Shown piece by piece: positions 1 to 64,000 of a DNA stretch of 64,000 nucleotides. Source of the DNA: an uncultured Gammaproteobacteria bacterium. Lineage in GTDB: Bacteria; Pseudomonadota; Gammaproteobacteria; CAWJOP01. A program made the position numbers and the translations under genes. The stretch is from NCBI GenBank assembly GCA_963844535.1, contig CAWJOP010000008.1, positions 196,801 through 260,800 on the forward strand. Reading direction: 5' to 3'. The notes beneath the pieces were generated by a model that had not been told where the DNA came from, ran no database searches, and saw only the letters and a program-made list of their open reading frames with translations. How positions within the stretch are numbered: the first letter of the stretch is position 1; each line of letters begins with the position of its first letter.

Positions 1-1143
1 CATGGCATCCACCTGGTACTTATCAATAAACACCCCCAAATCACCTGGCTCGGAAAAATCCAATAATGTTGTTAGGAAAGTAACACTATTAATTCGCGGA
101 TCATTTTTCCCCGCACTATAAGCTAAAGCAGCAGCAAGTAACGTGCCACCAATGCAATAACCAATAAAATTAACTGGCTGCTGCCCGGCTGCTTTCTCAA
201 TAACATCCAGTGCCGCCAACGGCCCATTAAATATATAATCAGCAAAATTTTTATTGGCTGTTTGATCTGTGGGGTTAACCCAAGAAATCATAAACACTGT
301 ATGGCCTTGATCTACTAACCATTTCACCATCGAATTTTCTTGCTGCAAATCTAAAATATAATACTTCTTGATCCAAGGCGGTATAATTAGTATTGGGTTT
401 TGATGAACTTTAACGGTTGTAGGTTCATATTGAATTAATTGCATCACCTCATTTTGATAAATGACTTTGCCCGGTGTAATTGCCACATTTTCCCCAATCT
501 CAAAATAATTGAGATCAGTCATCTTAATATTTAACCAACCATTACTTTGCTCAAAGTCACTTAAAAACTGTTTAAACCCCGCCAATAAATTTTTGCCACC
601 AGTCTGCAAAATAGTACGCAATACCTCTGGGTTAGTGTTAATAAAATTAGCTGGTGAAAAAGCATCTAACAACTGACGAGTATAAAAATTAATTTTTATT
701 GCTACTTTTGGATCGGTTTCACTAACAACTTCTTTTACTAACGACTCAGTATGTTTAGCAGTCAATAAATAGCTTTGTCTAATAAAATCAAACAGTATAT
801 TATTTTGCCACTCTGGGTCTTGAAAACGCTTATCTTGGCTTTGAGCATCTTGTTTTTCTTTGCTTGAAACATTATCTGCTAAATTAGTATTTAAGCTTTG
901 ACAGATTTTTAAATACTCTTGGTAATAGGCAAGTTGCGCCGCCATGATTTTTTGAGGATTTTCCACGATCTTTTTCGCGAATTCTCCTAAAATATGCGGA
1001 AAATGTTGCGTATTAACTTCTAAATTTTCTTGTTGATGAGTCAGCATCTTCTGAAAAATTTTTTGATTTTTTTGTGCAATTTCATTCAATGATTTAGTAA
1101 ATTCATCTACATAAGAAGTTTCTGTTTCTGATTCGAAAGACAT
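1..1143 (-). CDS. phaC: poly(3-hydroxyalkanoate) synthase PhaC, N-terminal ~380 codons; the gene continues past the window start
   Basis: The minus-strand frame is open from an ATG at 1141-1143 to the window edge, so it has no in-window stop and is missing from the ORF track. My own translation gives MSFESETE...KRFQDPEW...NKYYILDL...GYCIGGTLLAAALA, which contains the lipase-box Cys and...FLTTLLDFSEPGDLGVFID, typical of class I/III PHA synthases. Confidence 0.85.
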   Translation of the reverse strand, partial: MSFESETETSYVDEFTKSLNEIAQKNQKIFQKMLTHQQENLEVNTQHFPHILGEFAKKIVENPQKIMAAQLAYYQEYLKICQSLNTNLADNVSSKEKQDAQSQDKRFQDPEWQNNILFDFIRQSYLLTAKHTESLVKEVVSETDPKVAIKINFYTRQLLDAFSPANFINTNPEVLRTILQTGGKNLLAGFKQFLSDFEQSNGWLNIKMTDLNYFEIGENVAITPGKVIYQNEVMQLIQYEPTTVKVHQNPILIIPPWIKKYYILDLQQENSMVKWLVDQGHTVFMISWVNPTDQTANKNFADYIFNGPLAALDVIEKAAGQQPVNFIGYCIGGTLLAAALAYSAGKNDPRINSVTFLTTLLDFSEPGDLGVFIDKYQVDAM

Positions 1144-1260
1144 GGGATAATTTCCTTATTTTTGTAAATGATACAGCATCTTCATCGGCAAAGGCTATTT
1201 TCACTCTAATTATAAATAATATGTTATAATACGAAACTTTGAAATTCTAAGTTATTTAAT

Positions 1261-1731
1261 TTGAGATATCTGATGTTGCAGCACAAAAAGAAGTATATTG
1301 TTTTTATTACATTCCTATTAATTTTAGCTGGTCCCACTACTGCTAATACCTCCGTCCATAACAAAGATGCGCTATGCCAAAGCGTTCTGCAATGCAGAAC
1401 AAAGCAATGTATTTTATCGCATGGTTTCGTACCGGTAAGAGGATTCTTTTGCCAAGATGGTTCAGGATATACCGAACAATATGAATTACCTCAAGTACGC
1501 CAAGGATCTGCCTATTATGCAAGGCAGGTAACGCATGGGCTACTTTGTTTTGCAACTCTTGGACTTTGGGAAATAGCTTATTATCCTATAGAAGAACAAT
1601 TTTCGCCCTACATTTTTATAGAAGCTACATACTTTAATAAACATAGTAGAAGAATCCAGGAACTTAAAATCTACACTAATCCTGCTGGTGGCGGCCCTGC
1701 TTATGAAAAGGTCTATACCTCTCGGGAATAG
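1261..1731 (+). CDS. hypothetical small secreted protein with an N-terminal signal-peptide-like segment
   Basis: 156-aa ORF with a hydrophobic N-terminus (IVFITFLLILAGPTTA). There is no recognisable domain. The TTG start in the track is doubtful, and an ATG at 1273 is possible. Confidence 0.3.
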   Translation: MRYLMLQHKKKYIVFITFLLILAGPTTANTSVHNKDALCQSVLQCRTKQCILSHGFVPVRGFFCQDGSGYTEQYELPQVRQGSAYYARQVTHGLLCFATLGLWEIAYYPIEEQFSPYIFIEATYFNKHSRRIQELKIYTNPAGGGPAYEKVYTSRE

Positions 1732-1750
1732 GTATATTGGCAAAATCAAC

Positions 1751-4700
1751 TCAATCCACAAACACCCGTAAATTACGAAACATCCTCATCCAAGGGCTAT
1801 CTTCACCCCAACTATCTGGATGCCAACTCCACTGCACGGTACGAAAAACACGTTCAGGATGAGGCATAAGAATGGTAAAACGACCATCTTGATTAGTCAC
1901 TCCCGCAGTTCCTAATGGGCTACCATTCGGATTAGCAGGATATTTTTCAGTTTGATTGCCATAATGATCAATATAACGAAGCGCAATAGTATGAGCAGCC
2001 TTTGCCGCAGAAAATTCTGCTGCCGTTAACCATTCTGCCCGCCCTTCACCATGTGCAATCGCAACTGGTAATTGCGATCCCACCATGTCAACAAACAACA
2101 CTGCAGGAGAAGGCGTAATTTCAACCATGGAAAAACGTGCTTCAAATTGTTCGGAACGATTACGCACAAATTGTGGCCAATGATCTGCTCCAGGAATTAA
2201 AGATTTAAGCTGTGCCATCATTTGACAGCCATTACAAACTCCTAAAGCAAATGTATGCTCACGATTAAAAAAAGCTGAAAACGCGTCAAATAATTTAGCA
2301 TCGTGCAAAATAGTATTCGCCCAACCACGACCAGCACCCAAGACATCACCATAAGAAAATCCACCGACTGCAACGAAACCTAAAAACTTATCCAGCGTTA
2401 CCCGTCCATTTTGCAGATCACTCATATGTACATCAAAACAATCAAATCCTGCACGCGTAAAAGCAGCTGCCATTTCCACTTGGCCATTAACACCTTGTTC
2501 ACGCAAAATGGCTAATTGTGGCCTCGCTAAATTGATATAAGGTTTAGATATATCTTCAGTTGGATCAAATTTTAGCGACGCATATAGCCCTTTATCATCA
2601 ACATCTGAAAGTGTTTGAAATTCCTCTTCAGCACAAGCAGGATTATCTCGTAATGCTTGCATGCGAAAACTAGTTTCCGACCAAGTTTTTTGCAACTCAA
2701 CCCGTGATTGCTGCAGTAAAATTTTATCTTCCTGGATGACAACCATGTCATCTTTTGCAGTAGACGTTGCAATAGGAATAAATTTATTTTCCAAATTATA
2801 TTCTTGGATCATTGCCAGAACTTTTGTTTTATTCTCTGCACGAATTTGTAGCACTGCACCTAATTCTTCATTAAATAAAAATTTAATCGGATTTTGTGTT
2901 ACAGGAATATTAATTTTAATCCCTATATGCGAAGCAAATGCCATCTCACACAATGTCGCCCACAAACCGCCATCAGAACGATCATGATAAGCTAGAATTA
3001 AATTTTGCTGATTAAGTAATTGAATCACCGAAAAGAAATTTTGAAGCCGAAGTGGATTATCTACATCAGGACATTCCTCGCCCAGATAACCATAAACTTG
3101 CATTAACACTGAACCACCTAACCGGTTTTTTCCTTGACCTAAATCAATCAACCAAAGTTCGGTATTCTCTTCGCGCGATAATAAAGGTGTTAGCGTTTTG
3201 CGAATATCGACAACTTTAGCAAAAGCTGAAATAACTGGTGAAACCGGAGCAATTACCTTTTGCAAAACATCACCTTCATTCCACTGCATTTGCATTGATA
3301 AAGAATCTTTTCCAACTGGAATGCTAATTTTTAAGTCAGGACAAATCTCCAATCCAACTGTTTTTACCGCTTCAAATAGTGCAATTTCTTCGCCGGAAAC
3401 TTTTGCCGCTGCCATCCAGTTTGCTGATAACTTAACATCAGCAAGTTGATGAATATTCGCACAAGCAATATTGGTAATTGCTTCTCCCACTGCCATCCGT
3501 GCCGCAGCGGCGGCATTCATGATGCCTAATGGTGTTCTTTCACCAATTGCCATTGCCTCTCCACTATAGCCAGTAAAACCACTCGCAGTAACGCCCGCAT
3601 CTGCCACCGGCACTTGCCATGGGCCTACCATTGGATCGCGCGCAATTAATCCGCCAACAGTTCTATCACCAATCGTAATTAAAAAACTTTTACTAGCTAC
3701 TGCGGGAAATTTAAGTACACGACTAGCTATTTCATTAAGCTTTTCAATTGAGAATTTAGTCAACTCTTCATGTGTTTTAAGATCTGGCGCATAGGAATAA
3801 GCGGTAGAAGCTGCTTGAATTTCTAGCTTAGGCGGTTTACCAAATAAAGCCGACATGGGTAGATCAATCGGTTTGTTTTGAAAGTAACTATCTTCTATTA
3901 ATAATTTTTGCTCTAAAGTTGCCGCACCAACTACTGCAAATGGACAACGCTCTCTTTGTGCAATGGTTTCAAATAGAGTTAAGTGTTTAGGATTTACAGC
4001 TAATACATATCGCTCTTGCGCTTCATTACACCAAATTTCTAATGGCGACAAGTGCGGATCGTCACTGGGAATAGCGCGCAGTTGAATATGAGCACCACGT
4101 TCACTTTCATGAACTAATTCAGGAATCGCATTAGATAGCCCACCAGCACCTACATCATGTATCGCTACGATTGGATTTTCTTCACCTAGAGCACAACATT
4201 GATCAATCACTTCCTGACAACGCCTTTGCATTTCTGGATTGGCGCGCTGAACCGAAGCAAAATCCAAATCAACTCGCATGTTATTAGCATCTAGCGAAGA
4301 AGCCGCGCCACCCCCTAATCCAATCAATAAAGCAGGTCCTCCTAATACAATAATATAATCACCTTCAGCAATTTGATTTTTATGGGTATGCATTGCACGA
4401 ATATTGCCAATTCCACCCGCTAGCATAATCGGTTTATGATAGCCGCGAATTACTTCTGCACAGTTTGGGTTTTGATATTCAAAGGTACGAAAATAACCAC
4501 AGATATTTGGCCTGCCAAATTCATTATTAAATGAAGCGCTACCAATTGGCCCTGTTAACATAATTTCAAGACTAGCAGCAATATGCGCTGGCTTTTTTAA
4601 TGGTGTTTCCCAAGGTTGAATAAATCCTGGAATCCGCAAATGCGAAACAGAAAAACCTACCAACCCTGCTTTTGGTTTTGCTCCACGACCTGTCGCGCCT

Positions 4701-5665
4701 TCATCACGAATCTCCCCGCCTGAACCCGTCGCAGCACCTGGAAACGGCGCAATTGCAGTAGGATGATTATGCGTTTCCACTTTGATCAAGATATGAATAG
4801 GTTCTTCTTGGCTACGATAAATTAACTGTTTTGGATCATAAAAAAAACGTTCGCCATAAGAACCCGCTAAAATAGCGGCATTATCTTGATAAGCCGATAA
4901 AACTCCGTCAGGATTTTTTTGATAGGTGTTACGAATCATCGAAAACAAAGAATGTGGCGCTAAAACACCATCAATTGTCCAACGTGCATTAAAAATTTTA
5001 TGCCGACAATGCTCTGAATTTGCTTGTGCGAACATCATCAATTCAACATCGGTTGGATTTCTATCCAGCCCCTGATAAACCGTTAAGAAATATTTTATTT
5101 CAGCTTCATTCAGTGCAAGCCCTAACGATTCATTTGCTGCTTGCAATGCGCTTTCTCCTTTTCGCAATACATCAATCTCAGTGAGTGGGGCTGGCTCTTT
5201 GGTGGTAAACAATTGATATGCATTTTCAAACGAATAAAAAACCGTTTCTAACATACGGTCATGTAAAATTTCACTGGCTTTAAACAGCTCAGAACGACTC
5301 AATGAATCATGAGATATTTCTAAATAAAAACTAATTCCGCGTTCTAATCGCTTAACGGTGGAAAAGCCACATAAATGCGCAATATCAGTAGCTTTAGTTG
5401 ACCACGGCGAAACAGTACCTATGCGTGGCACTACTAAACATAGTTCTGCAGGATGAATAAATTGCCTGGGTGATAGTAATTTTTGATTCAGCAAATGTGT
5501 AAGCCGCGCTAAAGTATCTACTGATAATGGTTCAGTGCTCTCAACAAAATACTCATAAAAAGCTTGTATGCTGATAATCGAAGGAAAACTAGCTTTTAAT
5601 ATCGATAAATATTTTTCAAGTCGAAAATCCGATAAAGCAACATCGCCTGCCAGGTGTAATATCAT
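1751..5665 (-). CDS. purL: phosphoribosylformylglycinamidine (FGAM) synthase, single-chain large PurL
   Basis: 1304-aa ORF with an N-terminal PurS-like region, an AIR-synthase-related middle domain and a C-terminal glutamine amidotransferase (GVCNGCQMM). Length and motifs are typical of gammaproteobacterial PurL. Confidence 0.95.
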   Translation of the reverse strand: MILHLAGDVALSDFRLEKYLSILKASFPSIISIQAFYEYFVESTEPLSVDTLARLTHLLNQKLLSPRQFIHPAELCLVVPRIGTVSPWSTKATDIAHLCGFSTVKRLERGISFYLEISHDSLSRSELFKASEILHDRMLETVFYSFENAYQLFTTKEPAPLTEIDVLRKGESALQAANESLGLALNEAEIKYFLTVYQGLDRNPTDVELMMFAQANSEHCRHKIFNARWTIDGVLAPHSLFSMIRNTYQKNPDGVLSAYQDNAAILAGSYGERFFYDPKQLIYRSQEEPIHILIKVETHNHPTAIAPFPGAATGSGGEIRDEGATGRGAKPKAGLVGFSVSHLRIPGFIQPWETPLKKPAHIAASLEIMLTGPIGSASFNNEFGRPNICGYFRTFEYQNPNCAEVIRGYHKPIMLAGGIGNIRAMHTHKNQIAEGDYIIVLGGPALLIGLGGGAASSLDANNMRVDLDFASVQRANPEMQRRCQEVIDQCCALGEENPIVAIHDVGAGGLSNAIPELVHESERGAHIQLRAIPSDDPHLSPLEIWCNEAQERYVLAVNPKHLTLFETIAQRERCPFAVVGAATLEQKLLIEDSYFQNKPIDLPMSALFGKPPKLEIQAASTAYSYAPDLKTHEELTKFSIEKLNEIASRVLKFPAVASKSFLITIGDRTVGGLIARDPMVGPWQVPVADAGVTASGFTGYSGEAMAIGERTPLGIMNAAAAARMAVGEAITNIACANIHQLADVKLSANWMAAAKVSGEEIALFEAVKTVGLEICPDLKISIPVGKDSLSMQMQWNEGDVLQKVIAPVSPVISAFAKVVDIRKTLTPLLSREENTELWLIDLGQGKNRLGGSVLMQVYGYLGEECPDVDNPLRLQNFFSVIQLLNQQNLILAYHDRSDGGLWATLCEMAFASHIGIKINIPVTQNPIKFLFNEELGAVLQIRAENKTKVLAMIQEYNLENKFIPIATSTAKDDMVVIQEDKILLQQSRVELQKTWSETSFRMQALRDNPACAEEEFQTLSDVDDKGLYASLKFDPTEDISKPYINLARPQLAILREQGVNGQVEMAAAFTRAGFDCFDVHMSDLQNGRVTLDKFLGFVAVGGFSYGDVLGAGRGWANTILHDAKLFDAFSAFFNREHTFALGVCNGCQMMAQLKSLIPGADHWPQFVRNRSEQFEARFSMVEITPSPAVLFVDMVGSQLPVAIAHGEGRAEWLTAAEFSAAKAAHTIALRYIDHYGNQTEKYPANPNGSPLGTAGVTNQDGRFTILMPHPERVFRTVQWSWHPDSWGEDSPWMRMFRNLRVFVD

Positions 5666-5769
5666 GATATAATCTTATACTGTGATAAAAATGCAAAGTG
5701 AATAAATATCGAGAAAATTATAGCGGATGGAGCAAGAAACAAAAAGATAAAATCGATGCGTATTAACGA

Positions 5770-7035
5770 TTATTGTATCACATCCGAAGCATGTTTTGCC
5801 GATGGTTTTATACACAAAATAGCAAAAAGCGCCAATAAAGCAGTAAAAATCAAATAAAAGCAGGGCGCAATCACCAACTGAGTTTCATAAATTAACGCCA
5901 TAGCAATTAACGGAGTTAACCCGCCAAATAAAGCAAAACCAAGATTGTAACTGACGGCTACACCACTGTAACGAATTCGGGTAGGAAATAATTCCGCTAA
6001 AAAACTAGGAATAACGCCAAAAGCAAAACCAACGAGTAACGCACTAAACAATAGTGCCAGTAACACATAATTAAAATACTGCGTATATATGAAGAAAATA
6101 GGATAGGCAAGCAAGATCGTTAATATACTTAAAATTATTAGCAACCATTTATGGCTAACTCTATCAGCAACTATGCCAAAAATAATATTTAGCAATCCTG
6201 ATGCAAATATTGCTAGCGTACTAAACCACACATATTGATGTGCTTCTATATGCAACACATTGCTTAAATATGCCGGGGCAAATAAAAACAATAGCGTAAT
6301 ACAAGAAGCGCCTAGCCCTACGACCAACATACCCCCTAATGCATTGGCCAATTTACTTTTTAAAACGACCATAAGCGGAAAAGATTCGGTTTTATTTTCT
6401 ATCGCTTTAAATAACGCAGATTCTTTTAATTGTCTCCTTAACTTATAACTAAAAAATCCAAATATTCCACCGATAAAAAATGGTATCCGCCAACCCCAAG
6501 CTAACAGTACTTGTTCAGAAAAAAAGCTAACTAGAATTGCATGCATCAGCGAACCCAATGTAATACCAAGCTGTAAAGAGAAAAAAATAACCCCGCAAGC
6601 AAACCCTCTTCTTTGCGGTATCGATTCACTTACATATGCAATTGCTCCAGGTATTTCTCCGCCAACAGATAACCCTTGAAATATGCGTAAAATAGTTAAA
6701 AGAATCGGGGCTAAAATACCAATACTTGCATAAGGCGGAACTAGCCCGATGCAGAAAGTGGCTGCTGCCATCATGAAAATTGATAAGGTAAAAGTTTTTT
6801 TTCTGCCAAATTTATCGCCGAAATGTCCAAATAAAACCCCACCTAAAGGTCTTACCAAGTAGCCAATGGAAAATGTTGCAAATGTGCTAAGTAATGCGGT
6901 GATATTACTGCTTTCTGGAAAAAATTCTTTAGCAATGTAGCTGGCTAATAAGGCGTAGATAATAAAGTCATAAAACTCTAATATCCCGCCTAAGCCAGAG
7001 AGTAGTAATAATTTTTTTTGTGAGTTATCAATCAT
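5770..7035 (-). CDS. MFS transporter, metabolite:H+ symporter (ProP/KgtP-like) family
   Basis: 421 aa with 12 predicted TM segments. It carries the MHS signature GHFGDKFGRKKTF and the second-half repeat GWRIPF. Confidence 0.8.
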   Translation of the reverse strand: MIDNSQKKLLLLSGLGGILEFYDFIIYALLASYIAKEFFPESSNITALLSTFATFSIGYLVRPLGGVLFGHFGDKFGRKKTFTLSIFMMAAATFCIGLVPPYASIGILAPILLTILRIFQGLSVGGEIPGAIAYVSESIPQRRGFACGVIFFSLQLGITLGSLMHAILVSFFSEQVLLAWGWRIPFFIGGIFGFFSYKLRRQLKESALFKAIENKTESFPLMVVLKSKLANALGGMLVVGLGASCITLLFLFAPAYLSNVLHIEAHQYVWFSTLAIFASGLLNIIFGIVADRVSHKWLLIILSILTILLAYPIFFIYTQYFNYVLLALLFSALLVGFAFGVIPSFLAELFPTRIRYSGVAVSYNLGFALFGGLTPLIAMALIYETQLVIAPCFYLIFTALLALFAILCIKPSAKHASDVIQ

Positions 7036-7043
7036 ATAACGAT

Positions 7044-7742
7044 CTACAAAGCCACAATATGCAAATGCTCATCTTCAAGATAAATTTGTGTACCCTTAGT
7101 CAATGCGGTTTTTTTTGCTTCCTCATTAACCCAATAATGTCCTGCAATTGAAACTAATTCTGCTTCTAGCGTTTGACAAAAAATTCTTGCCTGTTTATTA
7201 CCTTTTACTCCAGCTAATGCCCTGCCTCTTAGTGGTCCATAAATATGAATATGTCCATCAGCAATTAACTCAGCACCTGGGCTCACTGACGCTAACACAA
7301 TAAGATCTTTATTCTGCGCATAAATTTGTTGGCCTGAACGCACTGGTTGAGTAATCACCACCGCAAAATTCTCAACTGGAGGATCAAGTGATTTTACTTC
7401 ACTGCCATGTTCATCTTTTATTTTGGTAGAGCGATTTAAAATCGCCCAATTGGCTAATACGGCTTTTTTCTGTTGTGATTCACTGCCACCACAAATAGCC
7501 ACTGGAATAAAACCTTCCTTTCTTAAGATTTCATTTAACTTTACAAAATCCAACTGCTCAATGGTATGTACTTTTTGCAAATCAACCATGAGAGGAATAT
7601 GCTGAAAAAATCCTGGATTTTTCTGAATCAATGTATTTAATTGCTTGGCAAGACTATTAAGGTCATCCGATAAAAGCTGCAATACTGTCAAAGTAAAAAT
7701 GCTGCCTTTAAGCTGAAAAGCTACCTGATTTTTGGTTATCAT
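7044..7742 (-). CDS. minC: septum site-determining protein MinC
   Basis: 232 aa. The C-terminal domain [66 protein letters not shown] matches the MinC beta-helical dimerisation domain. No minD or minE lie downstream in this window. Confidence 0.85.
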
Positions 7743-9242
7743 TGTTTTGTCTCCTCTCCTTTTAGATCCTGTTTAGAATCTCGCCACACCAAATTAAGTT
7801 CTCTGGCTGCTTTAACATCATCGAGACGACGAACAGGTTGATGATAAGGCGCTTTTTTCAATTGGTCTGGATTAGTAGTAGCCTCTTTTAAAATTGCAAT
7901 CATTGCACAAGCAAATCCATCCAACGTTTGCTTCGATTCCGTTTCAGTTGGCTCAATTAATAAGCATTCTGGAACTAACAAAGGGAAATACATCGTCGGT
8001 GCATGAAATCCATAATCAAGTAAACGTTTGGCAACATCCATAGCCGTCACACCAAATTGTTTTGCTTCTTTACTTAAGGTAATAATAAATTCATGGCTTG
8101 CACGTCTTGCAGGAAAAGCGAGGGTAAATCCTGCTTTTTTGAGTCGAGCCATTAAATAATTTGCATTTAATGTTGCAAATTCTGCAACTCGTTTAAGGCC
8201 TTCTCGTCCTAACAAACGTGCATAAATATAAGCACGTAAAATAATTCCGGCATTCCCCATAAAAGTAGATAATCGTCCAATCGTTTGTGGACGATCTATC
8301 TTTATCAACCAACATAACTATCACCTTTTTTGCCTACAATCGGTGCGGGTAAAAAAGGCACTACACGTTCACTAACCGCCACTGGCCCGACCCTGGACCA
8401 CCACCACCATGCGGTGTAGCAAAAGTTTTATGTAAATTAATATGCATAACATCAAAACCCATATCACCTGGTCTTACTTTGCCTAAAATGGCATTAAGAT
8501 TTGCGCCATCGTAGTATAAGAGCCCACCCGCTTGATGCACTAATTGCGCAATTTCTTCAATATGCCTTTCAAATACGCCTAATGTCGATGGATTAGTTAA
8601 CATAATCCCCGCAGTTTTAGGGCCAACTGCTTTTTTAAGTTCTTCAAAATCCATATCACCATCAGCTTTCGTCGGAATTTCGCGAACTTTAAAACCACAC
8701 ATCACTGCTGATGCTGGATTAGTCCCATGCGCTGCATCTGGCACTAAAATTTCATCACGCTCATGATCACCACGCGCTAAATGATAAGCGCGAATCATTG
8801 CAACTCCAGCAAACTCACCTTGCGCTCCAGCCATTGGTGTTAACGAAACTCCCGCCATACCAGTGACTTCAATTAAAATTTCTTGCAAATCATAAACGCA
8901 AGCTAAAAATCCTTGACTGTGAATTTCTAGGGCTAATGGATGTCATTGTAAAAAACCTGGCATTGAAGCAATCCGATGCACCCCGCGAGGATTGTATTTC
9001 ATGGTGCAAGATCCCAGCGGATAAAAATGAGTATCAATCGAAAAATTCTTCTGTGACAATCTCGTGTAGTGCCTTACAACTTGTAATTCAGAAGTTTCAG
9101 GCAAAAGAGGTTTCGTACGTCTTAACAACGCCGCCGGTAAATCACTGCTATCACCCAAGGTTCCAAGCAACTGTGCACCAGCATTTCGGCCTTGTTGTGA
9201 ATATTCAAAAATGGTTTTATTTTCTAAATCGAGGATGGTCAT
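7739..9242 (-). pseudogene. gcvPB: glycine dehydrogenase (decarboxylating) subunit 2, GcvPB, disrupted by at least two 1-bp frameshifts
   Basis: Three consecutive minus-strand ORFs at 8943..9242, 8361..8888 and 7739..8308 together encode the N-terminal, middle and C-terminal parts of a ~485-aa GcvPB (FYPLGSCTMKYNP.., HGTNPASA.., [20 protein letters not shown].., [10 protein letters not shown].., [17 protein letters not shown]). One shift is a CC-for-CCC run at ~8370 that turns GSGP VAV into GSGQW. A second shift lies near 8306-8312, and another is between 8888 and 8943. Confidence 0.7.
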
Positions 9243-9279
9243 AGTTGTCTTCTTAATAAATATAAAATGACAGTTCTTT

Positions 9280-10662
9280 TTAAACTGATGCGCATGAGTT
9301 TTCGCTGATATAACAGCGCTTAACCGCCTCACAAAATACCTCTAAATCCCTTTCACTCTTTGTCTCAGTCGCACAAATCAATAAACATTCACCCAATTCT
9401 GGATAATGCACTGAAGTTGCATAACCTCCTTCGATACCAAGACGAGATAATGCTAATAATATATCAGCCGCTTTTTTCTCCGTACGAACTAAAATCTCAT
9501 GAAAATAAAGGCGATTAAATACCGGTAAAATTCCCGGAATTTTCGTAATCTTATTGAACAGTTTTCGGGTATTTTCATGGCAATTTATTGCAACTTGCCG
9601 TAATCCTTCTGCGCCCATTAAACTCAGGTAAATCGTAACTGCAGTAACTAACAACCCTTGATTAGTACAAATATTAGAAGTCGCTTTAGCACGTCGAATA
9701 TGTTGTTCACGCGCTTGCAAGGTTAAAGCAAATCCTGGTTTGCCATCTAAATCTACTGTTTTGCCCACAATACGCCCCGGCATTTGTCTGACATAGGCTT
9801 CTTTACAACACATAAAACCTACATATGGCCCACCTGAAGCTAATGGCACACCTAAAGGCTGCGCTTCACCGCAAACAATATCTGCACCGGTTTCTCCCCA
9901 TTTACCCGGCTCTTTAAATAACGCCAAAGCAAGCGGGTTAACCACTGCAATCACTAAAGCACCTTTGCGATGTGCCCAATCTGTTAATTGATCCACTTCT
10001 TCTAAAATTCCAAAAAAATTAGGCTGCGGAATAATCAATGCAGCAATATCTGTATCGCCTAATGCATTTAATGATTCAAGCGGTGTATTCCCTTCTGTAA
10101 AAGAATAAGGCAAATCAACCAATTCAATTTGCTGCGGCGTAACAATAGTGGAAATCACTTCACGATAGTAAGGATGTAACGTTTTTGGCACTAATATACG
10201 TCGAGATTTCGTTTGACGATTAGCACGAACTGCCATGAAAACCGCTTCTGCCAAAGCAGATGCACCATCATACATCGAGGCATTAGAAACATCCATGCCG
10301 GTTAAACTTGCCATCATGGTTTGATATTCATACAAAAGCTGCAAAGTTCCTTGACTTGCTTCTGCCTGATAAGGCGTATATGCAGTCATATATTCGCCTC
10401 GGCCGACAATATCCCAAACTGCTGCTGGAATATAATGTTCATATGCGCCTGCACCAATAAAACATAATGATGAAACGTCCTGTTCGGCATATTCACGCAT
10501 CAGTTTAACTACTGCTAATTCAGACAAGCCTTCCGGAATTTTAGTGGATAATTCTTTACGTAGATTTTTAGGAATTTCATCAAATAAGCTTTCAATTGAA
10601 GGGCTATCAATTTCTGCTAACATTTGTTGAACATCATTTGCTGTATGTGGAATAAATGGCAT
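9280..10662 (-). CDS. gcvPA: glycine dehydrogenase (decarboxylating) subunit 1, GcvPA
   Basis: 460 aa with typical GcvPA motifs ([27 protein letters not shown]). It sits between gcvH and gcvPB. Confidence 0.9.
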
Positions 10663-10680
10663 GAAAATTTACCTCAAAAC

Positions 10681-11067
10681 TTAGCTTGACCCAATATGTT
10701 CCTCATAAATTTTTGCATCCAGCAAATCGTTTAAGCTTGAGTCACTGACTTTAAGCTTAAATAACCAACCTTCTCCATAAGGACTGCTGTTGATCAATTG
10801 TGGTTCATCATTTAGCTTTTCATTAATCGCTACCACTTCGCCTGACAACGGACTATAAACATCGGCAGCAGCTTTAACTGATTCAACCACACTGATCTCT
10901 ACACCTGCTTCTGTAGCACGATGAATTTCTGGCAATTCGACATAAACAATATCGCCTAACAAATGCTGCGCATGATCCGTAATACCAATGGTATAAGTGC
11001 CATCCGCTTCTTGCCGCACCCACTCATGAGTACGCGTATATTTCAGTTCAGTTGGAATGTTATTCAT
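10681..11067 (-). CDS. gcvH: glycine cleavage system H protein (lipoyl carrier)
   Basis: 128 aa with the lipoyl-lysine region [18 protein letters not shown]. Its start overlaps the gcvT stop by 4 bp. Confidence 0.9.
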
Positions 11068-21151: not shown

Positions 21152-22126
21152 TTATTCCAACACATCAAGCAGATAACCAATAATTCTTCTTTCCAAATAA
21201 AATTGCGGGGAAAATGGTACACGCCCTTCAATGAAACCCACATGCCCTCCATACGATAAAATTTCTAGTTTAACCTCGACAGGAAGCTCGAGTGGATTAG
21301 GCAAGGCATGCTTGGGGAAAAAAGGATCATCGGCCGCTTGAATAATTAAAGTGCGCGTTTTAATTCTATTTAAATACTGTTGACTGCTCGATCTTGCGTA
21401 ATAATCATGCACATCCAAAAAACCATGCATTGGTGCGGTTATTTTGTCATCAAACTCCCAAAAAGTAGTTACCCTATTGAGTTCTTTTTTATGTTTAAAA
21501 AGTCTTTCACTGGACTGAAATTTTTTTAATACCGCTTTTTTTAAAGACTTTAATAACCACCACTGATATAGTCGTGAAAATCCTGTATTCAATTGATTTG
21601 CTGCTTGCTTCAAATCAAACGGCACCGAAACAGCAACTGCAGCATTAATGCGCAGGTGATTGGGATTCTCAGCCAACCATTTTAATAACACATTGCCACC
21701 CAATGAATAACCAATAATACAAACAGCAGTATCCGCGTTGATATTTGCCCATAGACTTGTGAGAAATTCAGTTAAATCTTGAGTTTCTCCCGCATGGTAA
21801 CCCTTTTTTAACCGTGTTTTATCTTGATCGTCACCACAACCTCTAAACTGCATACAAACACTTCTAAAACCATATTCAATTGATTTTTGCATCATGCCTT
21901 TTATATAAGCCGAAGCAGATGAACCACCTAACCCATGTAAAAACACTAAAATAGGCTTATTTTCAAACCTATTTTTACTCCAATCAAGCAAAAGAAAATC
22001 ACCATCGGATAAAATAAACTTTTCTCGTAATAAAGAGATTTTTATTTTCCTTGGAAAGATAACCGGAAAAAGAGTTTGTAGATGCCTGTTTTTCAGCCAC
22101 CAGGCAGGTTTAAAAGCAGTTAACAT
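21152..22126 (-). CDS. alpha/beta-fold hydrolase, YheT-like
   Basis: 324 aa with a nucleophile elbow GYSLGGN and an HG oxyanion motif (LVFLHGLGGSS). The architecture resembles E. coli YheT-family esterases. Confidence 0.8.
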   Translation of the reverse strand: MLTAFKPAWWLKNRHLQTLFPVIFPRKIKISLLREKFILSDGDFLLLDWSKNRFENKPILVFLHGLGGSSASAYIKGMMQKSIEYGFRSVCMQFRGCGDDQDKTRLKKGYHAGETQDLTEFLTSLWANINADTAVCIIGYSLGGNVLLKWLAENPNHLRINAAVAVSVPFDLKQAANQLNTGFSRLYQWWLLKSLKKAVLKKFQSSERLFKHKKELNRVTTFWEFDDKITAPMHGFLDVHDYYARSSSQQYLNRIKTRTLIIQAADDPFFPKHALPNPLELPVEVKLEILSYGGHVGFIEGRVPFSPQFYLERRIIGYLLDVLE

Positions 22127-22149
22127 TTAGCGCTCAAGGATCTTAGGGC

Positions 22150-22262
22150 CTGTTGACAATTTATCTCAAACCCTACGTTCCCGCGGCTTGTCCGCGGGAT
22201 CTATGGAGCAGGATCCATGGATCCCGCGAACAAGTCGTGGCAGCGGCACGTCGCAGGGTGTG
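22150..22262. repeat. family A REP-like palindromic element (long form)
   Basis: TTGACAATTTATCTCAAACCCTACGTTCCCGCGGCTTGTCCGCGGGATCTATGG..GGATCCATGGATCCCGCGAACAAGTCGTGGCAGCGGCACGTCG. It lies upstream of the divergent hydrolase and DUF2282 genes. Confidence 0.55.
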
Positions 22263-22335
22263 AATAGTTACAATAAATTTTTATTCTACATCAATTGGTA
22301 GTGATATACTGCTCGCAATTAAAAAAGGAACTTTT

Positions 22336-22632
22336 ATGCTCAAAAAAAATCAAATACTTCAATCAGCTATTGCTGGCGTTCTTGCTTTAACTTCAGTAAA
22401 TCAAGCCAATGCGCACAACGCTGTAACTTCACCAGAAATGGAAAAATGTTATGGCATTGTCAAAGCAGGAATGAATGATTGCCAAACCTCCAGTCAAAGC
22501 TGTGCGGGCTCTGCCATTAAAGATAAACAGTCTGACGCTTTTATTTTTTTACCTAAAGGAACTTGTCATAAAATCGTTGGTGGAAGTTTGCAACCGCCAG
22601 TAGTACAAAATGATGATAAAAATAAAAAATAA
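22336..22632 (+). CDS. DUF2282 (BufA1-type) Cys-containing RiPP precursor with a signal peptide (bufferin-like)
   Basis: 98 aa with a Sec signal peptide. The core EKCYGIVKAGMNDCQTSSQSCAGSAIKDKQSDAFIFLPKGTCHKIVGG has the four Cys spacing and the EKCYG..AG.NDC..SCAG...GTC motif of DUF2282 precursors, which MNIO (DUF692) enzymes modify. Confidence 0.75.
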   Translation: MLKKNQILQSAIAGVLALTSVNQANAHNAVTSPEMEKCYGIVKAGMNDCQTSSQSCAGSAIKDKQSDAFIFLPKGTCHKIVGGSLQPPVVQNDDKNKK

Positions 22633-23475
22633 TGCCACTGGTATTGGTCTTCGCGCCACACACTATCATGAAATCATAAGCAATCAGCCTAAAATTACTT
22701 GGCTTGAAGTACATAGTGAAAATTATTTTGGCAAAGGCGGAAAACCGCTCAATTATCTAACTCAAATCCACCAACACTACCCGCTCAGCTTTCATGGGGT
22801 AGGACTATCACTAGGATTCTACTGATCCACTCAATTTGCTTCATCTTAAACAACTGAAAAAACTGATAGATCAATTCAATCCTATTTTTATTTCTGAGCA
22901 TTTATGCTGGTCGTCAATTGACGGACGCTATCTGCATGATTTATTACCATTACCTTATACTGAAGAAGCTTTAAATTTATGTATTGATAAAATCAATCAA
23001 ATTCAAGATTTTTTGAATCGTAAAATTTTAATTGAAAATATTTCGAGTTATTTGCAATTTACTGATAACACCATGCCAGAATATGAATTTATCAACAAAA
23101 TTGTTGCGCAAACTGGCTGCGGGATATTATTAGATCTCACTAATCTTTACATTAATAGTGTTAATCATCATTGGGAACGTTGCACTTTATTTACAGCATA
23201 TTCCAACACACACTATAGATGAAATTCATCTGGCTGGATTTACCACAAATCATTTTGCAAATGGTTTCATGTTGATTGATACTCATGATCAAGCGATTGA
23301 TGCAAATGTGTGGAAATTGTATACGCAAGTTATCAGTAAATTTGGGCCAAAACCTACGCTTATTGAATGGGATAAGAATATCCCCAAATTATCCACGCTT
23401 TTAGCCGAAGCCGAAAAAGCTAATGGTATTTTATTAAACAATAATCTCGCCAAACATGACTATATCCTTACGTAA
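22613..23475 (+). pseudogene. DUF692/MNIO (MbnB/BufB-like TIM-barrel oxidase) gene interrupted by two frameshifts
   Basis: Three overlapping ORFs at 22610..22825, 22836..23222 and 23158..23475 together reconstitute one DUF692 protein (GIGLRATHYHEI.., WLEVHSENYF.., HGVGLSLG | STDPLNLLHLKQLK..SEHLCW.., LLPLPYTEEAL.., ILIENISSY.., GCGILLDLTNLYINSVNHHW | ALYLQHIP.., IDEIHLAGF.., LIDTHDQ.., PTLIEWD). One shift is an extra T at ~22818 and the other a 1-bp loss at ~23185. Confidence 0.65.
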
Positions 23476-24289
23476 ATTACAACTTGCTTTTAGACATGCC
23501 ATATTGGGCGATAAAAAAATTTCATTAAGTTCGCATATCGAGCAAAATGGTCTTACCTCTAAACAAAGGATACAAATTTACCAAAATAATGTTTTCTTCA
23601 CTTTAACTGCGGCACTAAAAAGCATTTATCCTACTATTCATCAAATACTGGCAGAACCATCTTTCTTAGCTATTGCACATCATTACATCGTTCGTTATCC
23701 ATCGAACTTCGGCGACATCAGCTCTTTTGGCATGCACTTTGGAAAGTTTCTGGCTAATTCCTTAGCAACAAAATCTTTTCCCTATTTAAAAGAAATAGCT
23801 AATTTAGAATGGGCTTACCATGAAGTATTTCACGAAGAAGAAGTTGAATACTTCGAACTAAATAAGCTAAAAACAGTCTCAGCCGAAAAATATTCACAGA
23901 TAAAATTTAACCTAAATCCTGCTTGCCGCTTACTTTCCTGCAAATACCCTATTTTATCGATTTGGCAATATTATCAGCAGCAAAAAACGTCGCCGTTTTC
24001 GCCGTCATTGCAAGCACATCATTGCGAGGAGCACTTGCGCCCCGTGGCAAATGATGCGTGTGGCAATCCAACGCCACAGAGGGAAAAAATACTAATTATC
24101 CGGCGATCATCAGACATTACATTTGAAAAATTAACCGAAGGTGAATTTGCTTTATTGTCTGCTTTTAGCAAAGGATTGGCTTTCAAACAATCACATACAC
24201 TTGCATTAAAATCAGATATGACATTTAATATTGAAGCCTATTTAAAACAAGCTGTTTTACAAAAAATTATTGTGGATTTTTACTTTTAA
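23456..24289 (+). CDS. DUF2063-family protein (MbnC/BufC-like partner of MNIO)
   Basis: 277 aa. It sits 3' of and overlaps the MNIO gene, as in DUF692-DUF2063 pairs. The N-terminal region (QLAFRHAILGD.., IYQNNVFFTLTAALKSIYPTIHQILAEPSF..) is consistent with DUF2063. It contains a segment encoded by a degenerate family C repeat. Confidence 0.6.
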   Translation: MTISLRKLQLAFRHAILGDKKISLSSHIEQNGLTSKQRIQIYQNNVFFTLTAALKSIYPTIHQILAEPSFLAIAHHYIVRYPSNFGDISSFGMHFGKFLANSLATKSFPYLKEIANLEWAYHEVFHEEEVEYFELNKLKTVSAEKYSQIKFNLNPACRLLSCKYPILSIWQYYQQQKTSPFSPSLQAHHCEEHLRPVANDACGNPTPQREKILIIRRSSDITFEKLTEGEFALLSAFSKGLAFKQSHTLALKSDMTFNIEAYLKQAVLQKIIVDFYF

Positions 24290-24301
24290 GGATATCGCCT
24301 C

Positions 24302-24883
24302 ATGAAGAATCTCTTTCGTGTATTTTTTTTGTTTGCTTCATTGTTCCCTTTCTCAATCGTAATTAACGCCGCGCCAATAAACTACACGCTTGACCCGAAC
24401 CACACTTATGTTTTATGGCACATTAACCATTTTGGATTCTCTAATCCTTCAGGTAAATGGATGGCGGCAGGCAACTTAGTTTTAGATAAAGACAACCCCC
24501 AAAATAGCCAGGTAAAAGCTACCATCGATCTTAATAATCTTGCTACCGGTGTTGCAGAATTAGATAAACACTTAAAAGAAAAATTATTCTTTGATGTTAC
24601 ACAATTTCCAACCGCCTCATTTGTTAGCAATAGCGTAGATGTAACCAGTAAAACTACGGCGAAAGTACATGGTACCTTAACACTTCACGGTATTTCTAAA
24701 CCAGTTACATTAAATGTCACCTTCAACAAAGCAGCAGCAAACCCAATTACTAATAAAGATTCCGTTGGTTTTAGTGCCACAACAACTCTGAAACGTTCTG
24801 ATTTTGGCATAACCACACTACTACCTGGAGTAAGTGATGAAGTAAAAATTAACATTGAAGCAGAAGCCTACAAAACAATGTAA
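24302..24883 (+). CDS. yceI: YceI-family periplasmic polyisoprenoid-binding protein
   Basis: 193 aa with a signal peptide and the YceI lipocalin-like pattern (YTLDPNHTYVLWHINHFGFSNPSGKW.., FFDVTQFPTASF.., HGTLTLHGISKPVTL.., LKRSDFGI). Confidence 0.85.
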   Translation: MKNLFRVFFLFASLFPFSIVINAAPINYTLDPNHTYVLWHINHFGFSNPSGKWMAAGNLVLDKDNPQNSQVKATIDLNNLATGVAELDKHLKEKLFFDVTQFPTASFVSNSVDVTSKTTAKVHGTLTLHGISKPVTLNVTFNKAAANPITNKDSVGFSATTTLKRSDFGITTLLPGVSDEVKINIEAEAYKTM

Positions 24884-24894
24884 GAGGTATATTA

Positions 24895-25434
24895 ATGCAG
24901 CTTAAGAATACTAAAGATGGCTTTGGCATTATCTCAATTATCATCCATTGGCTAATGGCGTTGTTAATTATCGGGCTTTTAGCAGAAGGGCTTTATATGG
25001 AACGAATTAGCATCAGTGTACAAAAACTAGAGCTTTATGGACTACATAAAGAATTTGGTATTTTAGTGCTCATGTTAGTTGTCGTTCGGTTAATTTGGCG
25101 TATCGAAAATATCACTCCCTCTCTCGATTCTCTTATCTATTTAGAAAGGCTAGCTGCACGAAGTATGCACATTGCTTTTTATATATTTATGTTTTTGTTA
25201 CCCCTCACTGGTTGGGCAATTTCTCAAGCAGCAGGACTGCCGGTGTCATTTTTTGGTCTTTTCTTGCTACCAGATTTCATTCGTCCCAATGAGCATTTAC
25301 AACAATTATTTACCGAGATTCATGAATGGTTAGCCTATGCTTTAATTTTAGCAATCTGTGGTCATGTTGCGGCTGCATTGAAACACCATTTTATCGACAA
25401 AGACACTATTCTAAAAAGGATGCTTTGGCCATGA
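24895..25434 (+). CDS. cybB: cytochrome b561 family protein (CybB/YceJ-like)
   Basis: 179 aa with 4 TM helices and conserved His ligands (IIIHWLMALLI.., LHKEFGILVL.., HIAFYIFMFLLPLTGW.., HEWLAYALI). It is adjacent to yceI, as for E. coli yceJ-yceI. Confidence 0.85.
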   Translation: MQLKNTKDGFGIISIIIHWLMALLIIGLLAEGLYMERISISVQKLELYGLHKEFGILVLMLVVVRLIWRIENITPSLDSLIYLERLAARSMHIAFYIFMFLLPLTGWAISQAAGLPVSFFGLFLLPDFIRPNEHLQQLFTEIHEWLAYALILAICGHVAAALKHHFIDKDTILKRMLWP

Positions 25435-26003
25435 TTAAACCTATCAGTAAAATTTTATTAGCTGGATTAGTAATGATCTTAGCGAGTAACACGCATGCTG
25501 AAGTAGCCGCATGGCACATCGTTGCTAATAAAAGCAATCTTACTTTTAAAGCTATTCAAAACAATGCCCCAGTAACAGGAAGTTTTAAACTTTTCAGTGG
25601 AGAAATTAAATTTGATCCTAATCAACCTTCGTCAGGCTATGCGCACATTATCGTCGACATGAATTCAATTACCACATCTTACAAAGTGATTGAAGATACC
25701 CTGAAAACTTCAGATTGGTTTGACACTAAACAATTTCCTCAATCAGTGTTTACTACTTCACATATTAAGAAAATAAACGATACCGCGTATCAAGTTGATG
25801 GCAACTTGACCATCCGTGATAAAACTTTGCCCATAACCTTAACCTGTACACTAAACAATTATGCAAAAACCAATGCTCGGATCGAGGGATCAACACACTT
25901 AAAGCGAACTGCTTTTGGTGTAGGTAGAGGAGAGTGGGCAAAAACCGACTCAATAAAAGATGATATTGAAGTATATTTTTTACTAATTTTAACCCGCACT
26001 TAA
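25431..26003 (+). CDS. yceI: second YceI-family protein
   Basis: The ATG at 25431 overlaps the cybB stop (ATGA). There is a signal peptide (MIKPISKILLAGLVMILASNTHA), then the YceI pattern (WHIVANKSNLTFKAIQNNAPVTGSF.., WFDTKQFPQSVF.., DGNLTIRDKTLPITL.., LKRTAFGV). The track ORF is 5'-extended to 25326. Confidence 0.8.
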   Translation: MIKPISKILLAGLVMILASNTHAEVAAWHIVANKSNLTFKAIQNNAPVTGSFKLFSGEIKFDPNQPSSGYAHIIVDMNSITTSYKVIEDTLKTSDWFDTKQFPQSVFTTSHIKKINDTAYQVDGNLTIRDKTLPITLTCTLNNYAKTNARIEGSTHLKRTAFGVGRGEWAKTDSIKDDIEVYFLLILTRT

Positions 26004-26035
26004 TTAGTTTATTTAAAGTATTATTACACTTGCTC

Positions 26036-26150
26036 AGTCCCCTTCCCGTGAGGCCGTCATTGCGAGCACCTGTAGGGTGCGAAGCAATCCAGAAATTATA
26101 AATATTTTTACTGGATTGCCACGCGCTTCGCGCTCGCAATGACGGTCTTA
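26036..26150. repeat. family C palindromic element (GTCATTGCGAG...GCAATCCAG...CTCGCAATGAC)
   Basis: ..CCCTTCCCGTGAGGCCGTCATTGCGAGC..GAAGCAATCCAG..CTGGATTGCCACGCGCTTCGCGCTCGCAATGACGG... It has both outer and inner inverted repeats and is a near-copy of the element at 35258..35410. Confidence 0.55.
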
Positions 26151-26271
26151 CGAAGTAGAAACTAAGCTTTTACATTTCTATTTCAAGCAATTAAAAATTT
26201 TTCCTATCTAAATATTTTTTTGACTCTTCAAAAAAATGTGATACCTTGTTCGCTTTTTTCCTAGGGCCTGT

Positions 26272-26433
26272 TTACATTTGATTTGCCATAGCGAGAAAAG
26301 CAGGGATGTAAGCTAGAAGTTTGCCAAATCTGAGGAGAATACTAAGTCGTATTTGACGAAGATTCGGCAAAATTCTAGCAAATCCTATGCTTTTCGCAGC
26401 AGGTAAATCAAATGTAAACAGGCCCTTTTTTTT
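26272..26433. repeat. ~150-bp long imperfect hairpin with perfect 23-bp terminal inverted repeats and a 3' T8 run; candidate sRNA or MITE
   Basis: GGCCTGTTTACATTTGATTTGCC at 26273 pairs with GGTAAATCAAATGTAAACAGGCC at ~26403, followed by TTTTTTTT. The interior also partly self-complements (GCGAGAAAAGCA / TGCTTTTCGC). It lies just upstream of the autotransporter gene. Confidence 0.4.
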
Positions 26434-26455
26434 ATAACCATAAGAGAAAATAACA

Positions 26456-29014
26456 ATGCTTCATAATTTTAATTATTTAAAAAACAATTGTTCGCTTTTT
26501 TTAATAGCCTTATCTTTTTTAGGCTTATTTTCTCAAGCTGCATTTGCCACCACTTATCAATGGAATGTAGTTTCAGGTGATTGGGAAACAGAATCTAATT
26601 GGCTTCCTATGACTCCCCCGGGGCCACCTACCAGCGCAGATACTGCAGAGATTGATAACGGTGGAACTGCTATAGTATTCGCTGGGGATAATTCTTTAGC
26701 ATCAACCGTCAATTTGGGTGTCAACACTACTTCAAATATATTAAATATCGATGCAGGTGGTACGCTCAACATTACTAACAACCTTAACATAGCAAGTACT
26801 GCTACTTCTTCTGGTGCATTAACTCTTATGGGCCAGTTGTTTGTTAATCAAATTCAAGCGGGTATGGGCACTGCGGTTATTAACTTTAACGGCGGAACCT
26901 TACAAGCTGGAACTACTTCTGCATCGAACCTGATCGTAGGCGGATTTGCTTCCAGTAACTTAAACATCGAAAGCGGTGGACTCACCATTGATGACCAGGG
27001 CAATAACATCACTGAAAACCCTTCAGATATGTTTGGATTTAGTGGTCAAGGTAGCTTTACTAAAACGGGCACCGGTGTTGTGACCTTCAACGACCTCACC
27101 AATAATTATCAAGGTGATACGACGGTTGCCGAAGGTACGTTAACCATCAGCGGCGGTACCTTAGGCACCGTGAATGGCAATATCCAATTAGCGACCCTAA
27201 GTAATGCCACCTTAAATATTAATAACGGTGCTGCAGTCACTGCGAATACCGTCACTTTAGGTGACCCAGCTGGAACCCTTAATCTCGGTGGTGGCCCTGG
27301 CTCTCCAGGTACTTTGAGTACCAATCAGTTGATTGCAGGCAATAGCGGAAGTGTGGCTAACTTTAATAATGGCACATTAATCGCACTTTCCAGCAATGCT
27401 AACTTCATCACTGGGTTTAGCAGCGGTAATTTGGTCACCAATAGTCCAGATGGTGTGATTATCGATAGCAATGGCTTTAATATTGGGGTTGCGGATAGTG
27501 GATTTACGGGTAATGGAGGTCTTACAAAAACCGGCGCGGGTACGCTGACATTAAGTGGTACGAATACCTACTCAGGTACTACGACGATTGATGAAGGCAT
27601 CATACAGGCAGGGGCTGCTAATACCCTTAGCCCATTTTCCAATCATGTGGTTGATGCTAATACTGAGCTTAATCTTGCTGGTTTCCCACAAACGATTGCT
27701 GGGTTAACGAATAACGGGTTAGTCTCCTTAGCAGGTACTACGGCTGGAAATCAACTCACGGTGACTGGGAATTTAGGTTCTGGTAACGGCACTTTTGCAT
27801 TCTTAACCAATTTAGGTGCATTAGTGGGTGATCATATGAGCGTCGGAGGAACCAGCGCAGGCAGTTACCTAGTTCAAGTCACCAACCAAGGTAACAATCC
27901 AACGACTCCAGGTCAGTCCTTAGAACTTATTTCTACTACGGACGGTGTGGCTCAATTTGCGTTACAAGGTGGACAAGTTGATGCAGGTATTTTGGTATAT
28001 ACCTTACAAGAAGGCTTAGGCGTACCGGGTACTGAAGACAACTGGTATCTTGTGAATAGTGGCTTAACGCCTACGGGTAAGAACATCGTTGCAACCGCGT
28101 TGACTCCATCGATTTGGGCGACCCAGTTTGATGATGTGTACAAACGTATGGGTGAGTTACGTCAAGGAATCTGCCGATGCTGTGATGGTTGTGCACGCTA
28201 TGGACAAATCAAAAATAATGTATGGGTCCGTAATTACGATGAGCGTATCAACGTTAATAGCGATGTTGCTGGCGATCCGTTCCATGTTTACTTATACGGT
28301 GCTGACGTGGGTATAGACAAAGGCTTTACCACAGCCTGTGGCAATCAAGTGTTTGCTGGTGCGTTCTTAGGATACGGAAGAAGTAGTCCTATCTTCTCAT
28401 CATCATCAGGCAGTATAGATACCAATGCACCTTATGCGGGTGTTTACGGTACTTGGTTGAATCAATGTGGTTGGTATGTAGATGGCGTTGTTAAAGCACA
28501 ACGTTTTTACAATAAATTCAATACATTGACTACATCCGGCAGCAATCTAGATGACACAACCTATAACCAGTGGAGTGTAGGCGCGTCTGCTCAGGCAGGT
28601 AAACGCTTCTGTGCAAAAAATGGCTTCTTTGTTGAACCACAAGCGCAAATTACCTATACACACTTTAATGGAGCAAACTATATAGCTGATGATATTTTCC
28701 CAGTAAGTGTTGGCAACACGGAAATAACTCAAGCTAGAGGCATGTTAATGGTCGGTCGTACATTTAACCAATGTGGAAAATTCTTTGAACCTTACGTAAA
28801 ATTCGGAGAAGCTACACAAAATAGCCATGGTACTAATGTTGATGTTGCCGGAATGCACTTTCGTCCTAACTTAGACGGGGCACGAACTGAAGTAGGTGCA
28901 GGGTTTGCTTATGGATGCAACCACGTACAGTTCCATGCTGATTACAAAGCGGTTAACGGCCCAGATTACAATATTCCATGGGCAATTAACGTAGGCTTCC
29001 GATATATCATGTAA
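26456..29014 (+). CDS. classical (type Va) autotransporter with passenger-associated beta-strand (PATR) repeats and a C-terminal beta-barrel
   Basis: 852 aa with a signal peptide. The Gly/Thr/Asn-rich passenger has repeated TGxGTLTLSG.NTYSGxTTI units (autotransporter-associated beta-strand repeats). The C-terminal ~280 aa have alternating aromatic/hydrophobic residues and end in ..NVGFRYIM. Confidence 0.85.
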   Translation: MLHNFNYLKNNCSLFLIALSFLGLFSQAAFATTYQWNVVSGDWETESNWLPMTPPGPPTSADTAEIDNGGTAIVFAGDNSLASTVNLGVNTTSNILNIDAGGTLNITNNLNIASTATSSGALTLMGQLFVNQIQAGMGTAVINFNGGTLQAGTTSASNLIVGGFASSNLNIESGGLTIDDQGNNITENPSDMFGFSGQGSFTKTGTGVVTFNDLTNNYQGDTTVAEGTLTISGGTLGTVNGNIQLATLSNATLNINNGAAVTANTVTLGDPAGTLNLGGGPGSPGTLSTNQLIAGNSGSVANFNNGTLIALSSNANFITGFSSGNLVTNSPDGVIIDSNGFNIGVADSGFTGNGGLTKTGAGTLTLSGTNTYSGTTTIDEGIIQAGAANTLSPFSNHVVDANTELNLAGFPQTIAGLTNNGLVSLAGTTAGNQLTVTGNLGSGNGTFAFLTNLGALVGDHMSVGGTSAGSYLVQVTNQGNNPTTPGQSLELISTTDGVAQFALQGGQVDAGILVYTLQEGLGVPGTEDNWYLVNSGLTPTGKNIVATALTPSIWATQFDDVYKRMGELRQGICRCCDGCARYGQIKNNVWVRNYDERINVNSDVAGDPFHVYLYGADVGIDKGFTTACGNQVFAGAFLGYGRSSPIFSSSSGSIDTNAPYAGVYGTWLNQCGWYVDGVVKAQRFYNKFNTLTTSGSNLDDTTYNQWSVGASAQAGKRFCAKNGFFVEPQAQITYTHFNGANYIADDIFPVSVGNTEITQARGMLMVGRTFNQCGKFFEPYVKFGEATQNSHGTNVDVAGMHFRPNLDGARTEVGAGFAYGCNHVQFHADYKAVNGPDYNIPWAINVGFRYIM

Positions 29015-29089
29015 AAAATAGAGTCGTGCGCGGTTATCATTTATAATCGCGCACACTTTTCTCGTAGGATAAAACGTCTCTTCAACGGA

Positions 29090-30979
29090 ATGATTATGTC
29101 ACTTCTTAATAAGATTTTAGGACGACCTCTTACTTCTAACGCATATAAAAAACAAGAACTCTCAATTATGACGGGAGTACCAGCATTAGGGCTGGATGCT
29201 CTTGCTTCAACAGCTTACGGTCCAGAAGCTGCGCTGATGATTTTATTGCCACTTGGTGCGATTGGGCTGCATTATTTTTTTGTTATTATGCTCGCAATCG
29301 TTGCTACGCTTATTACTCTTTATCTTTCCTATCAACAAACCACTGCTGCTTATCCAAATGGTGGTGGTGCTTACATTGTTGCAGGAGATAATCTGGGAAA
29401 ACGCATTGGATTATGGGCAGCAATTGCCTTGTTACTTGATTATTTATTAAATGTTGCCGTAGGAATTTCAGCTGGAATTGGCGCAATAGTATCAGCTATT
29501 CCCCTACTGCAACCCTACACACTCACACTTTGTCTCTTTGTTCTTTTGATGTTAACCATACTTAATTTACGAGGTATTCGTGAATCAGGATTTGTTTTCA
29601 TTATTCCTACACTAGCATTCATCGCATGTTTGGGTATTTCGATGATAATAGGATTAATTCATTCTTGGCAAAGTGGAGGTCACCCATATCCTATTGTCAC
29701 ACCTCCTCTTGCTCCGCCAGTAACTGCAACAATGAGTATTTGGCTATTATTAGGTGCATTTGCTAATGGCCTTACCGCCATGACTGGCGTCGAAGCAGTT
29801 AGCAATGCCGTACCACTATTTCGCAAACCAACAGTTAAAAATGCACAGTGGACACTAACAATAATCGTCGGAATACTGGGTTTATTTTTATTATGTCTTG
29901 GGTATCTTTGCCCCACTTATCATATTATTGCAATGGATGAAAATAGACCGGCATACCAAACCATATTGTCACAACTCATTACTGCTATTATGGGAAAAGG
30001 AGTGTTTTATTACTTCTCTATTATTAGCATCTTTATTGTACTTACCTATTCAGCACAAACCAGCTTTGCTGATTTTCCAAGAGTATGTCGTTTATTAGCA
30101 GAAGATAACTTTCTCCCGCATTTTTTTGCAGAAAAAGGCCGACGCCTTGTTTTCTCCCATGGAATTGTCATATTAGCAATTTTTTCTGCTGTACTTCTAG
30201 TTATATTTAAAGGAATTACGAGTAATTTGATTCCGTTATTTGCCATAGGCGCATTTAGTGCATTTTTTTTCTCGCAATCAGGTATGGTTGTACATTGGTT
30301 GCGTAGAAAAAATGAAGCAAAAGCAAAAATAAAATTATTTTTTAATGCCCTCGGCGCTGTAATGACTGCCATCGCTCTTATTATTATCAGCATTGCGAAA
30401 TTTATTGAAGGCGCTTGGATTGTCATTGTGGTTGCACTGTCTCTTGCTTTAGCGTTAACACAAATTAGAAAACATTATCAAAAAATTACTCGTAAAATTG
30501 ACACGCCTCTTGAGTTACAAGTCTCAAAATTAAAACCACCTGTAGTAATTGTTCCGATTCAAGGTTGGGACTGTGTGGCGGAGAAAGCCATTCGATTTGG
30601 GTTACTCCTTTCAGATAATGTAATTGCTGTATACGTCAGCACCGAACAAGATGATGAACAACCACTGAAAAAACTTTGGGCAGAAAAAGTTGAAGCGCCA
30701 GCTAAGGCGGCACATTTTGCCATTCCTCAACTTGAGATTATTAAATCTCCTTATCGACGTGTTTTTCAGCCTATTTTGCAGTTCGTAAAAAAAGTTAAAA
30801 AAGATATCCCTGATCGCCTTATTGCTGTAGTTATTCCTGAACTGGTCGAAGCACATTGGTATGAATATTTATTACATAATATTCATGCGGCAGGATTGCG
30901 CACATTACTTTTTTTAGAGCATGATCAAAGGACCATAGTAATTACGACACCCTGGTATTTACGAGAAGCAACTTCTTAG
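29090..30979 (+). CDS. APC-superfamily amino acid permease with a ~200-aa C-terminal cytoplasmic extension
   Basis: 629 aa, with ~12 TM segments in the first 420 aa (GGGAYIVAGDNLGKRIGLWAAIALLLDYLLNVAVGISAG) and then a soluble domain. Confidence 0.8.
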   Translation: MIMSLLNKILGRPLTSNAYKKQELSIMTGVPALGLDALASTAYGPEAALMILLPLGAIGLHYFFVIMLAIVATLITLYLSYQQTTAAYPNGGGAYIVAGDNLGKRIGLWAAIALLLDYLLNVAVGISAGIGAIVSAIPLLQPYTLTLCLFVLLMLTILNLRGIRESGFVFIIPTLAFIACLGISMIIGLIHSWQSGGHPYPIVTPPLAPPVTATMSIWLLLGAFANGLTAMTGVEAVSNAVPLFRKPTVKNAQWTLTIIVGILGLFLLCLGYLCPTYHIIAMDENRPAYQTILSQLITAIMGKGVFYYFSIISIFIVLTYSAQTSFADFPRVCRLLAEDNFLPHFFAEKGRRLVFSHGIVILAIFSAVLLVIFKGITSNLIPLFAIGAFSAFFFSQSGMVVHWLRRKNEAKAKIKLFFNALGAVMTAIALIIISIAKFIEGAWIVIVVALSLALALTQIRKHYQKITRKIDTPLELQVSKLKPPVVIVPIQGWDCVAEKAIRFGLLLSDNVIAVYVSTEQDDEQPLKKLWAEKVEAPAKAAHFAIPQLEIIKSPYRRVFQPILQFVKKVKKDIPDRLIAVVIPELVEAHWYEYLLHNIHAAGLRTLLFLEHDQRTIVITTPWYLREATS

Positions 30980-31034
30980 CTGCAGCAACAATTATGTATA
31001 TACTATGTATAAAATAACTTGGGAGCTCATTTAA

Positions 31035-32693
31035 ATGGACATTATCAATATTAGCTTAGCTTTTCTCGAAGGATTTGCACTGATCATTTCGCCCTGTATT
31101 TTGCCTATTTTGCCGATTGTTTTAGCCGGCTCTTTGGTCGGCAGTAAAAAAAGGCCTCTAGGGATCATTGTAGGTTTTGTGATTACTTTTGCGCTATTTA
31201 CTTTTTTCTCGCGCAAACTCGTGCAGTATTCTGGTATCGACTTAAATTTTATTCGCTACTTTTCTTACGCTATTCTGCTATTACTTGCTATCGTGATTTT
31301 ATCCAACAAGCTCACAGAAAAATTTAGTCAATTCACCCAAAAATTTGCTAATACTGGATTAACCTTATCTTTCGTTAACAATCCACAAGGTGGTTTTATT
31401 AGCGGTACGCTATTCGGTGGGCTAGTAGCAATCATTTGGACTCCTTGTGCAGGACCAATTTTAGCTGCAGTTATTGTGCAAACTGTGGTGCAAAAAACCA
31501 ATATTATGAGTTTTCTAACTTTGCTTGCTTTTGCTTTTGGTGCAGCTGTTCCTATGTTAATCATTGCATTTTTTGGCAGAAGCATCATAACTAAATTTAA
31601 TTTTTTCAAAAGCCACTCATTATTATGGCGAAAAATTTTGGGCAGCATCATCATTTTAGCGGTTATTTTCATGATAACTTCCGAGCAAAAATTACCTAAT
31701 TTATTTGCAGCGCCAATCAATCAGCAATCTAGCAATCAACCCACCTTAAATCATTTACAAAATAGCTTACTAACTTCTTATCCAGAACCTGAAATTTCTG
31801 GCATTACTGCTTGGCTTAATTCAGCACCATTACAATTAAAAGATTTGCGTGGCAAAGTGGTGTTAATTGATTTTTGGACTTATTCTTGCATCAATTGTAT
31901 TCGTACGCTTCCTTATCTAAAGGATTGGTATAACAAATATCATTCAGCCGGTTTGGTGATCATTGGCGTGCATACTCCAGAGTTTGATTTTGAAAAAAAT
32001 TTGAATAATGTAAAGAATGCAGTAGAAAAATTTGGTATTAAATATCCTGTTGCGCTCGATAATCAATTCGTAACCTGGCAAAACTTCAACAACGCATTTT
32101 GGCCAGCACATTATTTGATCAATCGTGAGGGGAATGTGGTATACACACATTTCGGCGAGGGGGAATATGCTACCACTGAAAACAATATTCGCTTTTTACT
32201 TGGGATAAAAGCTCCTCTATCATCCAATCAAGCCGCAGAAGAACCATTTTCGTTTACAGAAACTCCAGAAACTTATTTAGGTTACGAAAGAGCTAATAGT
32301 TTTGCCAGTCCAGAAGATGTCATCCATGATCAAAAAACTTTTTATACTCTACCAAAAACACTACCTCTCCACAATTTTGCATTATATGGTAACTGGATTA
32401 TCAGGCCAGACAGAATTATCGCTGCTCAAGATAATGCTGTTTTAAAAATTCATTTTCGTGCACGTAAAGTATTTATGGTGATGGGTAGCACAACACCAAC
32501 ATCTATAGAGTTATTATTAAATGACAAAAAAGTTACCAGTGAAAAAGGCAAAGACGTAGTTAATAGTTACATTACAGTTACTGCACACCGGCTGTATGAA
32601 GCAATTACACTGCCACAAGCACAGGAAGGAGTTTTGCAAATCACTTCATCAAAGCCTGGATTAGAGTTGTATACATTTACCTTTGGCGAATAA
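31035..32693 (+). CDS. CcdA/DsbD-like transmembrane thiol-disulfide transporter fused to a periplasmic thioredoxin (TlpA/ResA-like) domain
   Basis: 552 aa. The N-terminal membrane domain has the Cys pair LIISPCILPIL and WTPCAGPIL (CcdA/DsbD family). The middle domain has a thioredoxin CxxC, DFWTYSCINCIRTLPYL. A C-terminal ~150 aa have no recognised domain. Confidence 0.75.
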   Translation: MDIINISLAFLEGFALIISPCILPILPIVLAGSLVGSKKRPLGIIVGFVITFALFTFFSRKLVQYSGIDLNFIRYFSYAILLLLAIVILSNKLTEKFSQFTQKFANTGLTLSFVNNPQGGFISGTLFGGLVAIIWTPCAGPILAAVIVQTVVQKTNIMSFLTLLAFAFGAAVPMLIIAFFGRSIITKFNFFKSHSLLWRKILGSIIILAVIFMITSEQKLPNLFAAPINQQSSNQPTLNHLQNSLLTSYPEPEISGITAWLNSAPLQLKDLRGKVVLIDFWTYSCINCIRTLPYLKDWYNKYHSAGLVIIGVHTPEFDFEKNLNNVKNAVEKFGIKYPVALDNQFVTWQNFNNAFWPAHYLINREGNVVYTHFGEGEYATTENNIRFLLGIKAPLSSNQAAEEPFSFTETPETYLGYERANSFASPEDVIHDQKTFYTLPKTLPLHNFALYGNWIIRPDRIIAAQDNAVLKIHFRARKVFMVMGSTTPTSIELLLNDKKVTSEKGKDVVNSYITVTAHRLYEAITLPQAQEGVLQITSSKPGLELYTFTFGE

Positions 32694-32708
32694 TAATTTT
32701 GGGGAGAA

Positions 32709-33590
32709 TTGAAAATGAAAACTACTTTAATTGGTCTTGGAAAAATGGGAACTGCCGTAGCTGAACGCTTACTTTCTGTTGGCCACGAAGTAAGAATCTA
32801 CAATAGAACCCAAACAAAGATGGAACCATTATTAGCGCTTGGCGCCATCGCCAGTGATTCTATCAACCAGGCAGTAAAAGATGCAGAGATCGTCATGACG
32901 GTATTACTAGATGATCAAGCTGTGTTAGATGTCACCAATGAACTTGTGCAAAATATGCGGCCCAATGCAATTCATATTGGATTAGCAACCATCTTGCCGG
33001 ACACTGCCAAAAACTTGGCGGAAAAACACAAATTACATAATAGTCACTATATTTCTGCGACTGTGTTAGGTGTTCCTGCTGTGGCAAAACAAGGAAAACT
33101 TACCACTTTTTGCGCTGGTAGTGATGCACAACTCACAAAGGTCATGCCACTATTAGAAGCCATTTCACAAGAAGTGATTGCATTAGGAGAACAAATTTTT
33201 GCGCCTAATGTCATGAAAATTTGCATGAATTACAGCTTAATCACCACGATTGAACTCATCAGCGAATTATATGTTTTCGCTGAAAAAAGTGGCCTTGCTA
33301 CTGAAGTCGTACAAACTGCACTACATAAAATATATGGACATCCAGCATTTAAACGCTATGTCGACAAAATCCATGAACGAAACTTTGATGAAGTTAACTT
33401 TGATATGATAGGCGGCAACAAAGACGTAAAAATTTTTCAAGAAGCATTTTACAAAGTTGGGCTCTCGCCTGAAATAGGCAATATAGTGCGCGCCCGCTTT
33501 GTTTCTGCCTTAGCACAGCAAATGTACAACAAAGACTGGAGCGGCATTTACGAAATCATACGCGCCGAAGCGGGGTTGGGGAGTAAGTAG
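32709..33590 (+). CDS. NAD(P)-binding oxidoreductase, 3-hydroxyisobutyrate/6-phosphogluconate dehydrogenase-like
   Basis: 293 aa with an N-terminal Rossmann GxGxxG, MKTTLIGLGKMGTAVAERLL, and a catalytic-domain pattern of the HIBADH family. Confidence 0.8.
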   Translation: MKMKTTLIGLGKMGTAVAERLLSVGHEVRIYNRTQTKMEPLLALGAIASDSINQAVKDAEIVMTVLLDDQAVLDVTNELVQNMRPNAIHIGLATILPDTAKNLAEKHKLHNSHYISATVLGVPAVAKQGKLTTFCAGSDAQLTKVMPLLEAISQEVIALGEQIFAPNVMKICMNYSLITTIELISELYVFAEKSGLATEVVQTALHKIYGHPAFKRYVDKIHERNFDEVNFDMIGGNKDVKIFQEAFYKVGLSPEIGNIVRARFVSALAQQMYNKDWSGIYEIIRAEAGLGSK

Positions 33591-33660
33591 CTAAAAACTT
33601 TGGGTATTACTAATGAATAAGCGCGCTTCGGCTAATGGGTCGCTTGAAAAATGTGGATAG

Positions 33661-34285
33661 GTGTCATTCCCGCGAAGGCGCACTAGTGTCCTGGAGAGCT
33701 GTAAATAGGCAAGCTGTTTTTCTGTAAAAAAATAAAAATATACATCCCCTCTCCCAGCCCCAAAGCATAAAAAAATCTTCGGGTTTTATCCTGGGAGAGG
33801 GCCAGGGTGAGGGAGATCAAATAAACTTTGCTATCTCTTCTCTAGTTCGGTTAAAACGGTATCTAATATTTCGTCCACATGATTGAACATTTCATTATTC
33901 CAAAAACGAACCACTTTATATCCTTGCTTTTCTAAAAATGCTGTACGTTTTTTATCATATCCCTGTGAAAACGCATGTTGACCACCGTCGAGTTCAACAA
34001 TTAATTTTTTATAATGGCAAATAAAATCAACAATGTAAGGGCTTATCATTTCTTGTCGCTTAAATTTATAGCCCTTTAATCTTCTATTTCTTAAAAAGTA
34101 CCACAATTGAGTTTCTGCTTCAGTTGCTTTTTTTCTTAGTACCTTCGCATGATTTATTGGTTGTACCATTTTGTGGTTTCCCCTCACCCTGGCCCTCTCC
34201 CAGAATAAAACCCGAAGATTTTTTTATGCTTTGGGGCTGGGAGAGGGGATGTATATTTTTATTTTTTTACAGAAAAACAGCTTGC
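33661..34285. mobile_element. family B palindromic element with ~105-bp terminal inverted repeats that carries a single DUF559 endonuclease gene
   Basis: The left arm is GCAAGCTGTTTTTCTGTAAAAAAATAAAAATATACATCCCCTCTCCCAGCCCCAAAGCATAAAAAAATCTTCGGGTTTTATCCTGGGAGAGGGCCAGGGTGAGGGAG. The right arm at 34178-34285 is its near-exact reverse complement, and each arm has its own internal hairpin. The arms are homologous to the cargo-less copy at 18080..18405. Confidence 0.65.
33831..34169 (-). CDS. DUF559 (restriction-endonuclease-like/Vsr-like fold) protein encoded inside the family B element
   Basis: 112 aa from the ATG at 34167-34169: MVQPINHAKVLRKKATEAETQLWYFLRNRRLKGYKFKRQEMISPYIVDFICHYKKLIVELDGGQHA...KQGYKVVRFWNNEM. 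This matches the conserved core of DUF559 proteins (YIVDF.C...LIVELDG..H, VLRFWN). The start abuts the right terminal repeat. Confidence 0.75.
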   Translation of the reverse strand: MVQPINHAKVLRKKATEAETQLWYFLRNRRLKGYKFKRQEMISPYIVDFICHYKKLIVELDGGQHAFSQGYDKKRTAFLEKQGYKVVRFWNNEMFNHVDEILDTVLTELEKR

Positions 34286-34441
34286 TACATTTTTAATCTG
34301 TTGTTCATCAACAATTTGTGGTTTTGCAGTCATATCGTTATAAAATCCTTTTGCTCTTGCGTTTTTACAGTAAATAGTGGATAAAACTAATTATTATTCT
34401 GCCCATTATATAAAAGTCATTTGCACTAATCGAACATCACT

Positions 34442-35257
34442 ATGGCAAAACCTATCTACGACACTATTGGCAAAAGTTATGATAACACGCGTCAAGCTGA
34501 CCCAGAGATTGTTAAAAAATTGCTGGAATTACTTGGCCCAATAGAAAAAGGAAAATATTTAGATCTTGGTTGCGGTTCTGGCAATTATACGGGTGCTTTA
34601 GCTGCAATGGGATTAACCATTGAAGGGGTTGATCTTTCTCTTGAAATGTTAACAAAAGCGAAAACTAAATACCCTAATGTTTTGTTCCATCAAGGTGATG
34701 CAAAGCAATTAGCTTTTCAAGATAATTCATTCAATGGTGCAGTATCTATTTTAGCTACTCATCATATTGGCGATAATTCTAAACTATTTCACCAAGCTTA
34801 TCGCATTATTAAGCAGGGACGACTGGTAATTTTTACTGCCACTCCTGAACAAATGCAGCATTATTGGCTTTGGCATTATTTTCCTAAAATGATGCAAGGT
34901 TCTGCTGCCATTATGACAAGTTTTGACAAATTAAAAGCAACATTAGAACAAGCTGGATTTAGCTCAATTGAAAAATATCCTTTCTTTATCTCCAATCAAC
35001 TACAAGATTGGTTTTTGCATTCTGGTAAATACCGTCCTGAAATATATCTTGATGAAAAAGTACGCGCAGGAATTTCATCATTTCAACTATTTGCTAACTC
35101 AGCTGAATTGACCCAGGGGCTAAAACAACTTAAAGCTGATATTGACTCAGGTGAAATTGATAAAGTCATTGCGCACTATGCAAGCGATGAAAGCGATTAT
35201 TTGTTTATTTCTGCTGAAAAAAGTGTAGTATTTATCGATGGCTTTAGTCTCATGTAA
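34442..35257 (+). CDS. class I SAM-dependent methyltransferase
   Basis: 271 aa with motif I LDLGCGSGNYTGALA and a post-I acidic residue GVDLSLEML. Its TAA stop lies within the terminus of the family C element. Confidence 0.8.
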   Translation: MAKPIYDTIGKSYDNTRQADPEIVKKLLELLGPIEKGKYLDLGCGSGNYTGALAAMGLTIEGVDLSLEMLTKAKTKYPNVLFHQGDAKQLAFQDNSFNGAVSILATHHIGDNSKLFHQAYRIIKQGRLVIFTATPEQMQHYWLWHYFPKMMQGSAAIMTSFDKLKATLEQAGFSSIEKYPFFISNQLQDWFLHSGKYRPEIYLDEKVRAGISSFQLFANSAELTQGLKQLKADIDSGEIDKVIAHYASDESDYLFISAEKSVVFIDGFSLM

Positions 35258-35410
35258 AAGCTTAGTCTCTCCCGTGAGGCCGTCATTGCGAGGCTTGAGT
35301 TTTTTGCAAGCCGAAGCAATCCAGCAAAGAAATTTAAGCATTTTTACTGGATTGCCGCGCGCATCCTGCGCTCGCAATGACGGCCTCACGGGAGAGGCTG
35401 AGCTTTTACA
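35258..35410. repeat. family C palindromic element, most complete copy (~150 bp, ~33-bp terminal inverted repeats)
   Basis: GCTTAGTCTCTCCCGTGAGGCCGTCATTGCGAGG..GCCGAAGCAATCCAGC..GCTGGATTGCCGCGCGCATCCTGCGCTCGCAATGACGGCCTCACGGGAGAGGCTGAGC. It sits between the methyltransferase stop and the EamA gene start. The internal ORFs at 35147..35389 and 35238..35459 are artefacts of the palindrome. Confidence 0.6.
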
Positions 35411-35431
35411 GTCTTATTTGGAAAATTTGTT

Positions 35432-36313
35432 ATGTTGGCTTATCTTTTTCTCTTTTTAGCACAAATCATGGTTGGTATTAGTGTAGTGGGCTCAAAGTAT
35501 TTGATTGCATTCATGCCTGCTATGGTTTTATTAACCGTACGATTTAGTTTAGCAACATTGGTTTTATTCCTTTTACACTATCTGTGTAATGGTCATACCA
35601 GCTCCATTCGCGTCGATCTGGAAAAGTTAAATAAAAAAGATTGGCAATTCATTTTTGCCGAAGCTTTATGTGCCGGTGTGCTATTTAATTTTTTAATGCT
35701 ATTAGGTTTAAATTATACAGATGCTAATGTAGCTGGCATTATCATGAGCGCCTTGCCGGCTCTTATTGCCGTTTTCTCTTTTGCAATTTTGAAAAAAAAA
35801 CTTTCCACTAAAAAATGCTTTGCAATTGCATTAGCTACTCTTGGTTTATTAGTCGTTAGTACCAACGAGTTTTGCCATGCACAGATAAAACACTCCATTT
35901 TAGGCAATTTAATTATTTTTCTATCGTTAATGCCAGAAGCGGCCTACTATATCTTAAGTAAATTACACCCTAATAAATTACCCATTTTTCTAGTCGCTGG
36001 ATTAATGAATGGTATCAATGCGATTTTATTGCTACCTACTTTAGTTTTATATTCAAACTGGCAAATAGCTCATTTTTCGCTGCTACAATGGACAATTTTA
36101 GGGTTGGTAAGTATTGCTTCTGGGTTATTTTATGTTTTTTGGTATGCAGGTTCTCACAAAACAGAAGGTGTCACTGCTTCACTTTCCACTGCTTTGATGC
36201 CTATAGCAACAGTCATTATTGCTTGGGTAACATTAGGAGAAGCAATTAATATGATTCAATTAGCAGGAATGGGGCTAGTGATAGCTTCAATTGTTACTTA
36301 TACCTTTTCATAA
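35432..36313 (+). CDS. EamA/DMT-family drug-metabolite transporter
   Basis: 293 aa with 10 TM helices in two EamA repeats. Confidence 0.8.
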   Translation: MLAYLFLFLAQIMVGISVVGSKYLIAFMPAMVLLTVRFSLATLVLFLLHYLCNGHTSSIRVDLEKLNKKDWQFIFAEALCAGVLFNFLMLLGLNYTDANVAGIIMSALPALIAVFSFAILKKKLSTKKCFAIALATLGLLVVSTNEFCHAQIKHSILGNLIIFLSLMPEAAYYILSKLHPNKLPIFLVAGLMNGINAILLLPTLVLYSNWQIAHFSLLQWTILGLVSIASGLFYVFWYAGSHKTEGVTASLSTALMPIATVIIAWVTLGEAINMIQLAGMGLVIASIVTYTFS

Positions 36314-36328
36314 ATTAAGAAAACTATT

Positions 36329-36664
36329 ATGACTATCTCTTACGATGACTTTGCAAAAGTAGATATACGATTAGGCACTATAATTAAGGCGGAACCTTTT
36401 CCAAGAGCAAAAAAACCTAGCTTTAAAATATGGGTTGATTTTGGCGAAGCTATTGGGATTAAACAAACCTCCGCACAAGTGACAGCACATTACACTCCTG
36501 ATTTTTTATTAGGAAAACAAGTAGCTGGCTGTATCAATCTAGAAGCTAAAAATATTGCAGGATTTCTTTCCGAATTTTTGCTACTCGGATTTGAAGACGA
36601 AAATGGCGCTATTTGCCTAGTTTCAGTTGATCCTAAAGCGCCGAACGGAGGGAAAATGTGTTAA
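36329..36664 (+). CDS. tRNA-binding domain protein (CsaA/YgjH-like, EMAP/Myf domain)
   Basis: 111 aa. FAKVDIRLGTIIKAEPFPRAKKPSFKIWVDFGE.. is a typical OB-fold tRNA-binding domain. Confidence 0.8.
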   Translation: MTISYDDFAKVDIRLGTIIKAEPFPRAKKPSFKIWVDFGEAIGIKQTSAQVTAHYTPDFLLGKQVAGCINLEAKNIAGFLSEFLLLGFEDENGAICLVSVDPKAPNGGKMC

Positions 36665-36699
36665 GCATTTTTGGCAATCTCAAGTTGAGAAAGATTCTC

Positions 36700-36750
36700 T
36701 TCTTGCCTACGTGCCGCGGCACGTAGGCGGTGAGTACGGGGCCATCGGCG
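36700..36750. repeat. short family A REP-like palindrome (CCTACGTGCCGCGGCACGTAGG) between convergent genes
   Basis: A perfect 22-bp palindrome followed by CGGTGAGTACGGGGCCATCGGCGG. It shares the ACGTGCCGC core with the other family A copies. Confidence 0.4.
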
Positions 36751-36778
36751 GTGTAAGAGGCAATCAGTTACAAAAATT

Positions 36779-37201
36779 CTATTCCACTCGTTGATAATAA
36801 TCAGCACCAGTTATATTCGCATCCCAGTTTTTATGCGCGGGATCTTTTGCCTGCATCGCATCTAACCAAAGTGTTGCAAGCTCATCACGATTTGCGCTCA
36901 AATGACCAGTCATCGCAACTACTTGCTTGCAGTGTGGAAAATTAACTGTTATTGCAATGGCATTCCCATTAAAAAAACCACTGATAGGCATTGGCACATT
37001 CACATCAGCCTTGCAATTACCAACGGCCGTGGTAAATGTACCACTTAATGTCCCTGTTTCTTTGGTTTCCGCATGCCAAATTAGTGTTAGCACCGAACCG
37101 CGTTGATTTTTATAAGTAACTGTTTGCTCTGCAGCAGCAAAAGCACAGTGACTCACAAAAAATATGGCAAAAACTAGGAAAATCTTTTTGGTTGTATTCA
37201 T
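36779..37201 (-). CDS. secreted avidin/streptavidin-family protein
   Basis: There is an ATG at 37199-37201 with an AAGGAGA RBS and a signal peptide (MNTTKKIFLVFAIFFVSHCAFAAA). The mature part matches the avidin fold (YKNQRGSVLTL.., GTLSGTFTTAVGN vs streptavidin GALTGTYESAVGN; ..VVAMTGHL.., LATLWLD). The track ORF is 5'-extended to 37258. Confidence 0.55.
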   Translation of the reverse strand: MNTTKKIFLVFAIFFVSHCAFAAAEQTVTYKNQRGSVLTLIWHAETKETGTLSGTFTTAVGNCKADVNVPMPISGFFNGNAIAITVNFPHCKQVVAMTGHLSANRDELATLWLDAMQAKDPAHKNWDANITGADYYQRVE

Positions 37202-37298
37202 AGATATATCTCCTTTATATAAAAAATCGATTCTGTCATTTTTTTCTACATTAATCACTAGGAAAACTCCTAGGTTTTTATAGCAGTTTTCATAATAA

Positions 37299-38501
37299 TC
37301 AGAAATTATTAACTAACTTATCATGCGCTATGTATCTACTCAATAGTGAAAACAAAGCAAATCCTAGTATGACAAATGCTAACAACAAAGAAGTAGCAGA
37401 ATGAAATGCAATAACTAAACAGCTGCTCAATGTGGCAAACAAAAATCGTAAAAAATTAAATAATGCTGCTCCAGCACCAGCATAATGCGGAATCGGTTGC
37501 AATGCTTTAGTCGCACCGGCTGAAATAACTATCGCAATACCAAATTCACAGATTATTTGCGGCATGACTATTGCCAACGCATCAAGTGGATATAGATATG
37601 ACATCACTACCATTATGATTGCACCACTTATCAGACTGATGCTGCCAATAAGATACATGAAATTTATACCAACAAAACATACTAATTTACCATTAACAAA
37701 AGCCCCTAACACATAACCAATCGCTGCTGTTGCAAATATCCAGCCGAATAATTCTGGCGAATAACTCATTAAATTAAGCAATATATAAGGAGCACCACTC
37801 ACATAAGCAAACAACGCACCAAAGGCCAACGCAGCACTTAAAGCATATCCGATATAATTTGGATCTCCCAATAAACATCGATAATCTAACCATAATCGTT
37901 TAAAAAAATTTGTTGAGCTCCCTCGATACTGATTGGTTTCCGGTAGATACCAATAACACCATAACCACAAGATTAGCCCAAACAAAACTAATAGAATAAA
38001 ATCCCATCGCCAAGATAACTGTGCTTGAATATAGCCGCCTATGATTGGAGCGATAATAGGAGATAAGGCAACAACAGCACTCATATAAGCAATGTATTTA
38101 GCCAATTCTTTGCCTGTATACAAATCTCTAAGTATGGCAAACGTCAATATGGCGCTTCCCGCGCCCAATGCCTGTAAACACCTTGCAACAATAAGCATTT
38201 TTATACTGGTAGAAAATGCACAAAGCAGTGTCGCTAGAATATAAATAAAAAGATTTAGCAAACAAACCGGTTTTCGCCCAAAACAATCTGATAAAGATCC
38301 ATAGATAAGTTGAATAATGCCAAAAGTAAAAAAATATCCTGTTAAAGTCAGTTGCACCTGTGTCGTGCTTACATGAAAAAAATTTCCAATCTCACTGAGT
38401 GAAGGTAAATAAATATCAGTTGATAGAATTGGCAGAGCAAGTAGCCAAGTCAGCAATAAGATGATGAAAAATTGGCTTGAATTCCAATTGCACACGTTCA
38501 A
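37299..38501 (-). CDS. MFS transporter, DHA1 (Bcr/CflA-like) drug:H+ antiporter family
   Basis: 400 aa with 12 TM helices and motif A GSLSDCFGRKPV. Confidence 0.8.
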   Translation of the reverse strand: MNVCNWNSSQFFIILLLTWLLALPILSTDIYLPSLSEIGNFFHVSTTQVQLTLTGYFFTFGIIQLIYGSLSDCFGRKPVCLLNLFIYILATLLCAFSTSIKMLIVARCLQALGAGSAILTFAILRDLYTGKELAKYIAYMSAVVALSPIIAPIIGGYIQAQLSWRWDFILLVLFGLILWLWCYWYLPETNQYRGSSTNFFKRLWLDYRCLLGDPNYIGYALSAALAFGALFAYVSGAPYILLNLMSYSPELFGWIFATAAIGYVLGAFVNGKLVCFVGINFMYLIGSISLISGAIIMVVMSYLYPLDALAIVMPQIICEFGIAIVISAGATKALQPIPHYAGAGAALFNFLRFLFATLSSCLVIAFHSATSLLLAFVILGFALFSLLSRYIAHDKLVNNF

Positions 38502-38588
38502 TAAATTTCCTTGAATAATAAGGAAATACTATAGATCTTAAATTAGCAGATTAAGTGCTAGGAAAATTACTAGTACGACAATATACAA

Positions 38589-39629
38589 CTAAATTTTTTC
38601 ATCAAACAACCAATCGATAAATCCATACTTTATTGCAGCTTGATAAAGCTCTGAACGCTTATGGCAATTGAGTTTTGTTTTAATATTGGCAAGATGAAAC
38701 TCACTGGTTTTTGCGGAAATTGATAATACACAACCAATTTCTTTGGCAGTTTTACCTTGTAAAAATTGTTTTAACACCCGTATCTCATGTGGCGTGAAAA
38801 CTGTATGTGCATAATGATAAGATTTTTCATCATGGGCTATTAATGGTTTTTCGCAACTAATTTCTAATAGATATTCGTAATACGGAAATATCATTTGTTT
38901 TGAATAATGATGCGCAGCTAAATAAGCGGCAACGGTATCTGCTAAAAAATTCCCTTGTTTTGCTAATGGGATTTGCTTGGGGTGTGATGCCCAAGTGCTA
39001 AACCACCCATGCAATGCGTCAGCATGTTCAAACAATGTTTGATAACGATCAATCTCTAGACGATGAACCATAAAACCAACATTGTGTAGCAAAGCACTTA
39101 TTTGACTTAAGGTATTTGCAGAATATGCTGGTGTAAAGTGGTTAAAGTATGATTTCCATTTTGATGTACTGGCTGTTTGATAAAGGAATCGATCATTTTT
39201 AAGTCTACCATGGGAAGCAAAAAATTGTAGGAAAGCTTTACCGCCTGGTTTTAGCGCACGATAAATGGCTTGTAATGCTTTAGTTTTATCGTTTATCCAA
39301 TGCAAACAACTAAAACTCACCACTGCATCAAACTGTGCAGTACAATCCAAATATAATGCATCTTGCGTAGCAAATGTAACATTTGGCAATTGATGGCTTT
39401 TAGCTCGCTCAATTTCACCATCGAGATTATCAATTGCAGTAAAACGTTGTTGCGGATAATTCTTTGCAAGATATGCAGTGATATTTCCTTGTCGACAACC
39501 AAGGTCTAACACGGTTTTAAATGACGTTAAATCAAATTTATGCGCAAACTGGCTACCCCAATGAAAAACAGGCGTGTTATGATTTTGCATATTACTAGCC
39601 ACTTTTTTAATTAGTGTTACTTTAATCAA
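38589..39629 (-). CDS. fusion of an N-terminal class I SAM methyltransferase domain and a C-terminal LuxR/GerE-type HTH domain
   Basis: 346 aa. The N-terminal part has VLDLGCRQGNITAYLA.., IDNLDGEIERA.., AVVSFSCLHWI. The C-terminal ~60 aa, EIRVLKQFLQGKTAKEIGCVLSISAKTSEFHLANIKTKLNCHKRSEL, is a LuxR-family HTH. Confidence 0.6.
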   Translation of the reverse strand: MIKVTLIKKVASNMQNHNTPVFHWGSQFAHKFDLTSFKTVLDLGCRQGNITAYLAKNYPQQRFTAIDNLDGEIERAKSHQLPNVTFATQDALYLDCTAQFDAVVSFSCLHWINDKTKALQAIYRALKPGGKAFLQFFASHGRLKNDRFLYQTASTSKWKSYFNHFTPAYSANTLSQISALLHNVGFMVHRLEIDRYQTLFEHADALHGWFSTWASHPKQIPLAKQGNFLADTVAAYLAAHHYSKQMIFPYYEYLLEISCEKPLIAHDEKSYHYAHTVFTPHEIRVLKQFLQGKTAKEIGCVLSISAKTSEFHLANIKTKLNCHKRSELYQAAIKYGFIDWLFDEKI

Positions 39630-39634
39630 ATTGA

Positions 39635-40255
39635 TTATGCTAAATGCTGAGTAAATAAAGCAAATACCCCAAACCCTAAAAGAACAACACCAGAAAATAG
39701 ATTAATTTCTCGTAAAAACTTAAGACCTAATTTTCGATGCAAGATAAAAGCAACACCACTACTTAACATAAGCCACCAACATGCTGAGCCAAATGTAATA
39801 CCTAACACTAAAAAAGTGGCCGCCAAATAGTTGGTTTGTGTTGTCCCCAATCCTAAGCCAGCAAATATGGCAATGAATGATAAAATCGTAGCGGGATTAG
39901 TTAACGTAAGAAAAAAAGTCGTGACACAAGCATGCCAAGGCGATTTATCGGGTTGATTAATTTGTTTTTTCTTGGGCTGCGTTAATAAAAGCTTAATCCC
40001 AAGGTAAATTAAAAATCCACCACCGAATAACCGGATCCAAAACTGATAAGTCATGAGAAAAAAAGACAGGGTAGTTAAGCCAAATCCTGCAATAAAACCA
40101 TAAACCCCATCCGCTAATGCAGCACCTATTCCTGTCATAAGCCCCACTTTAAAACCATTATGTAAAGATCGTTGAATACAAAGTACACCGATAGGGCCGA
40201 CAGGCGCTGCAATAGCAAAACCAATGATTACACCTTTAGCGAAAAAATTAAGCAT
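39635..40255 (-). CDS. LysE/RhtB-family amino-acid exporter
   Basis: 206 aa with 6 TM helices. The N-terminal GxxxGxxxxPGP-like motif (GVIIGFAIAAPVGPIGVLCI) is typical of the RhtB/LysE family. Confidence 0.8.
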   Translation of the reverse strand: MLNFFAKGVIIGFAIAAPVGPIGVLCIQRSLHNGFKVGLMTGIGAALADGVYGFIAGFGLTTLSFFLMTYQFWIRLFGGGFLIYLGIKLLLTQPKKKQINQPDKSPWHACVTTFFLTLTNPATILSFIAIFAGLGLGTTQTNYLAATFLVLGITFGSACWWLMLSSGVAFILHRKLGLKFLREINLFSGVVLLGFGVFALFTQHLA

Positions 40256-40284
40256 AACCTCAACCTCTTTCCCAAGTATTATTT

Positions 40285-41097
40285 TTAAAAAATAGCTTTT
40301 TCTTCCTCACGCAAAGTTAACACTTCAAATCCAGCTTCTGTAACTAAAATTGTATGTTCCCATTGTGCTGATAAACGACGGTCCGCAGTAGTAACAACAA
40401 CCCAATTATCTTTTTTGATAGATTTAATTTCAGCTTTACCCTGATTGATCATCGGTTCAATAGTAAATGTCATTCCAGCTTTAAGTTTTAACCCTTCTCC
40501 AGGCTTACCGTAATGAAGAACCTGTGGTTCTTCATGCATTTTTTTGCCAATGCCATGGCCACAGTATTCACGCACAACAGAGTATCCATTTTTTTCAGCA
40601 TGAACTTGAATAGCATGCCCAATATCGCCCAGAGTAGCATCAGGCTTTACTTGCATAATACCCTTATAAAGACACTCTTGAGTTACATCAACTAAACGCT
40701 GCGCATGCGATGCAACAAGGCTAATACAAAAAGTTTTACTGCTATCACCGTAATAGCCATCTTTAATAACAGTGACATCCACATTGACAATATCACCTTT
40801 AACTAACACTCGCTTAGGCGAAGGAACACCATGACAAACAACTTGATTCACCGAGGTATTAACCGTATAAGGATATCCGTATTGTCCTTTACTTCCGGGT
40901 ATTGCTTTAAGAACATCAACAATATAGTGTTCGCAAAACTCATCAATCTGTGCAGTGGTAATTCCTGGCTTAACAAAAACATCTAATGCCTCTATAACCT
41001 TTGCAGTAAGGCGACCTGCCTCTCTCATTTTTATAATTTCATCTGGAGTTTTAATAAACTTTGAATAAAGCTGTTCGGTATTAGATATTGATGTCAT
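40285..41097 (-). CDS. map: type I methionine aminopeptidase
   Basis: 270 aa with metal ligands in the conserved context (D..VNVDVTVIKDGYYGD, HGIGKKMHEEPQVLHY, FTIEPM). Confidence 0.9.
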   Translation of the reverse strand: MTSISNTEQLYSKFIKTPDEIIKMREAGRLTAKVIEALDVFVKPGITTAQIDEFCEHYIVDVLKAIPGSKGQYGYPYTVNTSVNQVVCHGVPSPKRVLVKGDIVNVDVTVIKDGYYGDSSKTFCISLVASHAQRLVDVTQECLYKGIMQVKPDATLGDIGHAIQVHAEKNGYSVVREYCGHGIGKKMHEEPQVLHYGKPGEGLKLKAGMTFTIEPMINQGKAEIKSIKKDNWVVVTTADRRLSAQWEHTILVTEAGFEVLTLREEEKAIF

Positions 41098-41242
41098 AGC
41101 AATGTGGTTGTAGATAAAACAAAAAATGATAACTTGATAAATTTAGGCATATAAATAAATAGATACATCCTAATGATAAAAACTAGCTATAATTTCTGCC
41201 AGTTATTTTGCATCATTATTTTTTGCTTTTTGTGCAACAAAA

Positions 41243-41611
41243 CTAAACCCTGACTGTCAAATGCACAGGATATTTAGCTAAAGTAGCTAATAATCTTTCT
41301 CCAGACTCTATTGAAGTACACACTGGTTTTTCTACTAAGATTGTCTTGCTGGCAATGGCAGACAATATAATCTGCTCTGCATGTAAGTTATCTGGGGTAG
41401 CAATAATAACTGCATGTAAATCAGGATCATCAAGCATTTCATGAAGATCAATGTAGACTTTTGCATTTGCCTGATATTTTTTAGAAAATGCTTCAGTGCT
41501 ATCTAGTGTTCTTCCGCAGACGCTCCACAATTGTGCATTAGAAATAGCTTTAAGCGCATTAGCATGAATTTCTCCAGCACGACCTATCCCTATAATGCCA
41601 ATATTTAGCAT
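41243..41611 (-). pseudogene. Gfo/Idh/MocA oxidoreductase, N-terminal NAD-binding domain only (truncated remnant)
   Basis: 122 aa (MLNIGIIGIGRAGEIHANAL.., TPDNLHAEQIILSAIASKTILVEKP). The C-terminal catalytic domain is missing, and the downstream ~140 bp is non-coding. Confidence 0.5.
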
Positions 41612-41621
41612 TTTTTAATCT

Positions 41622-42551
41622 CTAAATTTTAAATTGAAGCATGACTCTTTGTAATGCAATATAGTTAACTGCTGCAGAAGAAAAAAATGCACAAGGGATA
41701 ATAAATTCATAAATGAAAAGCTGCGCTAATTTATCTTTAAAAAACAGTGGAATATTTGCAGTAGGCTGAAAAAAATCTATTGCGATTTGTGCAAAAGATG
41801 CGCCCGAACCAATTGCTATAATAATAAGTGTTATATTTATTTTATTAAGCTTAGTAATTTTCAATAGATTCTTTGTAATAAAGATATATACTTTTTCGCT
41901 AACTATGCTAGTAAAATTAGCATATAAAGCTGCAAAGGGGAGCCAACTTAAAACTGCCACAATACATCCTAGATAAAATGCTAAGCGGGGCTTTTGAGTA
42001 ATACTGACTAATAAGTTAGTCATCCCATGGCTCGTTGCCACATAAATAGTAATGCTTACCAAAAATCCTATAAAAACTCCTAATTGGCGAACTATTTTAA
42101 TATCATACGAGATTTTTTTGAGAGATTTTTTAAGTATATCTGCTAAAAAATTATAAATAGCACTATAAGCAATTCCGGTATTTACAATAACAATCATTAA
42201 GCTAATTGTTAAATTAACAAAAAAAGGCAAATATTCTTTAAAACCAAAATAACCAATAAATCCATAAGGTATTGCACTGATAATGCTACCTATACCCAAA
42301 TAATAACGATTAATTAATGTTTGTTTTGGGTTTGCATTTAATAATGAATAAGAACCCAACGCCATATTAGCAAATAGCGCCATTGCAGCAAAAAGTGATC
42401 CAACGACTAAAAATAAAAAGTGACTCTTATTTTCCAAAAAACTAGCGAAACGAAATCCATAGGGAACAGTACCTAATCCTGCAATAAAAGAACATATTAA
42501 GATCACAATAAATTTAACAGAAAAAAGTTTTTGTTTTATCTTGCTTTGCAT
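41622..42551 (-). CDS. hypothetical polytopic membrane protein
   Basis: 309 aa with ~8-9 hydrophobic segments and no recognisable motif. Confidence 0.4.
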   Translation of the reverse strand: MQSKIKQKLFSVKFIVILICSFIAGLGTVPYGFRFASFLENKSHFLFLVVGSLFAAMALFANMALGSYSLLNANPKQTLINRYYLGIGSIISAIPYGFIGYFGFKEYLPFFVNLTISLMIVIVNTGIAYSAIYNFLADILKKSLKKISYDIKIVRQLGVFIGFLVSITIYVATSHGMTNLLVSITQKPRLAFYLGCIVAVLSWLPFAALYANFTSIVSEKVYIFITKNLLKITKLNKINITLIIIAIGSGASFAQIAIDFFQPTANIPLFFKDKLAQLFIYEFIIPCAFFSSAAVNYIALQRVMLQFKI

Positions 42552-42716
42552 AAAAAAACTCCTCGGATAGAATCGAAATTCTTCCTTTGGTTGCCTTCTC
42601 TGGCAACACTAATAGTATAATACCGCTCACAAGAACTTTTAACAACGCCGCAAATCTCATTGAAAATTGTGCCATAATCTATAGCACAATTACTGTTTTC
42701 CTAAATAAGGAACGTA

Positions 42717-43307
42717 ATGTCAAATAAAGAAACAGTTTATCTAGCTTCAGAGTCACCACGACGCTTACAATTATTAGCACAGATTGGTATTAAAGCGACC
42801 GTTATTCCTTCAAAAATAGTAGAAACAAAACTCCCATCTGAATCACCATTGGCATATGCGAACCGAATGGCAATCAGCAAGGCGCAATCAGGATGGTGTA
42901 ATTCAGCGCGAATTTTTACTTTACCTGTGATTGGCGCTGACACTATTGTCGTGTGTGACGATAAAATACTGGGAAAACCAAATAATAAAAAAGAAGGTAT
43001 TGCAATGCTAACTACATTGTCTGGCCGTGTACATCAAGTGATTACCGCAGTTGCAATAGTATATGCAACACAAGTTAGGCAATGTTATGTCGAAAGCGAA
43101 GTGACCTTTGCTACTTTGACAGAATCTGAAATAGAAACCTATTGGGATACCGGGGAACCTTGTGATAAAGCAGGTGCCTACGCTATTCAAGGGAGAGCAG
43201 CAGCTTTTATTACTTATTTAACAGGTAGTTACTCCGGAGTTGTAGGACTTCCATTGTTTGAAACAGTAAATTTATTGCGTGAATTCGGCATGATTGTTCT
43301 CGCATAG
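42717..43307 (+). CDS. maf: Maf-like nucleoside-triphosphate pyrophosphatase
   Basis: 196 aa: VYLASESPRRLQLL.., IGADTIVVCDDKILGKP.., GRVHQVITAVAIV.., GAYAIQG. Confidence 0.85.
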   Translation: MSNKETVYLASESPRRLQLLAQIGIKATVIPSKIVETKLPSESPLAYANRMAISKAQSGWCNSARIFTLPVIGADTIVVCDDKILGKPNNKKEGIAMLTTLSGRVHQVITAVAIVYATQVRQCYVESEVTFATLTESEIETYWDTGEPCDKAGAYAIQGRAAAFITYLTGSYSGVVGLPLFETVNLLREFGMIVLA

Positions 43308-43363
43308 GTCTTGTTATTAACTACTAGCTAATTTCTTTGATTGTCGCTTATGCTTAAAATAGA

Positions 43364-43558
43364 TCAATGACGTTTAATTTTATTGATCAAACCAGGAATA
43401 TAACACCAGCCAATTATGCCCTCAATGACTAGCACCAACCCAAGTATTGTAAAAAAAATCTTTCCCATCCCGATCAATGCAGCAATACAGAGCACTACTC
43501 CAATTACCGCCCGATTAATACGATCGGTCTTATCAATATTACAATGCGCTGAAAACAT
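43364..43558 (-). CDS. small inner-membrane protein (DUF2892/YgaP-like)
   Basis: 64 aa with two TM helices and a conserved-looking N-terminus, DRINRAVIGVVL. Confidence 0.4.
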   Translation of the reverse strand: MFSAHCNIDKTDRINRAVIGVVLCIAALIGMGKIFFTILGLVLVIEGIIGWCYIPGLINKIKRH

Positions 43559-43668
43559 GTTTCTCTCCTGTTAAAATTAGCTAAAAGCACAAGTCTTCGT
43601 ACATATACTCATTACACCCTCAGCTGCTACACTATGGGGAAAAATCAACTAGAATGAACTAGAAATTT

Positions 43669-44517
43669 ATGACCCATTATTCAAGTAAAAAAAGCATAAC
43701 ACCTTACCAGGATATTAATGAAACATTGTCATTCATATCAGAGAGCATTAAAACTATCTTAGGCAAAAATCTGATTGGCGTATATCTATTTGGTTCCTTG
43801 GCTTATGGTGATTTTAACCCAGATAGTAGTGATATTGATTTAGTCACGATTATCAATAACCCACTCAATCATCATGATCTTGAACTGATAAAGCAGCTAC
43901 ATGAGCAAATAAGAACACACGATAAAAAATGGAGTAATCGGTTGGAATGCTCTTACACGCCCATGGAGATGCTGAAAAATATCTTACCCCCCAAAGAGCC
44001 TAGGCCATATTATGGCGAAGGAGTTTTTTATGACGAAGCTCCATACGGCAATGAATGGATCATCAATAACTATTTATTATATGAGTACGCTTTCCCACTT
44101 ATTGGCCCTGGTTTTAAAGAATTGATTAAACCCATTGATATCATTGAAGTACAAAAGGCTTGTATTCGCGATTTATTTCAGGAATGGGAACCAAAAATAA
44201 CAGATTTCAATTGGTTGGATAACAGCCATTATCAATCCTATCTTGTGATAAATTTATGCCGTATTTTATATACGGTTATGTGCACTGCTATTGGTACAAA
44301 GAAAAAATCGGCCCAATGGGCAAAAAATCAATTTGGTTTACCATGGATTAATTTAATCGAAACTGCTGAGAATTGGAGATATGGTAAAGAAATGTCTTTG
44401 CGAAATGAAACCATTGATTTTATTAAATTTGCTATCAGTCAAATTAAACAAACGAGTTTTTATCAAGAAATATATGTTAGAAATAGTAAGAAGAAAAATA
44501 GCCATTTCCCCTTTTAG
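43669..44517 (+). CDS. pol-beta superfamily nucleotidyltransferase with a C-terminal DUF4111-like domain (AadA/ANT(3'')-(9)-like architecture)
   Basis: 282 aa. The N-terminal part has LIGVYLFGSLAYGDFNPDSSDIDLVTI (hGS..D.D). The C-terminal half, W..DNSHYQSYLVINLCRILYTVMCTAIGTKKKSAQWA, resembles the AadA C-terminal helical domain. Confidence 0.55.
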   Translation: MTHYSSKKSITPYQDINETLSFISESIKTILGKNLIGVYLFGSLAYGDFNPDSSDIDLVTIINNPLNHHDLELIKQLHEQIRTHDKKWSNRLECSYTPMEMLKNILPPKEPRPYYGEGVFYDEAPYGNEWIINNYLLYEYAFPLIGPGFKELIKPIDIIEVQKACIRDLFQEWEPKITDFNWLDNSHYQSYLVINLCRILYTVMCTAIGTKKKSAQWAKNQFGLPWINLIETAENWRYGKEMSLRNETIDFIKFAISQIKQTSFYQEIYVRNSKKKNSHFPF

Positions 44518-44601
44518 TCTTTATAAAATTATGCTACATTAATAGTACGCCGTGACTGCGCCGATACTAGCAGGTACGGGTTTCCCGACACGGCGTCGTT
44601 T

Positions 44602-45357
44602 TTACTTCTTTGGCCATCGTATTAATCCAAATCCCTCAATTTTTCCATTCTCGCCTTTTCTAAATGATCCTTTGATCAAGTTAAAATATCTGGCATCTTT
44701 TCTTACAAAATAACGATACACTGCCCCTGCTACCATATCCGCCAGTTGAATTCCTACACTTAAATGTGAAGGTGCAATAAAAACACCTTCAATCAAATTA
44801 CGATAAACTGAGAAATGTTTTTCAGAACCGGTCAAAAGTTTTTGATGTAAATGCCTAAGTTGAGAATCATCTTGAGGTTGCCGATGATCACAAATAATGA
44901 TGCCATTAATTTTACTACCTACTGTTCGGGAAATATCTTGTAAATAGTATTGAAACCGCTCTGTCATTAGCTTGTAGGCATAACAATATAAATCATTATA
45001 AGTTTTTATATAATCAAGCTGATAAGCCGAATGAATATCAATAACTGTGCAAATTAGGCGAATGGATTTAAACTTGGTTAAAAGTTGGTAAATAGCCAGG
45101 CGTAACTCTTCCTTTTGTTCAGCATTCAGATGGGAAAGTGAATGCGGTGCTGCCCCTGATTTTTGCGGTGAAAAGTACCGCCACTTTATTTCTCCCATTA
45201 CTTTATGGTTCGCCTTTAAAATAGCCAGTTCTTTATCAATTTCATGCCAATGGTCTTCTGGAATTATAATGCCCCCTAATGTAAAAAAATCCGCCTCATT
45301 ATTGTTTTTATTTTTTGGCGGAATTGTGCCTGATTCATCAATAAAAAATAATTGCAT
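44602..45357 (-). CDS. DUF3800-family protein
   Basis: 251 aa with the DUF3800 N-terminal signature MQLFFIDESGT and an internal GIQLADMVAGAVYR (Q.AD..A). Partial paralogue copies lie at 50039..50239 and 59735..59790. Confidence 0.65.
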   Translation of the reverse strand: MQLFFIDESGTIPPKNKNNNEADFFTLGGIIIPEDHWHEIDKELAILKANHKVMGEIKWRYFSPQKSGAAPHSLSHLNAEQKEELRLAIYQLLTKFKSIRLICTVIDIHSAYQLDYIKTYNDLYCYAYKLMTERFQYYLQDISRTVGSKINGIIICDHRQPQDDSQLRHLHQKLLTGSEKHFSVYRNLIEGVFIAPSHLSVGIQLADMVAGAVYRYFVRKDARYFNLIKGSFRKGENGKIEGFGLIRWPKK

Positions 45358-45517
45358 ATTATAAAAGCCTTATAATCTAAGTTAGATAATAAAATTAGTG
45401 GGAATTTTAGGACATTTTATAGGCAACTACTATATCTGTGTAATAATAAGTGAATTAAATACTGAAAAAATATCATAAAAGCTTATCTAATATTTAAAAT
45501 CAAACAAGGAGGTTTTA

Positions 45518-46243
45518 ATGAAAAAGTTTGCTCAAAAATGCAAAGGCCTTTGGGATAACTGGGTAAAAGCTTTTTTTATAATATTTCTTGTACTAGCTTT
45601 AATAGGACTCTTAGTTTTTTTCTTTGATAAATTTATACTTAAATCATTTCCTGGATTACATCCTGAGTTTCAAGATTATGATCGAAAATATGCTTCCGGA
45701 TGGTCTAATAATGAAATAGATGCGCTTTTATATTATTTAACTGCCATCGCTACTGTAGCAGTAGCATTTGTAGCATACACACAAATTACCAAACTTCGTG
45801 ATAACAATGAATCTGAATTTTTGTTGCGCATTGACGAAAGATGGACTAGTAAACAGATATTGAAAGCAAGAACTATTATTTATGGACTTTATTTAAAAGC
45901 CCGTAACAATCAGGACTTATCTTCAGAATGTATTCCTGTTCAAGAAGCTAACACAATGGAAGATGCTATTAGAAAGGAAGTTGGGGGAAAAATACTAAAA
46001 ATGTCAAAAGATATAAAAGAAAATGAAAATTTTATGTATCTACTAAATCTTTTAGATTTTATGGAGACAATTAGTTTTTTTCATAATAAAAAAGGGATAA
46101 GCACTAAAAAATTAGAAGCTTTGTTGGGAGAATCGCTTAATTTTCATTACCAAGTTTTTAAACCTTATATTGAATACAAACGAAAACAACCTTATAGCAA
46201 AGACATCTATGAGGAATTAGAAAGCATGATAAAAGATATATAG
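45518..46243 (+). CDS. hypothetical membrane-anchored protein
   Basis: 241 aa with an N-terminal TM helix, a second hydrophobic segment and a cytoplasmic-looking C-terminal domain. No recognised motif. Confidence 0.4.
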   Translation: MKKFAQKCKGLWDNWVKAFFIIFLVLALIGLLVFFFDKFILKSFPGLHPEFQDYDRKYASGWSNNEIDALLYYLTAIATVAVAFVAYTQITKLRDNNESEFLLRIDERWTSKQILKARTIIYGLYLKARNNQDLSSECIPVQEANTMEDAIRKEVGGKILKMSKDIKENENFMYLLNLLDFMETISFFHNKKGISTKKLEALLGESLNFHYQVFKPYIEYKRKQPYSKDIYEELESMIKDI

Positions 46244-46320
46244 AGAGGATAAAAATAACTCCGGATATTTCTTTAACTACCCGCATTATGGCAGTAAAAG
46301 ACTAAGAAAAAGTGGTTTAG

Positions 46321-46342
46321 CTGTGGCCGAACCTGGAATCGA
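46321..46342 (-). other. 22-bp remnant of a tRNA-Phe 3' end (T-arm plus acceptor); putative island attachment-site repeat
   Basis: TGTGGCCGAACCTGGAATCGAA matches 19/22 to the longer tRNA-Phe 3' fragment at 57903..57947 (GGTGGCCAGACCTGGAATCGAA). Confidence 0.4.
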
Positions 46343-46611
46343 ATTTAATGAGCGTTAAAAACAATCTGATGAAATGGTCTTTTGCTTGCTGATTAACCGG
46401 ACAAAAAACCGGACATTTTTTCTCAAAAATATTTCTTAATTTTTCAAAAAACCCTGATAAAACAAGCCAATGAATACTAAAAAACCGGGCAAAAAAATAG
46501 GACATTTTATCGGTCATAGATAGAAACGACCTCGACGCACCTACCGCCTGGTCGTGTGCAGAAACCAATGCCAATTGTTCCTGCCTCAAGCGGTGTAAAT
46601 TCAAAAAATTA

Positions 46612-46662
46612 TATTTTATGTGCAATTAATTCCTATAAAAGGAACTAATTGCACATAAAATA
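46612..46662 (-). terminator. rho-independent terminator downstream of the adhesin gene
   Basis: ATGTGCAATTAATTCCT-ATAAA-AGGAACTAATTGCACAT is a 17-bp stem with one mismatch, followed on the minus strand by a T-rich run. Confidence 0.5.
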
Positions 46663-46700
46663 TAATTAATCCATGCAAATATTATAAATAAGTGCAATCT

Positions 46701-48845
46701 TCAAAAATCATCCCGCCTAATGCTATTTTCAGAAAATAAATTAACACTAATGCCATCAGCAGGTGATGCGGCGAACAAACCAAATCCATCGCCGTTACCA
46801 CCAGTTAATGTTACTTGGTTAAATACAATGGAATCTAATTTAATAAAACTTGGATGATTAGCATTCCGCTGCCCTAGGAAAAGCCCCCTTGAGTTCTCGC
46901 TGGAGTTTTCTAAAACGATTTGATTGCTATTTATTTTTTTCCCAACGATGTTGCCACCATCAGAAATAATATCAATACCCACACTGAGATTATTATTTAC
47001 ATTATTCATATCGATGTTTATAACATTATTAATAATATTGCCGATGTTGATAGTGGAGTCTGATTCACTCACAAAATCAATGCCTGTGGCGATACGGGTA
47101 AGTTCATCGATTGAATCACTACCAGTGATTTTAATTTCATTACCCGAAATTTTAGCAACACTCAAATTTCCAGATAAATTGGCGTCGAAATGCATGCCAA
47201 TCGAACTGGTGTCGATGCTATTTTCTTTAATATTTTCTACACCCATTGTTCCGCCAGTTACCAAGAAGTCCAACCCTGGAGATTTCTTATCGTTTGTAGA
47301 AACAGAATTCATACTAATATTTTTAACTGTCATACTTCCATGGGAAGCACTAAAAAACATACCTGAGCTGTGAGCGCTTTGTGTTTCGATCATATTGTCT
47401 GAAATTTCACCTACCTTAAGTTGCCCACCATTGTTAGCGCTAAAAGATAACGCGCTGCCTGAATTAATATTAAAAATACTATCGGTAATATGATCAATGG
47501 TAGCGGTATTGTTTTTACCACTTACTTCAATTTTCAGATTACCATTGGTAAGTATGCGTTCAAGATTGAGCGTACCCATACTGCCATCCTCAGACCGATG
47601 AAAAATTGCTAGTGGTGCAGTTTTATCAACTGAAAGGTTTAAATCACGAATGGTGATGTTAGAGTTTTCTCCTTTAATTTTTAATAACCCATGATCTCCA
47701 GGGTTGTTGATAGGTTTACCGATTAATTCACCGCCTTGAGTAACTGTAATATTAATAATTTTTTTATCTCGAACAAATTGATAAGTATTGCCAGTTAGAT
47801 AAAGGTTGCGATTAATCATTGCATCACCAACGCCTTTAATTTGCCCATGTACAGCAATGACATCCGCTTTATCATCAGCAAGCGCTTGATTAAAATTACC
47901 GAGCGTATCAACGTCACGAATATTCGCCGGTAAATTAACGTTTTGTGCATTGCTTTGCGTGATTACATCCACGTCACGGCGAATGCGATCAACCATATGT
48001 CGTTCAACACCTTGTAGATTTAAATTAGCGTTGCCATTACCCCAACTCATTCCTATTGTTAAGCCGCCATAATAATTTATGCCCCTAACTGCATCGTTTG
48101 TCACTAATCCTTCTACAGCTACGCGGTCAAATAATCCTAAGATTTTATGATTAGGTTCGGCATAAAACACGTATTCAGCTCTGGCTTTGGGCCCTGCTAA
48201 TGTTTTTGTATTTGCCTCATGAAAATAATAACCGCCCCCATAAACAGTTAAACCACCTATTAATGTGCGCCCTATTTCAGCGTCTGCTCCTGGTAAGGCG
48301 CTTTCAGTAGTTTCAGTAAAACCAATATTACGGTAACCACCATTTTCGCGGAAGGAAAAAGTTTTTAAATCAGGCGCAGAATATTGATGACAACCATAAG
48401 GACAATACATGTTAGCTCCTAAAAACCAGTCCTGTTGCCAAGCTTCTATTCCAACATTGATCTGATTAAAAGAATCACCCGTAGTAGTTTTTAAATGATC
48501 AATTCCCCCATATAAACCTATTAAATTGGTATGATTAGGATTTAAACGCCGATACCCTAACGCTAAGCTACCTTCCCATGGCGTGCCAGATTTATCGAGT
48601 AATCGTATACTTGAAAAAAGTAATTGATCAGAGGTTGCAAAAAGAGGCGATAGCAACGTATTTTCGCCTGCTAAGTGCGGGCCATTTTTAAAGGCGTATC
48701 CGCCTAAATACCATTGAGGATAATAAGTAATGGAATTAATCTCAAAAGCATTTTGGTTTTTTTGCTGCGCATGAGCACTCATGCTGATTAAGAGTAAGGT
48801 AAGGTAGCTTATTAGCTGCAACAAGAATTTTTTTAGTTGATACAT
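46701..48845 (-). CDS. putative outer-membrane adhesin: N-terminal beta-barrel-like domain plus a C-terminal parallel beta-helix repeat domain (inverse-autotransporter-like)
   Basis: 714 aa with a signal peptide. The first ~300 aa are rich in Gly/aromatic alternating beta-strand segments (LALGYRRL, IGLYGGIDHL, INVGIEAWQQDWFLGANMY). The rest has pectin-lyase-like repeats (NxIxxTGSDS.., ISDGGNIVGKKINSNQIVLENSSEN). Confidence 0.45.
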   Translation of the reverse strand: MYQLKKFLLQLISYLTLLLISMSAHAQQKNQNAFEINSITYYPQWYLGGYAFKNGPHLAGENTLLSPLFATSDQLLFSSIRLLDKSGTPWEGSLALGYRRLNPNHTNLIGLYGGIDHLKTTTGDSFNQINVGIEAWQQDWFLGANMYCPYGCHQYSAPDLKTFSFRENGGYRNIGFTETTESALPGADAEIGRTLIGGLTVYGGGYYFHEANTKTLAGPKARAEYVFYAEPNHKILGLFDRVAVEGLVTNDAVRGINYYGGLTIGMSWGNGNANLNLQGVERHMVDRIRRDVDVITQSNAQNVNLPANIRDVDTLGNFNQALADDKADVIAVHGQIKGVGDAMINRNLYLTGNTYQFVRDKKIINITVTQGGELIGKPINNPGDHGLLKIKGENSNITIRDLNLSVDKTAPLAIFHRSEDGSMGTLNLERILTNGNLKIEVSGKNNTATIDHITDSIFNINSGSALSFSANNGGQLKVGEISDNMIETQSAHSSGMFFSASHGSMTVKNISMNSVSTNDKKSPGLDFLVTGGTMGVENIKENSIDTSSIGMHFDANLSGNLSVAKISGNEIKITGSDSIDELTRIATGIDFVSESDSTINIGNIINNVINIDMNNVNNNLSVGIDIISDGGNIVGKKINSNQIVLENSSENSRGLFLGQRNANHPSFIKLDSIVFNQVTLTGGNGDGFGLFAASPADGISVNLFSENSIRRDDF

Positions 48846-49010
48846 AGGGAAATTTCTCGCAAATACATTAGTTAATGCGTTTGCTTCCTTGTATCACGCG
48901 TAAATAACCTTACATAATAAAAACGTCTTTACGCAATAATGTATCGTTGAATGTAGTAGGATTTACGTAACTCATGTTATACAGCTGATGCTATTTTTAG
49001 CATTGAACAA

Positions 49011-49058
49011 CTCCGCTGCCTACGTGCCGCTGCCACGACTTGTTTGCGGCATCTACAG
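49011..49058. repeat. family A REP-like half element
   Basis: CTCCGCTGCCTACGTGCCGCTGCCACGACTTGTTTGCGGCATCTACAG is the reverse-complement match to the right half of the 22150 element. Confidence 0.45.
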
Positions 49059-49074
49059 TTAAACAAAGTAAAAT

Positions 49075-49710
49075 TCATTTTGATTTTACATCAAGCATAT
49101 CAATAGCTTTATTTAGCCATGTTGCTGTTTCAGAATGTTTATGTTTGATATTTTTTAAAGTCATATAATCTTCTAATACCAAGGAAGCTGCTTGACGATT
49201 TCTCCAGTTGGCAACATACACTTTGGCTAATTCGGTGCTTTGTATGATTAATACATTTTCTGCATTTCGTGTTTGTGCTGCTTTGCTAAAGTTAAAGCTG
49301 CCTGAAATAACTTTCTGGTTATCTACAATTATGATTTTGTTGTGGGCAATACTCACTTTATTATCAATCCACACCGGAATCCCCTGATGCTTGAACAGAA
49401 CTGCTGAAGCATTAGGTTTTTGAGTATATTGTGTTTTATCGAGGATTATGCGCACATCAACACCACGGCGTTTTGCCGCAATTACCGCCTCAGAAATTGG
49501 CAATGAGGTAAATTGATAGGCTTGAATCCAAAGTGTTTTTTGCGCATGGTGGATAGCATCTACAATTTTTTCAGTACAATTTCCGCCAGGGGTGAAACAA
49601 TACTCTATACTGCCTTTTATACTATTACTTGAAAAAGCAGCAGGGGAAAGTAAGCAACATACAATTATAAAAATGCTATATTTTTTAGGTAGAAAATTTG
49701 TTTGAATCAT
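49075..49710 (-). CDS. secreted phospholipase D-superfamily nuclease (Nuc-like, single HKD motif)
   Basis: 211 aa with a signal peptide and one HKD motif, AHNKIIIVDNQKVISGSFNFSKAAQTRNAEN (H.K....D......GS.N). Confidence 0.75.
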   Translation of the reverse strand: MIQTNFLPKKYSIFIIVCCLLSPAAFSSNSIKGSIEYCFTPGGNCTEKIVDAIHHAQKTLWIQAYQFTSLPISEAVIAAKRRGVDVRIILDKTQYTQKPNASAVLFKHQGIPVWIDNKVSIAHNKIIIVDNQKVISGSFNFSKAAQTRNAENVLIIQSTELAKVYVANWRNRQAASLVLEDYMTLKNIKHKHSETATWLNKAIDMLDVKSK

Positions 49711-49716
49711 TTTATT

Positions 49717-64000: not shown

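Follow-up and report, generated by a model that had tools for sequence, protein, structure and literature searches.

The window (the whole stretch of DNA analysed here, 64,000 nucleotides) contains a glycine cleavage operon in which gcvPB cannot be read as a single open frame, and this raises the question of whether the break exists in the organism or only in its assembled sequence. The original prediction was that a core operon is undergoing pseudogenisation as part of reductive evolution or, failing that, that homopolymer sequencing errors mimic such decay. The comparison with close relatives described below points instead to a chimeric consensus, probably of computational origin, that extends over gcvPA and gcvPB.

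Structure of the gcv operon and of the breaks in gcvPB

The genes gcvT, gcvH, gcvPA and gcvPB are arranged head to tail, all on the minus strand, with minC coming next (Table 1). This is the operon context of GcvPB, and the same gene order is found in the homologous contigs L085, L087, L090 and L091. As had been noted earlier, gcvT, gcvH and gcvPA are all open, gcvT including a 127-bp palindromic insertion that lies in frame; gcvPA, however, cannot be called intact without qualification, since one of its nine private substitutions replaces Leu142 with Phe at a position occupied by Leu in 119 of 119 homologues.

Table 1. Coordinates of the gcv genes, of the lesions in gcvPB and of codons that combine the bases of close strains and distant homologues
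Feature	Coordinates	Strand	State
gcvT	12269..11064	minus	intact, 401 aa; identical to the ERR10755945 strain
gcvH	11067..10681	minus	intact; identical to the ERR10755945 strain
gcvPA	10662..9280	minus	open, 460 aa; 9 private substitutions (7 synonymous, 2 not)
gcvPB (glycine dehydrogenase subunit 2)	9242..7739	minus	disrupted; three pieces that jointly cover the whole NF003346 profile
minC	7742..7044	minus	directly downstream of gcvPB; identical to the ERR10755945 strain; clean flank
Tract with all 45 private substitutions and all 4 gcvPB indels	10393..7967	minus	in gcvPA and gcvPB
In-frame TGA, gcvPB codon 100	8945-8943	minus	Arg (AGA/AGG) in close strains; AGA in L001
A lost, gcvPB	between 8389 and 8388	minus	TCAGGG in relatives, TCGGG in the window; frame 1 to frame 0
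Three-indel cluster, gcvPB	8296..8312	minus	two deletions and one insertion relative to L001
G lost, gcvPB	between 8312 and 8311	minus	relative to L001
C lost, gcvPB	between 8309 and 8308	minus	relative to L001
G gained, gcvPB	8296	minus	GATAATC to GATAGATC, relative to L001
Chimeric codon, gcvPA 142	10239-10237		close strains CTC (Leu), distant TTG (Leu), window TTC (Phe)
Chimeric codon, gcvPA 323			close strains AGA, distant CGC, window CGA
Chimeric codon, gcvPA 325			close strains TCT, distant GCA, window GCT
Chimeric codon, gcvPB 116			close strains CTT, distant GCT, window GTT
gcvPB 317			close strains AAT, homologue consensus GAT, window A+GAT (both alleles, G inserted)

The reported division of gcvPB into three ORFs was confirmed. 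In a profile search the pieces matched positions 7-102, 105-291 and 316-487 of NF003346, in this order and with scores of 103.5, 336.4 and 229.8 bits, none of which alone reaches the curated cut-off; a single full-length GcvPB polypeptide scoring above that cut-off (441 bits) was not found in the window. The middle piece contains the motif NLHKTF, which we take to be the putative PLP-binding lysine site recognised from P-protein structures, and the translation, once repaired, shares 95% identity with P0001, an intact orthologue of 501 aa. The gene thus resembles the GcvPB family (NF003346, PF02347/PF00266/PF21478) in profile coverage, operon context, motif and repaired identity, and differs from it in having one stop and four indels in place of a single ORF.

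Single-base shifts had been held responsible for the whole division. They do account for the second break, which consists of four single-base events (three deletions and one insertion of 1 bp each, net change -2), with frame changes in the three-frame translation near 8388 (1 to 0) and near 8310 (0 to 2), but the break at 8888-8945 is an in-frame TGA, both sides of which are read in one frame. The proposed correction of GGCCAG to GGCCCAG at about 8370 would restore the frame, although intact relatives place the lost base elsewhere, and the corrected ORF, expected at 480-490 aa, measures 501 aa in the intact relative. The first base of codon 100, which creates the stop, is T in the window, A in close strains and C in six of six other homologues. 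The G inserted at 8296 converts AAT into A+GAT, GAT being the consensus of the homologues there.

Private changes relative to close strains

Comparison with the gcvPB of close relatives had been proposed as a check, and it showed the gene to be intact in all three related strains: in L001, a 6.1-kb contig of run ERR10755945 that carries P0001, and in L085 (JGI 3300009787) and L086 (SRR6256964), which are about 97% identical to the window at the DNA level and were used as outgroup. All the gcvPB lesions are absent from these strains and are therefore private to the window assembly. Together with two further contigs of run ERR10755945, L084 (gcvT-gcvH and the start of gcvPA) and L088 (the bufferin/MNIO locus), the comparison with that strain spans 13.7 kb. 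A scan of JGI metagenomes for further alleles returned only the contig L085 and no window-type allele, and a scan of genome contigs for more strains returned nothing beyond one Legionellales MAG at 70%. Between natural strains, gcvPB shows 16 nucleotide differences in synonymous codons versus 4 in amino-acid-changing codons, and the gene is under purifying selection among them.

The private substitutions comprise nine in gcvPA and 36 in gcvPB (12 synonymous, 24 non-synonymous), all of them confined, together with the four indels, to a single tract (Table 1). From 13118 to 10394 the window and the ERR10755945 strain show zero differences, and from 7966 to 4242 they differ by one SNP, which is synonymous and located at 6118; outside the tract as a whole, one SNP and two insertions were found in 11.3 kb. 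Over the 13.7 kb, 6 of 7 private indels and 45 of 46 private substitutions fall in the gcvP and MNIO loci, a clustering beyond chance.

When the comparison is rooted with L085/L086, each of the tract differences falls on the window, which leaves the branch of ERR10755945 with length zero. Scattered between the private sites are 30 others that separate the window and ERR10755945 from the 97% strains; at all 30 of these the window carries the ERR-type state, and at two positions inside a mutated block, 9069 and 9062, the state common to the window and ERR10755945 is the derived one. The zero-length branch and these two shared derived states indicate that the tract of the window descends from a sequence of the ERR type, and no molecular clock gives 19 synonymous changes on the window branch against none on the ERR10755945 branch. 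Import of the whole tract from one divergent strain is ruled out by the same evidence (branch of length zero, ERR-type states at 30 of 30 sites, two of them derived), and a mosaic origin of the ERR10755945 contig is ruled out by the interleaving of the two classes of sites. When L082 and L083 (80% nucleotide identity) were used for polarisation, 8-10 synonymous changes seemed to be derived in the relative; L085/L086 assigned all of them to the window, and the misleading result is itself a symptom of the window matching distant homologues.

Correspondence of the private changes with distant homologues

At the DNA level, 44 of the 45 private substitutions introduce a base present in at least one homologue, the stop-creating T of codon 100 being the sole exception. 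The distant homologues L087, L090 and L091, with 62-70% nucleotide identity, each match 37-38 of the 45 private bases where about 10% would be expected (P ~2e-31); by gene, each of them matches 29-30 of the 36 sites in gcvPB and 8-9 of the 9 in gcvPA. As for the proteins, 17 of the 19 changed residues are now the majority residue of 119 homologues (frequencies of 56-92%), and the ERR-type residues at the changed positions are kept mostly by the twelve nearest relatives (P0002-P0013).

Of the differences that separate it from any distant homologue, the window adopted no more than about 7%, and converted sites have unconverted donor differences 1-6 nt away, to the point that single codons combine bases of both kinds (Table 1). 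At each of the four indels and at the TGA, one or more of the distant homologues deviate from the ERR type. Adoption followed the agreement among four distant homologues, being 17% where all four agree, 10.5% where three do and 2.4% where two do, and where the ERR type already has the base commonest among the homologues it was about 0.1%. Local conservation was higher at the adopted sites than at the others (0.73 versus 0.64, p ~1e-4). Under permissive scoring, all private sites lie within three blocks that can be aligned with distant homologues (10464-10214, 10034-9589 and 9112-7937). The block sequences of the window were found in no lineage of the database, and contiguous donor blocks with all donor differences transferred, which a recombination mosaic would contain, were not found.

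Origin of the altered tract

The lesions of gcvPB are private to one assembly, they belong to a pattern of templated single-nucleotide changes, and this pattern is confined to alignable blocks. We consider it probable that they result from a computational chimera over gcvPA-gcvPB, a cause that we infer from the pattern itself. The sequence proper to the organism would be the intact one seen in run ERR10755945, in which consensus building or polishing may have replaced the bases at about 45 scattered sites by those usual in distant gcvP homologues. These could have come from foreign reads, or from homologous genomes, whose alignment is limited to the three blocks of the operon that are best conserved. 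Where the two sources conflicted, the consensus would at times have dropped a base, kept both or called a third one, and the TGA and the four indels could be the outcome of such calls. It is most likely that both GcvPB, at 501 aa, and the glycine cleavage system work in the organism, to judge from the gene of its near-identical relative.

A per-site choice between two sources, restricted to alignable stretches, points to a consensus or polishing step, since mutation and recombination behave otherwise. Such a mixture is seen in the chimeric codons, in the higher local conservation of the adopted sites and in the blocks, and an independent, near-identical assembly (L001, L084 and L088 of ERR10755945) lacks the changes. 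Chimeras produced by consensus or polishing likewise show per-site moves towards the base conserved in homologues, confinement to alignable conserved stretches and small indels where the evidence conflicts; the window is unlike them in having adopted a minority of the unanimous homologue columns. Among the points that tell against a computational chimera, the stop-creating T is explained by no homologue and, if the assembly were a pure short-read de Bruijn assembly without polishing, chimeric k-mers would be required in real molecules.

With regard to the procedure, a rule by which the unanimous or majority base of the homologues is adopted was ruled out, as it over-predicts conversions. Only 17% of the columns with four of four homologues in agreement were adopted, and the gcvT and gcvH blocks also align with distant homologues, yet they are untouched, so that a simple majority rule fails to reproduce the pattern. 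Cross-mapping of short reads from L087-like taxa is unlikely, because four proxy homologues have few exact 19-mers in common with the locus and do not align to it under strict short-read scoring. Homopolish, the one polisher of homologue-based design that was considered, was ruled out as the specific tool: by default it takes genomes with at least 95% Mash identity and uses minimap2 asm5 (PMC8011154), and homologues at 70% are too distant to be recruited.

It could also be that the allele is real, although we consider this unlikely: a divergent gcvP would have templated many very short conversions and inactivated gcvPB in one strain, the donor being perhaps a second genomic copy or DNA acquired from bacteria living alongside. 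The clear templating of the changes, and their confinement to blocks able to pair with distant homologues, are consistent with this possibility; so is the stop-creating base, whose lack of a match among homologues would be expected of a genuine mutation, and the public record holds the same sequence, P0243 (GcvPA) and P0246 (a 173-aa fragment of GcvPB) being translations of the window. A real allele would require, however, some 20 or more separate patches of 1-10 nt within 2.4 kb, the 11.3 kb of flanks having none, with differences 2 nt apart that were not co-converted and with a donor only 62-70% identical to the recipient. Such identity is far below the tolerance of RecA-type exchange, and we know of no recombination route that would give about 20 micro-conversions from a donor of this kind in one strain. 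Moreover, recombination produces neither indels at differences that consist only of a substitution nor AGAT with both alleles, the window contains no second gcvP copy, and the window-type allele was absent from the one JGI metagenome scan.

The penA/pbp mosaics of Neisseria and Streptococcus, in which donors of about 80-95% identity contribute uninterrupted stretches some tens to hundreds of bases long, resemble the window in having donor-like bases in a recipient backbone at regions of higher similarity, and differ from it in the size of the patches, in the much closer donor class and in that the codons of the window are chimeric. It appears improbable as well that very short templated events, independent of RecA and drawing on a gcvP homologue at 62-70%, occurred in a burst, with indels at the junctions and the loss of gcvPB as its outcome; highly fragmented DNA of foreign origin incorporated at a replication fork, or a long mismatched heteroduplex repaired in patches, are possible routes for such a burst.

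Ordinary decay in situ of a pseudogene, in the course of the reductive evolution of a host-restricted lineage, has very little probability compared with a chimeric consensus. It would account for several disabling lesions within one gene, for 24 non-synonymous versus 12 synonymous changes in gcvPB, which is near the neutral expectation, and for the existence of further damaged genes in the window. Nevertheless, 45 changes in 2.4 kb beside one in 11.3 kb, and a divergence of 2-3% next to flanks that have practically none, are impossible under neutrality; the 36 substitutions in the 1.5 kb of gcvPB already exceed what decay allows, that is, a divergence not above the synonymous divergence of the neighbours. 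Decay would also distribute substitutions at random relative to the states of the homologues, and it leaves unexplained the 44 of 45 changes that match homologue bases, the 17 residues (of 19) that moved to the family majority, and the seven synonymous versus two non-synonymous changes of gcvPA at one-third of the density. Pseudogenes of reductive evolution, known from Mycobacterium leprae and from Coxiella-like and other Legionellales symbionts, have in common with gcvPB that a metabolic gene next to intact ones carries several lesions that disable it; in the window, unlike in those cases, the lesions occur in no relative, the substitutions are templated and the flanks have no matching neutral divergence. 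The view of a core operon in ongoing pseudogenisation was thus not upheld, the lesions being missing both from the near-identical strain and from those at about 97%.

Plain sequencing error, in the form of homopolymer miscounts or of random read errors, seems scarcely tenable either. The lesions are private to a single assembly, as errors would be, and both lesions of the MNIO gene (see below) are expansions from one to two bases. The shifts in gcvPB had also been placed in homopolymer runs, but the four indel contexts (TCAGGG, GTGTGG, GGCTTG and GATAATC) all lie outside homopolymers. Inside gcvPB, ten runs reach at least 5 nt, with the lengths found in the intact relative, and the 446 runs of at least 5 nt in 46.9 kb of intact window ORFs contain no frameshift, so that the alternative of homopolymer error fails. 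Random errors, for their part, would be neither templated by homologues nor confined to two genes, and one of the gcvPB lesions is a substitution. The suspicion that the shifts are not real was therefore probably right in spirit, though not as to the cause. Finally, the idea that gcvPB is expressed in spite of its lesions by recoding, through an amino acid inserted at the TGA together with programmed frameshifts, has nothing in its favour except that coding potential is conserved in the three pieces and can be practically discarded, since TGA is an ordinary stop that ends 10 of 42 intact window ORFs, gcvPB itself included, and the TGA of codon 100 corresponds to Arg, not to Cys/Sec or Trp, in the relatives, while four separate indels with a net change of -2 would require several independent shifts.

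Implications for the assembly record

If the allele were real, it would represent an unusual process, templated mutagenesis at the scale of single nucleotides between homologues that have diverged widely, in a natural case affecting one conserved operon. If a chimeric consensus is the cause, the glycine cleavage system of the organism is still complete, and metabolic reconstructions and arguments for reductive evolution that are drawn from this assembly would be wrong here, as they probably would at the MNIO/bufferin locus. The gcvP locus serves as a quality warning for a public assembly. The signature of such an artefact is easily screened for, as it consists of private, consensus-ward, single-nucleotide changes in alignable conserved blocks, with indels where the sources disagree. 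The same signature may touch other highly conserved genes of the record, such as rRNA, rpoB, tuf and groEL, which are markers for phylogeny.

Other damaged genes in the window

The frameshifted MNIO gene (PF05114) had been cited in support of reductive evolution. The gene is indeed split, by 1-bp insertions at 22817 and 23176, but both insertions are private to the assembly: the 4.8 kb around them are otherwise identical to contig L088 of ERR10755945, with no substitution, and in that contig the gene is intact and encodes 286 aa. Further remnants in the window are a Gfo/Idh/MocA ORF that has only the N-domain and an integrase-core remnant. The case for reductive evolution from the window is weak, given that the MNIO lesions are private, that gcvPB is under purifying selection between natural strains and that the window contains about 42 intact ORFs, including those for proteins of 1304, 852, 778, 714 and 678 aa.

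Alteration of gcvPA and a palindrome within gcvT

Codon 142 of gcvPA (window 10237-10239) reads TTC and thus encodes Phe, while Leu is found in 119 of the 119 homologues, which indicates that the gcvPA of the assembly, taken as intact in the original prediction, is altered too. Beyond the gcvP tract (gcvPA and gcvPB), the only substitution found in 11.3 kb with respect to the near-identical ERR10755945 strain is located at position 6118, in an MFS transporter gene, and it is synonymous (ACA to ACG).

The C-terminal part of gcvT carries a near-perfect palindrome of 127 bp that is in frame and adds ca. 38 residues, rendering a protein of 401 aa versus ca. 363. Its G+C content is 51%, versus 37% for the window, and the computed folding energy of the hairpin is -82 kcal/mol. 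The palindrome is common to the window and the ERR10755945 strain, and is absent from the gcvT genes of L085 (a contig of a strain at ca. 97% DNA identity) and L087 (a distant homologous locus). In its place, the L085 gene bears another in-frame insertion of ca. 21 aa, TVAEIFGCYEPCNLVTFNNLTG, which differs from the palindrome; this insertion adjoins another part of gcvT, where the sequence is locally divergent. The palindrome is similar to the in-frame palindromic elements of Rickettsia.

Other disrupted genes, accessory genes and repeats

The MNIO gene (MbnB/TglH/ChrH family) lies between a bufA-like precursor gene and a DUF2063 gene in a bufferin-like operon, and is disrupted by two 1-bp insertions, at 22817 (T to TT) and 23176 (A to AA). 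Neither insertion is present in the corresponding ERR10755945 contig, which is otherwise identical to the window. The Gfo/Idh/MocA ORF lacks its C-terminal domain, since the next gene, map, is found 146 bp downstream. Decay of mobile or accessory genes may account both for the integrase-core-like remnant and for a second stretch, in which three fragments of ORFs lie in separate frames.

Three further ORFs matched F-box (a weak match, E 3.6e-4), avidin-family and pertactin-type autotransporter proteins, accessory genes of kinds that are frequent in amoeba-associated Legionellales. Two sets of short dispersed intergenic repeats were also detected, and the four stretches of the first set are G+C-rich and contain inverted repeats.

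Features of the window and of L085
Feature	Position	Strand	Remarks
gcvT palindrome	11146-11272	minus
L085 gcvT insertion	L085 about 8912-9052
bufA-like precursor	about 22336-22632
MNIO gene	about 22613-23475	plus	split
DUF2063 gene	23456-24289
Gfo/Idh/MocA ORF	41243-41611	minus	122 aa; NAD-binding N-domain only
Integrase-core-like remnant and second stretch	57435-57898 and 54406-55207		remnant (listed first) in two frames, ...YNYERPHQALN...
F-box match	55555-57282
Avidin-family match	36779-37258
Pertactin-type autotransporter match	26456-29014
Repeat set 1	22140-22290, 18494-18624, 49022-49053, 15771-15801		mutual matches
Repeat set 2	35259-35390, 26041-26158		match L085 intergenic 4801-4936

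Follow-up and report, generated by a model that had tools for sequence, protein, structure and literature searches.

The window, a 64-kb stretch of DNA from an uncultured Legionellales-like gammaproteobacterium, carries a gene cluster whose sequence places it among the Buf1-type bufferin loci, within the known family. Among peptides modified by MNIO enzymes, bufferins make up the largest family, and they are a widespread means of copper defense. The genes stand in the order bufA-bufB-bufC-yceI-cybB-yceI without DoxX, a layout specific to the clade, and the dN/dS values across all six of them range from 0.09 to 0.28. Taking the evidence as a whole, we lean toward reading the locus as a clade-specific six-gene bufferin cluster in which bufB was inactivated very recently and in which the insertion in BufC is a tolerated remnant of a mobile element.

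Identity and setting of the bufferin locus

The first gene, bufA (positions 22336 to 22632, forward strand), encodes a precursor of 98 aa that matches the DUF2282/BufA1 family (PF10048, E 3.4e-24, 85 bits against a cut-off of 22.4). As read from the sequence, the product has a Sec signal peptide with a probable cleavage site after ...NQANA. Its core cysteines C38, C49, C56, and C77 are kept in all of the seven relatives that were compared. The dN/dS of bufA against L002, the closest relative, was 0.17. Membership of the precursor in BufA2 was rejected (NCBIfam score of 25 bits against a cut-off of 60); it belongs to Buf1/DUF2282.

A previous interpretation made from the letters alone (the sequence-only reading) had proposed a bufferin-type MNIO RiPP operon that begins with a signal-peptide DUF2282 precursor with four cysteines. 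Both proposals agree with our results: the curated Pfam and NCBIfam profiles back the family assignment, and the searches for DUF2282, DUF692, and DUF2063 assigned all three core genes, with none failing. The gene order is shared with the bufA1B1C1D1 clusters ("gig" operons) of Caulobacter vibrioides, Cupriavidus metallidurans, and Legionella pneumophila (PMC11626156). As in those clusters, a four-cysteine DUF2282 precursor bearing a Sec signal is followed by a BufB-equivalog MNIO and then by a DUF2063 partner, and the genes overlap or are tightly packed. The window locus differs from them in having yceI-cybB-yceI after bufC, without DoxX (bufD), in its twice-frameshifted bufB, in an element-derived loop insertion of 20 residues in BufC, and in the absence of an adjacent sigma/anti-sigma or other regulator gene. 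Indeed, we saw no such regulator beside the cluster, whose upstream neighbor is a divergent alpha/beta-hydrolase gene.

Between this hydrolase gene and bufA, in the bufA promoter region, lies a palindromic MITE-like element (22151 to 22270, no strand assigned; inverted repeat at 22176 to 22245) with a predicted RNA fold of -63 kcal/mol (z -7.85). Related copies are found at 18500 to 18559 and 49022 to 49049, and the same promoter site in L088, a contig from a near-identical strain, is occupied by an element of another family. A consensus scan for promoters and terminators over 22050 to 26500 returned no more sites than were found in shuffles, and tRNA and Rfam scans of the whole 64-kb window gave no matches. 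The host lineage is distant: its MurA shares no more than 75% identity with that of any named MAG, and its BufB no more than 65% with proteins of named Legionella or Berkiella. In a Candidatus Berkiella relative, genes of an RND efflux system resembling cusCBA lie next to the bufferin locus.

YceI and cytochrome b561 genes in the position of DoxX

Three further genes follow bufC on the forward strand. The first, yceI-1 (24302 to 24883; PF04264, E 8e-45; dN/dS of 0.14), encodes a periplasmic lipocalin of the YceI family that bears a signal peptide; the second, a cybB/lcoA-like gene (24895 to 25434; PF01292, E 2.9e-32; dN/dS of 0.09), encodes a membrane cytochrome b561; and the third, yceI-2 (25431 to 26003; PF04264, E 8.8e-33; dN/dS of 0.18), encodes a second YceI-family protein, of 190 aa in the metagenome contig L001. 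The successive gaps from bufC through yceI-2 are 12, 11, and -4 nt, the start of yceI-2 overlapping the cybB stop (ATGA). DoxX had no match anywhere in the 64-kb window. The sequence-only reading had described a yceI-cybB-yceI module at 24302 to 26003 in place of the usual DoxX, and the profiles bear this out for all three genes. DoxX (BufD) is a frequent but not universal fourth core gene and is dispensable for modification (PMC11626156).

The YceI-b561-YceI arrangement recurs in seven related lineages (the window with L001, L002, L003, L004, L095, L096/97, and L098); bufC and yceI lie on the same strand with a gap of 11 to 32 nt throughout, even where BufC identity falls to about 40%. More distant loci were surveyed by scanning a genome collection with a BufB profile; the matches listed were 47 to 58% identical and included no close Legionellales. 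Among these listed matches, the yceI/b561 arrangement occurred in 0 of 80 bufferin loci, and DoxX followed bufC in about 62 of the 80. By these comparisons, YceI-b561-YceI is a variant that is conserved and under selection, not a by-product of decay.

The earlier suggestion of an unusual variant coupled to YceI/b561 is thus upheld as far as conservation and selection are concerned, but the variant has a precedent. A YceI and cytochrome b pair is mentioned for a bufferin cluster of Legionella pneumophila subsp. fraseri, at CA927_RS07990 (legend to Fig. S4, PMC12452194). The same legend notes, for a further cluster of the fraseri genome, a truncated bufferin gene that suggests the cluster has lost its function. 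Beyond what this legend mentions, conservation, selection, and the double-YceI layout were analyzed here for the window clade, and the window organism, unlike the host of CA927_RS07990, represents a distant uncultured lineage. A secreted YceI protein is likewise encoded beside a membrane cytochrome b561 in BcnA/LcoA of Burkholderia cenocepacia and in yceJ-yceI of E. coli (PMC9113575). YceI/BcnA together with cytochrome b561/LcoA limits lipid peroxidation, and the aldehyde reductase PsrA is associated with this envelope-protection system (PMC9113575). In contrast to BcnA/LcoA, the window has two YceI genes that flank the cytochrome gene and are joined to a RiPP cluster.

In numerous Gram-negative bacteria, genes for YceI and cytochrome b561 are linked to each other where bufferin genes are absent (PMC9113575), and yceI-cybB-yceI might accordingly be an independent envelope stress operon that lies at the DoxX position as a neighbor, without a functional tie to the bufferin. 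The count of zero among the 80 distant loci listed would fit such an operon, as would the arrangement in L096/97, where bufA and bufB lie 4 kb apart from bufC-yceI-cybB. However, the short same-strand gap maintained between bufC and yceI in all seven lineages speaks against it, as does the persistence of the linkage to bufC through a 4-kb insertion and through the deletion of bufB. Moreover, a terminator-like site between bufC and yceI was absent from the consensus scan, in which site counts did not exceed those of shuffles, and redox membrane proteins (DoxX, ferric-reductase-like, and oxidored_molybd) recur as bufferin accessories (PMC12452194). We consider an independent operon unlikely and retain the reading of the three genes as part of a six-gene bufferin cluster.

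Two single-nucleotide insertions disrupt bufB in the deposited sequence

The MNIO bufferin maturase gene bufB (22610 to 23475, forward strand) is disrupted in the window. It overlaps the 3' end of bufA by 23 nt and the start of bufC by 20 nt. Three fragments, separated by frame (22610 to 22825, 22836 to 23222, and 23158 to 23475), match NF050167 BufB, their best-scoring profile, and PF05114 and cover, in order, positions 1 to 60, 69 to 187, and 182 to 261 of the BufB profile. As deposited, the gene meets a TGA stop at 22823 to 22825 after 69 native residues, and no intact full-length MNIO ORF was found in the window. The gene calls on the deposited NCBI/ENA contig (291,599 nt) are frameshifted fragments of 70 aa and 105 aa. 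Because the two insertions described below truncate BufB after residue 69, the locus as deposited cannot make its own maturase.

Alignment to L001 and L088 located both lesions, each an insertion of 1 nt on the forward strand. The first, at 22817/22818, gives TT in place of a single T (GGATTC versus GGATC), and the second, at 23176/23177, gives AA in place of a single A (GGGAACG versus GGGACG). L001, a contig from the Logan assembly of run ERR10755945, is otherwise 100% identical to the window: over 4841 aligned nt there were 0 mismatches and 2 gaps, and neither extra base is present. Both are also absent from L088, which is 97.8% identical. The two 1-bp frameshifts that the sequence-only reading had seen in the MNIO gene are therefore real features of the deposited sequence; its first position (~22818) was exact, but its second (~23185) was about 9 nt off. 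An indel pair with zero substitutions over 4.8 kb is an odd natural pattern, which a local assembly or consensus error fits at least equally well. The chance that two random differences would both fall in the 861-nt bufB is 3%.

The bufB gene is intact in L001, L088, and L002, and L001 encodes a single-frame BufB of 286 aa. Removal of both extra bases from the window sequence likewise yields a protein of 286 aa (P0001), which scores 385.3 bits against NCBIfam NF050167 (cut-off of 310), well above its scores for HvfB, MbnB, ChrH, and ApyH, and which matches PDB entry 3bww (DUF692) and MbnB. The dN/dS of bufB was 0.18 against L002 and 0.08 against L088. The disruption of the MNIO gene is specific to the deposited sequence, the two near-identical metagenome sequences being intact. 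Since dN/dS shows that bufB was until very recently under purifying selection, either the break is a very recent loss or polymorphism specific to the strain, or it is an assembly artifact.

Origin of the bufB frameshifts

Most likely, the break is a genuine, very recent inactivation or polymorphism at the strain level. The competing explanation is a serious one, to which we give somewhat less than an even chance: both frameshifts would be assembly or consensus errors of the deposited MAG, and the organism would have an intact and working bufABC-yceI-cybB-yceI operon. The Logan assembly, which differs over the aligned 4841 nt by these two bases only and encodes the intact 286-aa BufB, fits such errors, as do the intact bufB of the 97.8% identical second strain and the strong purifying selection on the gene up to the present (dN/dS of 0.08). 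Natural mutations are mostly substitutions, and indels without accompanying substitutions are unusual in natural decay. Moreover, the first insertion breaks a GATC motif, a context that causes errors on some long-read platforms.

Against errors of this kind, no general indel-error process is evident, since homopolymers such as the A8 at 22341 to 22348 agree between the assemblies and ORFs are intact. Elsewhere the 64 kb are clean, and long ORFs of as many as 1304 aa run unbroken. General long-read indel error was rejected as a blanket explanation: in the 13.7 kb aligned to independent contigs, the six indels were confined to two genes and the homopolymers agreed. A further argument comes from gcvPB, whose pseudogene haplotype lies at 7935 to 10394 and which differs in the window from an intact allele by 36 substitutions, 4 indels, and 1 stop. 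Its substitutions have a neutral-looking nonsynonymous-to-synonymous ratio of 2:1; with that ratio and that number, its decay is not sequencing error, and real pseudogenes therefore exist in the strain. Loss of bufB also has a clear precedent in a sister lineage (see below).

We also considered expression of bufB through two programmed +1 ribosomal frameshifts. A +1 shift would be needed at both lesions, each of which is followed by a stop in the old frame (22823 to 22825 and 23220 to 23222). Neither site, however, resembles a prfB-type +1 slippery site such as CUU UGA, the first reading GGA UUC UAC UGA, and the 100% and 97.8% identical strains, together with all other relatives, have a single-frame BufB. 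To our knowledge, two programmed +1 sites in one gene would be unprecedented. This explanation is next to impossible and was rejected. In themselves, the frameshifts matter mainly as a caveat for annotating the locus as a pseudogene.

The bufC gene and its in-frame insert

The bufC gene (23456 to 24289, forward strand) is intact and encodes a DUF2063/TglI-like MNIO partner of 277 aa (PF09836, E 2.3e-16, 60.3 bits against a cut-off of 27.2; dN/dS of 0.28), as the sequence-only reading had recognized. A PDB search with the BufC profile gave 0 matches, and the fold was therefore compared through a predicted model. This AlphaFold2 model (pLDDT of 80.8, pTM of 0.75) matched TglI (8hci_A, E 3e-7) and NGO1945 (3dee, E 3e-4) in Foldseek. 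By profile and by fold match, BufC corresponds to the DUF2063 partners, in which a helical domain at the N terminus is combined with an RRE-like one at the C terminus and whose gene comes after that of the MNIO. Its classification as an HvfC equivalog was rejected (NCBIfam HvfC score of 47.8 against a cut-off of 142).

At about 24001 to 24070 (residues about 178 to 208), protein and DNA alignments place a one-arm remnant of a palindromic element in frame within bufC, on the forward strand. The protein has about 20 extra residues here compared with three relatives that have no insert, and L002 has a shorter form that is missing a 33-nt segment at about 24018 to 24050. The GC content of the insert is 58%, versus 35% for the gene, and the insert aligns to one arm of a palindromic family that is present at 26031 to 26160 and 35241 to 35410 and whose intact copies in the window measure about 130 to 170 nt. 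Taken alone, the window insert shares GCCGTCATTGC..GGCAATCCA with the element arm and has only a moderate local score of 32 against the element (shuffles 20 ± 3.5, maximum 34); blastn-short of the insert against the window gave no match at E < 0.01. The kinship became clear only through the better-preserved copy in L002, in which about 33 of 38 positions are like those of the arm at 35338 to 35396 (reverse strand) of the window.

No hairpin is left in the insert (fold z of 0.03, versus -8 to -10.6 for intact elements), and a second arm, terminal inverted repeats, and a target-site duplication are all absent. In these respects it is unlike Rickettsia palindromic elements (RPEs) and other in-frame MITEs (reviewed in PMC10969869). 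It resembles them in being short, rich in GC, derived from a repeat, and inserted in frame into a conserved gene, where two lineages have kept it at a site predicted to be a surface loop. By name, the element family is unrelated to RPEs. The AlphaFold2 model positions the insert in a loop of pLDDT <50 (residues 179 to 202) that is predicted to be disordered, between a helix (166 to 176) and a strand (210 to 217). According to the alignments and this model, the 20 extra residues of BufC are an old, tolerated, in-frame mobile-element remnant in a predicted surface loop. A degenerate palindrome absorbed in frame by the DUF2063 gene had been proposed; the insert is indeed in frame and element derived, but it is no longer palindromic, being a one-arm remnant, and it is common to the closest relative. 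In contrast, the element that L088 carries in the 3' end of bufB is complete and comes with a 7-nt duplication (TATTAAA). An intact element of the same family as the bufC insert lies at the end of the window cluster (26031 to 26160, no strand assigned; fold of -65.5 kcal/mol, z -10.6; similar to 35241 to 35410) and could act as a terminator hairpin.

Loss of bufB in the clade

Erosion of bufB recurs in the clade: the gene is deleted in one subclade and has been struck by mobile elements in two others. It is absent from L094, L095, and L098, which have no tblastn remnant of it and a common deletion junction. In this bufB-less subclade (dS of about 0.3), bufA, with all four cysteines, and bufC are under purifying selection, with dN/dS values of 0.34 (Fisher P = 0.003) and 0.26 (P = 2e-9), respectively. 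Because this sister lineage deleted bufB yet keeps bufA and bufC under purifying selection, a cis-encoded maturase is demonstrably dispensable in the clade.

These data also qualify the idea of a decaying RiPP locus. It is correct in that bufB is disrupted here and eroded repeatedly among relatives, but any decay in the window must be very recent, and it might be an assembly artifact. Decay and a YceI/b561 variant had been offered as an either/or; they are not alternatives, and each is partly true.

A further MNIO gene that could act in trans was not found in the 64-kb window. Many bufferin precursors are unlinked to any MNIO gene, and Legionella genomes have up to seven MNIO genes (PMC12452194). 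The deletion in L094, L095, and L098 and the frameshifted bufB of the window point independently to a different possibility, namely that, in the Legionellales-like clade, bufA, bufC, yceI, cybB, and yceI work together as a unit for which no local MNIO is needed. We regard such a unit as rather improbable and continue to favor a six-gene cluster with a recently inactivated bufB.

Proposed mechanism and significance

Thiooxazoles are installed by BufB together with BufC, a modification that does not require DoxX (PMC11626156). By analogy with the family, BufB and BufC of intact copies of the cluster would convert the central BufA cysteines C49 and C56 to 5-thiooxazoles in the cytoplasm, and the product, of roughly 72 aa, would be exported to the periplasm by its Sec signal peptide. 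There, C38 and C77 would form a disulfide and the heterocycles would chelate excess copper. The YceI/cytochrome b561/YceI genes are tightly packed against bufC and conserved with it; this spacing and synteny suggest that they are cotranscribed with bufABC, and they may supply envelope redox or lipid-peroxidation defense in the place of DoxX. Without a functional bufB, BufA might receive its modification from an MNIO whose gene lies at another locus, or it might be active in unmodified form.

The whole clade has swapped DoxX for YceI/cytochrome b561/YceI and has kept these genes under selection. The swap supports the idea that the accessory slot serves an interchangeable envelope-redox function, and it gives rise to the hypothesis, testable in Legionella, that bufferins are linked to lipid-peroxidation or superoxide defense. 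Moreover, the clade provides natural maturase "knock-outs," by deletion and by frameshift, in which precursor and partner are kept and which bear on whether unlinked precursors are modified in trans or remain unmodified. If these genomes have no MNIO acting in trans, BufA may be an unmodified Cys-thiolate metal binder, BufC may have an MNIO-independent role, or YceI/b561 redox chemistry may act on the periplasmic peptide. Any of these MNIO-independent options, if true, would be a new operating mode for the largest MNIO-RiPP family.

Gene content of the locus and replacement of DoxX

ORF listing and direct reading of positions 22336 to 26003 gave a same-strand series of genes, all on the + strand; minus-strand ORFs across this interval were short and unsupported. 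Curated profiles identified BufA1/DUF2282 (22336-22632; 85 bits against a cut-off of 22.4), DUF2063 (bufC; 23456-24289), a first YceI protein (yceI-1; 24302-24883), cytochrome b561 (cybB; 24895-25434) and a second YceI protein (25431-26003). The MNIO gene (MbnB_TglH_ChrH) was present as three overlapping fragments at 22610-22825, 22836-23222 and 23158-23475, corresponding to positions 1-60, 69-187 and 182-261 of NF050167, the NCBIfam profile "MNIO family bufferin maturase", which was the top NCBIfam match of all three. The DUF2282, DUF692 and DUF2063 assignments made for 22336-24289 by the sequence-only reading were confirmed by these profile searches, and the locus belongs with the known bufferins, as a Legionellales-type sub-variant. 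We found no further MNIO, BufA or BufC elsewhere in the 64-kb window, and Rfam and tRNA scans of the whole window gave no matches.

The same reading had DoxX replaced by yceI-cybB-yceI. Indeed, no DoxX was found anywhere in the 64-kb window, and the YceI linkage recurred when we examined the genes surrounding the nearest BufB and BufC homologues. The order bufA-bufB-bufC-yceI-cybB-yceI was observed in two related loci, L002 (BufB 88% identical) and L003 (64% identical), and in a Candidatus Berkiella MAG (L004), where genes for an OEP/CusB/RND efflux system and for a TetR regulator immediately precede it. A genome with SidM- and ankyrin-type genes (L096/97) carries bufA-bufB, a 4-kb insertion and bufC-yceI-cybB, and a bufB-less sub-clade (L095, L098) carries bufA-bufC-yceI-cybB(-yceI). 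The named species Legionella brunensis (L006; BufB 62% identical) has the canonical bufA-bufB-bufC-DoxX. Among the matches listed were 80 bufferin loci of greater distance, whose BufB was 47-58% identical; DoxX followed bufC in about 62 of them, and YceI or b561 in none. The bufC-yceI spacing was 11-32 nt in all YceI-bearing loci; in the window, successive spacings from bufC to the second yceI were 12, 11 and -4 nt, and no terminator-like site was found between these genes. Comparison of L001, a metagenome contig with the locus, and L002 gave dN/dS values of 0.09-0.28 for all six genes. The exchange has thus been conserved under selection as a variant specific to the clade and is not debris; of the two possibilities first raised, a decaying locus or a YceI/b561 variant, each is partly true, but the yceI module is not a product of decay. 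The main texts of two bufferin surveys (PMC12452194, PMC11626156) make no mention of YceI or b561, and no paper pairing YceI with DUF692 was found in the literature searched. The sub-variant is not wholly new, having previously been noted only in passing, for Legionella pneumophila subsp. fraseri (Fig. S4 legend, PMC12452194).

In L004 (1-5688; GCA_050247135.1), the genes upstream of the cluster encode an outer-membrane factor, an RND pump and a CusB-like adaptor that includes a CusF domain, a setting that would fit a metal-stress island. In L098, the bufB-less cluster is directly followed by a gene for a NicO-family nickel/cobalt transporter (3262-3945, minus strand). In the window, the cluster is directly followed by a pertactin-type autotransporter (26456-29014), and a fused DsbD-type transmembrane/redoxin/thioredoxin-like protein, another envelope thiol-redox function, is encoded 5 kb downstream (31035-32693).

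Frameshifts in the maturase gene

L001 (4841 nt, assembled from run ERR10755945) was found by an exact-protein look-up with BufA. It aligned to window 22186-27028 with 0 mismatches and exactly 2 gaps: the window reads TT at 22817-18 and AA at 23176-77, where L001 has a single T and a single A. These are the two 1-bp frameshifts previously placed at ~22818 and ~23185. Both extra bases were also absent from L088, an independent JGI metagenome contig that is 97.8% identical. L001 encodes the MNIO in a single frame, as a protein of 286 aa (P0001). This protein scored 385 bits against NF050167 (cut-off 310), far higher than against the HvfB, MbnB, ChrH and ApyH models, and it also matched the solved DUF692 structure 3bww and MbnB. 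As written in the window, bufB stops at TGA 22823-25, after 69 native residues. In a cluster look-up, the gene calls for the MNIO fragments on the deposited NCBI/ENA contig (291,599 nt) were 70 aa and 105 aa long, and the frameshifts therefore belong to the public deposit. The break in the maturase gene is peculiar to this deposit. Programmed +1 frameshifting was rejected, there being no slippery motif and a single reading frame in every relative.

For bufB, comparison of L001 with L002, a relative at 88% identity, gave a dN/dS of 0.18 (at dS 0.31), and comparison of L001 with L088 gave 0.08; bufB thus remained functional almost up to the present. An assembly artefact is a serious possibility, if short of probable, since bufB is intact in an independent assembly (L001), 2 indels with 0 substitutions in 4.8 kb are odd for natural change, and two random differences would both fall in bufB with a chance of 3%. 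However, the rest of the assembly is clean, with homopolymers the same as in L001 and unbroken ORFs of up to 1304 aa, and all six indels in the 13.7 kb compared with independent contigs are confined to two genes. The changes in the other affected gene, gcvPB, are those of a genuine pseudogene within a diverged haplotype, and bufB loss has a precedent in the clade (L094/L095/L098). We thus lean modestly towards a real lesion or polymorphism, and the headline of a disrupted MNIO may prove to be an assembly issue.

The gcvPB gene (glycine cleavage P-protein subunit 2; window 7739-9332, minus strand) is a pseudogene split into three ORFs. Compared to the intact 501-aa allele on Logan contig L093, it showed 36 substitutions (24 nonsynonymous, 12 synonymous, one stop gain) and 4 indels, within a diverged tract at ~7935-10394. 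The adjoining gcvPA had 7-9 differences, mostly synonymous (5 synonymous and 2 nonsynonymous counted), and the flanks of the tract (minC, MFS transporter, gcvT, gcvH) were ~100% identical to L093. By its sequence, the tract looks like a diverged haplotype bearing an old pseudogene; such a pattern cannot be sequencing error.

Loss and damage of bufB in related loci

In L094 and L095, which are mutually 99.8% identical, and in L098, whose BufC is 81% identical to theirs, bufC starts 54-87 nt after bufA, and tblastn detected no trace of an MNIO remnant. The junction motif GGCATTTTTTC..GATAAA common to these three loci indicates one ancestral bufB deletion. Within this sub-clade (dS 0.26-0.42), dN/dS was 0.34 for bufA, 0.26 for bufC and 0.14 for yceI-1, with a synonymous excess for bufA (p 0.003) and bufC (p 2e-9), and BufA keeps all four Cys. 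Both precursor and partner are thus kept even where no maturase is encoded locally. According to PMC12452194, many bufferin precursors are unlinked to MNIO genes and may either be modified in trans or stay unmodified; a Legionella genome can contain as many as seven MNIO genes.

Insertions were observed in several of the related clusters. A 56-nt insertion at ~5472-5508 of L094, compared to L095, frameshifts yceI-1. In L002, an inverted-repeat element of ~165 nt (2806-2975), of yet another family, lies just after bufB codon 8, and bufB now begins inside it with a new N-terminus (MSELFRAHSL...). In L088, the final 11 codons of bufB contain a complete palindromic element (3859-4019; window ~23438) that is 89% identical to window 35254-35393. 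It is flanked by a 7-nt TATTAAA duplication, evidence that such elements are still mobile or were until recently. The bufA promoter of L088 holds a different element family (2545-2680).

Palindromic elements and the BufC insertion

GC-rich palindromic MITE-like elements of ~120-170 nt, strongly folding (z -8 to -10.6), are scattered through intergenic regions of the window. They form at least two families, one at 18500-18559, 22151-22270 and 49022-49049 and another at 21122-21147, 26031-26160 and 35241-35410. In short-read assemblies of the same organism, contigs are interrupted within these elements; L001, for example, starts at 22186.

Alignment with four orthologues showed ~20 extra residues, TSPFSPSLQAHHCEEHLRPVANDACGNPTPQ, in the window BufC (residues ~178-208). 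The insertion is old, because it is common to L002, where it is shorter (33 nt absent). Its DNA has 58% GC, compared to 35% for the gene. The L002 copy closely aligns with one arm of the element at 35241-35410, and the window copy has the flanks GCCGTCATTGC...GGCAATCCA in common with that arm alignment. Fold z-scores were -7.9 to -10.6 for the intact elements at 22151-22270, 26031-26160 and 35241-35390 and 0.03 for the BufC insert, which is thus a one-arm remnant that has lost the palindrome. Of the in-frame palindromic insertion proposed earlier, the element origin and the frame held up, and the palindrome did not. In an AlphaFold2 model of BufC (pLDDT 80.8, pTM 0.75), which matches the MNIO partner TglI and NGO1945, residues 179-202 (pLDDT <50) form a loop between helix 166-176 and strand 210-217, the first strand of the C-terminal domain, with both loop flanks at pLDDT ≥90. 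The insertion is probably tolerated. Similar in-frame insertions have been described for Rickettsia palindromic elements (PMC10969869).

Other regions of the window

A 778-aa low-complexity protein (18706-21042), rich in Q, T, P and S and with internal repeats, had no Pfam match. Its gene showed 86.6% nucleotide identity between strains and many indels, compared to ~98% for its neighbours; the product may be a rapidly evolving effector or surface protein. The gene-poor region 53600-58320, with short broken ORFs, adjoins a 575-aa protein without a Pfam match. It is probably a degraded mobile-element island, and fragments at 57582-57901 look like transposase or integrase remnants.

Proposed function of the cluster

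By analogy with Caulobacter (PMC11626156, PMC12452194), BufB and BufC would turn the two central Cys of BufA into 5-thiooxazoles ahead of Sec-dependent export, a disulfide would link the outer Cys, and the periplasmic product would buffer copper; DoxX would be unnecessary for modification or protection. The YceI/b561 module may add an envelope redox or lipid-peroxidation defence, as suggested by analogy (PMC9113575), a role that would fit the other redox accessories of bufferin clusters and the cus-type neighbour in L004. Both the conserved DoxX-to-YceI/b561 swap and the maturase-less yet selected bufA-bufC lineage deserve specialist attention.

Follow-up and report, generated by a model that had tools for sequence, protein, structure and literature searches.

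A DUF559 nuclease gene bracketed by inverted triplex-motif repeats: a recurrent bacterial cassette and a candidate partner of TM/TMECO

The 64-kb stretch of DNA analysed here (the window) contains a DUF559 gene between two TM repeats in inverted orientation, and the same arrangement recurs across many bacterial phyla. We interpret the window copy as a long-loop member of a widespread cassette that would behave as a selfish element of the REP/RAYT-like or homing-like kind and would be spread by its own nuclease, and we assign this interpretation a probability of about 45%. As we envisage it, the cassette carries a TM hairpin (CCCTCNCCC/GGGNGAGGG) plus a third block on each side, with the third blocks toward the gene. 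To our knowledge, DUF559 is a very large family without an assigned function; YcjD of E. coli and a Neisseria protein with a crystal structure are among its members. Likewise, we know of no origin, partner protein or spread mechanism for TM repeats after more than 10 years of biophysical study. The occurrence of the gene between repeats in different phyla ties these two problems, the function of DUF559 and the origin of TMs, together. The DUF559-TM link appears to be new.

An inverted-repeat search of the window detected the arms of the main copy, which are 105 nt each, 99% complementary and 367 nt apart (Table 1). Only one sizeable ORF lies between them (112 aa from the ATG); its start codon is 11 nt from the right arm and its stop codon 17 nt from the left arm. 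A second element, the sibling (18080-18405), has arms of 73 nt that are 81% complementary. The initial annotation had described two elements with shared, hairpin-bearing inverted arms, and a single DUF559 gene ending close to both arms of one of them; this anatomy was confirmed. The hairpin CCCTCTCCCAG...CTGGGAGAGGG lies inside each arm of the main copy, and the window contains the 11-mer CCCTCTCCCAG 8 times where 0.27 occurrences would be expected, a count that none of 100 shuffles reached. The outer left segment (GCGCACTAGTGTCC, repeat family D8) is shared with the sibling (18074-18130 vs 33657-33713, 82% identical) and is also carried by contigs L203, L206 and L209. In the related contig L001, the REP-like outer segment is found on both sides of the cassette (outer inverted repeat of 84 nt, 93%), indicating that the window copy is truncated on the right. 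The full element thus probably exceeds the proposed extent of 33661-34285.

Table 1. Positions of the main copy and of the sibling in the window.
Feature	Position	Strand	Basis or remark
Outer left segment	33661-33708	.	REP-like half palindrome GTCATTCCCGCGAAGGCG, then CACTAGTGTCC...
Left arm of the 105-nt inverted repeat	33709-33813	.	3' side of the DUF559 gene; repeat search, motif, single-strand fold
DUF559 endonuclease gene (YcjD-like, Vsr/EDxHD fold), 112 aa + stop	33831-34169	-	ORF, Pfam, PDB, fold
Right arm of the inverted repeat	34181-34285	.	5' side of the DUF559 gene; repeat search, motif, fold
Sibling, outer left segment	18080-18165	.	Repeat families D8, D6
Sibling, left TM arm	18166-18238	.	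TM blocks 18168-18234; repeat search I4, I1
Sibling, spacer (remnant of the cassette interior)	18239-18331	+	DUF559 5' UTR and first codons
Sibling, right TM arm	18332-18404	.	TM blocks 18336-18402; I4, D7 = 91% to 34177-34251

Judged from the sequence, the arm cores are the published bacterial intrastrand triplex motif TM/TMECO in a long-loop form. The arms, a GC-rich hairpin repeat, are thus not new, and with so widespread a core they are no feature private to this element. The TM consensus consists of three 9-nt blocks, CCCTCNCCC ... GGGNGAGGG N3 GGGNGAGGG (PMC4666352). This motif of Holder et al. (2015, PMC4666352) corresponds to the HPG1/HPG2 G-quadruplex-hairpin-duplex switch of Kaplan et al. 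(2016, PMC5100583), and in vitro it forms stable non-B structures (PMC4666352, PMC5100583). In the left arm, the motif at 33747-33813 reads CCCTCTCCC(AG), a 33-nt loop, (CT)GGGAGAGGG, CCA, GGGTGAGGG, with the third block pointing toward the gene; the right arm carries a TM in the opposite orientation (34181-34247). All four arms in the window have long-loop TM blocks with a 3-nt second loop, as in the three-block TM/TMECO pattern (CCCTCTCCC ... GGGAGAGGG-CCA-GGGTGAGGG), and they share with TM/TMECO the intergenic position, the occurrence as single copies or inverted doublets and the unstable loci. They differ from it in the first loop (33 nt instead of the published 3-6 nt), in a stem lengthened by AG/CT, that is by two extra base pairs, and in an inverted repeat that runs 34 nt further outward. 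Similar long first loops are found in the Legionella loci L132, L144 and L240. TM variants include CCCTCTCCC, CCCTCCCCC and CCTCTCC. Single-strand folding predicted Watson-Crick hairpins for the arms; triplexes and G-quadruplexes lie beyond such prediction.

The 2015 study looked for mobility genes beside TMs and found none (PMC4666352), and the TM/TMECO papers report no associated gene or mobility function, whereas the window holds a DUF559 gene between the arms. We analysed YcjD-like DUF559 loci for flanking repeats, as the initial annotation had suggested. Inverted repeats above the 99th percentile of the control (window pairs from the same loci) flank the gene in 61 of 71 loci (86%) from many phyla. 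The median inverted-repeat score over the 71 loci was 25.5, compared to 102.5 for the window copy, and 10 loci had no flanking inverted repeat. When correctly oriented strict TM double blocks were counted within 150 nt of the gene ends in 73 loci, 28 loci had them on both sides, 15 only downstream and 5 only upstream. With a background of 0.052 per kb, the expectation was 0.0044 per search window, and the observed frequency is more than 100-fold higher. In all strict TMs at the gene ends it is the third block that adjoins the gene, and most of the other loci show relaxed variants. It should be noted that the 80 genome loci sampled were the best matches among the first 600 pattern matches and are a non-random sample. 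The association holds in phyla of very different GC content. It extends to viral contigs, where 12 close homologues have a TM or TM-like repeat at a gene end, 10 of them on both sides.

Individual loci show how the arrangement varies. In E. coli K-12, a degenerate TM runs across the stop codon of ycjD and TMECO #9 lies downstream. Degenerate TMs are also present in N. gonorrhoeae, at the locus whose translation matches the sequence of 3hrl; a long-loop TM abuts the gene in L. pneumophila, and both TMs are downstream of the gene in Enterobacter. Many DUF559 ORFs in the databases run through into ...SPxPxPLPxGEG tails. Near-identity of both arms does not hold for every locus: where strict TMs stand on either side (28 loci), mean loop identity was 0.70 within a locus and 0.52 between loci, a modest difference. 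The 99% arm identity of the window copy is exceptional.

Because the same arrangement recurs across so many phyla, the DUF559 family may be the missing partner of TM repeats. TMs greatly outnumber DUF559 genes, and none of 120 TM-bearing viral stretches (about 1-15 kb each) contained the gene. Strict inward TM pairs spaced 10-40 nt apart were present in 15 viral stretches. At spacings covered by three bins spanning 330-422 nt there were 2 stretches, one with DUF559 and one with an unrelated phage gene, and at the control spacings (268-298 and 423-453 nt) there were none, counts that are too small to weigh. The abundance of TMs without the gene speaks for a reading in which they punctuate intergenic regions in a general way, as terminators or insulators, or are fragile palindromes, and in which a horizontally moving DUF559 gene with another job, such as mismatch repair or restriction-like defence, happens to land there or nearby. 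The TM pair around an ordinary phage gene in L250, the insertion sequences and other cassettes inserted in TM loops and spacers (L240, L209) and the nested palindromes in L001 fit it as well. In L209, another cassette bounded by 89-nt inverted repeats sits inside the sibling's orthologue, so palindromes in this lineage may simply attract insertions. Still, we consider this reading rather unlikely, as the association is too strong and too stereotyped from the side of the gene, with a fixed orientation and with start and stop within tens of nucleotides, and is kept in phyla that differ widely in GC content. Moreover, no DNA cytosine methyltransferase adjoins the DUF559 gene in the window, where an ORF of 293 aa and a UbiE-like class I SAM methyltransferase lie next to it, and PADLOC gave weak partial matches at most.

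The encoded protein matches Pfam DUF559 (PF04480) over residues 6-110 with E=2.7e-41 (140.3 bits vs a cut-off of 20.6), PDB 3hrl with E=1.4e-27 and NCBIfam PRK09767 with 107 bits, the latter under the equivalog cut-off of 218. Pfam reported DUF559 and MTES_1575 only, and neither Pfam nor the fold search revealed a DDE, HUH, serine- or tyrosine-recombinase domain in the 112 residues. The AlphaFold2 model has a pLDDT of 89. Its best characterised Foldseek match is the catalytic domain of the homing endonuclease I-Bth0305I (EDxHD, 3r3p; E=7.7e-5, TM-score 0.68/0.77), and the PHROG 'homing endonuclease' family phrog_3339 was matched with E=5e-4. E19, D48, H65 and D72 are invariant in 26 homologous sequences. 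These are candidate catalytic residues; the Asp-to-His spacing of 17 equals that of D196/H213 in I-Bth0305I, under a residue mapping that is inferred and not a superposition. Vsr, a repair nickase, belongs to the same fold superfamily (Foldseek E=0.013). The window gene differs from it in having no adjacent dcm-type methyltransferase, in a similarity far below that to 3hrl or 3r3p, and in its genomic context. The protein is under purifying selection according to the dN/dS of 0.235 between the window gene and L001. The closest paralogues or orthologues (P0001, P0121 and P0123) are 88-100% identical and lie on contigs of 220-322 kb. Close homologues are mostly chromosomal, occur in low copy number and are rare on plasmids and phages. 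We know of no strand-transfer chemistry for DUF559, a bare hydrolase with the Vsr fold.

The arms also overlap likely expression signals. On the mRNA strand, the third block of the right arm reads GGGTGAGGGG and ends 10 nt upstream of the ATG, which makes it a possible Shine-Dalgarno sequence, and the gene is followed by the downstream hairpin and then a T-rich tract. A promoter and terminator scan of the element gave nothing beyond chance; the sole promoter-like site on the minus strand upstream of the gene (34420-34393) is outside the arms. In addition, no Rfam family reached its gathering score anywhere in the window. As RNA, the arms are predicted to form a 105-bp duplex that encloses the ORF (z = -20.8). 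The protein might act on RNA: the arms would fold the transcript as paired hairpins or as one long panhandle, and the protein would use its Vsr/RAP-like domain to process its own or other TM-bearing RNAs. Fold matches to RAP-domain mitoribosomal proteins are in line with this idea, as is the description of FASTKD4 as a Vsr-like RNA-binding protein. However, with no promoter located, co-transcription of both arms is unproven, and the closest relatives of known function, by sequence and by fold, act on DNA. We regard an action on RNA as highly improbable.

The sibling turned out to be informative. The initial annotation had correctly given it the same arms and a short spacer, but the spacer (93 nt, with the arms about 93-100 nt apart) is not anonymous. 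Its first 23 nt match the DUF559 5' UTR and first codons (20/23 identical), the ATG is mutated to ATA, and about 45 nt of other sequence follow; in all, the first 23-55 nt of the gene are retained. On the evidence of this spacer, the sibling is a deletion derivative of the coding cassette that keeps the 5' end of the gene. As the gene match adjoins the left arm, the interior runs in the opposite direction to that of the main copy. This same derivative recurs elsewhere in a related metagenome (L203), where it is flipped and has a spacer that is 94% identical as reverse complement; the inner segment flips between arms. Seven arm-bearing contigs from one related metagenome contained no intact gene, and two of them carry gene-less pairs. 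Their flanks did not align with the window beyond the repeats, except for 50 nt right of the sibling. Overall, coding copies are fewer than derivatives without the gene, which occur as doublets and single arms. An orthologue of the sibling exists in L209, and its position is fixed between the two organisms, indicating that the sibling has not moved recently.

The coding cassette occupies different loci in related genomes: in L001, an intact copy lies beside a RelA/SpoT-family (PF04607) gene, unlike the neighbours in the window. No target-site duplication was recognised, as inspection of the ends of the window copies and of L208 revealed no direct repeat, with outer boundaries that vary between copies. 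An empty orthologous site was not found either; the search through the neighbouring methyltransferase led at best to a homologue of 73% identity, in L210, a locus that is neither syntenic nor TM-bearing. In E. coli, 3375 of 5426 genomes carry ycjD. In those without it (about 38%), the alternative state is the eef operon, with which ycjD alternates (PMC12817139), and not an empty doublet. Enterobacter and E. coli at hemW-yggM were considered as an occupied/empty pair and rejected, since ordinary REPs replace the DUF559 gene in E. coli and there is no TM doublet.

The initial annotation saw an autonomous element and its non-autonomous derivative, with DUF559 as the putative mobilising protein. 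Spelled out, this would be a transposon that has DUF559 as transposase and TM-containing terminal inverted repeats, and whose MITE derivatives are moved in trans by cut-and-paste or copy-out. The coding copy with its non-autonomous derivative stands as far as anatomy, the retained gene end, the L203 derivative and the other locus in L001 are concerned. The deletion derivative at at least two loci and the many gene-less copies also agree with such a transposon. Like MITEs derived from insertion sequences, the elements are small and have terminal inverted repeats, non-coding deletion derivatives and multiple copies, but the coding copy has no recognised transposase, only DUF559, and no target-site duplication was detected. 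The low copy number, the scarcity of the gene on plasmids and phages, the often non-identical arms and the lack of a recombinase domain in a 112-aa Vsr-fold hydrolase likewise argue against the transposon, which we regard as improbable. Classical cut-and-paste transposition by DUF559 alone is unlikely. The nuclease may have a role in mobility. The outcome named beforehand as speaking against a mobile element, homologues without flanking repeats together with repeat copies fixed in position, did not occur, and the check came out in favour of the initial annotation, as inverted repeats flank the great majority of homologues. Given the widespread TM core, the missing target-site duplication and empty site, the fixed sibling and the bare hydrolase, a transposon with its MITE is less likely than a REP/RAYT-like or homing-like relation.

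The chromosomal, low-copy nature of the gene and its purifying selection are also compatible with a host or domesticated structure-specific nuclease. Such an enzyme would handle hairpins, triplexes or G-quadruplexes formed by TMs, for example by relieving replication or transcription blocks; the TM pair would serve autoregulation or insulation, and the protein would take no part in the spread of the repeats. The overlap of the arms with expression signals, the stable structures formed by TMs in vitro and the kinship with the nickase Vsr agree with this role. It leaves unexplained the dispersal of deletion derivatives, the change of locus between related genomes and the constant third block facing the gene, and more than a third of E. 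coli genomes (the fraction given above) manage without ycjD. We consider it a minor possibility.

In the REP/RAYT-like or homing-like reading that we prefer, the relation of DUF559 to TMs would resemble that of RAYT to REP/REPIN repeats, or that of a free-standing homing endonuclease to its target. A DUF559 dimer may recognise the pseudo-palindromic junction of a TM doublet, or a structure that the doublet extrudes, and cut or nick it; I-Bth0305I, also a dimer, has a 14-bp pseudo-palindrome as its target (PMC3239194). Recombination with a further copy would then repair the break. This repair could copy the gene into empty doublets and homogenise the arms, and it could also yield inversions, deletions and the local instability already reported around TMs. 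As with RAYTs, the gene is mostly chromosomal and low in copy number, and the inverted repeats on its two sides are copies of a hairpin repeat that the genome carries in dispersed form, as singlets and doublets. RAYT, however, is an HUH Y1 (IS200/IS605-like) transposase, whereas the window protein is a hydrolase of the Vsr/PD-(D/E)XK type, and TMs differ from REPs in lacking the GTAG tag and in having a third block. For homing endonucleases, the likeness lies in the fold, with equal spacing of the candidate catalytic residues, and in a life cycle of invasion, decay and remnants that fits the sibling. Unlike them, the window protein lacks a NUMOD/HTH DNA-binding domain and is associated with neither an intron nor an intein, and its presumed target would be a repeat and not a conserved host gene.

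TM cleavage would be a candidate activity of DUF559 proteins. We tentatively extend this to the family: YcjD-like nucleases may be the enzymatic partner of TM/G-quadruplex-hairpin repeats, forming a second REP-RAYT-like system of independent evolutionary origin, whose Vsr-fold endonuclease would, in place of a transposase, create, spread or homogenise a repeat family that occurs in different bacterial phyla. If the link is functional, it would amount to a new mode of repeat-family maintenance by a nuclease, and a nuclease specific for structure or sequence might be gained from it. If true, the partnership would also explain the genomic instability at TM loci, which are unusually rearranged among E. 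coli strains (PMC4666352). In evolving L. pneumophila, three segments with a transposase and DUF559 are hotspots of intragenomic recombination (PMC12308824). Together with the alternation of ycjD and eef, these rearrangements would fit recombination stimulated by a nuclease. Units without the gene behave like repeats: in E. coli K-12 the doublets at 3.046, 3.240 and 0.624 Mb have homologous spacers of about 29 nt, and spacers of around 30 nt are frequent in TM doublets.

The element proposed in the initial annotation, two arms enclosing one 112-aa DUF559 gene, is real, as both arms and the ORF were recovered. The arms of this main copy are 99% complementary, are separated by 367 nt, and both contain the hairpin CCCTCTCCCAG...CTGGGAGAGGG. 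The hairpin 11-mer occurs eight times in the window (0.27 expected), always inside the main copy or its sibling, a second pair of the same arms. The gaps between gene and arms measure 11 nt on the right, at the ATG, and 17 nt on the left, at the stop codon. Provided that both arms are transcribed, a 105-bp RNA duplex would form around the ORF; no promoter for the gene could be placed in our scan. The product matched Pfam DUF559 (E=2.7e-41) and the Neisseria 'endonuclease-like protein' 3hrl (E=1.4e-27).

Table. Arms, genes and other repeats located in the window.
Feature	Position	Strand	Description
Main copy, left arm (I2)	33709-33813		105 nt; inverted-repeat search
Main copy, right arm (I2)	34181-34285		105 nt; inverted-repeat search
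DUF559 gene	33831-34169	minus	sole sizeable ORF between arms, 112 aa
Sibling, left arm (I4)	18166-18238		inverted-repeat search
Sibling, right arm (I4)	18332-18404		inverted-repeat search
778-aa ORF	18706-21042		Q/P/T/N-rich low complexity; directly downstream of sibling
D3, repeat within 778-aa ORF	19996-20157 and 20539-20700		162 nt, 543-nt spacing, 74% identical
I5 palindromic/REP-like family			40-nt arms, 95%
I16, I8 and TCCCGCGGCTTGTCCGCGGGATCC family			further short palindromic/REP-like repeats
I5, I16, I8 and TCCCGCGGCTTGTCCGCGGGATCC families together	35253-35410, 26263-26426, 11146-11272, 18525 / 22179 / 49031		

The sibling indeed has the same arms and shares the outer left segment (D8) with the main copy, but its spacer is not the plain non-coding DNA it had been taken for. 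Similarity between its left arm and the right arm of the main copy (I1) extends 23 nt past the arm, into the 5' UTR and first codons of the gene, indicating that the spacer is what is left of the cassette interior; relative to the outer left segment, it is inverted. Judged by its sequence, the sibling is a decayed cassette, a derivative that has been copied. When metagenome contigs were scanned with the lineage-specific arm pattern, seven contigs of similar GC content were obtained from one sample, none of which carries an intact DUF559 gene. The arm pair in L203 lacks a gene; its spacer shares 94% identity with that of the sibling and runs in the opposite orientation. L209 carries the sibling orthologue, since its right flank can be aligned for 50 nt past the element, and its spacer holds a 1.36-kb insertion. 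L208 has an arm pair with different outer sequence, and L204 to L207 have one arm each. This set indicates that the same internal-deletion derivative is present at at least two loci, that the interior flips between the arms, and that gene-less copies are more numerous than coding ones. The proposed structure of a coding element and its deletion derivative is thus supported by the sibling spacer and L203. The insertion in L209 (1996-3353, corresponding to the sibling spacer at 18239-18331 in the window) is edged by 89-nt inverted repeats (92% complementary) and contains just one ORF, of 270 aa, for which Pfam gave no significant match; it is a second one-gene cassette nested in the first.

The same cassette was found in L001, a locus whose neighbouring genes are unlike those in the window and include a RelA/SpoT-family (PF04607) gene. 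Its DUF559 gene is 79% identical to that of the window, and the arms on either side are the same (75 nt, 96% complementary). The dN/dS between the two genes is 0.235, indicating that the protein is under selection. What we observe, then, is a conserved cassette with derivatives; its interior inverts, it has changed place between genomes, and its protein is under selection. The L001 cassette lies within at least two further inverted-repeat layers (2720-3612; 84 nt, 93% complementary). Its outer REP-like segment is interrupted by a small inserted palindrome, CGCGAAGGCGGGGATCCAT...ATGGATCCCCGCCTTCGCG, which makes a nested palindromic series.

The arms represent a motif that was described before. 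Their core, CCCTCACCC-NNN-CCCTCTCCC-loop-GGGAGAGGG, is not private to it, and a 19-nt core version matches more than 120 stretches of viral contigs (a lower bound). On sequence grounds, the core is TM/TMECO, the intrastrand triplex motif (a hairpin plus a third block) that Holder et al. 2015 reported in 23 copies in E. coli K-12, where five loci are inverted doublets (PMC4666352). More than 260 genomes contain TM, which is tied to local genome instability; its loci are rearranged to an unusual degree between E. coli strains, every type A motif is paired with a type B motif, and, by the authors' own statement, mobility functions were never found beside TM (PMC4666352). In Kaplan et al. 2016 (PMC5100583), these sequences appear as a G-quadruplex-hairpin-duplex switch. 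The window arms differ from TM/TMECO in their 33-nt first loop and an extra 34 nt of inverted repeat outside; long TM loops are also present at Legionella loci. In E. coli K-12, the doublets at 3.046 and 3.240 Mb have a homologous 29-nt spacer and similar outer nucleotides, and the doublet at 0.624 Mb is a reversed version of this unit. Viral contigs frequently carry inward doublets whose spacers measure about 30 nt. Gene-less doublets behave as units, and the sibling is their local equivalent.

Our principal finding is that these repeats accompany DUF559 genes in general. Many DUF559 homologues in the databases have tails like ...SPRPSPPLGERE, which are translated TMs. A DUF559 alignment was run against one genome per species, and the best 80 loci of the first 600 pattern matches were taken; all are at least 44% identical to the query, and the result holds for the YcjD-like subfamily only. 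The loci come from Gamma-, Beta-, Alpha- and Deltaproteobacteria, Chloroflexota, Binatia, Planctomycetota, Acidobacteriota, Myxococcota, Bdellovibrionota, Patescibacteria and Gastranaerophilales. The 190 nt upstream were compared with the 190 nt downstream, using 495 window pairs from the same loci as controls. Flanking inverted repeats, which the initial annotation had suggested seeking at homologues, exceeded the control 99th percentile in 61 of the 71 loci with both flanks available and were missing at that level in 10. Strict TM double blocks in the expected orientation within 150 nt of the gene ends (chance expectation 0.0044 per window) were present on both sides in 28 of 73 loci, only downstream in 15 and only upstream in 5; relaxed variants, e.g. 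CCCCCACCC/CCCTCCCCC, occur in most other loci. There is one orientation pattern: hairpin, GGGTGAGGG, ATG ... stop, CCCTCACCC, hairpin. Arms of one locus usually resemble each other only modestly more than they resemble arms of other loci. In viral contigs, 12 close homologues have TM or TM-like repeats at the gene end (both sides in 10).

In N. gonorrhoeae, degenerate TMs were found at the locus that, on translation, gives a protein matching the 3hrl sequence. At E. coli K-12 ycjD (L122), a degenerate TM across the stop codon is followed by a duplicated 3'-end fragment and then TMECO #9. This fragment of about 55 nt lies between gene and TMECO #9 (L122:1322-1480, K-12 1351321-1351479), and the annotated ycjD ORF terminates within the degenerate TM hairpin. 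In Enterobacter, both TMs are downstream of the gene; in L. pneumophila, a long-loop TM is immediately upstream. An IS with a Tn5/IS4-type transposase sits in the loop of an upstream TM hairpin in L. pneumophila (L240:1615-3151), and next comes a unit of about 42 nt, present in three tandem copies. This arrangement upstream of the DUF559 gene probably corresponds to the 'transposase + DUF559' repeat that was described in strain Paris as a hotspot of recombination.

The reverse association, from TM to DUF559, is weak: none of the 120 TM-bearing viral stretches listed has a DUF559 gene within the DNA examined per stretch. TMs are far more numerous than the gene, as is also the case for REPs relative to RAYTs, and a TM pair in viral L250 brackets an unrelated phage gene. 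In L250 (2512-2964) and viral L067 (3583-6297), TMs lie between phage structural genes (head-tail component, tail-fibre-like ORFs), one apparently within, indicating that TMs also populate phage or prophage DNA without a DUF559 gene. The family-wide association appears undescribed so far: the literature on DUF559, ycjD and TM/TMECO, as incompletely covered here, contained no such connection, and an earlier description is possible. The association reduces two open questions to one experiment.

The AlphaFold2 model of the DUF559 protein is confident (pLDDT 89). Among solved folds, 3hrl ranks first and is followed by the homing endonuclease I-Bth0305I, whose catalytic domain matches with E=7.7e-5 and a TM-score of 0.68/0.77; the match to Vsr is weaker (E=0.013), and a PHROG family annotated as homing endonuclease matches with E=5e-4. 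E19, D48, H65 and D72 are invariant among homologues, and the Asp-to-His spacing of 17 residues is that of the EDxHD catalytic residues. I-Bth0305I acts as a dimer on a 14-bp pseudo-palindrome (PMC3239194), and the TM doublet centre is pseudo-palindromic, the kind of site this enzyme uses. Few plasmid records (37 of 72,556, many of these 37 being chromids or mislabelled chromosomes) and few phage records (3 of 50,697) contain a close homologue, a distribution more like that of RAYTs than that of IS transposases.

We propose, with a probability of roughly 0.45 for the reading as a whole, that the DUF559 nuclease would recognise the doublet junction, or a structure extruded by it, and make a break, which would be mended from another copy. 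Through such repair, empty doublets would gain a copy of the gene, the arms would become homogeneous (they are 99% identical in the window), and the deletions and inversions seen in derivatives would arise. Independent reports on TM and DUF559 loci fit this mechanism, namely the rearrangement of TM loci, the hotspots in L. pneumophila, where three transposase+DUF559 segments recombined in experimentally evolved strains (PMC12308824), and the alternation of ycjD with the eef operon between fabI and sapF in E. coli (cf. PMC12817139). Of 5426 complete E. coli genomes, 3375 carry ycjD; no TM was found at the one eef+ fabI-sapF locus examined (O157:H7 strain 1130). Alternatively, the palindromes may be mere insertion hotspots, since ISs and other inverted-repeat-bounded cassettes insert in TM loops and spacers. 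Classical transposition by a 112-aa hydrolase is quite unlikely. The target-site duplications and empty sites that the initial annotation proposed to look for did not turn up, as we found no duplication, and no occupied and empty pair at one site in the related sequences searched; the sibling position is fixed between two organisms (window and L209). A putative role of DUF559 in mobility is plausible, and it would be better described as REP/RAYT-like or homing-like than as that of a transposon giving rise to MITEs.

MITE-like palindromes abound in the genome, and the families at 26262-26426 and 35254-35409 also have copies in metagenome contig L206. Between 44504 and 61774, four direct-repeat pairs (D1, D2, D4 and D5; 130-160 nt, 87-89% identical, 2.5-15 kb apart) suggest a paralogous gene cluster or segmental duplications.

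Follow-up and report, generated by a model that had tools for sequence, protein, structure and literature searches.

The stretch analysed here, 64,000 nt of DNA from an uncultured gammaproteobacterium and hereafter called the window, contains four loci of a palindromic repeat called family C: two full copies, one solo arm of 27 nt and one copy lying in frame inside a gene. One of the full copies, W1, overlaps the end of a methyltransferase gene. The features considered below are the following.

15753-15840, no strand assigned: spacer between mlaD and mlaC, with no family C copy and half of a different CGTC REP dimer
21122-21148, plus strand: solo outer arm (remnant), resembling the left outer arm of W2
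24003-24071, plus strand: intragenic REP unit, in frame in a DUF2063/HvfC gene (ORF 23456-24289), about residues 183-206
24018-24050, plus strand: nested addition within that unit, ATCATTGCGAGGAGCACTTGCGCCCCGTGGCAA, 33 nt or 11 codons
about 26029-26176 (left start at 26029 or 26032), plus strand: W2, full copy, delimited by alignment with three other copies
26055-26092, plus strand, and 26111-26144, minus strand: the two REP units of W2
34442-35257, plus strand: class I SAM-dependent methyltransferase gene (Pfam scan)
35147-35389, minus strand: ORF through the W1 palindrome, probably spurious, with a palindrome-derived peptide
35238-35459, plus strand: partner ORF of the preceding one, probably spurious
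35253-35410 (158 nt), plus strand: W1, full copy, delimited by its arms, its fold and its full-length homology to three other copies
35253-35280, plus strand: W1 left outer arm, TGTAAAAGCTTAGTCTCTCCCGTGAGGC, including the methyltransferase TAA at 35255-35257
35281-35324, plus strand: W1 left REP unit, CGTC-ATTGCGAG-GCTTGAGTTTTTTGCAAGC-CGAA-GCAAT-CCAG, the bracketing parts enclosing a side hairpin seen in the fold
35325-35346, plus strand: W1 central loop, CAAAGAAATTTAAGCATTTTTA, asymmetric and common to the copies in a four-copy alignment
35347-35382, minus strand: W1 right REP unit, CGTC-ATTGCGAG-CGCAGGATGCG-CGCG-GCAAT-CCAG
35383-35410, minus strand: W1 right outer arm, the inverted-repeat arm

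All four copies claimed in the original prediction are real, with some coordinates corrected, and chance explains none of them. The core motif GTCATTGCGAG, with at most one mismatch, occurs six times in the window against 0.74 expected. Both full copies have wider borders than had been proposed, W1 starting at 35253 and W2 spanning about 26029-26176. The arms of W1 (35253-35292 and 35371-35410) are 40 nt long and 95% complementary, longer than the terminal repeats of ~33 bp first described, and the inner inverted repeat described with them is present at 35316-35328 and 35343-35355. Folding of the W1 RNA, a check that had been suggested, gave a very stable hairpin (-107.4 kcal/mol, z = -15), and the DNA fold reached -64.5 kcal/mol (z = -14). 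In the predicted fold, a single strand of W1 is paired over a stem of 39 bp that leads into a three-way junction. W1 has the same orientation as its flanking genes, its polarity being set by the asymmetric central loop.

The well-paired arms of W2 (26047-26067 and 26132-26152, 90%) measure only 21 nt because the outer arm on the right has diverged into a variant, GGTCTTACGAAGTAG..AAGCTTTTACA; the left terminus of this copy is degenerate. The same variant arm occurs in M2, a full copy on a related JGI metagenome contig (L135). M2 is chimeric, with a left half like that of W1 and a right outer arm of the W2 type. The solo arm matches the left outer arm of W2 at 24 of 26 positions (21122-21147), a match not seen in any of 100 shuffles, and it breaks off within the CGTC tag (..GAGGCCGT|A). 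It had been described as a remnant abutting a hydrolase stop codon; this identity holds, and the arm, at 21122-21148, ends 3 nt from the stop (21152-21154; gene 21152-22126, minus strand). The alpha/beta hydrolase encoded there is about 7 residues shorter at its end than the orthologues on two other contigs (L137 and L138, 74% identical at the DNA level), and the 3' end of the gene, directly beside the solo arm, may have been remodelled by the element. In total, family C was counted at the four loci of the window and in two further copies, M1 and M2, on contigs of one JGI metagenome.

The full element is a palindrome of about 155 nt. Its two REP units are arranged as an inverted pair, with tags outward and tails inward, and each has the anatomy CGTC-ATTGCGAG-variable hairpin-CGNR-GCAAT-CCAG: a CGTC tag, the stem ATTGC/GCAAT of 5 bp, an internal loop, an inner hairpin that varies in sequence yet is always self-complementary, and a CCAG tail. 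All units of W1, W2, M1 and M2 read CCGTCATTGC, and units in the lineage of the window are 33-44 nt long. The right unit of W1 is nearly identical to the intragenic unit found in a relative (L136) and described below. An asymmetric loop of 18-22 nt separates the units, and since this loop is conserved among copies the element has a polarity. Around the pair lie outer arms of 25-28 nt with a consensus of about TGTAAAAGCTYAGYYYCYBCCCGTGAGGC. Family C is a small, non-coding, hairpin-forming "selfish" DNA repeat, made of paired CGTC-tagged REP palindromes and extra outer arms. The original reading of a dispersed palindromic repeat family is supported by the loci seen here. Added to it here are the CGTC REP pair at the core, the wider borders, a nested piece in one copy and a presence/absence polymorphism in a close relative. 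The inverted-doublet anatomy and the lack of matching models ruled out a CRISPR array, an attC site, a tRNA-like element and a riboswitch, and no tRNA genes were found.

CGTC-tagged REPs have been divided into families CGTC-1 to CGTC-4 and include RPE-4 and RPE-6 of Rickettsia and dRS3 of Neisseria (Di Nocera, De Gregorio and Rocco 2013, PMC3733652). They are defined by CGTC at one end, a stem of 8-9 bp that begins with AT, a loop of 4-5 nt and an unpaired tail near CCA, with atypical loops allowed for the CGTC-1 elements of Bradyrhizobium; they occur mostly as inverted dimers downstream of ORFs, sometimes within genes, and are stated to have no associated transposase (PMC3733652). The peptides encoded by dimers (Additional file 3 of the same paper) imply a tag-outside order (PMC3733652). 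By its sequence, family C is a member of this superfamily in an uncultured gammaproteobacterium. It has the same tag, AT-first stem and CCA(G) tail (CGTC-AT-TGC...GCA-AT-CCAG), both full copies in the window are tag-outside inverted dimers, and the position downstream of ORFs and the occasional in-frame intragenic copies are shared as well, as is the lack of a linked transposase so far as the window shows. However, a plain stem of 8-9 bp with a loop of 4-5 nt makes up the published units, whereas in family C a stem of 5 bp leads through an internal loop into a variable hairpin, and the dimer is additionally enclosed by lineage-specific outer arms of 25-28 nt. The known CGTC REPs are also mainly alphaproteobacterial, while the host of family C is a low-GC uncultured gammaproteobacterium. 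A second repeat family of the window (CGTC-CCGCGG-CTTGT-CCGCGG-GAT-CCA) matches the published stem and loop sizes even better than family C.

QMITE2 of Coxiella burnetii is a further parallel. It measures 150-190 bp, and its full-size copies have terminal inverted repeats (TIRs) of 24-29 nt around a REP core, whereas the smaller versions have no TIRs and amount to little more than the REP element (Wachter et al. 2018, PMC5896051). Most copies lie in 3' UTRs and overlap gene C-termini by a few bp, the predicted folds range from about -85 to -113 kcal/mol, and the core has BLAST matches in Bradyrhizobium and Rhodopseudomonas (PMC5896051). Compared by description, family C resembles it in size, in the combination of REP core and TIRs, in the 3' position, in the overlap with a C-terminus and in the kinds of hosts that carry the unit. 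QMITE2 differs in that it contains a GTAG REP and that its full-size copies are flanked by direct repeats of 7-11 bp (PMC5896051), neither of which was seen in family C.

REPINs, the doublets of the REPIN/RAYT system, reportedly consist of two inverted REPs and a short spacer that replicate as one long hairpin. They produce no target duplication, and singletons are decayed remnants of doublets. The tag of REPINs is GTAG, and they occur together with a RAYT gene that has REPs on either side. Family C is alike in its inverted-pair hairpin, in the absence of a consistent target duplication and in its decayed singletons, but its tag is CGTC and not GTAG, and no RAYT was found in its window or is known for the CGTC class. 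In Rickettsia, palindromes of the RPE type are said to lie in frame in apparently functional genes and to encode a peptide placed in a loop. The longer RPE-1 type, of 100-150 bp, is inserted whole. Family C likewise has an in-frame copy within a gene whose peptide falls in a loop; in contrast to RPE-1, what lies within the gene is a single unit (35 nt in L136, 68 nt in the window), the full element being found between genes. Intragenic CGTC REPs and RPEs have both been described (PMC3733652).

Orthologues of the methyltransferase (14 aligned) end in ..AEK followed by 0-5 residues, whereas the protein of the window has an 11-residue tail that ends in a TAA belonging to the element. This codon (35255-35257) corresponds to nt 3-5 of the W1 terminal repeat (TGTAAAAGCT..., TGTAAAAGC), so that the stop codon of the predicted gene is supplied by W1, from within the terminal repeat and not merely at its junction as had been supposed. 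The two ORFs dismissed earlier as artefacts of the palindrome do exist as reading frames (35147-35389 and 35238-35459), and their peptides across the palindrome, ..PSLRGLSFLQAEAIQ.. and ..PRNDGLTGE.., are typical of translated REPs. For annotation, the element thus accounts for two spurious ORFs as well as for the C-terminal extension of 11 residues and the borrowed stop codon of the methyltransferase.

In ORF 23456-24289, which has Pfam matches to DUF2063/HvfC_N, the intragenic copy reads GTCATTGCAAG...GGCAATCCAA, its tag side and its tail being slightly decayed. The finding of the same residues in orthologues had been named as what would speak against an inserted copy. Orthologues at 59-60% identity lack the REP-encoded segment, and the 81% orthologue on L136 has one clean unit of 35 nt, GCCATTGCGAG-CACAGGATGCG-CGTT-GCAATCCAG, at the same place. 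Alignment with this orthologue opens a clean gap of 33 columns; the extra piece in the window is a further, incomplete REP core lodged in the loop of the older unit's inner hairpin. The copy, placed correctly in the DUF2063 gene and described as degenerate, is an old unit of the HvfC gene with a later nested addition of 33 nt in the window, where the unit measures about 68 nt. The HvfC sequences offer a dated series of states, from no unit to one unit to one unit with a nested piece. In an AlphaFold model of the protein (mean pLDDT 80.8), the REP residues lie in the only internal stretch below 50 pLDDT (residues 179-202), which is consistent with a tolerated disordered surface loop; the element accounts for this loop of 24 residues. 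Between bufA (DUF2282) and hvfC, the mbnB/DUF692 gene is split into three ORFs in the window (22610-23475). It is an intact gene of 294 codons in L136 and is missing altogether from three other relatives (L137-L139); the split version may be a pseudogene or reflect a sequencing frameshift.

Tolerance of palindromes in coding sequence, proposed from the gcvT case among others, was upheld by comparison with a relative. The gcvT gene (11064-12269, minus strand) contains a palindrome of 127 bp (11146-11272) with perfect arms of 28 nt, in frame in the C-terminal part, and L135, about 97% identical in DNA, has some 16 unrelated nt at this site. Evidently another repeat family inserted here in frame, and recently.

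To assess the distribution of the unit beyond the window, the pattern GTCATTGCGAG-N8-30-GCAATCCAG was scanned in IMG/VR viral contigs. Among the matches listed, it was present in more than 120 contigs, which are GC-rich prophage or GTA-like regions. Units in the listed contigs are mostly 29 or 35 nt long, GTCATTGCGAG is preceded by C in 163 of 193 units, and of 46 pairs of neighbouring units 40 form plus/minus doublets, mostly 15-20 nt apart. Judged by this pattern, the family C unit is abundant in alphaproteobacterial prophage contigs. A scan with tag and core, in a genome collection that does not include the genome of the window, gave matches in Bradyrhizobium, Methylocystis, other Alphaproteobacteria and a Rokubacterium. 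Covariation is seen in the inner hairpin: among 30 distinct 35-nt units, both sides have changed in four of five base pairs with pairing kept, and two-sided changes fill 20 cells against 4.1 expected, a value reached in none of 500 shuffles.

The outer arms gave a different picture. Their pattern had no match in the viral contigs, and in JGI metagenomes it was found on two contigs, both from one metagenome, of which one (L135) is about 97% identical to part of the window. Eight matches obtained in the genome collection with outer arm plus tag were unrelated (Bradyrhizobium, Methylocystis, Rokubacteria). The outer arms thus appear to be local to the lineage of the window, whereas the inner REP unit appears widespread. 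A blastn search of a plasmid collection with W1 gave no match, and a literature search with the motif strings returned chance matches to primers only. One viral contig (L051, 5283-5490) carries four head-to-tail repeats of 59 nt, each made of one CGTC unit and a second GC-rich hairpin; this cluster is a rare tandem arrangement of the unit and not a CRISPR array.

Close relatives differ in their copies. L135 is 95-97% identical to window positions 6827-18056 and carries M2, a full family C element, between mlaD and mlaC, where the window has a different segment of 86 bp; in more distant relatives (MurA 85-90% identical) the spacer measures only 13-25 nt. Because the copy is present in L135 and absent from the window, and the distant relatives have the short spacer, the element was gained or lost recently, within about 3% divergence. 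The swap spans the whole spacer and also takes in the final two codons of mlaD and its stop. Since this is no clean insertion, recombinational replacement rather than transposition could explain this polymorphic site. At the W2 site, L136 (89% identical from bufA to yceI) is unrelated right after the yceI stop, over the only 78 nt of L136 that were compared. No empty site for W1 was found among the methyltransferase orthologues because these are not syntenic, and an exact-protein look-up of the methyltransferase returned only one contig of 1 kb from a public sequencing run, broken inside the palindrome.

The polymorphic spacer bears on the idea that the element is itself immobile, and serves as a recombination hot spot or attachment target at which insertion sequences of the IS110/IS1111 type, phages and other REPs replace one another. 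The mlaD-mlaC spacer does hold family C in one relative and half of another CGTC REP in the other, and there are published precedents in IS1111 inserting into QMITE2 and in REPs as targets of insertion sequences. However, no insertion sequence or integrase adjoins any copy seen, and W1 is about 89% identical to M1 and M2 despite their unrelated sites, with polarity kept. This identity at unrelated sites and the conserved polarity imply that the element itself was copied, and we regard an immobile hot spot as highly improbable.

Taken as a whole, the observations are best explained by family C being a non-autonomous, hairpin-forming mobile repeat, a reading to which we assign a probability of about 0.72. 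Another possibility is that the element has been kept because it is useful as RNA, either as a stem-loop of the 3' UTR, ending transcription or shielding the mRNA upstream of it, or as the precursor of an sRNA. All four full copies (W1, W2, M1 and M2) do lie 3' of an ORF, three in the same sense as their flanking genes and one between convergent genes, and RNA folding gives highly stable structures (-107 kcal/mol, z = -15, and -69 kcal/mol, z = -10). Mismatches between the arms, both in W1 and for the variant arm of W2 and M2, are G-T on the sense strand and therefore still pair as G-U, the termini AAAAGCU...AGCUUUU would place a hairpin before a U run in either direction, and REPs and QMITE2 are reported to be transcribed and to be sources of sRNAs (PMC3733652, PMC5896051). 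Yet a terminator scan gave no site at W1 or W2, whose U run is 4 nt long and itself paired, unlike that of an intrinsic terminator. The folding asymmetry between strands is also inconsistent, the sense strand folding better in W1 and M2, the antisense strand in W2 and both equally in M1. Rfam gave no match at the gathering score, its sub-threshold hits being to generic long-hairpin models. These were miRNA models and the Wolbachia WsnRNA46 model (21.7 bits against a cut-off of 65.3), and we treated them as uninformative. The comparison of relatives weighs further against a conserved function: the element lacks orthologous conservation, being present or absent at about 97% identity and missing from the ancestral mlaD-mlaC junction, and a solo arm or in-frame coding copies would make no sense as RNA elements. 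Selection for an RNA role is therefore unlikely as the explanation of the family.

The element could also be a classical MITE, that is, a deletion derivative of an insertion sequence with a DDE transposase, moved by cut-and-paste through its 40-nt terminal repeats and carrying the REP units as passengers. Its long terminal inverted repeats (40 nt in W1), its size of about 155 bp and its lack of coding capacity agree with this, as does the description of full-size QMITE2 with TIRs and direct repeats of 7-11 bp. Moreover, GTCTCA and GTCTTA flank W1 and could be an imperfect target-site duplication of 6 bp. W2, M1 and M2, however, have no flanking direct repeat, so that a duplication of fixed length is lacking. 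Among the full copies the termini ..TAAAAGCT and AGCTTTTA.. are kept in the four-copy alignment; with only four full copies compared, neither these termini nor the lack of a target duplication can be called well defined. Insertion sequences with the same ends were looked for in the window, in the viral contigs and among the metagenome matches, and none turned up. In addition, it is the inner REP pair that is conserved across phyla and not the termini, and the rearrangement junctions lie at the REP tag instead of the element ends: the solo arm breaks at CGT|A, and the nested 33-nt piece runs from (A)TCATTGCGAG to GCAA. An origin as a classical MITE thus seems very unlikely.

For a non-autonomous repeat mobilised in trans, copies would be made or moved by an enzyme whose gene lies elsewhere. 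As an analogy with the RAYT/TnpA(REP) HUH tyrosine transposases, which act on GTAG REPs, suggests, this enzyme may recognise the folded single strand and cut at or beside the CGTC tag. The copies seen lie mainly just downstream of genes, where the terminal TGTAAAAGC can provide a stop codon at the gene end, and single units that land in surface loops can survive in frame like the RPEs of Rickettsia. Transcribed copies may double as passive 3' stem-loops, a secondary role that their position and orientation make plausible, although the terminator scan, Rfam and the strand asymmetry of folding lend it no support. We searched for candidates for the enzyme in several ways. Pfam and NCBIfam scans of most ORFs of at least 150 aa revealed no transposase in the window of 64 kb. 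Four RAYT/TIRYT sequences used as tblastn queries had no match in the window or in 144 further loci (1.3 Mb in all). Across 120 viral contigs, no gene was recurrently linked to the unit and nothing resembled a REPtron; only phage structural genes recur near it, because of the nature of the collection.

A bolder proposal is that the lineage holds a currently active CGTC REP system, whose junctions would show where the mobilising enzyme cuts and joins. Single cores would then leave by excision at the tag and insert again into hairpin loops of single-stranded DNA. The proposal is suggested by two independent junctions at a unit edge, the solo arm ending at CGT| and the nested piece extending from (A)TCATTGC to GCAA, and this piece sits exactly in the loop of the inner hairpin of another unit. 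We consider it quite unlikely. If true, it would explain why the inner hairpin is variable in sequence and length beside an outer frame that is conserved across phyla, and the near-identical metagenomic strains could reveal the long-missing CGTC 'transposase'.

CGTC REPs are a widespread class whose means of spreading has been unexplained since its description in 2013. Near-identical strains of the present lineage differ by the presence or absence of copies and offer material for working out how REPs move. Family C adds to a known class and brings no new principle; its value lies in the strain polymorphism and in the stepwise intragenic series.

Several other repeats were noted in the window. 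The second family of CGTC-tagged REP dimers, with the unit given above and outer arms of its own (TTGACAATT...), is found at 18523-18592, at 22175-22253 and at about 15760-15810. Its 18.5-kb copy is missing from L135, and its 22.2-kb copy is missing from L136, which has a short hairpin at the site (AGGGCCTGTTTACA..TGTAAACAGGCCCT). Just downstream of W2 lies a palindrome (26263-26426) with arms of 25 nt (AGGGCCTGTTTACATTTGATTTGCC) that are 114 nt apart, and its motif AGGGCCTGTT recurs upstream of bufA, at about 22145 in the window and also in L136. A DUF559 (endonuclease-like) ORF (33831-34187, minus strand) is located between inverted repeats rich in GGGAGAGGG (33657-34290). Such repeats without the ORF are found at 18074-18406, where L135 has about 1 kb of unrelated sequence that is dehydrogenase-like by eye; the two loci look like an autonomous element and its miniature derivative. 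Finally, an ORF at 55555-57282 (minus strand) has weak Pfam matches to F-box and beta-propeller domains and an autotransporter is encoded at 26456-29014, which may point to a life in association with a host, as in Legionella-type bacteria.

Follow-up and report, generated by a model that had tools for sequence, protein, structure and literature searches.

Conserved pocket substitutions and a putative regulator in an avidin-family clade from uncultured Gammaproteobacteria

The window, a stretch of 64,000 nucleotides from an uncultured gammaproteobacterium with a G+C content of 37%, contains a small intact gene of the avidin family (Table 1). Upstream of it, on the same strand, lie a gene for a Bcr/CflA-family MFS transporter and a gene for a putative regulator, and two copies of a palindromic box are interspersed among the three genes. 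The other neighbours are a convergent gene with a CsaA-like tRNA-binding domain and a gene for an EamA transporter.

Table 1. Features of the avidin locus (positions are those of the window)
Feature	Positions	Strand	Basis or remark
Avidin-family gene	36779..37201	minus	Intact ORF; 140-aa precursor plus stop codon
Mature beta-barrel domain, residues 23-140	36782..37135	minus	Alignments to streptavidin, avidin, bradavidin, bradavidin 2 and rhizavidin
Predicted signal peptide, residues 1-22 (MNTTKK / IFLVFAIFFV / SHCAFA)	37136..37201	minus	Rule-based reading of the sequence
Ribosome-binding site GGAG	37210..37213	minus	8 nt before the ATG; read from the sequence
16-bp palindrome CTAGGAGTTTTCCTAG	37258..37273	.	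56 nt upstream of the avidin ATG
Bcr/CflA-family MFS transporter gene	37299..38501	minus	Pfam MFS_1; TIGR00710, 279.8 bits against a cut-off of 200.9
Second copy of the box, CTAGTAATTTTCCTAG	38558..38573	.	Upstream of the MFS gene, between it and the regulator gene
Putative regulator gene: class-I methyltransferase-like domain plus C-terminal LuxR/GerE helix-turn-helix	38589..39629	minus	Pfam Methyltransf_25/_11 and GerE

The ATG at 37201 is shared with the closest homologues (P0002-P0004, 140 aa), and related loci show a similar AGGAG-spacer-ATG layout. A GTG at 37258, which appears in the list of open reading frames and heads the database entry P0001 (159 aa), is unlikely to be the start because the ATG at 37201 has the GGAG in front of it and matches the starts of the closest homologues. 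By a rule-based reading the N-terminus has the parts of a standard type I signal peptide, namely two lysines, a ten-residue hydrophobic core and AFA followed by AA; cleavage near this last site is predicted to leave a mature protein of about 116-118 aa. The same stretch forms a low-confidence helix in the AlphaFold model. A basic and hydrophobic N-terminus is found in 116 of 120 homologues, in keeping with the preliminary description of the gene, made from the sequence alone, in which the product was taken to be secreted. A lipoprotein was considered and rejected: VSHC is no lipobox, and Cys19 is not conserved. No obvious secretion signal beyond that for Sec export was seen on reading the sequence. 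Comparison with the two closest orthologues (84% and 76% identical) gave a dN/dS of 0.06-0.07, with dS near saturation; the avidin gene is therefore under purifying selection.

The protein matches the Pfam Avidin profile (PF01382) over profile positions 5-115 of 116, with 40.4 bits against a gathering score of 24 (E = 4.4e-10), and the same profile is present in all the homologues listed by the word-indexed search. In a phmmer search of the PDB, bradavidin 2 came out on top at 3.3e-5, followed by bradavidin, rhizavidin and wilavidin; when the family profile served as the query, avidin and streptavidin chains were matched at 1e-10 to 1e-6. With 75 relatives as input, AlphaFold2 gave a model of eight strands (mean pLDDT 90.7), and in a Foldseek comparison with the PDB its top 50 matches were all bacterial avidins (probability 1.00), the first being core-bradavidin 4BBO (target TM-score 0.81-0.82). 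Both the profile search, with its score above the Pfam cut-off, and the structure prediction, with its eight-stranded avidin fold, agree with the avidin assignment of the preliminary description, which had proposed these two checks. The pocket segment that it quoted, GTLSGTFTTAVGN, corresponds to residues 50-62 and aligns with streptavidin GALTGTYESAVGN; its N..GS motif is N32..G35-S36, and the tryptophans it noted in the C-terminal part are W112 and W126, which align with W108 and W120 of streptavidin. The NCBIfam streptavidin equivalog (NF047623) gave 21.8 bits against a cut-off of 300. The window protein is a member of the avidin family, not an orthologue of streptavidin.

The avidin superfamily is rare, and the expectation that such proteins are sporadic in bacteria holds: when 1.84 billion cluster representatives were searched exhaustively with a profile, only 366 clusters matched, of which 23 lay below 1e-30. 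Within the superfamily the window protein falls in a tight, compact clade that numbers at least 124 sequences and is known almost wholly from MAGs and metagenomes. The word-indexed search listed 101 relatives, of which the first 99 are 45-84% identical to the window protein and come almost entirely from metagenome or MAG Gammaproteobacteria; after these the identity falls to 39%, and a Legionella erythra "avidin/streptavidin family protein" is among the remainder. Putative avidins are most frequent in certain genera, Legionella among them, and the Legionella clade has been named "Legavidins" (Laitinen et al. 2021, PMC8033661); according to the same survey, the function of these avidins cannot be judged without experiments. 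The window protein matches the Legavidins at E 1e-18 to 1e-26 and is 31-36% identical to the five Legionella sequences in the supplement of that survey and 38.5% identical to the L. erythra protein. A neighbour-joining tree, computed without bootstrap, places the window clade as a separate sister group to the Legavidins. The motifs of the window clade are absent from the sequence file of the 2021 survey (PMC8033661), of which the clade was not part.

These relationships bear on the host. An avidin had been called unusual in a Legionellales-type genome, a view that does not stand, because avidins are frequent in Legionella (PMC8033661) and the neighbour-joining tree puts the window clade next to the Legavidins. 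The Legionellales assignment itself is plausible because the nearest named relatives of the avidin are in Legionella, but it was not confirmed: the MurA encoded in the window has its closest relatives in Gammaproteobacteria MAGs (at least 71% identity), the best 120 matches include no cultured genus, and no rRNA or tRNA was found within the window with Rfam. A search with NCBIfam for Legionella-type effector families among the orphan ORFs of the window found none.

Pocket residues were mapped by alignment with the known avidins named in Table 1, which agrees with other alignments except at the short L5,6 loop, and conservation was counted over 124 members of the clade. Streptavidin residues N23, L25, S27, Y43, S45, V47-G48-N49, W79, S88, T90, W92, W108, L110, W120 and D128 correspond to N32, R34, S36, F56, T58, V60-G61-N62, F88, Q93, V95, M97, W112, D114, W126 and D134 of the window protein, respectively. 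From the triad that contacts the ureido oxygen of biotin (Asn23/Ser27/Tyr43), N32 and S36 are present and the tyrosine is replaced by F56; the partners of the ureido nitrogens (Ser45/Thr35 and Asp128/Asn118) are matched by T58 and D134. N32, S36, V60, W112, W126, D134 and both cysteines are each kept in at least 97% of the members (W112 in 122, W126 in 121 and D134 in 123), and all 124 have Thr or Ser at position 58. Judged from this alignment, the ureido-recognition half of the site appears canonical, because its residues are near-invariant across the clade. C63 and C91, invariant in 124 of 124 members, line up with the paired cysteines of rhizavidin and bradavidin 2. Presumably they form a disulfide that ties loop L3,4 to loop L5,6, a bridge whose role has been described for disulfide-stapled bacterial avidins (PMC5398887). 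The spacing between W126 and D134 is eight residues, as it is between W120 and D128 in streptavidin and between W99 and D107 in bradavidin (PMC5398887).

The face of the pocket toward the thiophene sulfur and the valerate tail appears to have been rebuilt and then held fixed. Strand β6 reads Q93-V94-V95-A96-M97 and not S-x-T-x-[W/F], the pattern that contains Ser88, Thr90 and Trp92. Q93 is present in 97 of the 124 members, Val or Ile at position 95 in 118, M97 in 116 and, on β7, D114 in 95. Q93 and D114 occur together in 95 of the 97 sequences with the glutamine, and the aspartate never occurs without it; covariation indicative of a K64-D114 salt bridge was also considered, and dropped as a weak signal. 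Trp is found at the W92 position in all characterised bacterial avidins (PMC5398887), a published rule that M97 in the window clade contradicts. An altered pocket had been suspected in the preliminary description from the phenylalanine at the position of Tyr43. The pocket does differ and the phenylalanine is real (F56, in 122 of 124 members), but it is a poor sign of altered specificity, for bradavidin II in complex with biotin (4GGZ) has Phe there too. Wild-type agroavidin, with a biotin complex (8AN6), apparently also has Phe (F46) when mapped by offset onto the tyrosine of rhizavidin, and among the relatives of the window protein Phe outnumbers every other residue at this position in each score band but that of 0-50 bits (Tyr 13, Phe 9). 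The telling changes are instead the conserved Gln, Val, Met and Asp on β6 and β7, at the positions of S88, T90, W92 and L110.

Gene neighbourhoods were surveyed at about 24 distinct related loci drawn from GTDB genomes, metagenome contigs and a contig index. The flanks are mostly unrelated, and four features recur. A Bcr/CflA MFS gene adjoins the avidin gene at three of the loci, lying between the regulator and avidin genes in the window and in L009 and just after the avidin gene in L016. Likewise at three loci (L009, L013 and L028), the avidin gene is followed within a few bases by a small GNAT gene. MFS efflux and GNAT neighbours are no less in keeping with a detoxification module than with capture of the vitamin. 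In a single lineage (L012/L024) the neighbourhood is a biotin operon: a 59%-identical avidin orthologue begins 10 nt past bioD, on the same strand, in a bioB-bioF-bioH-bioC-bioD cluster whose bioB, bioF, bioC and bioD score above the NCBIfam cut-offs. A biotin transporter of the BioY or YigM type is not a conserved neighbour across the loci surveyed. The EamA gene of the window (35432-36313) was considered as a YigM-like biotin carrier and set aside; it gave generic hits only and is not conserved near other avidin genes.

The regulator gene, whose GerE domain was recognised at E 2.9e-14, lies upstream of the avidin gene and on the same strand at 7 of the about 24 loci. It adjoins the avidin gene directly in L028, L003, L010, L016 and L021, and the MFS gene intervenes in the window and in L009. 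SAM motif I reads GCR[QE]G, not GxGxG, in the six fused regulators; an unfused paralogue in L007 and true BioC keep GSGxG. Because motif I is altered in these six proteins, the methyltransferase-like domain may be a sensor rather than an enzyme. An origin of this domain from BioC was rejected. Its BioC score is 73 bits against a cut-off of 185, the resemblance is generic in that an unrelated methyltransferase at 34442-35257 also reaches 68 bits, and BLAST of the regulator against the true BioC of L012 gave E 0.058.

The box, with the consensus CTAG[G/T]A-NTTN-TCC[C/T][A/G]G, was derived from the 140 nt upstream of avidin genes. It is found 41-64 nt before the avidin start at nine distinct loci: all seven that bear the regulator, and L014 and L004, which lack an adjacent one. 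The 64-kb window contains two matches where 0.07 would be expected, and random 160-nt windows drawn from the loci matched the box with three or fewer mismatches in 0.8% of trials. The two-box layout recurs in L009, so that the box precedes an MFS gene at two loci. A -10-like hexamer, read by eye, lies 23-28 nt after the box in the window, L010, L003 and L004; the box would thus be centred near -42.5, a position typical of LuxR-type activators. Presumably it is the operator of the LuxR-type regulator, which would bind there. Avidin expression is probably controlled by the regulator rather than constitutive, because one 16-bp palindrome precedes both the MFS and the avidin genes. A scan had flagged the box on the plus strand as an intrinsic terminator. 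This was discounted: there is no plus-strand gene at that place, the sequence of the box and not only its pairing is conserved, and in L014 and L004 the box precedes avidin genes that have no upstream gene on the same strand.

The explanation that best fits the locus, and which is held to be probable though by no means secure, is a regulated and exported avidin, stabilised by a disulfide, whose ligand is biotin or a close vitamer and which in the window genome is expressed together with an MFS transporter. An avidin-fold protein of about 117 aa would be exported through Sec, its signal peptide cleaved, and would fold into an eight-stranded β-barrel pinned by Cys63-Cys91. N32, S36, T58 and D134 would grip the ureido ring of biotin between two aromatic walls, W112 and W126; the latter stands at the position donated by the neighbouring subunit in tetrameric avidins, and the oligomeric state may be of that kind. 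Since the ureido-grip residues and the two tryptophans are kept, biotin or a close vitamer is the expected ligand. Tight binding in the periplasm or outside the cell would either capture the vitamin or withhold it. The genes would form a module of three, with the methyltransferase-like/LuxR regulator first, the MFS transporter next and the avidin last. Against biotin stand the altered polar contacts of streptavidin (Y43 to F56, S88 to Q93 and T90 to V95), the replacement of W92 by Met, and the replacement of L110 by Asp, which would put a charge at a position that, going by the contact list of streptavidin, presumably lines the pocket in known avidins.

These substitutions could also mean that the avidin fold accommodates a different ligand, which is possible but on balance doubtful. 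The remodelled tail end of the pocket (Q93, V95, M97, D114 and R34) would then bind a biotin-like antimetabolite or another small molecule. By analogy with secreted bacterial lipocalins that capture antibiotics, the regulator, the MFS exporter, the avidin and sometimes the GNAT protein might, with the same degree of doubt, constitute an inducible system of capture and efflux, or detoxification. Conservation of the β6/β7 substitutions over 124 sequences and the near-complete co-occurrence of Q93 with D114 speak for a different ligand, but the covariation may reflect shared descent alone, and each change is conservative or has a precedent, such as the Phe of bradavidin II or the Phe for W79 in bradavidin. 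Gene context favours it in several ways: an efflux-type MFS gene adjoins in the window, L009 and L016, and in the first two it shares the box with the avidin gene; the avidin gene is directly followed by a GNAT gene in L009, L013 and L028; and the regulator is a dedicated one that resembles a ligand sensor. Adjacency to the biotin operon would also fit defence against inhibitors of biotin synthesis. The MFS and GNAT neighbours, however, each occur at only three of about 24 loci. The ureido-recognising residues are kept as in proven biotin binders, which tells against a ligand other than biotin.

It is unlikely, to go one step further, that the clade has recruited the avidin fold as the capturing part of a response induced by small molecules. 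The circuit proposed, itself unlikely, would run from the methyltransferase-like sensor/LuxR protein through the shared 16-bp box to the MFS exporter and a periplasmic avidin, in which the remodelled pocket would, again as an unlikely proposition, bind not free biotin but another compound, such as an antimetabolite or a vitamer of biotin. If true, it would amount to a new physiological use of avidins and to the first regulatory circuit described for one.

The lineage with the biotin operon suggests a variant of the preferred reading, in which a periplasmic binder of biotin or a vitamer serves the cell's own retention or scavenging and not the starving of competitors or of a host. In L012/L024 the avidin gene appears to be co-transcribed with bioBFHCD, from which 10 nt separate it on the same strand; this and Sec export with no obvious further secretion signal argue for this variant, and the lost polar contacts could lower the affinity enough for release. 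But known avidins release biotin very slowly, no biotin transporter of the BioY or YigM type is a conserved neighbour, and the link to the bio genes comes from one lineage; own use is thus judged quite improbable. Lowest in probability, and hardly credible, is an avidin fold with a structural or other role and no small ligand, as in fibropellins with their avidin-like domains: these proteins fail to bind biotin, binding can be abolished by a small number of pocket changes (PMC8033661), and five pocket positions differ in the window clade, but loss of binding is unlikely because the pocket is strongly conserved, its positions ranking with the best-conserved columns of the family (94% or more for many of them), and the cysteines that in other avidins close loop L3,4 over the ligand are invariant in a gene under strong purifying selection.

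Exported binding of biotin or a close vitamer thus remains the preferred reading for this uncharacterised clade of a known family, with a pocket face on β6 and β7 that appears fixed in a non-canonical form. New here are the regulator gene upstream of the avidin gene at 7 of about 24 loci, the palindrome at nine loci and the avidin gene after bioBFHCD in one lineage. Avidins are among the most used proteins in biotechnology. A naturally varied pocket, with Phe, Gln, Val, Met and Asp at five contact positions around a ureido core that is kept, may change affinity, reversibility or specificity. The natural role of avidins in bacteria is unresolved (PMC8033661); the conserved regulator and the putative operator turn the question of when an avidin is made into one for a reporter gene, and the gene at the end of a biotin-synthesis operon in one lineage ties the family to biotin physiology by genomic context. 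Should the ligand prove to be ordinary biotin, the protein would be a further, regulated member of the family and a modest addition to its catalogue.

The nearest named relatives of the window clade are the Legavidins. Both groups have a signal peptide, an N-x-R-G-S turn, an F-T-T-A-V strand with Phe at the position of Tyr43, and two cysteines. The Legavidins lack Trp at the positions of W108 and W120, where they read TISIL... and GPGARFIGHD, whereas the window clade keeps both. The Legavidin locus of L. erythra has no regulator, no box and none of the recurrent neighbours of the window clade.

The closest structural match to the window model is bradavidin of Bradyrhizobium diazoefficiens (PDB 2Y32, 4BBO), which is about 32% identical to the window protein over 88 residues. 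Like the window protein it has a disulfide between L3,4 and L5,6 (presumed in the window protein) together with a tetramer-type Trp in loop L7,8, a combination unique to bradavidin among solved avidins (PMC5398887), as well as Phe at the W79 position and a short L5,6 loop. It differs in keeping Tyr, Ser, Thr and Trp at the positions of Y43, S88, T90 and W92, where the window protein has F, Q, V and M, and in the placement of its Cys in L3,4. The closest PDB match by sequence is bradavidin II (4GGR/4GGT/4GGZ, the last being the biotin complex), which shares with the window protein the Phe at Tyr43, the same Cys pair and an N-E-R-G-S turn (N-Q-R-G-S in the window protein). On β6 the two part, C-N-S-F-T-R-W in bradavidin II facing C-K-Q-V-V-A-M in the window protein. 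The Trp of loop L7,8 has been marked as a feature of tetrameric avidins only, and the oligomeric state of bradavidin II is dynamic (PMC5398887).

Streptavidin and chicken avidin are only 23-24% identical to the window protein but share with it the predicted fold, the ureido-binding residues (N, S, S/T and D/N) and the equivalents of W108 and W120, and the SAVGN of streptavidin resembles TAVGN in the window protein. What would set the window protein apart from streptavidin is the L3,4 loop, presumably stapled by a disulfide, and the substitutions Y43F, S88Q, T90V, W92M and L110D.

A biotin-synthesis cluster precedes the avidin gene in L012 and L024, two records of related avidin-bearing loci. 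The gene order is bioB-bioF-bioH-bioC-bioD; an avidin gene of the same clade begins 10 nt beyond the cluster, and rpsU-yqeY-dnaG come next (see table). Among the loci compared, a direct link to biotin synthesis is found only at this L012/L024 locus. A second type of neighbor is a GNAT acetyltransferase gene (~155 aa), which lies immediately 3' of the avidin gene in three otherwise dissimilar loci (L009, L013 and L028); the two genes are separated by 5-6 nt or overlap. The window lacks this GNAT gene.

Coordinates of genes and clusters in the window and in related avidin loci
Feature	Location	Strand	Length
bio cluster + avidin gene	L012:1-4420		
bio cluster + avidin gene	L024:1618-6408		
GNAT acetyltransferase gene	L009:6295-6762		
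GNAT acetyltransferase gene	L013:4426-4893		
GNAT acetyltransferase gene	L028:4034-4498		
Methyltransferase-like/LuxR fusion	window 38589-39629	minus	
Methyltransferase-like/LuxR fusion	L028:2516-3538		
Methyltransferase-like/LuxR fusion	L003:6916-7914		
Methyltransferase-like/LuxR fusion	L010:8931-9932		
Methyltransferase-like/LuxR fusion	L016:1653-2675		
Methyltransferase-like/LuxR fusion	L021:4875-5894		
Large ORF without match	window 18706-21042		778 aa
Large ORF without match	window 46701-48845		714 aa
Large ORF without match	window 55555-57282		575 aa

Between the avidin gene and the convergent CsaA-like gene lies a perfect 22-nt GC-rich palindrome, CCTACGTGCCGCGGCACGTAGG (36706-36727), that occurs once within the window. 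It forms a 10-bp hairpin without a U-run and possibly terminates transcription in both directions. Overlapping ORFs on both strands, with similar peptide fragments (…RNDGLTGE…), occur at 35260-35430, in the spacer that separates the methyltransferase gene from the EamA gene; they point to an inverted repeat or small repeated element.

Elsewhere in the window, an autotransporter with a pertactin-like passenger and PATR repeats (26456-29014) adjoins genes for an amino-acid permease and a DsbD-like thiol-disulfide protein. The G+C content is reduced to 0.33-0.36 at ~43600-63300, where the genes look like ones for defence or mobility; among their products are an AadA-like nucleotidyltransferase, DUF3800, DUF4760, a PLD/NucT-like nuclease, a YhcG PDDEXK nuclease, a HEPN plus nucleotidyltransferase pair and a weak GapS1-like match. 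Large ORFs in this stretch have no family matches. Across the window, three large ORFs (see table) matched neither Pfam nor NCBIfam families at the cut-offs applied.

In two loci, a small PAS-plus-GerE regulator is encoded close to the avidin gene (L006:5848-6423 and L003:5237-5971). In L006 it is immediately 5' of the avidin gene, and the 16-bp box, the presumed LuxR-type operator, is absent at this locus. In the window and other related loci, a class-I methyltransferase-like domain and a LuxR/GerE HTH are fused in a single protein family. SAM motif I of the fused regulators reads GCR[Q/E]G in place of GxGxG; an unfused paralogue (L007:5025-5882) retains it as GSGDG. The methyltransferase-like domain of the fused regulators may be a ligand sensor, not an enzyme.
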